A program made the position numbers and the translations under genes. The notes beneath the pieces are model-generated. The model had not been told where the DNA came from and did not search any database. It saw only the letters and a program-made list of their open reading frames with translations. This document shows, piece by piece, positions 1-64,000 of a DNA stretch of 64,000 nt; position 1 is the stretch's first letter, and each line of letters begins with the position of its first letter. This stretch comes from Nageia nagi (Eukaryota; Plantae; Pinophyta): NCBI GenBank assembly GCA_050084985.1, contig JBITNC010000001.1:143716001-143780000 (forward strand). Reading direction: 5' to 3'.

Positions 1-2308
1 AATGAACAACAAGAAGCATTCAATAATATAAAGTGTTATCTTATTTCACCACTTATTTTATTATCACCTAATCCTAAGGAACCATTCCTATTATATATAT
101 CCACCATAGAAACAACCTTAAGAACTATGCTTGCATAAAAGAATGAAAATAGTACAGAACAAGCAATATATTACCTTAGTCAAACTTTGGTTGGATAAGA
201 GATTAAGTATGTATACTTGGAAAAGTTATGCTTAATGGTAGTATTTGCAACTAAAAAATTAGTACATTACATGCTAAACCATACCATGTATGTAATCACC
301 AAAGTAGATCCTTTGAAATATATGATGCATAAAACTTATCAAAATTCAAGAATATATAAATGGATCATACACTTAATTGAATTAGGCTCACTCTTTATAA
401 GTTATAAATCAATCAAAGGACAAGTCATAGCTGACTATCTCACTAAAGCACCATTTCCCGATGATAATCCATTCCTCATAGAATTACCAAATGGACATGT
501 ATTCCAATTAGACAAAATGGAAATTCTTGTAGAATCTAAAGAAGATTGTGATATGGTAATATATTTTGATGGATCAAAATGTAAATAAAGCAAAGGTGTG
601 GGTGTTATGTTCTTTACACCCCAAGGAGTTCCCATACCTAATTCTTTTAAGATTAATTTTCCTTATACAAATAACAATGTTGAGTATGAAGCTTTAATCA
701 TAGCTATAAAAACTAACATAAAATTAAAGTAAAGAAAAATTAAATTTATTGGTGACTTACTATTGATCGTAAACCAAGTCAAAGAAATCTTCTAATGTAA
801 GGAACCTTTTCTGCAAAACTATAAGAGATTGGTAAATAATCTACTATCATCTTTTGAAAAATATGATTTAAAATCAGCACCATAATCAACAAATAGATTT
901 TTTGATGCTATGATTTCCATTGGATCTTTAATGCCCGCAAATTCTCATTAAAAAATTATGCCTATTGAGATTATTTAAATCACCCAATCATAAATAGAGT
1001 CAAGTGAATTCAAAAATGTAGTTCTAGACATTGCAATGGAAGATAAAAATTTGTGACATACATAATTATTTAAATTTCTAAGAGATAAGGTGTTACTTAG
1101 AGATTTAACAAAGTCATCTAAAAAATCATTTAAGACAAAAGTCTTTCAGTTTTCCATGATAGGAGATGTCTTGTACCGTAGGGGTTTTGAAAGAATATTA
1201 CTTCAATATTTAGAGTGGGTTGATTCATAAATCACTTTTCATGCACACATAATGGAATTTATGAAGGACATTTAAGTGGTTCTATAATTATAAAATAATT
1301 AATGCATATGGGATATTACTAGCCTACTATGGAGCATGACTATATGGAATATGTTAAAAAGTGTGTTAAATATCAACAAAACACCAATGTTTTTAATCAA
1401 CCTTCTCATACATTACAACCCATGCAATCATTATGAACATTCTCAAAATGGGCATTAGATTTATTAGGCCAAATATCCCCTATTTCCTTAGGATGTCACA
1501 AGTTTATTATAACTACTATAGAATATTTTACAAAATGGGTAGAATCCATCCCTATGATTTCAAAAAAAGGGACAAAAGTAGTAGAATTCATACAAAACCA
1601 TATTATTTGTTATTTTGGAATTTCTGCTCAAATTATCATTAATAATGGAAAAAACTTCAAAAATAAGGAAGTCCAAGCTTTATGTAAAGGATATTATATC
1701 TAATTAAGCTTCTCGATACATTACTATCCCAAAGGGCTTGGCCAAGTTGAAGCCAAAAAAAACTATTTGTAGCATTTTATTGAAATTGTTGATGATTCCC
1801 ATTGAGATTGGCATGCAAGGATTTCACATGCATTGTGGGCCTATCAACATAGTATTCAAACTCCTACTGGGCAACCCTATTTTATTTAGTATATGGGGTA
1901 GAACCATTTCTACCCTTAGAAATATAAATTAACTCTCTATAAATTTCCCTATAAGATTATATCATAGATGAAGTAGCTCATCAAATGAGATTAGATCAAT
2001 TGCTACTTCTAGGAAAGAGAATAATTAATGCTTTAGAACATCTATGAACCTATTAAAATTATATTAAATGAGATTTTGATAAAAGAGTCAAAATTCATGA
2101 ACTTAATATAGAGGATTTAGTTTTAAAAGAAAACCAACGAACTTCTTGAATGGAATGACAACTTTGTGACAAGTTTTCCCCTAACTAGTTAGGACCTTAT
2201 ATAATTAAAAGAATGTTTGGATCTAGATCTTATCATTTAGTTGACATGGAAAGTAATGAAGAGGGTGAACATATAAACATCATGCATCTTCTTCCTTTCT
2301 ATAGTTAA
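1..2308 (+). pseudogene. Ty3/gypsy (Tat/Ogre-type) pol remnant: RT end, RNase H, additional archaeal-type RNase H (aRH), integrase; many stops and frameshifts
   Basis: RH segment EKLCLMVVFATKKLVHYML..KSIKGQVIADYL (217-440); aRH start MVIYFDGSK and TNNNVEYEALI (~550-700); integrase HHCC region, WALDLLG, KWVESIP, NNGKNFKN; GPY motif and INIMHLLPFYS* ending at 2308. RH-aRH-INT order as in Ogre/Retand. Confidence 0.92.
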
Positions 2309-2413
2309 GAATATTTTTATTTATGATTGTATATATTGTAAATAGTCTTTTAATTTAAATCAATAAATTTTTTTTCTCAAAATTATATATATTTAATGTA
2401 TTTGAAATAAAAA

Positions 2414-3830
2414 ATGGCATCAAAAAAGAGCAAAAGTGTCCACCTAATTATTGACCAAAGAGGCATTCAACAAGTATCTTGGTACTAAAAACCTAGATAC
2501 TTTGAGATAGGGCTATAACAGGATTATCCCAATATACTTCTCCTAGAAATAGAAATTTCCTCTATTTACCCTTTGATTGACAAATAATCTTAGCCTTAAA
2601 ACTATCTCTAAAAAGATATCAAGGATGGGAGATAAGCTTTCAAGGAGATAACTTGGAGATCTATATATATAAAGCCATGTATTACATGAGTCATGTACAT
2701 TACTTTACCCAAGTTTGCATGATAAACTTGTTATGTCAATATTGGCCTACATCAACCCCTAGGATCATAATGTATTGCTTCTTTAACAATTGGATTTCAA
2801 ATAGAATAATTAATACTTTACCAGATGAGGATTTTCCATTTACATGGATAGAATAAATCATAAGAGACTTGTGTCATTATAAAATTGTATATGATTTTTA
2901 TGCAGTGTTCATCTGTAAGCCTCAATAATAAATTAGGTGTGTATAATAAATTGACCAACAATTTTCTTGAATTAGATCAAGATTCTGCAATCCTCCTTTA
3001 CACAATAGTCCAATAAGAGTTTTGATTCCAAGAAGACCAAAATATAATGAAAAAATACAATTCCAATTTAATTATGTAAGCTAGGATTTTGTGGATAGAT
3101 ATCTAGAAGATCACTACATGCAAGCATTACAAAAGTATCTTTACACTAAGATAGCTCATTTCTTTGCTTTACCAAATGAAATTCAAGAAATTATAACTAT
3201 GAATTTTTATAAGCAATGAGGAACTAATGGATGGTATTTAAAAATTTATAACATTAAGCCAACCATCAAGTTAGAAGCAAAATACATGTGGATAGAATCT
3301 AAATCCCTAACAAATTGGATCTATCTATTTTGCTTGCATTGACCTTACAAAAAATTAGAATCTTGCTAAATTGTGTTGATCATATGATTCTTTGGTGTTA
3401 TGGGAAATTAGTCTCCATATCTAAGGTCACAAATGATTTGGTACTTGAGTATAATACTTATTTATTCCTACACAATGAAATTATATATAATTACAGTTCA
3501 TTATTTAGTAAACATTGTTGTGTAAATAATCCTAGAAAGGTTTAAAAGAACTATTTAATGCCTCAACCAAAGAAGAAATGAGGTCATACCTAAACTTATA
3601 AATAATAAGTATGTCCAAAATTTCATTGAGATTGCAATCCCCCTCATGCCATCATTTCCTTCTAAACCTCCACAAGCCTTAGATATTCCATCTCACCTTC
3701 CACTTATTAAATATGATGAGGCCTCAACATCATGAGCTATGCCAAAATACATCATTAATAAGTTCAAGCATCATCCCTTAAGCTTATCACTTATATCATA
3801 TCTTATCTATTATCAACATCCATTTTAAGA
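2414..3830 (+). pseudogene. Degenerate extra sense ORF downstream of integrase, product unknown
   Basis: ATG at 2414 (MASKKSKSVHLIIDQRGIQQVSWY); coding-like pieces continue through track ORFs 2653-2856 and 3315-3545 with stops and frameshifts. Confidence 0.4.
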
Positions 3831-4371
3831 CTAAGACCTACTCATTTTGTAGTACGACCTCCATACTTTTACTTCTTATATCATAAATGTTGGGTTATTC
3901 ATAAAAGACAAGGTGATCATTGCTACTCAAGAATTGTAAAAAGATTTTTTCCCTAATAAAATTAAAATCATTAAAATAATTATCAAGTACATATGTAAAT
4001 AAAAATAATAAAAATATTCAAAATAAAAGTTTTTTAATATGAATATATATGTGCATGTATATATGCTCTTATCTTTAAAAAAATTTATACAAATTCTAAA
4101 ACACTTGCATATGACATTGCAAGTGGTTGATTATACTTCACATATATCAGGCATCAAGATTCATCTGCATTGTATTAGTCCTCCCACCAATTAGTGGGAA
4201 GGGTCTTCACATTATAATGCCCCTATCCCATGGAAATTATCATCCCTTGGTATCTCATGATCACCCTGTACATTTCCCAATGACCCTTTAGGATACCTCT
4301 TACAAACCCCATAATTAGAGAAAGACTAATTCAATTAATTTTTTGAAGGTATACAAGATCAAATTTTATCC

Positions 4372-4835
4372 ATGGCAACCTTAACTACCACACTAGATAG
4401 ATCTAACCATGTCTATAATGCCTTAAGGAATTTTCATCGGATAAAGATTTTATTAATCACTAGCCTTGTTGGGGAACTTGTGTATCTATGATATACCTAA
4501 TGAATACTTCCTCCAAAATCTCATCCACATGTTCTTTAGACCTGATTTTATATGGAAGATTATGATTGATGCTCTTATTACCCCATTGGTAATCAAATTT
4601 GTTAAATTCTATGGGCCATGTCATCTACATCCTGAAGAAGACATTTTCGATGATTTCACCATAACCCATCTTTTATCCATAAACCTTTGGTACTAGGATT
4701 TCATGTTGTCTATATTTTTCACCTATGATTTTGCACAATGGGTCATTGATCATACCATTTGCACTCTCTATCATTTTTATCTTTTCATCCATGATGACTT
4801 ATTATAAGTTCTTGCCCAATTAGGAAACCCATAAA
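4372..4835 (+). pseudogene. Second short degenerate sense ORF in the element 1 3' region
   Basis: ATG at 4372, track ORF 4466-4696, bounded by AT-rich spacers and poly-A-like runs. Confidence 0.3.
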
Positions 4836-6966
4836 AAACCAAAAAAAAAAAAAATTATAAAAATCAAAAATTGCATTAAACACAAAAGTATTAAAATTCT
4901 AAAAATAATATATATATATATTATATATATACTTAGAAGATATACTTCTAAAGTGTCTTGGCTACTAGGTGCATTTTCCTTAAGTTCATATCATTCTACT
5001 TTATTCATTATTTTAGTCCTTCACCTCAAATGTCATAGTCATTAGATACTAATGATAATGAAAGAAGAAATTAATCAAGCTATATGTATTCATATATCAT
5101 ACATATATCTATATAATATTCATTTATATAGTTGTATTTATGAATAAAGAAGTAGGCAATGAATACTCCATTCCTATTTGGTTTTTGTTGAAAGATCTTA
5201 TGTCAAAATTTCAAAAACTTAGGATGATAAAAGGACATAATTATCATATATGGTAGTATGCTAATACAATCATACACTTCTCATATTAAAATCTCAAAAC
5301 AATCAAGAATTAGATATTTCTTGATCATAAATTTGAGTATGATTCTTATATTTTTTCTTCATTCTGAACCCAAGAGTTAGGATTTAAAAAAATATAAAGA
5401 GGAAAAGAAAATACAATAATGATGTAGATTTGTTTGGCCATTACAGTATCCTCTATCAAGGCTATGGATGCCTGACTAGCAATAGGGCTAGGTTGTAATG
5501 GGATGAAGGGGTTAAACTTCACCGGGGCTATGGATGTTTTTTGGTAGTGAAATCTACCTTGCAAAAATATAAAGAAGAATCATATCTCATAATTTATGAT
5601 TTTTGAGTATTCAATTTACAAATGTCAAGAAAAGGAAATGAACATCATTGCACACACTTGAGTCTATGGAAAACTTAATTATATTATAATCTTATTTTAT
5701 ATCATCCCTAGTGGATGAGATCAAAGCAAAAGATCAATTAATGAAACTATATATTTAAGGTCTTATTCATTACACTTCTTTATTATATTATATTCATTCA
5801 TTCATTTCATATCATCATATATAATTATTATAAATCTTGATAAGTTGCTAAAACATTAAGATGAATGTCTAAATTATAATGTCCTTCATAAATACCTTAG
5901 GTCATTAAGTTCCATACATTACTAAAAGTAGTTTACATTCATATGCCATTTGTCTATATGTATTTATTCATAATGCATCCATACATACATAAGTGTCTTG
6001 TAAATCTTGTATGTTTTACATCCATACATCTACACCATCCATATTACTACATATGTTTATACCAATATATTATGTCTAAGCCATGTATATAAGTAGCCAA
6101 GAAAATGGAAAATGATGCATTTGATTTTGTTTTCTTACAAATCAAATCTTGTTTTATAAACATACCAATCTTATATAAATATTACTTTACATTAAAAAAA
6201 CTAAGTAAAATAATAGGTGTTACAATATTTGATTAATGAGAATGAATTTCAAATACTAAGTTAGACATATCATTAAAACATGAAATCAACTATTCATACT
6301 TTATATATATATCAAAAAATCTAATACATGCATCTAGAAATATAAAGTAATAACCATACACCATAAAATATGATAACCAAAAAACATGTAAAAAGTATCA
6401 TCAATATGCATATAAAAGTCTAGGCTATCATCATGTGTATATATCAAAAAATATAATCAAATGTAAACTACATAAGCTATCCATCACACCCATCTATAAA
6501 AACTAACCATCAATCATAATATCTATGATCGCAAAAATAAATAAGGTCATCAAAAAATAATCCTATGACTAGTATGTCTAAAAATAAGAAATGATCATGC
6601 CCCCATGACCTCAAAAAATAAAATAACATAGTCTATAAAATAACACAAGTCTAACATGAAATATAAACAATACATAATCTAACCATTAGGATATCCTTAA
6701 GAGCTTCCCTCACTACCATCTATCGAACTACCAACTCTACCCTATCCTAGATGGGTAGTACCCATTGAACCTACAAGACTTGTAGTTTGAGTCACTCTAT
6801 GTATCTCAGATGATCCCACTATATGTTGTGAAGAAACCCCACCTATCTCACTATGTCTATATGATGCAACAAGTCTAACAACCATAGCCTATATTATAGT
6901 TGTCCTTTAGACTCCACTGGCTTCCTAGTGTGCTAAAACATCCACATGAATATATGAAATGGGCAT

Positions 6967-9107
6967 TGAATACATGTGACACTAAAAGGGGGGTGAATCA
7001 ATGTATTTAAATTTAAAACTTCAAACCCAAAAACTTTAAATAGTGCAACCAAGAGATAAAACTAAATAGAGCAAACACACAAGAGAACATCACATAACAT
7101 AAGATATAATGAGGTTCACTAATGTGGCTACATCCCTAAATAAGATTGCTTGGACTCCAATTCAAATCCATCCATTGTAAAGCACTAACTCTACACATAA
7201 TTTACCAACACCAAATAGAAGGAGCACCAATCCCTATGTTTTGTAGCACCAACTACAAAGACCACCAACTCCTCTTGCCAAGCACCCACTTGATAGATTC
7301 AATAAGATAAGATGAAGGATTAATAACCAATTATCCAAGACTTATAATGGTCAAACTCAAAACACTTCTACACACAACCATAATCTAAATCTATCTCTTC
7401 AACATTTCTTTCTCATTCCAAAAATCACCATGCTCTTATGTAGCTTCAACCCTTTTATTCATAACTCGCTCACTTTTCACACTTGTCAAATAAAAAACCC
7501 CAAAATAGACCAAGAAATTATTCCTAAAACCATAAGAAATGCTATTGTTATTCTAATCAAGAAAATATTTGACATTTTGATTCAAGACTGATATGATTTC
7601 TCACACACATTTAGAACTCTCAACACTTGTATAGCTATAAAGAAATCATTCATTCAAACACATCCATTACTCACACATACTTCACACATTGCTCAAAATC
7701 ATACTACAATGATAAGGCACAAACCTAAAAAATTTCAAATATTAGAGAATTGGTTCATGATAATACATCGATTATGCTTAGAATGCATGTTCCAAGTCCA
7801 TCTACCACAAAATGGTATTAAAATTTTTGCATAGATGCTCAATCATCTCTAAAAGCCCATAATTATATTTTATATCACTAAAACTCTCCAAATTTAATTA
7901 GGAGTGTAATATGTTTCAAAAAGAAATAAAAACATATATTCAAAAATCATAATAAGCATTTTTTCAAACATTTCACTACCAAAAATGGGCTCACCACTTA
8001 ACCAAAATTTATGTCTTGTCATTTCATCAAACACTTACCAGGCATCCTTGTTCATGGACTTGTAGACCTTGGATTGAGATGAAACAAAAAAAAAGTTATG
8101 AGATTTTTCATATTGATTACAAATATACAACCAAAAAATAAATATCTCAACTTAAACTCATGGAATTCCTCTTTTTCTTTGCTATCCCAAAAAGTGCACC
8201 AAACTACAAAAAGTTACTAAGTGGCATTTTGTAACCTGTACCATTTCCATCTCGGTTTCCTCCTTGATCTAAAATTTAGAACACATATACTACATATACC
8301 CAACTATAATTTTTTCAAATTTTAAGGTATAGATACTCATATTTGTCTCATAGCATATCTTGTAGAGTGGCCTCCATCAAAAATTTCACTGGTATTTTGT
8401 CAAACAATTCACATGCATAGTTTTGTGCAAATTATAGATTCTCATACTTTGGGACCTCAAATTGAGATGATTCAAAAGAAAACATTTTTCATATAATCAA
8501 TTTATACATGTATAAACTTTTAAATTCTAAATTTGAAGACTTTAATATCCTAAAACAACCATCCAACTATTTCCATGACTTGGCCAAAATTTATTCTCAA
8601 AACTGTAAAAAGTTATGAAGTGGCATTTTGTAGCTTGTGCCATTTCTTCCTTGGTCATCAACTTGATATGAAATTTGTAAAACATATTTGTGGTATTTAT
8701 TAATATATTATTTAAATTTTATCTTCTTAATCAGCACCATTTGCTCGTAATGTGACTTGCATTAAACCAATTTCACCCAAAATTTTAGCTATTCAAAAAT
8801 CCATAAGTGTGCCCAAAAAAGAACCAATAAGAATTTTGACCATTCTAATACTGCACACAAGTTTGTTATCAATCCAAAAACTTATCCAATCCATCTCTGG
8901 TTTTCCTCCATCTTCCATTTGCATTTTAGCCCTCTTGACAACTTTTGGTACCTCATGACAACTTTTGGTCCCTTTGTCATTTTTATGTTCGATAACTTTA
9001 CAAATATTGTTGATGTCATTTCTTTGACATATGCAACCATGTGAACATATGCTTACTAATCTCATCATGTTGACAAAAATGAAAACACTATCGCACCATA
9101 CTCAACA
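6967..9107 (-). repeat. Copia 3' LTR (~2.14 kb)
   Basis: On - strand starts TGTTGAG at 9107 right after the PPT AAAGGGGGAGAT; ends ...ATTCACCCCCC...TCA at 6967 (+ strand tgaatacatgtgacactaaaaggggggtgaat). Confidence 0.75.
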
Positions 9108-9170
9108 ATCTCCCCCTTTGGAATTGTTGGCAACACATATGCAAAAACCTATTACTCTTCTCCCCCTTTG
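9108..9170 (-). promoter_or_regulatory. Two polypurine tracts (CAAAGGGGGAGA), SIRE-like multi-PPT arrangement
   Basis: tctccccctttg at 9109-9120 and 9159-9170. Confidence 0.8.
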
Positions 9171-9329
9171 ACAACAAATACAAAGGGATGCCTTGGACTC
9201 CTCCTAAGTCCATATACATAATACTCAAGTGTAAATAAGTATATAATAAAACATAATTATACAAGAAAAAAAGATAAGAAAGTACAAAATTATTCCCTCT
9301 AAGATTGTGTGCCCAAAAGCTAGTCAATG

Positions 9330-10654
9330 CTTGGGTAATGTCACCACTTCTTATTTCTTTTGTAAGTACTCAAAAACTTCCTTGGGTAATGGTTTAGTAA
9401 ATATAATCTACTACTTGCTCTAATGAGGGAACAAATTCCAACTTTACCTGTCCTTTAGCAACCTTTTCCTTCAAGAAATGGTACTGAATGGTAATGTGTT
9501 TCATTCTTGAATGCATGATCAGATTCTTAGAAATATTGATTGCACTTGTGTTATCACACATAACTGAAATGGGCTCATTGATATGAATGCCTAAATACTT
9601 CACCATTTATTTTATCCACATAACCTATGTGCAACATGATGTTGTTTCTATGTACTCTACTTCAGTTATGGATAATGATACTAATTCTTATTTCTTGCTA
9701 TGCCAACCATTAAGTTTATTGCCCAAGTAAAATGCACCACCACTGGTGCTCTTCCTATCATCTACACACCCTACCCAATCTATATCTAAGAAAGAAATGA
9801 GTATGAAATCCTTCCCCTTGGGATACCATAGGCTATAATCCATTGTACCCTTGAGGTACCAAAAGATCCTCTTCACTGCAGTTACATGTGTTTCTTTGGG
9901 ATTAGCCTGAAATCATGCAACCATGCATACTACTTGCAAAATATCTAGTCTAATGGCTATTAAGTAAATTAAACTTCTAATCATTTATCTATATTATGTT
10001 TGATCCATTATTTGTACTTTATCATCCTTACTTAGCTTGCAACCCATCATCATGGGAGTGCTCATAGGCTTGCAATCCTCCATAGTGAAAATTTTCAACA
10101 TCTCCTTTACATACTTGATTTGTGAAATAAAAATACCATTCTTTAACTAATTAAGTTGCAAGCCAAGAATATATGAAAGTTCACCTATCATTGACATCTC
10201 AAACTCTATTTGCATTTATTTAGCAAAGTCTTTGCACATTTCATCCTTACTACCTCCAAAAATAATATCATCTACATAAACCACAATGCTAACTTAATGA
10301 TTATTTTTAGATTTGATGTAGATATTACTATCCACCATACCTGTTTTGAAACCCCATTGATGAAGATATGCATCAAGCCTAGAGTACCATGCTTAAGGTG
10401 CCTATTTAAGACCATAAAGTGCCTTTTTTAATTTGCACATAAAATCTAAGTTCTCACTTATTTGAAATCCATCTGGATTCTCAATGTAGACTTTCTCCTC
10501 AATCTTTCCATTCAAAAATGCTAATTTTACATCCATTTGATAAACCTTGAAGTTCTTATACACAACCAAATCAAGAAACATTTGAATAGCCTCTAATATA
10601 GCCATAAGAGTAAAAGTTTCTTTAAAATCAATACCTTCAACTTGAGCATACCAC
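9330..10654 (-). pseudogene. Copia reverse transcriptase-RNase H remnant
   Basis: YAQVEGIDFKETF, VYQMDVKLAFLNG, KLKKALYGLK, VVYVDDIIFG (~10260-10285), DWVGCVDDRKSTSGGAFYLG, CDNTSAINISKN..HSRMKHI. Confidence 0.95.
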
Positions 10655-10699
10655 AAGAGTAAAAGTTTCTTATTGATCTCATCATTTTTACAATAATGA

Positions 10700-12451
10700 A
10701 AACATCATTCCATCATACTCAATAATGGGAGGGACTAGCTATAGAATTCCTAGAACATATGGTGGTAGCCTGGTCAACCATGTCTAAAAAATAGAGTAGT
10801 AATCTCTCTAATAAAGAATAATCTAAATACATATTGATGGATAGCTATCCCCCTTATAGATGTAGTAGCTCCTCTAGCCTATAAAGAAGATCAGGCCTCA
10901 TCCCTCTCTTGACAATATCTATCTCTCTCAGCTCGATAATGGTACATGTGAGTGTTGATCTAAGATACTTGATACCTTACTCATATATATAATCCAATAG
11001 TGCATCAACATTAGAAACCTATGGAGGAGGAGCTTGACCTCATCTAGCCCTTATAGCTGCTACATCTATCTCAATCTCCTCTCCTTGATTAGTTATACCT
11101 CTCAACTCATTGACCACTTATTCCTCATCTTGTTCCTCACCCTGTTCCCTTGTAGGTTCTTCCCCAACTACCCCTCTAACCTCAACTACTATATCTAGCT
11201 CAATAACCTACCAATGTACATGATGACCCAACTCCTCTCTAGCATCCCCCTTTATCTCAACCTACCTCCATGCTAAGAACTTCGTAGTAGCCCCCACATC
11301 ATTAGCCTCAAAATCCACCACTAAGGGCTCCTCCTGTGTTAGGTCAAGCTTTGCATACACAAGCAATTGAATGCCCTCAAAAAATTCCTCACCCTCTTTA
11401 AATAATTAGATAAGGGTTGGTGGAATGTCCTATACAAGGCTAAACTAGTGCAACACACACTCAAAGTAAAAATACTCTAGGAAGTTTATCCTGCTCCCAT
11501 TGAGAAATCTAGCCTATGTAATGCCAATAAGCTAGGCAACAACCTCATCCCAATTTGGATAAGAGTGGTAAGATCTAAACCTCACGTAATCATGCATCAA
11601 GTGTCATAATAAATACTAATAGTTTGCCACATTATGATGAATACCATCAGAAGGATGTGAATAAAAATCATCTCTTCATCATAAAATCCCATCTAGATAT
11701 GTAAAGTGTGTCTCAAAGATAGGAACTAGGAGAGCATGAGGGTGTTCCATATGGATGTGCTTGTATGGCCAAGCCTATAGAGTGATTATAACTAATAAGA
11801 ATGACCTATCACCTAATGAATAAAAGAATAAATCTTGGTATATATATGCTAATAGAGTAAGGGCCCAAGCATAAGTAGTACCATGCTAAAGCATATCAGC
11901 CACTACATATAATAGTAGCTAAGGGAATCAATCAATACTTATGTTTAAAAGTGCATAATACTAGATGAGGTCCATCAAATAAGAATCTAGTAGAAGCCCT
12001 TGTTGGTCATTCTTCTAGTACTTGAAGTACAAGAAGCCACCTGAAACCATATCACCTAAAACTCCATTGATGACATTTGCTCCATAAATCATAATGATGT
12101 TGGGATGCACTAACTCCTAATCCATAACATGGTGAATCTACTATCCTTGAATATGTATACAGTACAAATGATGGATTTCCTCAACTATAATAATCATCTC
12201 CTTGATAGGAAGATGGAAGGCACCAATCAAGGAATCCCATCTCTCCAACAAGGCTACCAATAATGGGTAATCCTAGTGAATACAACCCATATAGAGCCCT
12301 ACTTCGAAACCCATACTATGCAAGAAAGTGTGGTCCTCAACCATTAGCATATCATGACCCTCTAAGAGAATCCTAAGGTATCTCCCATGTGGCTCAAAAA
12401 TATCTAAAAACAAAGATATTAATATAAGGTTAATTTATTATATTGTTAAAA

Positions 12452-12488
<37 letters not shown>

Positions 12489-12819
12489 TACAAGGTCAAT
12501 CATTGGTGATCAAGGTTAAATTTTACATAATCACCAACGATTAAGACTGATTGATGGTATTTTTGTAAACCCTTGAACCTGTTTAGCAACCATGGTCAAG
12601 AGTTTTGAAAAAATTCAAAATCCTATAGAAATTAAAAAATTTACAATTTCAAATGGTCTAAAATGATTAAAAAATTACTTCTATTATTCCTACGGTTTCT
12701 ATTTAACTATTTAATGATTAAAATTAATACATTAACTAAAAAATTTAAAGGAGGGTTTGAAAACCTACCTCTTCCCTCATTGGCCTCTTACACAATGGTG
12801 AACATCCTCATGGAGGCAT
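10700..12819 (-). pseudogene. Antisense plant mobile domain (PMD, aminotransferase-like) accessory gene of element 1; probably spliced; a tail may continue at ~6690-6960 beyond the copia insertion
   Basis: Hand translation: DYPLLVALLERWDSLIGAFHLPIKEMIIIVEEI (~12175-12272; PMD consensus ALVERW..ET.TFHLP.GEMTITLEDV), TYAWALTLLAYIYQDL (~11830-11878), ITL*AWPYKH (~11757-11787). Candidate exon 1 12819-12769, intron 12768-12404. Confidence 0.85.
12457..12486. repeat. (TA)n microsatellite
   Basis: Pure TA run inside the putative PMD intron. Confidence 0.95.
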
Positions 12820-13591
12820 CCTAGCTTCAATCAAAGGTAAGAAAGACAAATGTAGGTTCAAAACATAGATTGTGGCATAGGGAGGCAATGGATCTCTGAC
12901 TTGGCATAAGAGAAAAATGAAAAAGTGACAACAAAGATTTTTGTTTTTATTAACCCATGCATTCAAATGTTAATGATTTTATATTGGGTGCTAGTGATCC
13001 ATAAAGATTACCAACAATTTGAAAAGGATCACCAACAAAAAAAACTTAAAAGTCTAAAAAATTCTAAAAAGTTTTGAAGTATGTTCAAAATTATTTAGCC
13101 TTCTTAGGCCTATGATTAATTGTAAATATTAATGAAGTTTGAAATAAAATATAATAATTAAATATATTTGTAATATTTTTGTATCTTTTTATGCAACCAA
13201 GGGAAAAAATTACATGAAAACTCAAACTATGTTCCTAAATTTAAAATTCAAGACTAGATTCCTAAAAAAATTAATACAAAAATCTAGACAAAATACTTGC
13301 ACTCAAGAATTCTTCAAACCAAGAATATCATAAAAAATGCTAAAAATAATACAAAATAATTCAAAATACCTAAAAACTAAAAAACATGTCAAACATAAAA
13401 GAAAAAAATGCATTTAGTTATAATCCAATCACACAAATTTAGCTTATTCATATAGGATAAGTTAATTCAAAGTCTTGAACCAATGTTAGGAACATAAACC
13501 TAAAACTTGATTGTACCCCTCTCAGATAGGTTTGGTTTTTTGAAATAATCCCTAGCTATAAAATGTTGGGTATTTCAAAAAAGGGACAAAA

Positions 13592-15118
13592 TGTAGACAC
13601 TTAAAAATTACCCTTATTTTGATAAAAGAAAGAAGGGAATAAAATTTTAAATAAATATGAAAGTTTTTTAAATCCTCCTAGTCATTAGCAACCCAATATA
13701 GTCATTGTCAACCTAATCTAATCATCGATGTTTGATACATAATTACCAGTGATCCTACAAATAGAAAAATTTTAAAAATGAAAAAATCAAGGTGCCTAGG
13801 AAAATAAACCAATGGATCTTGTATGACTCATCCTTAACCCTACACCTTTCCCCATGCAGATAAACCTTGTGACAAGGTTGGATGAGCTTTTTTATCCTAT
13901 CCTTGCCTCTAAAATAGCAACTTTGGCCATTCCAAAGCTCTATAAATTAAACATCTTCTAAGGAGAAAAAGATTAAAGTTTTATGCAACAATACTCTAAA
14001 AAAATCCACTCAGACTTGTAGTAGGTGATTGTATTACATTTTGTCATGCTTTCATACTTGCATTACATTGTACTTTCATATGTTTTTAACTATGTGAACA
14101 GGTATGCTTGATATGTTTCTTATTTGTATATGTGCAGAATTTATAGGTGCATGATATTTGGTTTGAGCAAAAGAAAGCCAAAAGACTATTAATCACTCAA
14201 ACATAATCATCAACATTTTCTTGCACATTTTTGGATACACTACTGAAAGCTTGCATACATTGGTACATCCATTCAAAGGAGGTCCAAGGGAACTTATATC
14301 TCCCTCTAATATAATAAAAGTCCTTACTATATAAGGCATTGTTGTACATCACAAATCGATATGAGATTTATCATTATAAATTGATTATTGAGGTATATTC
14401 AAAATTAAATAAAAGAATTATTGTTGGTTATAACATGCTTTGTTCTATTTGCTAAGAGGGTTGTTTTTTAGGTAGTACACCAAGTTATTATATGGTTGGT
14501 CCATTGGGTTTCCTTTTGATACTTATCCATTATCAATGAATCTCTTAATAATATTCCTTAGTTGATTGCATTTATTCATCTTATGTCCCTTATCCTTAAA
14601 CTCATTATCTTTCTACCAAGTTGATTTCTCCTAATTCATATATTTAGGTTTTATTTCTAGGAGATGAACCAATTATGCCTCTAAAATTTTCTTCAATACA
14701 TCCTTGATAGGCTCAGCTAAGGGATTCCTAGGCTTGTGTGGCCCTTATTATAGAGCTTGCCTAGGCCAATAAGCATCATGTTTATGTCCTTGATCTATAT
14801 TGTTAGGCCTAAGTATTTCTTATATCTGAGGTTGTAATAGTAGAGTGGCCCTAGGTGGCCATGGTGGTGCTAATTGTACTAATGGTTGTGTTTGATGTAC
14901 ATCTTATGATACTTGATTGCTTTGAGGTTTTTGGTATGAAGTACTTGGATTATTATTTTTATTATTATGATACTTTGAGTTATTTTCCTCCTTTTTCCTC
15001 AATTTAATTTCCCCATCTTCAACTTTAGGCTCTTTTATTAGTTTTCCTAAGATAAAGCATCTTAAAAGGTATGATGTTCCTAGATACTAACAATAAAAGA
15101 GATGGATTTGCTACAACA
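13592..15118 (+). repeat. 3' LTR of element 1 (~1.5 kb), preceded by a purine tract (13578-13591)
   Basis: aaaaaagggacaaaa then TGTAGACAC; ends GCTACAACA exactly where a - strand gag is cut. Confidence 0.65.
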
Positions 15119-18047
15119 TATATAGAATAACTTCACCAACTCATCTTGGGGGAGGGTGTAATACATATTGGTAACCACTTCCCTCCATCTACCAACATAG
15201 TTTGATATTGACTCATCATTGAACTGGGTTAACTTGCTAAGATCTATAATGGGTGCCCTCTTATGAACATTTATGGAAAAATGATCTAAGAACTTATTGA
15301 CGTACTATTCGAATGAGTATATGCTATGTTTAGTAAGGTTTTTGTACCATTATAATGTTTTTCCTATAAACATGTTGGGAAAGGTCCTAAGCATGACTAT
15401 ATCATTTCTACTAATGATGTAGCACGAATCCTTAAACTATTGAAGGTGCTCTCTAGGATCTTTCTTACCTCAAAACTTATGTATTTTTGGGATTTCAAAA
15501 TTATATGGGAATATCTTGGTTGATACACATAGATGAATTAGTTCATTGCTTATTGAAGTGTAAGACAACCTAGGCTTTTCTTAATCACTAACTTGAAACT
15601 CCATGTATTTCAACCTCTTTAAGATCTCATCATCAATACTCAAAGGTTAGACATTAACCATAACATGTTGCTTAGGGACTTGATTGATAGGCACATCATC
15701 ATAAGAATTATACTGATTATCATATATTGGATCCTAATATTAACTGTAATACTGCTCATGTTATTGAATGTCAAATATGAACTTAGGTGCAAGGTGTGTG
15801 AGATTTCAATACAAAATCCCTCTCGTCATAGATCTTGCAACTCAAGGTAATGGGAAAATGAAGGATATACAAATGACAAGGCTTGAACATAATGATACAA
15901 TGAATTGTACCCAATATCATAATGTGGTATGGAGGATATAATATGAGTATACATGTGAAGATGATCTTCAAGTTTATGTATGTGCACTTGTCTAGATGAC
16001 ACCACCACATAAGAAGAAGAGTGAAATGGTTGTAATAGAGAATCAATTGAGTATAAGTGTGACCCATTCCCTTTGTGAACTCTATATGGGACCTTAGGTT
16101 ATACACATGATATAAGGATATGAGATATGGTAGGACACAATGAAGGTGAAGACTCATACTTAACCATGGGGGGTCACTTACTAGAAAACATTCAAAACAT
16201 GTGCACTCATAGGCTTCTTTAAAAATCTCCTATTTTTAAAATTTACCACCTTATATTTTAATTTATTAAACCCCTCATGGTAAATCCTTATATGATAAAT
16301 AATATTCCTTTTTTAAAAACTTACCATTTTACTAAAAAAATTAAATCAATTTTTAATACCCCTTAATATCATCACTTGGAATTATAGTGATCCAAGACTT
16401 TATCAATTGAAATCAGTATCTTACATTATTTAAAATCATCCAAAATGATGACCTAAGGGAAGACTATCTTGATTATGAAATTAGAGTATAGCTTAGGTCC
16501 TTGGTGATAAAGTCCAAGAGACCTATTTATGGTTTTATTTATAAAGATAAACTCTTGATGACAAAATACAAGTAGCTTCTCCTATGTGTCCAAGTGTAAA
16601 AATTAAAGGTTCTTTTTAAAATGATTTGTACAATGGTTCTTTCCCTTTAGTAGTTTCATAACTTATTTTATCATATAAGATCACCAATAGATGCAAATGG
16701 GAAGCATACTTTGATCTTGTTGTGGTTTTTTAGTGTTCAAATTTATACACTCATAAATAATAGTAAAGAAAGTAGCTTACTTGTAGAATATTTATAGAAT
16801 ACTTTGCACCCCTACCCCTTGCCCTTATAAAATAGTTATCGATATACCAATATTTTAAATTGAAATTGAAAATACCCCCTAGTATGCACTCACATGGCAT
16901 TTACCATTTCCTAATAGTGACCCCTCCATGTACTCAACATGGTGTGAAGGCTCATAACCTAAAGGCTCATATTCCATGTGATATGAAGGCTTAAAATCAT
17001 GTACATGAATAAGTTGGTGCAATGCATTAGGCTAGCATTTAGAATATGGATACCCATAGTAGTATCCAATCCAATCATCAAGTGGAGATGGTGGTGTTCT
17101 ATAAATTAGCAAGATACATGGCTCAAGACTAATAACTTGTAAAGGTGGAGGTTTAGGGGGACCACCAAGAGGTGGCCTGATAAAACATGACAAAATATAA
17201 CTACAACTAGTCTAGTATGTGAAGGAGGTAAATCATATGACATATCACTAGGTGATGGTGATTTAGGATGAAGTAAAGACTCCTTATGATACATCATCTC
17301 AAAAAATTCTTGAATAATGTATCATGTGTATGAGGGATCTAGATGGTACCTAGTGATGGGAGACATAGGGACATCCTCAATGTGACCATCTTGTTCTTCA
17401 AAAATAGTACACCTATACTACAAGAGGAACTGGAGATGAACATGATCTCTCAACAGCATACTAAGCATCCTTGAACTCTTGGTACAAGGTAACTTTTTGA
17501 GATATAGGGGCTCTATGGCACATGTAAGAATGGGAATAGAACTAGATTGGGCATATGGTACAATATGCTTGGATCCACCTTGTATAACATGATATGGATC
17601 AACATGTGAATGATCTATACAATGATGGGATGTAAACTAATCTACATCATGATGGGGAATATGAGATGACGTGACATGTGAAGACTTGACCTTATGATGT
17701 CAGATAGGTTGCATGGAAATAGAAGGACCTCTTACATGAGATGTAGTAGCTCTACAATATGAGACTTGCAATGAGTCTAAATGTTAAAGACTAGCCCTAC
17801 AATATGTCACATGATCTCTCCCCTATAGCTAAGGAGTGGACTCAAGAATATGAAACCTCACTAATGTTTGACCAAAAAAGAGTCTAGGTGATGGATGGAT
17901 GGACTCACATTGAGGTGAGTGATGGGGTGTGTGTAAATTCCTATAGGATAGATGTAAATGAGTAAGATGATGTGGTTGATTTATCTCATTGTTGCATTCC
18001 TCTTCTTCAAGTGGTCAACCTCTATGAAGACCTCTAGTCTCGACCAT
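15119..18047 (-). pseudogene. gag remnant of an older Ty3/gypsy (Tat-like) element 2, with a His/Pro-rich N-terminal region; cut at 15119
   Basis: FPYNFEIPKIHKF*GKKDPREHL..MLRTFP..WYKNL..SIYSFE..FLDHF..Q..DESISNYVGRWREV..LPQDELVKLF (15119-15515); start MVETRG at 18047. Confidence 0.8.
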
Positions 18048-18588
18048 ATTAACCAAGGATTATCATATATGGTATGTGTGTGAATGTGATCAAAATAAAG
18101 AGTGGTATATCAATATATCGAAGAATGTTTAAATAGAAATCAAAGCATACAAGTAAATAAAATAATACGAAAAGTAATAAATCACACAATAAGAAGCTTA
18201 ATTGTTTTGTTCAAATCAATATTATTTAATGTAAATGCAAGTAACATCACAAAGCCTAAATGATGAACACCCACTTCAAAAAGATAAATCTAAATGAAAA
18301 GATAGCAATAGTGATATATAGCAAGTTTCAATTATTTTTCTAATTTATTATTTCTTCAATTGACTTGATGTTTTTAATGAGGGTTGCTTTTAACAATGTA
18401 CTTGTAAATTTTTACATAAAACTTATTATGTTTCCTTAAAAATAATTCTATTCAATTGTTGACAAGGTAAGGATCAATATCTAGGGTTTTAGAACATTTT
18501 TCAAGGGTACTTTGGTACCTCTATAGCAAGCTATACCAAATAGAGGGGGTCTCTCGCTTTGATTTTCAATTCCATGTATGGGTTAGGT

Positions 18589-20758
18589 TGTTGTAATAAT
18601 ATCTACATACCCTAGATACTCCCTAGGGAGGTATGTGATGGAATTTTAGTACAAGTAAGAAAAATAAAATGCAACTCTATGATGTAATGTAAATGTAATT
18701 CAATGCACTTAAACCCCAAATGTTTGTCTTTTCAAAATGAAATCAAGGCACTCCTAACCAATTATGATAAAATAATAAATTTCTTTTATTACCTTTTCAC
18801 ATGGGAAAATAATGTAAATATAGAAATCATTCATATGCATAAAATAAGGATCAAATACACACTACTAGCAATGAAACCCCTTTTGTAATATTTTGAATAT
18901 CAAATACAAAAGTAAATTTCAATGTTCATGCAACAATCCCTCTAATATGGAATGCAAATATTCACTAAAAAGTGGCAAGCCTAAGATGAAATGAAAAAGC
19001 AAATAATATACACCAAGTGCTATAAGAAACACAAATATTTACTAGTGCAAACATTTTCCTTCCTACTCCAAGTTTGATGGATGTAATGAATAATACAATC
19101 CTTTACCATAAATTCATCTACTATAGGGATGATTATAGTTACCATTCTAATCATCTAGATGATCAAGAGTCATCAAGATGACCATAATACACTTAAAGAT
19201 AAAAATTTAAAATTGGAGATTTAAGGTAAAATAGAAATCTTATGACAAGGACACCCAAAATTATAGATAAAATATATAAAGGATTTTTATCACTAGTACA
19301 AATTTGAACTAAGTACAAAAATAGAGCATAAAAATTATTACAGATAGAATCATCATGGACATGGATGACTACATGATCACTTGGGCGACCTATAAGTCAT
19401 CCTATAGGGGGATGCAATATAGTTCAAATCAGTTTGATGTGTGATTATTTACTATGTGCTTAACATTTCTCTTTGAAATTATTAGATTTGATTCTAACCA
19501 ATTCCAGGAACTTATCCTACAAATTTCATCGAAAGTTAACCACAAAAATTCTTTGAATTCAATGAAACATCCAAATTTAAAGGCCACCAAAAATAAGGTA
19601 AATAATTAGAAAATCTTCCTTTTTCTTATGAGCCAAGGACTAGTAGGGTACCACCATAATCACCATGTGTAAATGGGTGACCACTCAAAATACCTATGAG
19701 CAATTCCAAGGATCTTAATTCATTTGCATCTAATTTTCCTATGTGAGTATTAAAAATATTGATAGAGATACAGTTTAGAAGTTATTCTTTATAGTTCAAC
19801 ATTACAAGAAGCTATATAGACTTGAAAGGAGTGATAATAGGTTATCAAAGGCTTTAAACCATAAGTCATTTGGACCTTGTGACCATCCAAGTGGGGTGGA
19901 ATACCAACTCAAAAAGGTTGTGAGCATCCTTTATCCATAATCAAGCAAAGATTAGAAAACATTAAAATGCCTATTATACAAGGATGATCTTGAAACATAA
20001 ATTATATACAAATTTTATATAAGCAAACTTGACAAAGCTAGATGTCAATGTTGACAATGCATGATAACGATTGATCAAAACCTATGCATTTATAAAGAAT
20101 TTTTTAATGTGATCAAATGTTGCAAATGATAATGGATGAAATAAAAATGAAGATAGATATAAATCTAGAAAGACTAATGAAAAAATAAATATCCTTCAAA
20201 CCCTAAGGATTTGACCTTTGTTACCAAAACCTAGGTTAAAACCCTAGGTATGAAGATTAGCCTATAAATGCCTATATGTCAAAAATGCTAAATATAAAAT
20301 AAAAGAGCAGATACAAGTATTTGATATAGATCTATTAAAGCTTTAAAACCTATAAATACTCATGAAATAAATAATCAATAACATAACCTAATCAAATAAC
20401 CACAAGGTACCTCAATCCATAGTGAATGGAGCAATTATCCAAAGGCATGAAGGTGTAAGCTCAAAACATTATTCAAACCACCTATAGGTTATGCAAAGAG
20501 ATTTTCATACCATTTCATGTGGGATTGTACAAATAATTATTTTGAATATGAAGCCTTATATCTTGGACTTAATCAAGCCATTAGGATGGGAATCGGATGC
20601 ATAAATGTATTTGAAGATTCATAGCTTATTGTAAAATAGGTGACTAAAAATACAAGTATAAGCATCATTACTTGAATTCATATAGAAATAGAGTATGGTA
20701 CCTCATGAAATCATTCTTATATATTAACTTAAACGGTATATTTAGAAAATAATAGCTT
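18589..20758 (-). repeat. Probable 5' LTR (partial) of element 2, truncated by element 3
   Basis: - strand ...GATATTATTACAACA at 18589 resembles the element 1 LTR end (GATTTGCTACAACA) and lies upstream of the gag start; non-coding. Confidence 0.45.
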
Positions 20759-23700
20759 TGTAAGAGACAAAAAGTCTCAGTAAAAAAATAATTCTTCCTA
20801 GTCATTAAAACTACTCAAACTTTAATTATTATGTTTCATTTGCCTTACATTTTTGTAATTTCAGTTAATCATATAATTCAAGAAAATGTTGAAATAAAAT
20901 GACACATAAACATTCAATCCATAAGATAATCCCCTAAAAAAATAGTTTGAGTTAAGATATGGAAAAACTCTAGGAATTTCTACACTAGTTAAATGCTTGG
21001 TAGCTATGCTACCTAAAAATATTATTATTATCATCATAATATATCATTTTTACAAAACTTGTATCCATACAAGCATACATTTTCTTCCCTCATGGTGTCA
21101 TTACAAACTAGATCCACCTAGCACATCATGGTTAGATTGTTACAATAATCTCAATCACCAAGGCATAAATGGAATCATAATAATTAATGAATGCTACCTT
21201 TCCTTTATCAAACAACAAGGTTTAAAGTAACATAGCAATATGAAATGCCATTAATCCCTACTTAAGTGTATCTCCACGCACTAGGGATCTAACGCTTAAA
21301 ACACAACTATGAACTAATGAGAATGTAAAACATGGACATCATCATTTAAAAATAAGCTCTAATACCAATGAAAGATATAACATATACATCAAGATACTAT
21401 CACCAATTAGGCTAGATCATAATTAGATGTATTCCATTATTCAATACTAACTCAAATAGCATAAAAATAATAACTAACATAATACACTAAGCCAACATAG
21501 CTATTTCATTTCTCTTAAGTCTATACCAACTTGATAGAAATCACCCTATCTATTCGTAAAATAAGGATAAAATCATTACAAATAGTTTCTTGCATAAAAC
21601 ATCAATGATCAAATCTTATAACCAACCTTAAAATTTGATTCTTCTAATTATTGAATATAGCTTTTAATCCCTAAGGATAGCAATCCTAATCACATGAATC
21701 CATTTAGCAATAACTCATACAATTTCCATATTCTAGGGTAGATAATTCCTAAGTATCTAAGGACTAAGCTTTCCAACTTATCCTTAAACATCTCCTTATT
21801 CATGTCATGAATACAAACATTCAAGGTTTAAGCAAGCTAGAAACCCATAGTGTAAAGATACATAACTAATAAACATCTAGATAAAGTGTAAGCTTTGTGA
21901 ATATTTTCAATTGGCCATTGTTAAGTATCTATAACTTAAATTTAGTATCTTATGTTACCTATCAAATCATGAAATGAGAGTTAACATCTAACTCATCGAT
22001 TATCTATTAGTCAAAGGTTTAACCGATAGGTAAATAATCTTTACTTTGCACCAAAAGTAGATAATTCCTAACTATTATAAGATTCAACCTGATAGTTAAG
22101 GTTTTAAACATCACCTAAATAGATCATAATACCAATATGGAAAACTAATGTCTCTATCATAAATATATCAACTATCATTTCTAAAAGTGAATGTCATTCA
22201 AGGATCTGCTTTAAGGTTATGCTTCAAACCTTTTAAAGAAATATTAATAAAATCTTAATCCTAAGTTTAGTATTATACAAATATCATTAATTTGCATTTT
22301 GCTACTCAATTATTTGTTTAATTGAAAAGAAACCCTTATTAACTTAGAGAATATATATATATATATATATATATATAGATAGATAGATAGATAGATAGAA
22401 TAACCTTATTTAATTTTAAATAAACTACATGCTTTAGTAATCAGTCTAAATCAAGCTATAGGTAGAACAAAGTAATCCATTAGACAAAAATTACTAATCT
22501 TATATTAATTCTAAATTAACATGACTATGAATAATTGTTCAAATCTTTAATTTAAAAAATTATCCTTTTCCAATTAACATTTAATCTCAACTAAATATTT
22601 TTCCTCTTATCTTTTGTGGTGCATGGGCATCTTCAACGGAGTATGACATGAAGTGCATGTCGAAAACCTCCGAGTACCATATTAACATTAAGTTGGATAT
22701 AACACTGATAATGTTATCTGAGAACCTATATGTTTACCATTGGATTGCAATGGAAATCCTTTCCCTCACATTGCACGATATAGGCATTGTATTTGGAATT
22801 CCCTCTATCGTCTCTTCACATACAATGTAGGTATGGTATTTAGAATACCCGTATCCAAGTCACAAAATACAAGATTGTATTTAGTATCATCTGGTTGCCT
22901 TCATAATACATAATTCTGGTATCACCTTGTTGGCTTTGTTTCACATCTTTCAGAGCTCCCACTGTTTCATGTGATGTAAGAATGCTAACAAGATTCTAGA
23001 TTTTGGCTTATCAGCTGATGATTCTTTCATTAGGTTGGGATCATTCATCTATTTCTTTTGAGAAGGAACGAACTAGAAAAATTGATAAAGTTTTAGAGTT
23101 TGGATTTACACCTAATGAATGCGAGTGCTAAAAGCACACATTTCTAGCAGTCAATGCATTCTCGGAGATTGTATCCTCATCTTGCATATTGTTAAACTAC
23201 TCACACCCTTCTCTACGTTTCCATATTTCATCATATAGTCTACCAGCGCACTCATAGCCAACTTCTGATAGATATACATTGATAAAGGGGCTTTAAACTA
23301 ATCTATCCTTTATACAAAACTCTCATTTCAATGCATGTCACAAAGAAGGTAAGTATCTCTATTCAGACTTTCAAAAACTAGACCTGTTTGCCTTTCTTAT
23401 GAGCCCACTCTCCATAGTGGGACGCGTTGGAGGAATACGAAAAAGATTACAGAGTTTGACTTTCATTATTTTACCCATGCATCAATTATTTTTGGATAAA
23501 ATAAATATGGAATTTTTTTGAATCATTGTACCAATCATTCAAAAAGATCTCCATTTTGAAATTCCAATGATCCTTTTTTTTATGAAAACTCTACTTGTAT
23601 GTAGTATTCCGGGAATACAGTAAAAACTCTTAAAAACTTCGTCTCCTCCACTTTGTACCCTGTCTCTCCCCATACTTCAAGATCAAAGTTAGTTTTTAGA

Positions 23701-24300
23701 GTTAATGCATCCACTCAAAGGATAACCCCTAAGATTCCCTCCAAAATGAGTCACATGTCTCTCTGTTAACCAACTCGCCATCACTATCGTCGAGTCCTCC
23801 TTCTCCAAGATTCATCGTAACTCTCCATTATGGAGCTTATGCATAAGGGACACAACCAACGACTGAGCTTAAATAGTTTACTTTCACTTTTTAAATTTGT
23901 TAGAGAAAATCTAATACAAGATTAGGAGTCTCTTAAAATATAGCCACATCAAATAATAAAAGCTAATATTTCCATAATATTATTCAAATACCTTTTTAAA
24001 ATATACATGTTAAGAATTTAAATAATAAATACTTTTCAATTATATCTCTAGTTTCAAAACATAATATCATTATAAATGATTTAACAATTTAATTTCAACA
24101 ATATTAAGGTTAAGTGTTTAATATCTAAAAGCTTATGAAAAGTTAAATATCTAAAGATTATTAGAAATTTCAAAAATTTAATGTAGTTAGCTTTTTAAAA
24201 CTATGCTTATAATAATCAAATCATAAATAATAATTATCATTTTCTCTCATACAAACAAAATACCTCATAAACACAATAGTACCAAAACTGGTCCATGAAA
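20759..24300 (-). repeat. 3' LTR of element 3
   Basis: tgtaagagac...gtccatgaaa; about 89% identical to 26654-30169 in a hand-compared 170-bp sample. Confidence 0.85.
22352..22398. repeat. Compound (TA)n(GATA)n microsatellite; the equivalent site in the other LTR (28303-28321) is a short (TA)n only
   Basis: Direct reading. Confidence 0.9.
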
Positions 24301-24311
24301 TCCTCCCCTAC
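24301..24311 (-). promoter_or_regulatory. Polypurine tract of element 3 (GTAGGGGAGGA)
   Basis: tcctcccctac directly adjacent to the 3' LTR start. Confidence 0.8.
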
Positions 24312-26640
24312 AAGGATTAAACATAGTTCGCTAAGTTTTGTTGAAGAAAGTGATAGAAAAGATAATTTATATCTCTTTTCTCTTCTAAGAAATGAAAATA
24401 AATCAATTCTATAACATGCATACTACTTTTTCAGTACTATCTAAAGGAATTTAAACCTTTTTCAACTTTCAAGTTTCTCAAACAATGTCAAGCATGAAGT
24501 TATGAGGACTCATTTAGTTATTATCCAAAAATTAATCATACTTCTAGAGATAATTTCCTTCACTAATTAGTTTTGAGGAAAGAAAATCAACTTCCCAATC
24601 AAGGTATAACTGTATATTTAGAATCCTAACACTTATTTTCACTTCATAAAAATATGTAGGAAAGCAAAACTCAAGTATTCTCATAGTTCAAGAATCTATG
24701 ACCTGATTCTCTTAGGATTTTACCTAATTTTGTAGTTAGAAATTTTAGTATTTTAACAAGTTTAACATCAAAGTTTCCATGATAAACTTGTTTAGACACC
24801 AAAAGTTTGATTCAAAACTTAAGACAAATTCATCTCATATATAAGTTTGAAGATAATAATAAAATTTCTTTCAAGGAAAAAGTTAAAATATTTAAATCAT
24901 AATATATATTTTCCAACAATACATGGTTTCTCAAGAAAAATTAATTATCACAAGAAAATATCCTTTTTCCAATTCTATATTTCAATAGTTTTCTACTTTA
25001 TTTAACTAAGGTTCTCAATCTACTTATTGAATCTCATTACCTTAGATTAAAAATATTCCATTTAGGAATAGTGTATGATTCTCATGGTCCAAAGTCTTAT
25101 CACATGACCACTTTCAAAAAGTGCAATTATTTATTCACTTTATAACAATGTAATATATCATCATATGCTACAGTCACAAATACATCACTAAGCTTTGATA
25201 GAGTCTTCCCATAAAGATATCTATCTATGACCATTGATTAATCCATCCTAAATCTTCATAATTCATTTGAGGATTATCAACCCATATTATGCATATATCT
25301 ATGATTCTCCATGAATCGATCTATCATAATGGATTGTTAATTGCAAACATTTTTCCCTTAAGCTTTCAATTCCACATTGATCCCTTGGAAATACCTAAAA
25401 GTGGTATTTAGTAATGTGGTCCAACTTTAGGTCTTCAACCATCCTTTCCTGTTGTCACATCCCATGTAGCCAACATTCAATTTATCATTTTTATGAGATA
25501 AAATCTATGGTCTATTTATGAAAAAAAAAAACTAAAATGGTCATAAGTATTTCCTATTTTCAACAACCATTAAAAGATTTTTCTATTCCCAAAAATAGGA
25601 ACATTAAACACTCAAAGGAATTATTCAAGTTATCTCAAATCCATTTTTAACAACATCTAATAGTTTCATAACATATGAAAACTAACATCAATTGTAACAT
25701 ACACCTATTCATCTAGGTAGTCATGATCATTTTTACATATCTGATTTTGGAAATAATTCAAAAAGATAATAGCAAAATGCTTCTAACAAAAGTACAAGCA
25801 TTAATAAAATCACTAGCTCAAATTTAGTTACCTAAATTTGAATTATAAGTGTTAATCCACTAATTTTGTTTAACTCAAAATAAAATTGACAACTTATAAA
25901 TAATATACCTCATCTTCATCCATGAAGTTTCCTAGAATGTTGTTGCAACTTCACTCTAACAACATGTAATTATATCCTCACATAAATAATTACCATAAGC
26001 CATGATCTACTTCTACACTTTTATAAGAATAATGAACATTCATTGTAATCTCATTTACTAAAGCAATCATTGGAGACAAGGCTAGTCTTATATTAAGGTT
26101 GACATCAAATGTTACTTCTTCCCAAAAGTTCAACATTTTAGCATTACTAAAGTTAGATTCTTAAATCCTATCTCTTAATGCAATTCAACTTAACTTATCT
26201 GTTCCTATAGATAAAATTAACAAGATTCAACATATCAAGAATTTACCTTCCTTATAATCCTAAAATGTCTAACATTATCTTTTTTCAAAGCACTGACTCC
26301 TTAAATATGTCACATCCCAAAATTTTTGCATTCTATAATATCAAATATGGTTATCAGCATACAAGCATGTATAATATTATTCCACAAATAATCCATTCAT
26401 CCTATCCTAAAAAGGATAACTATGTAGTTAGCATCTAAACATTAGATAGCTAAACAATTTGAGAAAAACAATTATAGAGATTATTCTATATATAATATCT
26501 TTATCAAGAACACAAAATGAAAATGTTTTGCCATCTTTTCTTCTCAATTTTCTTACTTGTATGCATTATCAAACATACCTAAACCTATCACATATTTGCA
26601 AAAGGTAGTTAGCCTAATAGGTCCAAGCACTTTAACATGA

Positions 26641-26652
26641 TCTTTGATACCA
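26641..26652 (-). promoter_or_regulatory. Primer binding site, tRNA-iMet type (TGGTATCAAAGA vs consensus TGGTATCAGAGC)
   Basis: tctttgatacca, 1 nt from the 5' LTR end. Confidence 0.8.
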
Positions 26653-26653
26653 A

Positions 26654-29600
26654 TTTAAGAGACCACAAGTCTCAACAAAAAAAAAAATTTCTTCGTAGTC
26701 ATTAAAACTACAAAAACTTTAATTATTAGGGTTCATTTGCCTTACACTTATTTTACATAAATCATAATCATAATTACACATTAGATTTATTAGGTCCATA
26801 TATTCATTTAATTTACTCATACATTTTTTTGATTTTAGTTAATCATACAATTCAATGAAATGCTAAACCAAAATGATACATAAACATTTAATCTATAAGA
26901 TAATTCCATAACAACATAGTTTGAGCTAAACTCAAGAAAAACCCTAGGCATTTTTTCACAAGGTAAATCCTTGGTATCTATTCTACCTAAAAATATTATT
27001 ATTATCATCATGATATATCATTTTTGCAAAACTTATCTCTATACGAGCATACATTTTCTCCCCTCATGATGGCATTACCAAACTAGATCCACCTAGTGTA
27101 TCATGGTTAGTTTGTTATAATAATCTCAATAAACAAGGCATAAATGGAATCATAATAATAAACAAATGCTACCTTTCCTTAATCAAACAATAAGGTTTAA
27201 AGTAACATAGCAATATGAAATTATATTGATCCCTTCTTAAGTGTGTCTCCAAGCACTAGGGATCCAACACTTAAAACACCACTATGAACTAATGAGTATG
27301 TAAAATATGGACATCATCATAACCCCTACCACCAATTAAAGATATAATATATACATCAAGATATTATCACCAATTGGACTAGATAACAATTAGATGTATT
27401 ATATTATTCAATTCTACCTCAAATAGAATAAAGATAATAATTAACATAATACACTAAGCCAACATAGCCATTTCATTTCTCTTCGATCTATACCAACTTT
27501 ATAGAAATCACCCTATGGATTCCTAAAGTTACTAAGTAATGATAAAATCATTACAAAGATTTACTTTCCTAAAATATCAATGATCAAATTCTACAACCAA
27601 CTTCAAAATTTGATTCTTCTAATTATTGAACATAGCTTTCAATCCCTAAGGATAGCATTCCTAATCACATGAATCCATTTGGCAACAACTCATACAATTT
27701 CCATATTCTAGGCTAGATAATTGCTAAGTATCTAAGGACTAAGCTTGCCATATTATACATAAACATCTCCTTATTCCTATCAAGAATACAAACATTCAAG
27801 GTTTAAGCAAGCTATCAACCCTTAGTGTAAAGATACATAACAAATAAACATTTAGATAAACTATAAACTTTATGAATATTTCCAATAGGCCATTGTTAAG
27901 TATCTATAACCTAAATTTAGTCTCTTATGTTACCCATAAAGTCATCAAAAGAGATTTAACATCTGACTCATGGATTATGTATCAGTCAAATGTTTAAGAG
28001 AAAGGTAATTAATCTTCACTTTGCACCAAAAGTAGATAATTTATAAGGATCATAAGATTTCAACTTGACAATTAAGGTGTCAAACATCCCCTAAATAGAT
28101 CTTCATACCAATATCAAAAACTAATTTCTCTAACATAAATATATCAACTATCCTTTCTAAACATGAATATCATTAAAGTATCTACTTTATGATTATGCAA
28201 TATTAATAAAATCTTAATCCTAAAATTTAAGTTTATTATTATACAAATATCATCAATTTCTATTCTTCTAACCAATTTTTGATTTAAATGAAAAGAAACC
28301 CTTATATATATATATATATAACATAACCTTATTTAATTCCATATAAACTACCTACTTTAATAATAAATCTAAATCACATTATAGGTAGAACAAAGTTATC
28401 CATTAGACAGAAATTACTAGTATTATATTAATTTTAAATTAATATGATTATGAATAATTATTTAAATCATTAATTTAAACAATTATCTTTTTCCAATTAA
28501 TATTTAATCTCAACTAAATATTTTTCCTCTTACCTTCTATGGTGTAAGGGCATCTTCAATAGAATCTGACATGAAATGCATGTCGAAAACCTTTGAGTAC
28601 CATCTCAACATTAAGCTAGATATAACACCGATAATGCTATCCAAGCACCTCTCTGTTTAACATTGAATTGCAATGGAAATACTTTCCCTCACATTGCATG
28701 ATACAAGCATTGTATTTGGAATTCCCTCTACTTTTTCCTGACATACAAGGTAATACCCATCTCAAATTCAAATAATAAAAGACTGTATTTAGTATGACCC
28801 CACTATCTTTGCAATACAAAACACATGTATCACCTTGCTTCCATCATTTCATATCTTTTAGAGCTCCCACAGTTTCACATAATGTAATAATGCTAACAAG
28901 ATTTCAGAGTTTGGCTTATCACCTGACGATTCTTGCATGAGGCTAGGATCATTCATTTATTTCTTTTGAGAAGGAATGAACTAGAATAAAATTGATAATG
29001 TTTTGGAGTTTGGATTTACACCTTATGAATGCGAGTGCTAAAAGCATATATTTCTAGCAATCAATATATTCTCTAATATTGTATCTACATCCTGCATATT
29101 GTTAAACTAGTCGTACCCTTCTCTACGCTTCCATATTTCATACTATAATCTTCCAGCACACTCACAGGCCAACTTTTGATAGATATATATTGATAAAGGG
29201 GATTTAATCTAATATATCCTCCGTACAGAACTCCCATTTCAATGCATATCACAAAGAAGGTAATTATCATTAGCCATACTTTCAAAAATTAAATCTATTT
29301 TTCTCTCTTATGATCCTACTATCCATAGTGGCACGCGTTGGAGGAATATGATAAAGATTACAGAGTTTGACTTTCTTTTTTTAACCCATGCATCAGTTAT
29401 TTTTTTATAAAATATACAGGGAGTTTTTTTTAATCATTTCACCATGCCTTCGAAAGGATCTCCTTTTCAAAATTCTAGTGATCCATTTTTTTATGAAAAC
29501 TCTACATGTACGTAGTATTCTAGGAATAATAAAAACTCTTAAAAAGCATGTCTCGTCCACTTTGTACCATGTCTCTCCCCATACTCCAATATCAAAGGTT

Positions 29601-30169
29601 GTTTTTAGAGGTGATGCAACCACTCATAGCATAACCCTCGAGATTCCCTCTAGAATGAGTCACATGACTCTATTAATTGACTCACCATCACTATCGCTGA
29701 GTCCTCCCTCTCCAACATTCTTGACTCATCATAACTCTCTATTACGGAGCTCATGCATGAGGGACACAATCAGTTGTTGAGCTTAAATAGTTTACTTCCA
29801 CTTTTCATATTTGTTAAAGAAAATTTAACACAAGATTAGGGGTCTCTTAAAATATAGCCATATCAAATAATAAAAGTCAATATTTTCATAATATTATTCA
29901 AATACTTTTTTAAAAGACACATGTTAAGAATTTAAATAATAAATACTTTTCAATTAGATCTCTAGTTTTAAAACATAAGATCTTTGATAAATGATTTAAT
30001 AATTTAAATTCAACAATATTAAAGTTAAGCACTTACTATCGAAAAGCTTATGAAAAGTTAAAGCACTTACTATCCTCATACTAACCAAGCCATAAATAAT
30101 CATTATCATTTCCTTTCATTGAAATGAAATATCTCATGAACACAATAGTACCAAAAGTGGTCCATGACA
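26654..30169 (-). repeat. 5' LTR of element 3
   Basis: tttaagagac...gtccatgaca; colinear with 20759-24300. Confidence 0.85.
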
Positions 30170-31893
30170 TGTATGGACTTATGATGATATTAAGAGACAT
30201 GATAAAAAGTGTTAGTCAACATATCATTGAGCTCATTTTTGGTGTTAGAACTTCTTGATAGAACCAAAGACTAGTTAACCTTAATATTGAAGAAGCAATG
30301 AAAGCTAGAATCATTTATCCTATTAGGAACTCTACTTGGGTTGTGAATCTAATGCCTATAAAAAAGAATAACAGAGATATCATACTCTATTTTGATTTCA
30401 AAAACATGAATCAAATCTCTCAAGGATAATTATCCTCTTCCTCTAATGGAATAAGTTCTACAAACTATTACTAGATCATGTTGCTTTTCAATGATAAATG
30501 AATTTTTAGGATTCAATCAAATATGGATATGTGATGAGGATTAGCGTAAGACATATTTCACCACCAAATGGGGAACTTTTTCTTTCCAAATAATGCCCTT
30601 TTGCATGTCAAATGATTATGCTATATTTCAATGGGGAGTGGACCATGCATTTGGTGAGTTGATCAATAAGATCATATTGGTTTATCTTGATAACATTGCT
30701 ATATTTTATAAGGATAGAAAGGATCATGTTGATCATCTCAAATAACTTTTTGAAAAATTCAAATAATTAGGAATTTTTATTAACCTAAAGAACTATATAT
30801 TTATGGTCATCCAAGGTAAATGTTTTGGTCATATTGTATCATATGAGGGGTTAGCCATAGATCTAGATACGGTAAAATCTATTAAGGCATTTCCACTACC
30901 ATCAAATAAAAAAGCTTTGTAATCCTTCTTGGGGAAAGTTAATTTTGTAATAAAGTTCATAAATGATTTCTCCAAGATAGTGATACCTATCATAACAATG
31001 TTGAAGAAATTTGTACAATTCAAATGATCCTCCAAAGTAAAATAAGGCTTCCATAATATCAAAAAGGCTATAGTGAAATCCTTGATCCTCAAAAATCTAA
31101 TTTTTCTAAGGATTTCATCATGTATGCACATGAAGCAGCCATTGTTTCCTTGAAAAATGATAGAGAGGAAGATAATCCCATTGCTTCACATAACTAGAAG
31201 CTCCATGCTCATCAAGAAAGATACTATTTTATTGAGAAATAAGTATTTGTTATCATGAAGGGAATCAAGAAATTTAAACATTATTTTTCTCAAACCTAAA
31301 TTCTAGTTTACACTATTCACTTGGATGTTAGGAATTACATTATACAAGATGACTTGGGATAAGGAAAACCTGATTGGGCTAATAAGATTCTAGAATTTGC
31401 TAATGAAATTAAGCTAAATAAGCTTTTCCAAGGAAGAGCTCTTTATGAGAGCATCGCAATGGAAGCCCAAATAGTTATTATCATTAATGAGATGCAATAT
31501 AATCAAGAGACAAATCGGATCAAATAGTTTGGTACCTATTTAAGGACTGGAAAAGCTCTAGAATCATTTGACAAATCTTAGAGAAGAAGATTTAGATTAC
31601 AAGATTTGAATCACATGCTAGTTAATAATTATTTGAATAGAAAAAGCTTCATTGGAACTCTATTGAGATATATATCCCAGAATGAAGCTAGAATAATATT
31701 ATATGAATTCCATCATGGATTTTTTGGAGGTTATTTCTCTAGGCATACTATTATGGCTAAATTATTATAAGTAGGTTATTATTTACCTATTGTATTCTAA
31801 TATTCAACCAAAATAGCCCAAGAATATGATAAATGCAATAGATTTGTTGGAAAAGGAAGAAAAAATATTCTAGCAATGGTTCTTAAATTTTAT
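30170..31893 (+). pseudogene. Ty3/gypsy element 4 pol remnant: RT, RNase H, integrase N-terminus (no aRH between RH and INT)
   Basis: WTYDDIK, IIYPIRNSTWVVNL, DNYPLP, FTTKWGTF, ILVYLDN (YLDD site), FLGKVNFV, RYYFIEK, EFHHGFFGGY, GYYLP..KCNRFVGK, then QWFLNF at the break. Confidence 0.92.
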
Positions 31894-32915
31894 GGCTAAA
31901 GCTATCCTCCCTCTAAATTCATGCATATATGCCCATATTATATAAAAATATATGTTGGGCATATATGCATTTTTCCACCATCATCCTCCACCCAATTCCT
32001 CTATTCTAATAGACTATATATTGGACATATATAGAAAAATATAGTATGGGCATATATGGAAATCCTCCTCCACTTTGTTGCCCCTTTCCTCCACTCCTTC
32101 ACTGAGCCAATATACCATGGATGTATATGAGTTAGGTATGTTATGGCCATATATACCAACTGTTTAATTCAAAAATTTTGAGGTGAAATATATATCATGG
32201 GCATATAGTAGTTGATATATCAAGGGTGTATATATTAAACTTAAAATTTCAAGATTTTAAGGCTCAATATATTATGGGAATATATGCTTTGATATATTAC
32301 GGGCTTATATGCTTGTATATAAAAAATTCAAAATTTTTGAAGTGTCAGATATCATGGGCATATTTGTTGAACTTAATATTTCAAAATTTTAAAGATCAAT
32401 ATATTATGGGTGTATATGCTTTAATATATTTTAAAAATTGCCTTCATGTTTTATACTATATGAGGGACGTATATGGTAGTTGATATATGAAGGGTGTGTA
32501 TGTTAAAGTTAAAATTTCAAGATTTGAAGGCTTAATATATTATGGGCGTATATGCTTGAAATATGGTATCTTAATATATTATGGGCATATATGCATGAAA
32601 TATGGTTTCTTAGTATAAACATTTCAAAAACTTTGAGGTGGAATATATTGTGGGTGTATAGTGGTTGATATATCTTGGGCATATATGTTGAACTTAAAAT
32701 TTTAAGGTTAAATATATCATGGATGTATATGCTTTGATATATTATGGGCATATATGCATTGATATGTTATGCACATATATGCTTGATATATGTATATTAA
32801 ATCATGGGTGTATATGTCATGAAAAAAATGTTAAATAGATCATTGGTCACATTTGGGGTGTGTATTTAAACACATTCAAGGCATGTCTACAATTTCTACC
32901 AAAATCATAATCGTA
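31894..32915 (+). repeat. Left TIR (~1 kb) built from ATGGGCATATATG-type subrepeats; a partial extra copy follows at ~32915-33200
   Basis: Reverse complement of ~40765-41755 along its length. Confidence 0.9.
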
Positions 32916-33409
32916 TATGTTAAACTTAAAATTTCAAGATTTTAAGGCTCCATATAGTAGTTAATATATCAAGGCGTATATGATAAACTTAAAATTTTAA
33001 GATTTTAAGGCTCAATATATTGTGGGCGTATATGTTTGATATATTACGGGCACATATGCTTGTATAAAAAAAAATTCAAAATTTTTGAAGTGTAGGATAT
33101 CATGGGCATATATGCTTTAATATATTTTAAAGAATCATATTCATATTTTATACTATATGAGGGGTGTATATGGACATTAAATCATGTGTGTATATGTCAT
33201 GACCTAAAATTTAAAAAAAAAATAGAATTGATATATCATTGGTATATGTAACATTGACTATAACACAAGCGTATATTGCTAGCATAAATTAAATTTAAAA
33301 ACTATTTACATATCATGGGAGTGTATTATTCATATAAATTAAATTTAAAAATTGTTCACCAACCTCAAGGAAAATGTATGTGCTACCTATTGCATGCAAA
33401 ACCCTCCCT

Positions 33410-33540
33410 CTTTCATTGCAAAAGCTAAAGCTTTTTGCTACAGAAGCTCAACCTTTTTGTTACAGAATCTCAGCTTTTTATTGTAAAAACTTGATCCTTT
33501 TGCTATAGAATCTTGTCCCTCTCGTTGCGGAAGCTTAACC
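33410..33540. repeat. ~23-bp minisatellite, about 5-6 degenerate copies (TTTTGCTACAGAAGCTCAACCT-like)
   Basis: Direct reading. Confidence 0.7.
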
Positions 33541-33549
33541 CTTATAAGC

Positions 33550-33830
33550 ATGTAGTTTTTCACCATTTTGCATGCATTTTTTTTTCATGGATTCCTAGTT
33601 TTTTTAATTGATTTGATTGGACTATTGTTGCCTTTTGTTGCATTCTATGAAACTATATTTGCATGATGTATATTATTAAAAAAATCATGGTATGTAGGTT
33701 TTCACCATTTTGCATGCATATTTTTTTTTATGGATTCCTAGTTTTTTTAATCGATTTGGTTGGACTACTACTGCTTTTTGTTGCATTCTATGAAACTGTA
33801 TTTGCATTATGCATATTGTCAATAACAATC
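33550..33830. repeat. 143-bp tandem duplication
   Basis: caccattttgcatgcat...gcattctatgaaact at 33561 and 33704. Confidence 0.85.
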
Positions 33831-36800
33831 ATGGGCCTATTGCATTCTTCCATATTTTTTGCATAAATTTCTATCAAGTTTCTCTTTTCTAATTGTGGGT
33901 TCTTTGATTTCTTTAGCTTATTCAATTATTCTTCATACCCCAAACTACAATCAAAGTTAGAGACCTGATAAAAAGACTACTACTTTCTTTGCACCCTATG
34001 TTTCCTAGACAGCTAGTAGGATCTAAAATTTTCTTTCTGATTAGATTCTTTTGATTAGTATTTTCCTTTGTTTTATGGCACGTACTTTTCTTTGATCTCT
34101 CTTCTTTTTTCTAATATTCAATGCTCTTGCCTCTATAAATGCAATCTTTGATGTATGTATAAAATTGTGATCTTTGGCATTATATATTGATAATATGTTT
34201 GATTATTCTCTTAAAAACTTATGGAACAAAGTTCAGATAGTATTTTTAGAATTTAATTCACAATGACATTGAAATGTCATAGAATTTTTAATCTACTTAT
34301 CCAAGATGTCGAACGAAAACAACTCTTTTCTTGCAAGGATTTAACTTGGATAAGAATACCATGCATCAAAGGAAATACAGATTGTCATTGTTGTCAACAA
34401 ACATTGATAGAAATGTTCAGTATTTGCATAAGTACTTTAAGTATGCATGAGTTTTGGTTTGATGCTCTATTGAAGATGACAATTTATGTAAAGATACAAA
34501 AAGCGTTAAGTGCTAAAATCCTCAAAGTGATCAAAATCCATAAGTGTGTTTGTCATATCGACATGATGTAAATGAGTTTGTTTTATGTTAACAAGTGTGG
34601 ATGCAACGTTGGAATGATCGGTTGCTTTGTTTGTGCTTTGGTGGAGGTGTATGTGCATAATTGGCTGTGTCAAACTGATTTGAATTGTCATTTTGCAAGA
34701 GGTCCTTTGTACAACTCGCGAGGAATTACATCTTGAAATTAATACTAGAGGTATATCAAAGTACATTAAAATTATGTGTTCAATTTCATCGCAATCAGAG
34801 TTGAGAGAAAAAAGTTGTTACTTTCAGAAAATGAATTTGAATTACTTTTTCCAATTTTTGACAATTTTGTGGGACAGCCATAAAATGCCAAAAATGTTGA
34901 TCAAATATAAGTTTTTTTCAAAATGTGATATTGTTTCATCTTTAGATTACAAAAATAAACAAGTTTTCATTTTAGAGTGTCGCGATTTGAGATCCTTAAG
35001 TACGAGTAACTATAGATTGTTAATTCTTTGAATGTTAAGTGTTTGAAGGAATGTCTTTGAAATTAATGTTGGAGCCTACTTTGTCAGAGATACAGTAAGC
35101 AATTCGTGATGAGTTAAAGGCTAAAATTTTTAGTTAAGGTATTCAGATGTATCATGAATATGTGTATAAAATTTTGGTCCAATCTGACACCCGAGCACGA
35201 AACGGCAGCAATTGCAAAATGCTAACTTATCAACTTTTCTAGTTTTTTTTTCCAGTTTTAGCGTGCAAAACTGTTCGACGAAATTTGCATGAGAAAAATG
35301 ATTTTTCTTATTATGACATAACGGAGCTACAAATTGTTTAATAAAATTTCACTTTGAGAATTGAAGAGAAGGCATGAGAATTGCTTGATTCAACGCCTCT
35401 TTGGGAAGCTTTTGGTGGTTGTGAGATGTTCAATTAATGAGCGATAGATTTGAGATGTGAACTGTTTGACAAAATGCTTCTTCATATCTTTTAGTTCAGT
35501 GATCAGCAGTAAGGTAAATTTGAATTGATTGTAGAAATATCCTTCAATTCTCCATTACTATAAATTTCTTAGAGTATCGATTGATAATTCAGATTACCAT
35601 AGTTGTTGTGTATATGTGTCGGTGTATGTGGTAGCTTGGAGAAGGCATGCGAATGGTATGTTGTAAGTTGTAGTTCATACATGAGTTTAAGATTACCGTA
35701 ACTATCCTTCTTTGAATAGGATTCACCATATATAGGGGCACCATCAAGAACAAATACAAAAAGGAGATATTTCCCAACTGATTGAACCATGTACTGTTTG
35801 CACAACATACAAATACGAAATCGAGTGTGTCACTTTTTTTTTTGTTATTTCAATCTTGTAAAAACTAAATGCATTAAACATGCCTCATTGAATTGTTTAA
35901 TTCCATAAGTAGAGAGTTGGCCGCCTCGCTAAAAAAATGAACTTAAGACATGCTACAATGTTTGATCATGAAAATACCATTTTGCTGACTTCAATAACTT
36001 TTATCTTAAATATATTGTATATAATAGAAGATTTACAAATTGCACAATCATTTCCTCCAGACTTCAAATAAATTGACATTGCTTTTCCATTACACAATTG
36101 TTCCAGTTTGGTACTGTTTGAACTTCGAAGTATGTTGTCTTCACTTTACACTTAAAGAAAAGTTGTCAGTGTATCTTTCACTAAGACTAGAACTGGAAAG
36201 TGATACAATTTAGGTATAAGAAAGTTTGTCAAATACCACCAGCATTCAGAAGTTTTTGGCATCTTGATTTTTATGACTTCACTGAATTCTTTGTTGTAAA
36301 CTCATATCTTCTCCAACCAGCTTGTTATTTAATATCAAGATAAGTATATGATGGTGAACTGGTGACTAGGCAATACAAATTTGTAAAGAATTATGGAGGA
36401 TCAATAAAAACTCACTCATGTGCACAAGCTTGTTATTTGTTTAGGTTCAAGGACAAAAATGTACACAAGACATATTTAGCTTCTTCGGTCATATGAATTT
36501 AGAATACATCTACAGTTTTCATGCACTCTCATAAATCATTTTTGCTTATAAAAAAAAGTGTATAAATATATTTATTTGGTGTAAATCAAAATAGATATTT
36601 AATTGCTAAAATGTGGAAAGTATGTTGAATTTGCTGGTAAGGAAGTTGATACAATTCCTTGCTAGAAGGCATATTTAGAGAGCTTAAGAATGAATGTTAC
36701 TTTATGCTAAACTTTTTCATATGTAAGCTGCTAAATTTGAAAATTCTCCTTAATTCAAGTCTCTGAAAATATAATTGAAAATTCTCCTTAATACAAGACA

Positions 36801-37009
36801 TATAATTACATTGAAGAAACTCTAACATTGTAAAAGAATAATCTACTACAATGATAGGAATTTCTCATAATAAAACCATGGTAGATAGGAGATACATCTA
36901 TATTACATGTGGAAAAAATACATGTCCATGTAAAACAAAAGTATGAATGAAGAAAAATATTTTTAAATTGAATTCTTTGATACAACATCAAGATTACAAT
37001 GTACAAAAC

Positions 37010-39330
37010 TACAAGTTATGAATCTATGAACATATATCATTTTATGGCCCCTTTTGCCATCAATGTAAAAATTATAGGGTTCTTTGTCACTGCAACTAAT
37101 TCCCTACGCTCAAACAAGGCGTCTCTCTTTTATTCATTATTCTTGAGTGCAGGAGGATTTATCCCCGTGGTTGGTCTAGGTTTAAGTTTTACACATAGTC
37201 TCATTTTCATTTCTTCTATATTGCTTTTTGGTTTGTTTGCACGATCATTTTTAGGAGAAGGCCTAAAACATCAAAAAATCCTAACATCATTATTGTATAA
37301 CATCAAAAGATATTTAACTAGGAAAAAACTAAAAATATTATTATTTAATAGTATGATATTAAATACATACCTAGTTTCTAAATCCTCCAAATTTGTGAAA
37401 GAAAATTCCACGATCAAAATCCTTTTTAGATCAATGTGACTTATTGAACCAACCTTGTAATTAATGATGTAGTCATGCACATGTGTCTCTATTAAAAATG
37501 TATCAAAGTAAGCTTTGGAACACTTCTTACCTCTATGTATTATAGTATAGGCTTGTTGATCATTTTTTTCCTCTTGCTTTCTCCTGCACTTTAGACTCAT
37601 CATCAAATCTCAATACATAACCTGCATAGAATTCCTCATCCAGTCCATGACCAAGGGTGTCAAAAATATAACAAACCATTTTTTCAAGTGTCAAAATGAT
37701 GAAATGGTTAGCACATGCAACTATGTAATACCTAACCTAATTTGATATTGCATCCCAGTTTTTTTCAAATGTCTTTTTATTTGATATTTTCTATTTTATC
37801 ATAATGCCCTTCGACTTTAGTAAGACCTATTTGTACTTCATAAAATCCATAGTCACATGATTTAACTTCTAATCTATGATTGAATCCAAATCAAAATGTC
37901 CATCTTCAAATTTAACTTTAAAGGATGGAATTTCTTTCAATCTCTTCAAATAGCCATATAACTAAAAACATAAAACTAAGGCAAGATTAACAAATGAAAT
38001 CTTACATTTGGAGGTCAACTTCATGGGCCTTTAATTCCAATAAACTAATCTCCCATAAGACATAGCTCTGAATGTCATCACCTCTATGGAAATGTGCCCT
38101 TCTCCAATTAGCTTAACATGGTATGTGCCAGTAGGATCATCATTCTATACAATCCTAGACCCAACTATCTCACCATCTAGATCACTTAAAAATACCTTTT
38201 TTAATTGTAAATGCACCTTGTGTCCCTTTCTGATGTGGAGACCCTTGTGTATTTCCTGAATCCTATGCATACAATGTATTATTGAAGTTCTAGTGTGAGA
38301 TAATTATGATGAGGTCTAATTTGAATTCATAATTATCAAAGAAAGTATAAATAAAAGAAATTAATTACCAAATGTTGATCCTTTGTAGTGGTCAAATTCA
38401 AATTTAGAATTACCAAATAAATTATAAATAAAATAAATATTTACCAAAGGCTAATCCTATGTCATGGTCTCTATTGATTGTAATTCATTCCCACTTGAAA
38501 AGCCAAATATATCCTTTGAAAAATTATGTACAATAAATGAAAAAAAAAAAAAGCATCCATAAAATCATAGACTCAAGTATGAAAGAAAATAGAATCTATA
38601 AGAAAACTACATCTATAAATCAATTACCTTCTCCTTCGATATCAAATCAATATGTCCCTTTCTAAACTCACATTTGATATGTTACAATCTTCTCTTGTTT
38701 CTACATTCCTCTCCTTTGTATTCCTCAAGCTTTATTTTTACTTAATCTTTTTCTTTCTTTGGTAATTTTTCCCAACCATGGACATCATGCTGAAAATATA
38801 ATCTTCCACCAACTCTATAGCATTTAATATTAAACTTTCTCCAAAGCATAGTCTTTATATCCTTTTTTTCTTCAAGATATTTATTTGGATTATATCTTAG
38901 TGGCTTAGGGATAGTGAGCCTCCTACCTCTTGGTAGATGAGAACTGGTTCAACACCTTCATGTTCTTGGCCCCTATGTTCGTTTAGCCTTTTATGATCAC
39001 CACATTAAATTCCATGATGTACTTTATCATAATAGCCTAACCAACACCAGTATTGTATCTTATCAACCTTCTTATTTGCTTCCCATCATCCTTCCACAAA
39101 GGCTATGTAAGTCCATTTAGGATCACGTACACTTTGCAACACGCTAAATTCCTCTTGTGTAATCTCTATTGCATCTTAAACAATTTCCTATATTGGAAAA
39201 TGCAAAATTAATAATATTCTAAATTAAACATTATAAAATAACAAACATATACATGTATTTCCACCAGACCACAAAATTGTATGTGAAGTATCTAGCACTT
39301 ACCATTATGAGCTAAGATCTTTAAAGAGAT
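37010..39330 (-). pseudogene. Decayed multi-exon gene inside the MULE, probably a TE accessory gene (weak resemblance to Transposase_23/DUF8039-type domains)
   Basis: Alternating purine-rich exon-like blocks and short AT-rich introns with GT/AG signals on - strand; peptides KVFLSDLDGEIVGSRIV*NDDPTGTYHVKLIGEGHISIEV (~38083-38200) and NLACCKVYVILNGLT*PLW (~39095-39152). Confidence 0.45.
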
Positions 39331-39537
39331 TCAATTTCCAAATGGAATTTTGACCAAGGTCAACCTTTTGTTAGTAGGAATCAAGTTAATAGACTACTGC
39401 TTAAGCTATCAAGTTTTGCTACTAGAAAGTTTCAATAGAAAAATCTTAGTAAAGGCCTGAATATAGTTTTAAATAATCTCAACTATTACCAATTCAATAA
39501 AAAAATGAATAATTATAGGAATTAGTTTTTCTAATAG

Positions 39538-40483
39538 GTTTCTTCCCACAAGGAAGAATAGATAATGATGGTGATTGGATAAAGAAATTAAAACATGCAT
39601 AAAACATGTAATCAAAAGCAAGGAAAACATTGTTAAGATTGAAAAATATTGTGAATATGGTACTAATCTACTTGGTCTTATGATGAATTCAAACAAAGAA
39701 ACACAAGGAAGGAAATCTGGCTAGGTAATAATGGAAAATAGTTAGTAAATGCCAATTGTTTGAAATATATAGATAGGTAACAATAATAAGTCTCTTAACA
39801 TGGACTCTTATCCTCCTAGCAATTCATCATAAATGGCATGAGCGAGGACATAGGGAGGTCTTGGAAGTATGTAGGGAAAATGACTTTATAAATGAAAAGA
39901 CTATAAAAAGACTAAATATTGTAAGATATGAACAACCATTCTTAACTAGGAATTTTTTTCTAGTAACATTCTAAAATATTTTTTATTTCCATAAAATTCT
40001 ACTAGAACTGGTTAAAACATAATTTAGGAATGAATACCTGATGAAGTTATGCAAGAGGCCATGTTTTAAAGCTATTGTTCTATTCATCAAAAATATAATG
40101 CATATGCTTCAATTAGTAGATGAAAATATATTGTATCCATGTTGTTGTAGGTTGGGATGATGTTAAATGATTCCTTGAGATTTTATCCTCCATTACTAGT
40201 AATAAACTGAGAGGCATATAAGCCAATGAAGCTTGGAAGGCTCTCAATTCCTATGAGTACCAAGATTGAGATTCCAATCTTTTCAATGTAAATTGAACTA
40301 CCTTTTTGAGGAACTAATGTGCATGAGTTCAATCCAAAGTGGTTTGGGCAAATAATCGTAAAAGTTGCCAAGCATCCATTAGCATTCATGCCTTTTAGAT
40401 TGGGCCCAAGGACCTACATTAGATAAAACTTTACACTACTAAAGGCCAAAATATTATTGATCATGATTCTTCAATGGTTTTGC
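39538..40483 (+). pseudogene. Captured cytochrome P450 fragment, CYP72 clan (CYP734A/CYP709/CYP72A-like): last two exons plus the intron between them
   Basis: Exon 39538-39920: FLPTRKNR**W*LDKEIK..YGTNLLGLMM..SLLTWTLILLAIHHKWHERGHREVLEVC..RLNI. GT-AG intron 39921-40150. Exon from 40151: VGMMLNDSLRFYPP (ExxR), MKLGRLSIP, HEFNPKWF (PERF), KHPLAFMPFRLGPRTYIR*NF (decayed heme motif, Cys lost), ILQWF. Confidence 0.93.
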
Positions 40484-40764
40484 TGGGGTTTTATTTTTTT
40501 TATGTGGTTTTAATTTTCTAGGCTATTAGTTTTGATTTCCAAAGATAAACTAAAACCCTATATCAAGAATAGGGAAAAAAATGAACTCAAAATTCATACT
40601 TTAAAAATCACATATAAAAGTCTAAACTCTAAAAAAATGTCTGCAAATAAAGATTATGAGTTTGAAAATACCTGATGGAATTGGATAATTTGGTATTGGG
40701 ATCTTGTTGTGGGTAGGAGTTCCTCATGGCAACACCATCTAGGATGACTTGTAAAGAAATCTGG

Positions 40765-41755
40765 TATATGATTATAATTTTTATTAGAAATTGCATACAT
40801 GCCTTGAATGTGTTTGCATACATGTCTTGAATCTGACCAATGATCTATTTAATATTTTTTCATGATATATACACCCATGATTTAATATCCATTTATCATA
40901 GCATATACACCCATAATATATCAACGCATATATGCCCATAACATATCAAAGCATATACACCCATGATATATTTAACCTTAACATTTTAAAATTTTAAGTT
41001 CAACATATATGTCCGAGATATATCAACCACTATATGCCCACAATATATTCTACCTCAAAAAATTTGAAATTTTTATGCTAAGAAACCATATTTCAAGCAT
41101 ATACACCCATAATATATTGAGCCTTAAAATCTTGAAATTTTAAATTAACATATATGCCCTTGATATATCAACTACCATATATGCCCCTCATATAGTATAA
41201 AACATGAAGGTGATTTCTTAAAATATATTAAAACATGTATGCCCATAATATATTGAAATATAAAATTTTGAAATATTAAGTTTAGCATATACGCCCATTA
41301 CATCCTACACTTCAAAAAATTTGAATTTTTTTATATACAATCATATACATCGGTAGTATATCAAATCATATACACCCATAATATATTAAGCCTTAAAATA
41401 TTGAAATTTTAAGTTTAACATATATGCCTTTGATATATCAACTACTATACACCCATTGTATATTACACCTCAAAATTTTAGAATTTAATGGTTGGCATAT
41501 ATGCCCATAACATATCTAGGTCATATACGTCCATGGTATATTGGCTAAGTAGCTGAGCGGAGGAAAGGGGCTATGAAGCAAGGAGGATTTTCATATATGA
41601 CCATACTATATTTTTCCATATATGCCCAACATATAGTCTAGTGGAGTGGAGGAATTAGATAGAGGATGAAGGTGGTGAAATGCATATACACCCAACATAT
41701 ATTGTTATATAATATGGGCATATATGCTGAATTTGGAGGGAGGATAGCTTTCCCC
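40765..41755 (-). repeat. Right TIR (~1 kb)
   Basis: Inverted match to the left TIR; ends ...GGATAGCTTTCCCC. Confidence 0.9.
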
Positions 41756-42590
41756 AAATTTTATTGGGGTGATAAACACAAATTCATTAATTAGGCATAA
41801 ACTTATCCTAGTATAAATAAATTATTTTAGCATGTGGGTTGAAGAAATACCTTATAAGAATGTGAATCAAGATTTGGTGATTGAATTTCACCAAAGATTA
41901 ATCATCAAATTCATAATTCTACAAAATATTATTTTAGATAATGGCCCAATCTTCTTGGGTGAAAATTTTTCTCATTTCATTTTTGACTATAGAATTTTTT
42001 TAAAAAAATATCATTTAATTATTACACACAAAGTAATGGATTGGTTGAGTCGACAAGAAAGAATCTAATCAGAATAATTAAAAGACTTATACAAATGAAT
42101 CAAAGGAAATGGAACACAAAGTTGGATCATGCACTATAGAAAAATAGGATCAATGTAAATAATGTAATTAAAACTTCTCTCTATGCTCTAGTATATAAGA
42201 AAAGACCAATGCTACATATTCACCTAAAATTTCTCGCTATGAAGATATTGCAAGAAATGGATGATCTGACCATGGAACCACTGCAAATAAGGATGAATGA
42301 ATTTATCAAATTGGAATAAGATTAAGAATAAGCTTATCATACTTTCTAATAAAGTAGTGATTTGTTAAGAAGAAATCATATTGGGTCTCTTTCTAGGAAG
42401 GATATTTCATTCTTAATTTGGATGAGGATCATGCAAACCCTAGGAAATATGTAAAGTTTCATTCTTGTTGGAGCAGGCCATATGTGATCATGGAGGAACT
42501 AGAAAATAACACATATAAACTTAAATACCTAGCTAGGTATCAAGATCTAATGATTCCTATCAATGGGATTCATATAAATTATTACTAAGC
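41756..42590 (+). pseudogene. Integrase core and C-terminus of element 4 (continuation after the MULE)
   Basis: NFIGVIN, WVEEIP, NIILDNGPIF, YYTQSNGLVES, KTSLYALVY, WSRPYVI (GPY), IPINGIHINYY. Confidence 0.9.
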
Positions 42591-43060
42591 TATTTGAAAA
42601 TTCAAGCAATAAATAATTATAAATAAATGTATATAGAGTGTATATTTTTAATGCATTTAATGTGGTAGGTATTGTAAATAGTTCTAATCGGCTTTAATAT
42701 TCAAATGATTTGAATATTATCTCAAGATGTGAACTATACTTCCTAGTCCTTACAAATCAATATAATGGCTTTTTCATTTCGTGAGTCAATGATCCTATCC
42801 ATTTTTCATGATATGTGGCAAAAAATTAACTTAGACATGTTTTCCCATGCAACAACTAATACTTAGTTGGGTTTCCTTTTTCTTGTTACTCAATATTGCT
42901 AAAACTACCTAAATATTCTAAGAAGAGTTGTAGAGTATCATACTGAAATAATGCATTTATAAAGAAACCAAATATTGTAAAGGGGATTCTCAAAAAATAT
43001 CATGGCTCAAAAGATTATTGTACAATTACAAGAGATAGAAGCATTGCAACAAAACAAATC

Positions 43061-46000
43061 ATGAGAGAGGCATATTTGGCTAAGGTGATGGTAGAGTTGG
43101 TGAAGAAGCATAATGACTATAAGAAAGAGGCATTTGGTAATATATTTACATGGAGATATGCAAAAATAAAAAGCTTTGATACTTGGAGAAGCAACCTATA
43201 TAGGATCTTGCTCACTATAGATGATAGAATTAAAAATAAAAGGACTAAATAACATGGATCAATTTACATAGTGGAGTTAAGTTTGGCCTATTATATTTTC
43301 ATGATATTTCATGTACCTAATCTAATCATAAATATGGTGAGGAGGAAAAAGTAGTAAAGAACCTACAATAATGGTATTCAATAAATGTGAAAAAAGATAT
43401 TTGTAGATTATTCCTTTATAGGCATAGATAGAACTTTCATAGTTCCCCAACATTTGTATGAAAGGAAATTTAAAACTAATGAACCTCAAGGATAAAAAGA
43501 AAATATATGATTAATAAGAAAGTAAAGTTCTATAATTCATTAACTTTGAGTTTTTGGATCTCCAAGATAAGCTGCAATAAGAATAGGAGATGGAAAATTC
43601 GATAATTCATGGATTAGGGAGGTCATTTCTATCAATTATGTAGTACTCAATTATGAGTCAAAAATATGGGTAGAATCTATAATTATTTTAGTTATAAGAG
43701 TGATGGTGCTACATCAAATAAAATCTCAATGGTAATAATATATATCAAACCACATCTCTAGGAAATTGGACAAAGTAAAGAAAGGTGAAAACTTTAGATA
43801 CTCCTCTTTCCTTTTTTAACTAATTGTACACCAAAATTAAGAGTGGTTCTTGAATATCCCATTAGATTACCCACTTTTATTAGAAGTGTTTTAACTCAGA
43901 ATAGACATCATAAATCAAATGATGTGCCACTATAGCAGCTCATATTATGACTTTATGGAACATTTTGTAGAACTTGCCATGAGGGAACTTAGTAGGGAAG
44001 ACCTACCAAGGCTAACAAACAAATGTAAATGTAAGTTATAAGATAAAGGGAATAAGATGGGAGATTGATATTTTATGAGGATAAGAACTATGATTATCAT
44101 GTATGGCTTTCTACACATTCCTCTCATTTTTCCCAAATATGTTTCCAAGAAGCTATTTGTAGCAGAATTTGTTTTGAAATTTGATACAACTACAATGAAT
44201 TTTCAAGTCAGGGGTAGACATAGAAGTTTGAAAAAGTATCCATTACTTATGTACCATATCACTATGGATACATATGTCTAACATTTGGCTATGCATAGAT
44301 TCGTGAAGAAATAATTTCATATACAAGAGATAAACATAACATGACCCTTACGAACCACTTAGAATAAAGGCAAAATGTTGAAGGATCAGCCTAAAGGGAT
44401 CTAATTCATACATGAATTTGGGACTTATTTAGAGACATTTAGAAATTTGAATGAGAAGCAGGTATAGGAAGGCCTAGATTTTGACTTTGCTCTAACTATA
44501 GAAAGTCTTTCCTTTTTTAACTAATTGTACACCAAAATTAGGAGTGGTTCTTGAATATCCCATTAGATTACCCACTTTTATTAGAAGTGTTTTAACTCAG
44601 AATAGACATTGTAAATCAAATGATGTGCCACTATAGTAGCTCTTATTATGACTTTATGGAATATTTTGTAGAACTTGACATGAGGGAACTTAGTAGGGAA
44701 GACCTACCAAGGCTACCAAACAAATCTAAATGTATGTTATAAGATAAAGGGAATAATATGGGAGATTGATATTTTATGAGGATAAGAACTATGATTATCA
44801 TGTCTGGTTTTTTACACATTCCTCTCATTTTTCCCAAATATGCTTCCAAGAAGCTATTTGTAGTAGAATTTGCTTTGAAATTTGATACAATTGAAATGAA
44901 TTTTCAAGTTAGCGGTAGACATAGAAGTTTGAAAAAGTATCCATTAGTTGTGTTCCATATCACTATTGATACATATGTCTAACATTTGGCTATGCATAGA
45001 TTCATGAAGAAATAATTTCAATTACAAGAGATAAACATAACATGACCCTTATGACCCACTTAGAATAAGGGCAAAAATGTTGAAGGATCAGCCTAAAGGG
45101 ATCTCATTCATACATGAATTTGGGACTTATTTAGAGACATTTAGAAATTTGAATGAGAAGCAAGTAGAGGAAGGCCTAGAATGTGACTTTGCTTTAAGTA
45201 TAGAAAGTCTTTCCCTTTTTAACTAATTGTACACCAAAATTAGGAGTGGTTCTTGAATATCCCATTAGATTACCCACTTTTATTAGAAGTGTTTTAACTC
45301 AAAATAGACATCATAAATCAAATGATGTGCCACTATAGCAGCTCATATTATGACTTTATGGAATATTTTGTAGAACTTGCCATGAGGGAACTTAGTAAGG
45401 AAGACCTACCAAGGCCAACAAACAAATGTAAATGTATGTTATAAGATAAAGGGAATAAGATGGGAGATTGAAATTTTATGAGGATAAGAAATATGATTAT
45501 CATGTATGGATTTATACACATTCCTCTCATCTTTCCCAAATATGTTTCCAAGAAGCTATTTGTTCTAGAATTTGCTTTGAAATTTGATACAATTGAAATG
45601 AATTTTCAAGTCAAGGGTAGACATAGAAGTTTGACAAAGTATCCATTAGTTGTGTTCCATATCACTATGGATACATATGTCTAACATTTGGCTATGCATA
45701 GATTCGTGAAGAAATAATTTCATATACAAGAGATAAACATAACATGACCCTTACGAACCACTTAGAATAAAGGCAAAATGTTGAAGGATCAGCCTAAAGG
45801 GATCTAATTCATACATGAATTTGGGACTTATTTAGAGACATTTAGAAATTTGAATGAGAAGCAGGTATAGGAAGGCCTAGATTGTGACTTTGCTCTAACT
45901 ATAGAAAGTCTTTCCTTTTTTAACTAATTGTACACCAAAATTAGGAGTGGTTCTTGAATATCCCATTAGATTACCCACTTTTATTAGAAGTGTTTTAACT

Positions 46001-49000
46001 CAGAATAGACATTGTAAATCAAATGATGTGCCACTATAGTAGCTCTTATTATGACTTTATGGAATATTTTGTAGAACTTGACATGAGGGAACTTAGTAGG
46101 GAAGACCTACCAAGGCTACCAAACAAATCTAAATGTATGTTATAAGATAAAGGGAATAATATGGGAGATTGATATTTTATGAGGATAAGAACTATGATTA
46201 TCATGTCTGGTTTTTTACACATTCCTCTCATTTTTCCCAAATATGTTTCCAAGAAGCTATTTGTAGTAGAATTTGCTTTGAAATTTGATACAATTGAAAT
46301 GAATTTTCAAGTCAGCGGTAGACATAGAAGTTTGAAAAAGTATCCATTAGTTGTGTTCCATATCACTATTGATACATATGTCTAACATTTGGCTATGCAT
46401 AGATTCATGAAGCAATAATTTCAATTACAAGAGATAAACATAACATGACCCTTATGACCCACTTAGAATAAGGCAAAAATGTTGAAGGATCAGCCTAAAG
46501 GGATCTCATTCATACATGAATTTGGGACTTATTTAGAGACATTTAGAAATTTGAATGAGAAGCAAGTAGAGGAAGGCCTAGAATGTGACTTTGCTTTAAG
46601 TATAGAAAGTCTTTCCCTTTTTAACTAATTGTACACCAAAATTAGGAGTGGTTCTTGAATATCCCATTAGATTTTCCACTTTTATTAGAAGTGTTTTAAC
46701 TCAGAATAGACATCGTAAATCAAATGATGTGCCACTATAGCAGCTCATATTATGACTTTATGGAATATTTTGTAGAACTTGCTATGAGGGAACTTAGTAG
46801 GGAAGACCTACCAAGGCTAACAATCAAATGTAAATGTATGTTATAAGATAAAGGGAATAAGATGGGAGATTGAAATTTTATGAGGATAAGAAATATGCTT
46901 ATCATGTATGGATTTATACACATTCCTCTCATTTTTCCCAAATATGTTTCCAAGAAGCTATTTGTTCTAGAATTTGCTTTGAAATTTGATACAATTGAAA
47001 TGAATTTTCAAGTCAAGGCTAGACATAGAAGTTTGACAAAGTATCCATTAGTTGTGTTCCATATCACTATGGATACATATGTCTAACATTTGGCTATGCA
47101 TAGATTCGTGAAGAAATAATTTCAATTACAAGAGATAAACATAACATGACCCTTATGACCCACTTAAAATAAAGGCAAAAATGTTGAAGGATCAACCTAA
47201 AGGGATCTCATTCATACATGAATTTGGGACTTATTTACAGACACTTAGAAATTTGAATGAGAAGCAAGTAGAGGAAGGCCTAGATTGTGACTTTGCTCTA
47301 AGTATAGAAGTCTTTCCTTTTCTAACTAATTGTACACCAAAATTAGGAGTGGTTCTTGAATATCCCATTAGATTACCCACTTTTATTAGAAGTGTTTTAA
47401 CTCAGAATAGACATCATAAATCAAATGATGTGCCACTATAGCAGCTCATATTATGACTTTATGGAATATTTTGTAGAACTTGCCATGAGGGAACTTATTA
47501 GGGAAGACCTACCAAGGCTAACAAACAAATGTAAATGTATGTTATAAGATAAAGAGAATAAGATGGGAGATTGATATTTTATGAGGATAAGAACTATAAT
47601 TATCATGTATGGCTTTCTACATGTTCCTCTCATTTTTCTCAAATATGTTTCCAAGAAGCTATTTGTAGTAGAATTTACTTTGACATTTGATACAATTGAA
47701 ATGAATTTTCAAGTCAGGGGTAGACATAGAAGTTTGAAAAAGTATCCATTAGTTGTGTTCCATATCACTATGGATACATATGTCTAACATTTGGTTATGC
47801 ATAGATTCATGAAGAAATAATTTCAATTACAAGAGATAAACATAACATGACCCTTATGACCCACTTAGAATAAAGGCAAAAATGTTGAACGATCAGCCTA
47901 AAGGGATCTCATTCATACATGAAATTGGGACTTATTTAGAGACATTTAAAATTTGAATGAGAAGTAGGTAGATGAAGGCCTAGATTGTGACTTTGCTCTA
48001 AGAAATAGAAAGTCTTTCATTTTTTAACTAATTGTACACCAAAATTAGGAGTGGTCCATGAATATACCATTAGATTATCCACTTTTATTAGAAGTGTTTT
48101 AACTCAGAATAGACATCATAAATCAAATGATGTGCCACTATAGCAGCTCATATAATGACTTGACGTAATATTTTGTAGAACTTGCCATGAGGGAACTTAG
48201 TAGGGAAGACCTACCAAGGCTAACAAACAAATGTAAATGTATGTTATAAGATAAAGGGAATAAGATGGGAGATTGAAATTTTATGAGGATAAGAAATATG
48301 ATTATCATGTATGGATTTATACACATTCCTCTCATTTTTCCCAAATATGTTTCCAAGAAGCTATTTGTTCTAGAATTTGCTTTGAAATTTGATACAATTG
48401 AAATGAATTTTCAAGTCAAGGGTAGACATAGAAGTTTGACAAAGTATCCATTAGTTGTGTTCCATATCACTATGGATACATATGTCTAACATTTTGCTAT
48501 GCATAGATTCGTGAAGAAATAATTTCAATTAAAAGAGATAAACATAACATGACCCTTATGACCCACTTAGAATAAAGGCAAAAATGTTGAAGGATCAACC
48601 TAAAGGATCTCATTCATATATGAATTTGGGACCTATTTAGAGACATTTAGAAATTTCAATGAGAAGCAAGTATAGGAAGGCCTAGATTGTGACTTTGCTC
48701 TAAGTATAGAAAGCCTTTCCTTTTTTAACTAATTGTACACCAAAATTAGGAGTGGTTCTTGAATATCCCATTAGACTACCCATTTTTATTAGAAGTGTTT
48801 TAACTTAGAATAGACATTATAATTCAAATGGTGTGCCACTATAGCAGCTCATATGATGACTTTATGGAATATTTTGTAGAACTTGCCATGAGGGAACTTA
48901 GTAGGGAAGACCTACCAAGGCTAACAAATGAATGTAAATGTATGATATAAGATAAAGGGAATAAGATGGGAGAATGATATTTTATGAGGATAAGAACTAT

Positions 49001-52000
49001 GATTATCATGTATGGCTTTCTACACATTCCTCTCATTTTTCCCAAATATGTTCCCAAGAAGCTATTTGTAATAGAATTTGCTTTGAAATTTGATACAACT
49101 AAAATGAATTTTCAAGTCAGGGGTAGACATAGAAGTTTGAAAAAGTATCCATTAGTTATGTTCCATATCACTATGGATACATATGTCTAACATTTGCCTA
49201 TGCATAGATTCATGAAGGAATAATTTCATATACAAGAAATAAACATAACATGACCCTTACGACCCACTTAGACTAAGGGAAAAAATGTTGAAGGATCAGC
49301 CTAAAGGGATCTCATTCATACATGAATTTGGGACTTATTTAGAGACATTTAGAAATTTGAATGAGAAGCAGGTATAGGAAGGCCTAGATTGTGACTTTGC
49401 TCTAAGTATAGAAAGTCTTTCCTTTTTTAACTAATTGTACACCAAAATTAGGAGTGGTTCTTGAATATCCCATTAGATTACCCACTTTTATTACAAGTGT
49501 TTTAACTCAAAATAGACATCGTAAATCAAATGATGTGCCACTATAGCAGCTCATATAATGACTTTATGGAATATTTTGTAGAACTTGCCATGAGGGAACT
49601 TAGTAGGGAAGACCTACCAAGGATAACAAACGAATGTAAATGTATGTTATAAGATAAAGGGAATAAGATGGGAGATTGATAATTTATGAGGATAAGAACT
49701 ATGATTATCATGTATGGCTTTCTACACAGTCCTCTCATTTTTTCCAAATATGTTTCCAAGAAGCTATTTGTAGTAGAATTTGCTTTGAAATTTGATACAA
49801 TTGAAATGAATTTTCAAGTAAGGGGTAGACATAGAAGTTTGAAAAGTTTCCATTAGTTGTGTTCCATATCACTATGGATACATATGTCTAACATTTTGCT
49901 GTGCATAGATTCGTGAAGAAATAATTTCATATGCAAGAGATAAACATAACATGACCATTATGACCCACTTAGAATAAAGGCAAAAATGTTGAAGGATCAA
50001 CCTAAAGGGATCTCATTCATACATGAATTTGGGACTTATTTAGAGACATTTAGAAATTTGAATGAGAAGATAGGTAGAGAAAGGCCTAGATTGTGACTTT
50101 GCTCTAACTATAGAAAGTCTTTCCTTTTTAGCTAATTGTACACCAAAATTAGGAGTGGTTCTTGAATATCCCATTAGATTACCCACTTTTATTATAAGTG
50201 TTTTAACTCTGAATAGACATCATAAATCAAATGATGTGCCACTATAGCAGCTCATATTATGACTTTATGGAATATTTTGTAGAACTTGCAATGAGGGAAC
50301 TTAGTAGGGAAGACCTACCAAGGCTAACAAACAAATGTAAACTTATGTTATAATATAAAGGGAATAAGATGGGAGATTGATATTTTATGAGGACAAGAAC
50401 TATGACTATCATGTATGCCTTTCTACACATTCCTCTCATTTTTCCCAAATATGTTTCCAAGAAGCTAAATGTAGTACAATTTGCTTTGAAATTTGATACA
50501 ATTGAAATGAATTTTCAAGTCAGGGGTAGACATAGAAATTTGAAAAAGTATCCATTAGTTGTGTTCCATATCATTATGGATACATATGGCTAACATTTGG
50601 CTATGCATAGATTGATGAACAAATAATTTCAATTACAAGAGATAAACATAACATGACCCTTATGACCCACTTAGAATAAAGGGGAAAATATTGAAGGATC
50701 AACCTAACAGGATCTTATTCATACATGAATTTGGGGCTTATTTAGATACATTTAGAAATATGAATGAGAAGCAGGTAGAGGAAGGCCTAGAGTGTGACTT
50801 TGCTCTAAGTATTGAAAGTCTTTCCTTTTTTAAGTAACTCTACACCAAAATTAGGAGTGGTTCTTGAATATCCCATTAGATTACCCACTTTTATTAGAAG
50901 TGTTTTAACTCAGAATATACATCATAAATCAAATGATGTGCACTATAGCAGCTCATATAATGACTTTATGGAATATTTTGTAGAACTTGCCATGAGGGAA
51001 CTTAGTATGGAAGACCTACCAAGGCTAAAAAACAAATGTAAATGTATGTTATAAGATAAAGGGAATAAGATGGGAGATTCATATTTTATGGAGTATAACA
51101 ACTATGATTATCATGTATGGATTTCTACACATTCCTCTCATTTTTTCCCAAATATGTTTCCAAGAAGCTATTTGTTCTAGAATTTCCTTTGAAATTTGAT
51201 ACAATTGAAATGAATTTTCAAGTCAAGGGTAGACAAAGAAGTTTGAAAAAGTATCCATTAGTTGTGTTACATATCACTATGGATACATATGTCTAACATT
51301 TGGCTATGCATAGATTCATGAAGAAATAATTTCAATTACAAGAGATAAACATAACATGACCCTTATGACCCACTTAGAATAAAGGCAAAAATGTTGAAGG
51401 ATCTGCCTAAAGGGATCTCATTCATACATGAATTTGGGGCTTATTTGGAGACATTTAGAAATTTGAATGAGAAGTAGGTAGAGGAAGGCCTAGATAGTGA
51501 CTTTGCTCTAAGTATAGAAAGTCTTTCCTTTTTTAACTAATTGTACACCAAAATTAGGAGTGGTTCTTGAATATCCCATTAGATTACCCATTTTTATTAG
51601 AAGTCTTTTAACTAAGAATAGACATCATGTATCAAATGATATGCCACTATAGCAGCTCATAAGTGTTTTACCTAAAAATAGACATCATAAATCAATGACG
51701 GCCACTATAACAACCATATTATGACTTTATGGAATATTTTGTAGAACTTGTAAATGTATGTTATAAGATAAAGGAAATAAGATGGGAGATTGATATTTTA
51801 TGAGGATAAGAACTATGATTATTATGTATGGCTTTCTACACATTCCTCTAATTTTTCCCAAATATGTTTCCAAGAAGCTATTTGTAGTAGAATTTGCTTT
51901 GAAATTTGATACAATTGAAATGAATTTTCATGTCAGGGGTAGACATAGAAGTTTGAAAAAGTATCCATTAGTTGTGTTCCATATCACTATGGATACATAT

Positions 52001-55000
52001 GTCTAACATTTGGCTATGCATAGATTGATGAACAAATAATTTCAATTACAAGAGATAAACATAACATGACCCTTATGACCCACTTAGAATAAAGGGGAAA
52101 ATATTGAAGGATCAACCTAACAGGATCTTATTCATACATGAATTTGGGCTTATTTAGATACATTTAGAAATATGAATGAGAAGCAGGTAGAGGAAGGCCT
52201 AGAGTGTGACTTTGCTCTAAGTATTGAAAGTCTTTCCTTTTTTAAGTAACTCTACACCAAAATTAGGAGTGGTTCTTGAATATCCCATTAGATTACCCAC
52301 TTTTATTAGAAGTGTTTTAACTCAGAATATACATCATAAATCAAATGATGTGCACTATAGCAGCTCATATAATGACTTTATGGAATATTTTGTAGAACTT
52401 GCCATGAGGGAACTTAGTATGGAAGACCTACCAAGGCTAAAAAACAAATGTAAATGTATGTTATAAGATAAAGGGAATAAGATGGGAGATTCATATTTTA
52501 TGAGTATAACAACTATGATTATCATGTATGGATTTCTACACATTCCTCTCATTTTTCCCAAATATGTTTCCAAGAAGCTATTTGTTCTAGAATTTCCTTT
52601 GAAATTTGATACAATTGAAATGAATTTTCAAGTCAAGGGTAGACAAAGAAGTTTGAAAAAGTATCCATTAGTTGTGTTACATATCACTATGGATACATAT
52701 GTCTAACATTTGGCTATGCATAGATTCATGAAGAAATAATTTCAATTACAAGAGATAAACATAACATGACCCTTATGACCCACTTAGAATAAAGGCAAAA
52801 ATGTTGAAGGATCTGCCTAAAGGGATCTCATTCATACATGAATTTGGGGCTTATTTGGAGACATTTAGAAATTTGAATGAGAAGTAGGTAGAGGAAGGCC
52901 TAGATAGTGACTTTGCTCTAAGTATAGAAAGTCTTTCCTTTTTTAACTAATTGTACACCAAAATTAGGAGTGGTTCTTGAATATCCCATTAGATTACCCA
53001 TTTTTATTAGAAGTCTTTTAACTAAGAATAGACATCATGTATCAAATGATATGCCACTATAGCAGCTCATAAGTGTTTTACCTAAAAATAGACATCATAA
53101 ATCAAATGACGTGCCACTATAACAACTCATATTATGACTTTATGGAATATTTTGTAGAACTTGTAAATGTATGTTATAAGATAAAGGAAATAAGATGGGA
53201 GATTGATATTTTATGAGGATAAGAACTATGATTATTATGTATGGCTTTCTACACATTCCTCTAATTTTTCCCAAATATGTTTCCAAGAAGCTATTTGTAG
53301 TAGAATTTGCTTTGAAATTTGATACAATTGAAATGAATTTTCATGTCAGGGGTAGACATAGAAGTTTGAAAAAGTATCCATTAGTTGTGTTCCATATCAC
53401 TATGGATACATATGTCTAACATTTGGCTATGCATAGATTTGTGAAGAAATAATTTCAATTACAAGAGATAAACATAATATGACCCTTATGACCTACTTAG
53501 ATTAAAGGCAAAAATGTTGAAGGATCAGCCTAAATGGATCTCATTCATACATGAATTTGGGGCTTATTTAGAGACATTTACAAATTTGAATAAGAAGCAA
53601 GTAAAGGAAGGCCTAGATTGTGACTTTTCACTAAGTATAGAAAGTCTTTCCTTTTCTAACTAATTGTACACCAAAATTAGGAGTGGTTCTTGAATATCCC
53701 ATTAGATTACCCACTTTTATTAGAAGTGTTTTAACTCAGAATAGACATCATAAATCAAATGATGTGCCACTATAGCAGCTCATATTATGACTTTATGGAA
53801 TATTTTGTAGAACTTGCCATGAGGGAACTTATTAGGGAAGACCTACCAAGGCTAACAAACAAATGTAAATGTATGTTATAAGATAAAGGGAATAATATGG
53901 GAGATTGATATTTTATGGGGATAAGAACTATGATAATCATGTATGGCTTCCTATACACTCCTCTCATTTTTCCCAAATATGTTTCCAAGAAGCTATTTGT
54001 AGAAGAATTTTCTTTGAAATTTGATACAATTGAAATGAATTTTCAAGTCAGGGGTAGACATAGAAGTTTGAAAAAGTATCCATTAGTTGTGTTCCATATC
54101 ATTATGAATACATATGTCTAACATTTTGCTATGCATAGATTTGTGAAGAAATAATTTCAATTATAAGAGATAAACATAACATGACCATTATGACCCACTT
54201 AGAATAAAGGCAATAATGTTGAAGGATCAACCTAAAGGGATCTCATTCACACATGAATTTGGGACTTATTTAGAGACATTTAGAAATTTGAATGAGAAGC
54301 AGGTAGAGGAAGGCCTAGATTGTGATATTGCTTTAAGTATAGAAAGTTTTTCCTTTTTTAACTAATTATACACCAAAATTAGGAGTGGTTCTTGAATATC
54401 CCATTAGATTACCCACTTTTATTAGAAGTGCTTTAACTTAGAATAGACATCATAAATCAAATGATGTGCCACTATAGCAGCTCATATTATGACTTTATGG
54501 AATATTTTGTAGAACTTGCCATGAGGGAACTTAGTAGGGAAGACCTACCAAGGCTAACAAACAAATGTAAATGTTTGTTATAAGATAAAGGGAATAAGAT
54601 GGGAGATTGATATTTTATGGGGATAAGAACTATGATTATCATGTATGGCTTCCTACACATTCCTCTCAATTTTCCCAAATATGTTTCCAAGAAGCTATTT
54701 GTAGTAGAATTTGCTTTGAAATTTGATACAATTGAAATGAATTTTCAAGTTAAGGGTAGACATAAAAGTTTGAAAAAGTATCCATTAGTTGTGTTCCATA
54801 TCACTATGGATACATATGTCTAACATTTGGCTATGCATAGATTCATGAAGAAATAATTTCAATTACAAGAGATAAACATAACATGACCCTTATGACCCAC
54901 TTAGAATAAAGGGAAAAATGTTGAAGGATCTACCTAATAGGATCTCATTCATAAATGAATTTGGGGCTTATTTAGAGACACTTAGAAATATGAATGAGAA

Positions 55001-58000
55001 GTAGGTAGAGGAAGGCCTAGATTGTGACTTTGCTCTAAGTATTGAAAGTCTTTCCTTTTTTAAGTAATTGTACAATAAAATTGGGAGTGGTTCTTGAATA
55101 TCCCATTAGATTACCCACTTTTATTAGAAGTGTTTAAACTCAGAATAGACATCATATATCAAATGATGTGCCACTATAGCAGCTAATAAGTGTTTTAACT
55201 TAGAATAGACATCATAAATCAAATGATGTGCCATTATAGCAGCTCATATTATGACTTTATGGAATATTTTGTAGAACTTGCCATGAGGGAACTTAGTAGG
55301 GAAGACCTACCAATGCTACCAAACAAATCTAAATGTATGTTATAAGATAAAGGGAATAATATGGGAGATTGATATTTTATGAGGATAAGAACTATGATTA
55401 TCATGTATGGCTTTCTACACATTCCTCTCATTTTTTCCCCAATATGTTTAAAGAAGCTATTTGTAGTAAAATTTGCTTTGAAATTTGATACAATTGAAAT
55501 GAATTTTCAAGTCAGGGGTAGACATAGAAGTTTCAAAAAGTATCCATTAGATGTGTTCCATATCGCTATGAATACATATGTCTAACATTTGGCTATGCAT
55601 AGATTCATGAAGAAATAATTTCAATTACAAGAAATAAACATAACATGACCCTTATGACCCACTTAGAATAAAGGCAAAAATGTTGAAGGATCAGCCTAGA
55701 GGGATCTCATTCAAACATGCATTTGGGACTTATTTAGAGACATTTAGAAATTTGAATGAGAAGCAAGTAGAGGAAGGCCTAGATCATGACTTTGCTCTAA
55801 GTATAGAAAGTCTTTCCTTTTTTAACTAATTGTACACCAAAATTAGGAGTGGTTCTTGAATATCCCATTAGATTAGCCACTTTTATTAGAAGTGTTTTAA
55901 CTCAAAATAGACATCATAAATCAAATGATGTGCCACTATAGCAGCTCATATTACGACTTTATGGAATATTTTGTAGAACTTGCCATGAGGGAACTTAGTA
56001 GGGAAGACCTACCAAGGCTAACAAACAAATGTAAATGTATGTTATATTATAAAGGGAATAAGATGGGAGATTGATAATTTATGAGGATAAGAACTATGAT
56101 TATCATGTATGGCTTTCTACACAGTCCTCTCATTTTTCTCAAATATGTTTCCAAGAAGCTATTTGTAGTAGAATTTGCTTCGAAATTTGATACTATTGAA
56201 ATGAATTTTCAAGTAAGGGGTAGACATAGAAGTTTGAAAAAGTTTCCATTAGTTGTGTTGCATATCACTATGGATACATATGTCTAACATTTGGCTATGC
56301 ATAGATTCATGAAGAAATAATTTCAATTACAAGAGATAAACATAACATGACCCTTATGACCCACTTAAAATAAAGGCAAAAATGTTGAAGGATCAACCTA
56401 AAGGGATCTCATTCATACATGAATTTGGGACTTATTTAGAGACATTTAGAAATTTGAATGAGAAGCAAGTAGAGGAAGGCCTAGATTGTGACTTTGCTCT
56501 AAGTACAGAAAGTCTTTCCTTTTTTAACTAATTGTACACCAAAATTAGGAGTGGTTCTTGAATATCCCATTAGATTACCCACTTTTATTAGAAGTGTTTT
56601 AACTCAAAATAGACATCATAAATCAAATGATGTGCCACTATAGTAGCTCATGTTACGAGTTTATGGAATATTTTGTAGAACTTGCCATGAGGGAACTTAG
56701 TAGGGAAGACCTACCAAGGCTAACAAACAAATGTAAATGTATGTTATAAGATAAAGGGAATAAGATGGGAAATTGATATTTTATGAGGATAACAACTATG
56801 ATTATCCTATATGCCTTTCTACACATTCCTCTCATTTTTCCCAAATATGTTTCCAAGAAGCTATTTGTAGTAGAATTTGCTTTGAAATTTGATACAATTG
56901 AAATGAATTTTCAAGTCATGGGTAGACATAGAAGTTTGAAAAAGTATCCATTAGTTGTGTTCCATATCATTATGGATACATATGTCTAACATTTGGCTAT
57001 GCATGGATTCATGAAGGAATAATTTCAATTACAAGAGATAAACATAACATGACCCTTATGACCCACTTAAAATAAAGGCAAAAATGTTGAAGGATCAGCC
57101 TAAAGGGATGTCATTTATACATGAATTTGGGACTTATTTAGAGACATTTAGAAATTTGAATGAGAAGCAAGTAGAGGAAGGCCTAGATTGTGACTTTGCT
57201 CTAAGTATAGAATGTCTAGATGAACATGGAAGCCTATCCAAATAATTTGGATATGAAAAAGAAAGAGTGTAATCTCACCCATAATTTAATAAATGAATTG
57301 TAGGATAAATATCATTTTTTTGATACAAAGATAGTATATTTTACATAATTCAATTTTGAAATAATGGAGAAATCTATTAGCCAAGGGTGCATGAAATTTG
57401 GAATATTTAGGGGTGATAAAGAATATTAGTCATCTTATGAAGATGATCATATGCCAAAATTGTAAAAAGCCTTGAGAAGTTTGAATGCTATAGAGTCTAA
57501 GTTAACCTCTTCTTAGTACCCTACTCAATCTACATAAGAGAAGTTCATTCCCTCAAAAAAGAGATAAAAAGCATATAAAATCCTTCTCAAACCAAGATAT
57601 TTGAGGTGATAAAAATTAAAATAGAAGAGGGAATGGATAAATTTGTCAAACAAGTAGGTACCATACTAGAAGCTAATAATTATCCCAGGAAAAGACTAAG
57701 GTCTCTTAGAGAGAAAGAAGAAAAAAGGAAATCTACCTGTACTTGATCATAATATAGTGCTTCCAAAGTGCCTATTAATCTTGATGAATAAGAAATAGCA
57801 ATCCAAGAAGGCTAAGAACCTCATGGAGAGATAATTTTATCTCCTACTTGGGAGGCTACAACTATGCCCTTATAATTGACTTAGGCATATCAAAAACCTC
57901 CTATTCCACCTCATCAAACTAGTTATTCATCATAATTTACTACAAATTTTAGCTAATTATTTATAAGAGGAATGACCAAAGGTTGCATAAAAGGGGAACA

Positions 58001-59750
58001 ACCTTTACACAAAATACAAAGTGTACTAATACAACCTATCAAAAAGCTAATAGTTCAAACCTCAATTCAATCTCAATAGCTTGAGGAATTGCAAAAGGTG
58101 AGATAGTTACAAATAATGGATCAATCAAATGTAGATGTGCCTTTAGAGATATAAAAAATACAAATAGATAAGTCAAAGGATTAACAAAAAAAAGCACATA
58201 GTCAACAAAACCTAAAGAATATAGAAGTCCCATAATAATAAGGGAATCTTAGACTCCATAGCCCAGATGGACAAGGAACCTCCAAACTCCTCATTAAAAC
58301 CCTCAATGGGTACCCTAGAGAAATAAAAAAAAAGGAGAGAAAAAGATTCAATACATGATTGGGGATTCAAGAAAATAACTAATTACTCCCTCTTCATCCT
58401 TGTGTAAGATAGTGACCTTATCATCATTTACCTCAATATAAGTATAACATATTTTTAATGTAAAATGTCCCAGCAAAATACTTGGGCTCAACTTTGAAGA
58501 CAACTCCATAGGCTCATAGAGCATGTAGGGTAATGAGTGTAGTATAGCTAGAGTCTAGAAAATTAAAAGTAGGAGTTGTCCCAATTATTGGCACATCATT
58601 GGAAAAGGAAATGGCCTTTATGTTAATATATTTTCATTTGGACAAGACCTTAACATATGATTTAAAATTATTTAGGATCAATACTATAGAATCCATTGGG
58701 AAAGGATTTGAAAAAATTGAATGCAAGGTTGAGAATATAGAAAATAAAAAGTATGATCTTGAGGCAACCATCAATAAACAATAAAAAATAATTAAGACAT
58801 CAAAAATAGAAAAGAAAATTTGAGATTCAAAATGGAAGTTGTAGTGACAGATCATGAGAAAAAGGAAAAATCATTGAAGGAGTTGGAAAGGGTTAAAAAG
58901 GAAATGAATCAACTAAATAAGATGTTACAAGAATTTGAAAAATAACAAGATGGGAAATTTAAATAGGATATTGTAACCTAAGAGAAATAAAATCATAAAT
59001 TAATCTAAAATAACATGAATATGATTACTATTGCAATAAATACCAAAAAAAAATAATAATAAATCATATAGTGGTATAATAACCAAACCTAGTAAAAGTG
59101 AAAGGATTATAGGAGAACATAGAAGTAGGAAACATAAATTACAAAACCTTTCTACAAACTTATTAGGCCATTATCATATTTATCCTTAATAAAGAAAAGC
59201 AGATAGTAGATTAGTTGGGGATAAGTAAAGAAGAGAAAATTTATGTTGTCTTTTCTTGAAATATATAGGAATTATCCAAGAGGATAAGTGATATAAAGTG
59301 GATATCATTTGTAAATGATATGATAGAGGATATAATAATTTAGCTTTAAATGGATATATCTTTCATAATGATATAGTTGGAATACTTGAAGGAGAAAATT
59401 GTGCCACCATTATGGGATGAGCAAGATGAGCCTGTTAGTATCATATATTGGAAAATATGTCTCATGCTTATATTGATATAAAGGAATCACTAGAAAAATC
59501 AATGTGAGAAATTGATAATTTAACTTTTCTTAACAAAATAGTTTAACACATCATTGTTAAGTTCCTAAATACAAGCAATATACAAACAAACTTAAATGAG
59601 TTGATAGTACATATGATATATGCTTCCACCATCTCGATATATGCAAGGGTAAACTTGGATAAAATATTGATTATGTATGAGCAAATGAGGAATATGGTGT
59701 TGAAAGAGCCTACATATCAATCTTGGATATCTACTTCAACATGATGAAGT
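43061..59750 (+). pseudogene. Long degenerate 3' accessory ORF of element 4, interrupted by tandem amplification of an internal 702-bp segment; Lys/Glu-rich, coiled-coil-like C-terminal part
   Basis: Coding-like frame runs into unit 1 (KGENFRYSSFLF) and out of unit 19 (KYRMSR..TWKPIQ); EKIECKVENIENKKYDLEATINKQ at ~58710-58780. Confidence 0.55.
43805..57217 (+). repeat. Tandem array (satellite) of 19 monomers of ~701-702 bp
   Basis: Unit starts ~43805, 44506, 45208, 45909, 46610, 47311, 48013, 48714, 49416, 50118, 50819, 51522, 52231, 52932, 53645, 54347, 55049, 55811, 56513; the same 67-68 aa ORFs recur at this period. Confidence 0.98.
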
Positions 59751-62700
59751 AGCCTAAAGGATTTTAGAAAATGTTGTGAATCTAGCATTTTGATGAGGTA
59801 GTCCATCATCTACTTTCTTTTATGTTTCTCTTTACATATTTCCTTTTATTTCTATTTATTCCCACTTCTACTTCTCCTTTTTCATATTTTTCACCTTTCA
59901 TAAGACTTCATTTTTAATGAGAAGTCTTCATTAGGTTCCTTGTTATATTGTTATAACTCATCAAGTAGAAGAGATATATCTTTGTACTTAATCAAATTTT
60001 GGTTTCACTAGGGCTAGGGGTTTTGGATGAATGATATTATCCCAAGCTATTCAAGATATCGAGTGCTAGTGAAGCTGATTAGAAGTAGTGAAGTTTCAAT
60101 CTTATGTTATGCCCTATACTTTTTGAGTAAGTGGAATACTTTTGAGCTCTAGAAATTATATAGGAATTCTAATAAGCCTATCATATACCTCAAAGGATAA
60201 TAAAGATAATTTACTATACAAAAAATGCCTAGGTCTGTCTAATCTAAGATGTGGGATTCCCATGGCTTGTATTAATGTATTTATACTAACATATCATCAT
60301 CCACATTGCATAATGATGTTTATTTAGAACATTAATGATAAATAAAGGACTCTATACCTTCCAATAGTTTAATAAGTTACAACTCAAAACTATAGTAGTT
60401 AATGAGTATGATGTAGAGACTAAAGAATAGTAGGTATCAGAGATAAATGATGCATCATTCCCTCAATAAAAGGAAGATTAATTATAGGGTATGATGATCA
60501 AATTTGAATGTACGAAGAGGTCAAAATCAAGTTTGATTGATTGAGCCTAGGATGTAAAGAATGCTTTGAGAATTTAAAGTTCTATTTGAAGGACATATAA
60601 TTTTTAGGGCATGGTGTTCTTTTTGAAATACAAAACATGATAAAGATTTAAAATCAAGGTGGTATATTAAAGTTCAAGTGTATCAAGCATTGTATATACT
60701 AGTTGAAATACCACCTAAATGTGCAATTTACATTCATAGTAGTAACCTATCAAAATTTTGTAATAGATTTTATATATTTTAATAATTATTTTGATATTGT
60801 TATTAGATAACATTGATGGTGCAAGACTAAAGTATATATGGTAGAACTTAAAATGGAATATGATCATACTTTTTTGTATTATTTCCCTTTAGGAGATATA
60901 TGTATGCTTTATACTTTAATAGAAGACATGTTGTGGTGCCCTTCATAATATTAAGGTTGTTAATATGTTTTTTTTTTATTATGAATGTCTACATATGTTG
61001 AATATTGAGGCTATGTGATGCAATAGAGAGAATCTAATTATAGGCCAATTTTATGTGTCTTGGGATTTATTTATGGACTACAATCCCTTCTAGTAGTTCC
61101 TAGGTTCCATTTATTTCAGTTTTTTACTTAAGTCATTTTATTTCTTATTATTTGATCACTTTTGATTATTATTTTATGTAATTTTCTTATATTTCTTATT
61201 TATCTTAACCTTCAATCATTTAGGAGTTGACCTTCTCTAGAGAATGAGTGAAAAAACCCATATGATTGCATATGTCCCACCACTCCACTCATTCTAAAAT
61301 CCTACTATTATTTGATTGGTGTAGCTTTAACCAAAATGAAATTATAAGGTTGCACCTTCAAAATCAATAATAATATTTTCTTCAAGAGCATCATGAGTAT
61401 AATAAATATTATATTTGATAATATTATCATCAGTTACAATATTTTCCTTATGAGCAACATTTTCACTAATGGCAATATCATTATCACTCTGAATTTTCTT
61501 AGGCATATTACTTACCTCATGAAAATCCTCATATTTGGCATTTATTATAGGCATATCATTATAACCAAAGATATCATATAATATGAAACATGAGATACTA
61601 CATAATGCTATTCCTTAGTAATGTAACATATAAAGAATAAAATAATCCTATGCAAGATAATATTATAAATGTAACACACACCATTTTGCATAATTCAATA
61701 ATAGGCCATTGGTAAACTATTATGTGCAAAATATGACTTTGAAAAATTACCAATATGTCCCAATAATAAATATATATGAGTGGGAGAAGATTTTGCAATA
61801 TCAAAACTCACCAAATTAAATAAAATGACCTTCAAAATCTAGGGGTTTATATAAAAATATTTTATTTCTAAAGAAAAATCCTTAAGAAAATGCATGCAAA
61901 AATGATGATTTCACCTTCTAAAAATTGCCTACCATGAATACCTAAGGTTTGGTCAAAATTAAAGGGAATAAACATCCACCAAATCTTCAAAATATAGGTT
62001 CAAAATTTAGGTTTCAACTAAAAATGAAATTCTACAAGATAAAATACCTTGATGTTTTAATAATTTTAAAGCAATAGGGCTTTATAATTTTGCAAAAAAA
62101 TTATGAAAAATAAAGATCAAATAAAACCTAGGGATTCCTATGACAAATTCCATAGAAAATATGATACCCATAAAAATGAATAATATGATCGATTGAAAAT
62201 GAAAATATACCCATCCTTAATCAAGAGATGGATAATAGAAACAAAGGTGAATTCTAATATGTTGAATATTTTTAATTACACTAGGATAGGTGGAAAATAT
62301 GATAAACATTCATATTTAATGATACACATTACATCCATTAACAAATAAGAAAATAATATTATAATATAGTAATATGATAACAATTAATAATAGCTATGAA
62401 AAATAAAGATGTAATAGAAATAAATGATTCCCTAGATATTGGATTAGAACTATAACCTATGGGAGATAAATCAAAGAGAATGTACCTATCACCTTACGTG
62501 GATGAATAATCACATGCACAAACTTTGGCTTGTTGAGAAATAATGATCTTGGTATGTGCATCCCTTCTATAAATATAGTCTTAAACCCTAGTGTAGATGT
62601 TAACAATAACATGGATGCCAAAAGTAGTGTGAACACTAAGTCCTAGTGATAGTGTGGATGCTAAGCCTTATATAGATAGAGTTTCACAATCAATATCGTA

Positions 62701-63149
62701 AGTGCAACAATAAATTGATAAAATTACTCTAGCATATAATAGTGAATGAAATGATGAAAAAGCTTGTGTAATATCAAATCTCTCTTTAATAGGCCATGTT
62801 GATGAATAATATAGAAGATAATACACATGGGCATATTAGAAAGAGATTTTATGGTGATCCTATGTGAGGTCTTCCACTTATAGGAAACTAATCCACCATA
62901 ATGCATGCCTAGATGCTAGCACCAATGATAGTGTACCTTGCACAAATAAAAGAAAAACATAGATAAGATGGTAATTAAGTGGTCCAACATAATGATATAA
63001 CAAGATTATAACATATACTAATCCACTATAAGGCTAAACTTAATGAGGAAACCTTGAGGTGAAAAATATTAAGTATCAATAGTTACATAGCTTCAAAGGG
63101 TAAACTCCATATTTTCCTAACTATTGTTGATATTTTCAATAGTTAAAGA

Positions 63150-63780
63150 CCATATTTTCCATGCTAAGAGAGCATAAGATATTATCATGTATTGGATAGA
63201 TCACATAGTTTGAAGGTGGTAGTTGTATTATTTGTTTCCATGTTATATTTATGAGATATATAACATGTACTTTCTAGTATAAATTTTTTGCCAAACTATT
63301 GTTGAGAGTTTCAACTATTAGAGATATTATTTTTGCCTACCTATTGTTGAGAGTTTCAATAGTTAGAGATATTATTTTTCCTAGATTTTATTGAGATTTG
63401 TAGTAGTTAGAGAGGTTGGTGGACCTAATTTTGATTTTACAAGAGGAAATTTTGAGATTATATTGCAATAGAATCACATGGTACCATTGTAAAGAAATTA
63501 AACATGGTTGTAATCTTCAAGTTTGTATAGTTAAATAAATCAAAGCTCTAAGTTGGAAGTGGATGTACTCTCACATTGGGAGGAACCATTACAAAACCTA
63601 TGCGATCATTGAATGATTATTTTTTATAATCATTACTTTAACATTTACGTTGAATGTATAGGATAATAACTATGCTTAGAGTTTGTTAGCCAAAATTATA
63701 GTGCACTCTAGCAGTAACTTAGGTATTCTTGTACATTTTGATCTTGAAAGTTGGACTCCATCTTATTGAACATTTTTAAT
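63150..63780 (+). repeat. Possible decayed copia-like LTR fragment containing a 46-bp tandem duplication (~63296-63385)
   Basis: GTGGATGTAC...GGAGGAACCATTACAAAA resembles a common copia LTR motif; ctattgttgagagtttcaa..ttagagatattattttt occurs twice; ends not defined. Confidence 0.3.
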
Positions 63781-64000
63781 CTATATTTGAACATTTTGGA
63801 ACAACATAGCTTACAGGTGATTATTAATCATAAAATAGGCTACAAACTCATTATAATTATAATCTTTCTTTTGATTATCCTACTTTAATTTCTACAATCT
63901 CTATAGACCTTAAATTATGTAAAATATGAATAAACATAATTAAATAAATGATCTACAATATGCAACTAAATATATGATATACACTATATTACATTGCAAT

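Follow-up and report, generated by a model that had tools for sequence, protein, structure and literature searches.

Satellites have mostly been studied at a late stage, by which time the sequence they came from and their first junction had been lost. Among the closest described systems are the tandem repeats of maize retroelements, which have long monomers made wholly of retroelement-associated sequence and occupy one or two loci; illegitimate recombination has been proposed as their starting point, and recombination or conversion as the means of growth. In Lathyrus sativus, the Ogre-derived satellites of the FabTR families lie downstream of Ty3/gypsy gag-pol in the orientation of pol; they arose from short tandem sub-repeats present in every element copy, have short monomers, and spread to long arrays elsewhere (PMC7004042). 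Tandem amplification of a formerly non-tandem genomic or retroelement segment is also on record, as far as the citing accounts describe it, for potato centromeric repeats that amplified from single-copy or dispersed sequence (Gong 2012, cited in PMC7004042), for a primate satellite from a single-copy intron whose unamplified state is visible by comparison between species (Valeri 2018, cited in PMC7004042), and for a 250-bp wheat/rye repeat with similarity to gag (cited in PMC3648361).

Here we describe a tandem array in a 64,000-nucleotide window (the whole stretch of DNA that was analysed) from Nageia nagi. It shares with the maize repeats the long monomer, a putative retroelement association, the restriction to one or two loci, the presumed start by illegitimate recombination with later growth by recombination or conversion, and an age of ~1 million years or more. 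However, the maize monomers derive from LTR and UTR sequence and have counterparts in many family members, whereas the unit here is unique sequence downstream of pol for which no family sister was found, and the unamplified state of the same locus, which is lacking for the maize cases, is available. Like the FabTR satellites, the array lies downstream of a Ty3/gypsy-type pol and in its orientation. In contrast to them, its progenitor is non-repetitive, its monomer is 702 bp long, it has one known locus, and the element can be placed only as Ty3/gypsy-type. The potato, primate and wheat/rye repeats, as portrayed in the citing papers, are large, cytologically visible satellites; the array here spans 13.4 kb and gives no sign of a centromeric or other role. 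The features of the array are as follows, with a slash at each breakpoint.

43805..57217, plus strand: tandem array of 19 units of ~702 bp (k-mer offsets, BLAST, junction letters, unit-versus-unit identity)
43805, 44507, 45209, 45910, 46611, 47311, 48014, 48715, 49417, 50119, plus strand: starts of units u1 to u10
50820, 51523, 52232, 52933, 53646, 54348, 55050, 55812, 56514, plus strand: starts of units u11 to u19
43793..43811, plus strand: left junction, ...ACTCC/TCTTTCC, with the same letters in the single-copy relative and crossed by contig record 9 of run X2
57203..57225, plus strand: right junction, ...GAATGT/CTAGATGAAC, where the single-copy relative reads ...AAAAGT/GTGGATGAAC
44507..47310, plus strand: units 2 to 5, a recent two-unit block duplication (u2 and u4 99% alike, u3 and u5 97%)
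50820..53645, plus strand: units 11 to 14, a second two-unit duplication (u11 and u13 100% alike, u12 and u14 97%)
55128..55248, plus strand: 60-bp internal duplication in u17, also present in u12 and u14 (53011-53131 in u14)

The preliminary description had reported a tandem array of 19 units of 702 bp with specific flanking junctions, and k-mer offsets, BLAST and the junction letters all bear this out, the count being that of the assembly. Offsets between repeated k-mers have their maximum at 701/702 bp, confined to 43.8-57.2 kb of the window. With a single unit as BLAST query, 19 full units were recovered back to back from 43805 to 57215/57217, and no copy was found outside the array in the 64-kb window. 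TRF was blind to the array because the unit exceeds its longest period of 500. Units measure 700-713 bp with a single exception of 762 bp, are 92-96% identical overall, and each carry ~3% private differences; u12 and u14 combine their 60-bp internal duplication with a deletion of ~50 bp. The left junction (...TTTAGATACTCC/TCTTTCC) and the right junction (...AAGTATAGAATGTCT/AGATGAAC) are exact to the letter as quoted, and the internal tail-to-head junction reads ...GAAAGT/CTTTCC and is independently present in contigs of runs X1, X2 and X3. The monomer phase is 311 at entry and 313 at exit, corresponding to a whole number of units, for which the chance expectation is ~1%. By phase and junction letters, both flanks are thus the continuation of a single unit, in agreement with their earlier description as native continuations of one monomer. 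Stops had also been described as common to most units, and we found 46 stop triplets present in at least 17 of the 19.

The surroundings of the array contain the remnants of a retroelement, interrupted by a Mutator-like element (MULE).

30262..31767, plus strand: remnants of reverse transcriptase, RNase H and the integrase zinc finger, upstream of the MULE and from the pol that continues beyond it (translation motifs; RVT_1 22.6 bits, below cutoff)
31894..41755, no strand assigned: MULE in the integrase, with TIRs of ~1 kb and a 9-bp target-site duplication
41765..42585, plus strand: integrase core and C-terminal SH3-like remnant of a Ty3/gypsy-type pol (motifs read in translation)
42586..43804, plus strand: left flank from the end of pol to the array, with a 101-aa stop-free piece at 42947-43249
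57218..59200, plus strand: right flank with ORF-like, coiled-coil-like pieces, of which the relative retains 105- and 138-aa pieces

The target-site duplication of the MULE (AAATTTTAT) occupies 31885-31893 and 41756-41764. The array unit is located downstream of the integrase remnants, 1.2 kb away, on the strand of the reverse transcriptase, RNase H and integrase. The Ogre/Tat lineage of Ty3/gypsy elements carries a second, archaeal-type RNase H between RNase H and integrase. Only ~330 codons separate the YxDD-like motif of the reverse transcriptase from the integrase zinc finger here, which leaves scant space for such a domain in an element that is heavily decayed.

The locus recurs with a single 702-nt unit between colinear flanks in metagenome contigs L001, L003 and L004 and in a Logan contig of run X4. 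Their identity to the window locus is ~91-93% (91-92% for the three metagenome contigs). The X4 contig (record 25) runs from left flank through the single unit to right flank, L003 starts inside the unit, and a 16-nt insertion is common to X4 and L004. Another candidate relative, L002, was dropped as a chance 20-mer match. In L004 the boundary between MULE and integrase is uninterrupted, representing the same MULE insertion as in the window; L004 therefore derives from the same locus (an orthologue, homeologue or old duplicate) and not from a sister element. Single-copy sister retroelements with the same flanks had been anticipated: the single-copy form does exist, but as the same locus in another lineage, and no retroelement family sister carrying the unit was found among the protein and DNA relatives searched. 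Judged from the assembled sequences, the comparison demonstrates that the unamplified state persists, with the same flanks and MULE insertion, in a lineage ~7-8% diverged. Colinear flanks around one 702-nt unit strongly support the earlier proposal of amplification in place at the founder locus. Because the unamplified relative shares the MULE insertion, the host element was broken before amplification, and because it already has 39 of the 46 stop triplets that are widespread among the units, the stops and broken frames are older than both split and amplification. Amplification thus postdates the death of the element, as had been proposed.

The preliminary description had traced the unit to the accessory ORF of an LTR retrotransposon. 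Pfam searches with 30 natural stop-free pieces returned only sub-threshold RVT_1, rve, SH3_Tf2-1 and DUF6617, with rve at 23.2 bits and SH3_Tf2-1 at 19.7 bits on pieces of the relative. Unit pieces on either strand matched no Pfam family and no protein relative, and flank pieces likewise gave no Pfam hit above the cutoff and no protein relative. An exhaustive phmmer search with a 98-aa unit piece across the internal junction gave 0 matches among 1.84 billion representatives, with limited sensitivity, since each half of this piece is only ~50 aa long. Protein homologue searches with the unit's 90-aa minus-strand ORF and with the 101-aa left-flank piece (84 aa in the relative) returned nothing, and the 138-aa downstream piece of the relative retrieved only its own metagenome gene call. 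The right flank at 57579-57743 aligned to the last 40 positions of DUF6617 with 15.6-15.8 bits (cutoff, 27). DUF6617 was rejected as a domain spanning the unit, given that zero unit pieces match it even at E up to 10; a literature search for DUF6617 found no paper that mentions it. The ORF-likeness of the unit alone is marginal (not significant in the relative, p = 0.15; p = 0.013 in u6). With no protein relative, no significant ORF-likeness in the relative and frames broken before the split, an origin from an accessory ORF is not upheld. A protein-coding origin of the unit thus appears unsupported by these searches, although absence of support is not proof of a non-coding origin.

The source had also been called a non-repetitive coding segment, and of this the non-repetitive part stands: TRF and a repeat search detected no internal tandem repeats in the single-copy progenitor segment or its flanks. 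The short tandem sub-repeats downstream of pol from which Ogre/Tat-type elements seed satellites are therefore missing. Nor could the array be placed inside a delimited "element 4," as no LTR pair was detected in a search that covered the right flank plus another 4.3 kb of L003 sequence lying downstream; its position inside an LTR retrotransposon therefore rests on the pol remnants 1.2 kb upstream. "Satellite" fits the head-to-tail order of the units and is otherwise generous for a single known locus of 13.4 kb, given the low depth of contigs in a genome skim and, on soft evidence, the lack of any sign of other arrays.

To date the amplification relative to the split, units were compared with the single-copy outgroup, their majority states serving solely to count differences. 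Units and outgroup are separated by 23 fixed differences and by 10 further columns in which every unit is unlike the outgroup. The unit tree is star-like: its terminal branches measure ~0.02-0.03, the outgroup branch 0.073. Within the aligned sequences, this establishes a common ancestor of all 19 units that appears younger than the split from the single-copy lineage. Units that lie further apart in the array are not more diverged (Spearman −0.14, p = 0.14), which together with the star-like tree suggests that most units arose in a short burst. Divergence from the outgroup is 9.2% for the units and 6.8-7.9% for the flanks; this excess of ~30% is a poor fit to a simple clock. Private unit changes are also richer in transversions than flank substitutions (72:95 versus 337:276, p = 0.007).

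These observations make it very probable that in situ tandem duplication of a non-repetitive 702-bp segment began the array, which then grew to 19 units. The process would have started with an illegitimate join of segment end to segment start, the two sharing no more than 1-3 nt (T, or TCT); in the single-copy form the TCT microhomology of 3 nt is missing, T alone being common to both. A minor trace of this initial join may persist at the right breakpoint: directly at that point, the array and the single-copy relative disagree at two of the flank's first three bases. A short burst would then have produced most units, whether through rapid unequal sister-chromatid exchange, through break-induced replication or through a rolling-circle intermediate. 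Later, the two-unit blocks u2-u3 and u11-u12 were probably duplicated to give u4-u5 and u13-u14, and the 60-bp internal duplication now in u12, u14 and u17 would also have arisen. That the burst was itself mutagenic, a single episode of, e.g., error-prone break-induced or rolling-circle replication that made much of the ~3% private divergence, is allowed by the excess divergence, the transversion-rich private changes and the two base changes at the right breakpoint, but we consider it unlikely; if true, much private unit divergence would date from the amplification itself and not from later time.

Tandem duplication in place has to be weighed against the reading that the array is ancestral and that unequal crossing-over reduced it to one unit in the related lineage, with homogenisation making the units of the window lineage look young. 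Unequal exchange between units would yield just what the relative has, one unit with unaltered flanks; gene conversion is known in arrays of this kind (PMC3648361), and the start of L003 within the unit could be an assembly break at a repeat. Yet all four independent samples of the relative have one unit, X4 lacks any contig holding the tail-to-head junction, and the segment has no internal repeats hinting at an older array. The 23 fixed differences are common to all 19 units, whose star holds no nested old lineages, and a homologous collapse would leave no change such as that seen at the right breakpoint. We regard collapse of an ancestral array in the relative as improbable, with the caveat that concerted evolution is able to make an old array look young.

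Two other readings concern the extent of the repeat. Were the unit a genome-wide satellite or a repeated part of a retroelement family, many arrays would exist and this locus would not be the birthplace, and the air metagenome X3, in which unit contigs have a depth of 2-7 and the left flank is uncovered, could reflect more unit copies. However, 19 copies are expected to assemble more readily than a flank, and the X1 unit contigs (depth 3-12, against 3.1 for an exact-match flank contig) lie far under the level of a major satellite; since all outside data are contigs, such depths and absences are soft. The colinear single-copy relative indicates that the unit is native to this locus, and protein and DNA searches revealed no relatives of the unit elsewhere, leaving this reading very doubtful. 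Still less credible is an over-expansion of a few real units by the assembler. The number 19 does rest on the assembly, but the units are mutually distinct in their private differences, over-expansion would not produce structured variants such as the two pairs of dimers and the 60-bp duplication common to u12, u14 and u17, and tail-to-head junctions occur in three other runs. Most probably the array has no function of its own and represents a neutral structural variant, or proto-satellite.

The array offers a clean, though not unprecedented, view of tandem amplification at its point of origin. It leaves the accepted picture unchanged, as such origins are documented for retroelement LTR/UTR sequence, gag-like sequence and a single-copy intron, and it gives no indication of function, of a centromeric role or of spread to other loci. 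Here, sequence reveals the founder junctions, what the same locus looks like unamplified, a relative date for the event and the order in which changes inside the array took place. The locus therefore serves as an instructive example of the way in which a long-monomer array can begin from non-repetitive DNA.

K-mer offsets over the whole window gave a sharp peak at 701/702 bp, confined to 43.8-57.2 kb, and a BLAST search of the window with a single unit as query placed 19 full units (u1 to u19; count per assembly) in unbroken succession from 43805 to 57215/57217, with no copies outside the array within the window. TRF did not detect the array because its longest period was only 500. The left junction (...TTTAGATACTCC/TCTTTCC) and the right junction (...AAGTATAGAATGTCT/AGATGAAC) read exactly as quoted in the preliminary description, whose account of the array is borne out by these searches; all internal junctions read ...GAAAGT/CTTTCC. 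The array is entered at monomer phase 311 and left at 313, a whole number of units, which would occur by chance in ~1% of cases if the array had been randomly truncated or inserted. Contigs of three public sequencing runs (X1, X2, and the air metagenome X3) also contain the array's defining tail-to-head junction, which rules out the tandem arrangement as an artifact of the window's assembly.

Upstream of the array, stop-free pieces on the plus strand outline a decayed Ty3/gypsy-type pol, split by a Mutator-like element:

30262-30919, plus strand, reverse transcriptase remnant (RVT_1, 22.6 bits, under the cutoff)
Between the reverse transcriptase and the integrase zinc finger, plus strand, RNase H-like pieces
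31582-31767, plus strand, integrase zinc finger
31894-41755 (31885-41764 with target-site duplication), Mutator-like element splitting the integrase, inverted ends of ~1 kb, 82% alike
41817-42585, plus strand, beyond the insertion, integrase core and C-terminal SH3-like part

The Mutator-like element has a clean 9-bp target-site duplication, AAATTTTAT. The integrase parts are better preserved in the relative, a diverged lineage that carries this locus (core, rve 23.2 bits; SH3-like part, SH3_Tf2-1 19.7 bits; both under the cutoff). The array lies on the same purine-rich strand as pol and begins 1.2 kb downstream of its end at ~42585. No LTR pair was found for the pol element, even with 4.3 kb from the metagenome contig L003 added past the window end. 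The earlier placement of the array inside an LTR retrotransposon is thus a reasonable reading with respect to the pol remnants, although its LTR pair was not found.

Other retroelement remnants lie nearby. A 3.4-kb direct repeat (20834-24301 and 26807-30170, 82% identical, ~2.5 kb between copies) stops exactly at the start of the reverse transcriptase remnants; its two copies may be LTRs of a non-autonomous element that lies within this pol, in its 5′ part. Just upstream of it, the stop-free piece at 20451-20621 (plus strand) carries an RNase H-like motif (...NNYFEYEALYLGLNQA...); its position does not fit the domain order of this pol, so it probably belongs to another element. Remnants of other retroelements are present as well: RNase H-like and integrase-like pieces at the window start (199-1700, plus strand) and a copia-type reverse transcriptase-like piece (10405-10704, minus strand).

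Contigs of four public runs were compared with window positions 41765-46000. A 10.5-kb contig from an indoor metagenome (X4) aligns to the integrase core, to the spacer after pol, and to unit 1 up to its nt 354. The alignment resumes exactly two units further on, at phase 358 of unit 3, and extends to the end of that unit; the remaining, loose end of the contig corresponds to the right flank of the window. This contig therefore holds one unit between the two flanks found in the window. A right-flank 20-mer searched against JGI metagenome contigs gave three genuine matches: L001, L003, and L004. L004 carries a single 702-nt unit, at its positions 9290-9991, and aligns to the window as follows:

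64000 back to 58058, identity 92.4%
58005 back to 56513, identity 91.3%
44506 back to 41367, identity 91.3%

The last segment passes uninterrupted from the integrase into the inverted end of the Mutator-like element. Two independent retroelement copies are very unlikely to carry an identical transposon insertion, and L004, which has this insertion, was rejected as a sister element. Judged by this common insertion, L004 is the array locus in a diverged genome, be it orthologue, homeologue, or old segmental duplicate. L001 and L003 have junction letters identical to those of L004, and the X4 contig shares a 16-nt insertion with it. The unamplified state is therefore seen in contigs from four independent samples, and the single unit between colinear flanks upholds the proposal that amplification took place at this site. 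Contigs of the unamplified lineage tend to break at recurrent places (L003:1-185, L001:1, and the X4 contig end), ~110-125 nt into the integrase on the far side of the Mutator-like element and, in one case, within the unit; these are probably assembly breaks at repeats. The sample of L003 may hold a second unit. A stretch of ~52 nt at 58006-58057 is missing from both L004 and L003; it was either gained by insertion in the lineage of the window or deleted in the relative.

The insertion's presence in L004 makes it older than the split of the two lineages. Forty-six stop triplets occur in at least 17 units, and 39 of them are also present in the relative. Together, these shared features indicate that the host element was broken and the frames of the segment closed before the split and hence before amplification, in agreement with the earlier view that amplification followed the element's death. 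Across 688 gap-free columns, all 19 units share 23 fixed differences from the outgroup (the relative's unit), and in a further 10 columns every unit differs from it. Each unit departs from the majority state by ~3.1% (u12, u14, and u17, which are internally rearranged, left out). The maximum-likelihood tree of units is star-like (outgroup branch, 0.073; terminal branches, ~0.02-0.03). Units farther apart in the array are no more diverged from each other than close ones (Spearman −0.14, p 0.14), which we read as a burst of amplification rather than slow stepwise growth. A simple clock does not fit, since divergence from the outgroup unit is 9.2% for the units and divergence between the two lineages is 6.8-7.9% for the flanks; on a rough relative scaling, which gives no absolute date, the burst lies near the midpoint of the time since the split.

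TCT stands at both array edges in the window. The right edge of the single-copy form reads ...AAAAGT/GTGGATG, so only the T of TCT is certainly ancestral. The left junction is identical over 30 nt in both forms, and two of the first three right-flank bases differ, exactly at the breakpoint (chance ~1.5% at ~7% divergence). These differences could possibly be a repair scar of the founding event.

Two-unit blocks were later duplicated within the array (u2-u3 to u4-u5; u11-u12 to u13-u14). One and the same 60-bp internal duplication is found at 53011-53131 (u14), at 55128-55248 (u17), and in the corresponding part of u12; as these units are not adjacent, conversion or exchange over a distance within the array seems to have taken place. 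Just downstream of it, u12 and u14 have a deletion of ~50 bp. Changes private to one to four units comprise 72 transitions and 95 transversions, richer in transversions than the flank differences to the relative (337 and 276; Fisher p 0.007), and the units exceed the flanks in divergence from the outgroup by ~30%. Candidate causes of both excesses are mutagenic amplification, a regional rate difference, and assembly noise.

The preliminary description derived the unit from a coding segment, an accessory ORF; this origin found no support. Pfam searches with 30 natural stop-free pieces of one unit, the two flanks, and the relative yielded no family at threshold. A 98-aa piece across an internal junction had no match among 1.84 billion representative proteins, the unit's 90-aa minus-strand ORF and a 101-aa left-flank piece had no protein match, and the relative's 138-aa downstream piece had no protein relatives beyond its own gene call. 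Measured against dinucleotide shuffles, the relative's whole post-pol region is modestly ORF-like on the plus strand (coverage p 0.02; longest piece 138 aa, p 0.003), owing to the right flank; for the unit alone, ORF-likeness falls short of significance in the relative (p 0.15), with a marginal value in u6 (p 0.013). The right flank is plausibly a remnant post-pol ORF; to call the unit one would be a guess.

The term "satellite" fits the head-to-tail arrangement of 19 units and appears generous for their abundance: the array is a single 13.4-kb locus within the window, and contig depths in X1, a soft guide, were 3-12 for units versus 3.1 for an exact-match flank contig, fitting 19 diverged copies rather than a major satellite. 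Among known systems, the maize repeats CRM1TR and CRM4TR derive from LTR plus UTR sequence; illegitimate recombination initiated them and conversion shaped them (PMC3648361). The Nageia nagi array differs from these two in that its unamplified locus is available. The review in that paper also covers potato centromeric repeats, the sobo repeat, and a 250-bp repeat of wheat/rye similar to gag, all tandem repeats from retroelement sequence (PMC3648361). Ogre-derived satellites expanded from short sub-repeats downstream of pol (PMC7004042), a route unlike that of the Nageia nagi array because no sub-repeats were found in its single-copy progenitor; amplification of a single-copy intron in primates is cited in PMC7004042. 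Tandem repeats born of retroelement sequence are already documented, and the Nageia nagi array is an unusually legible new case.
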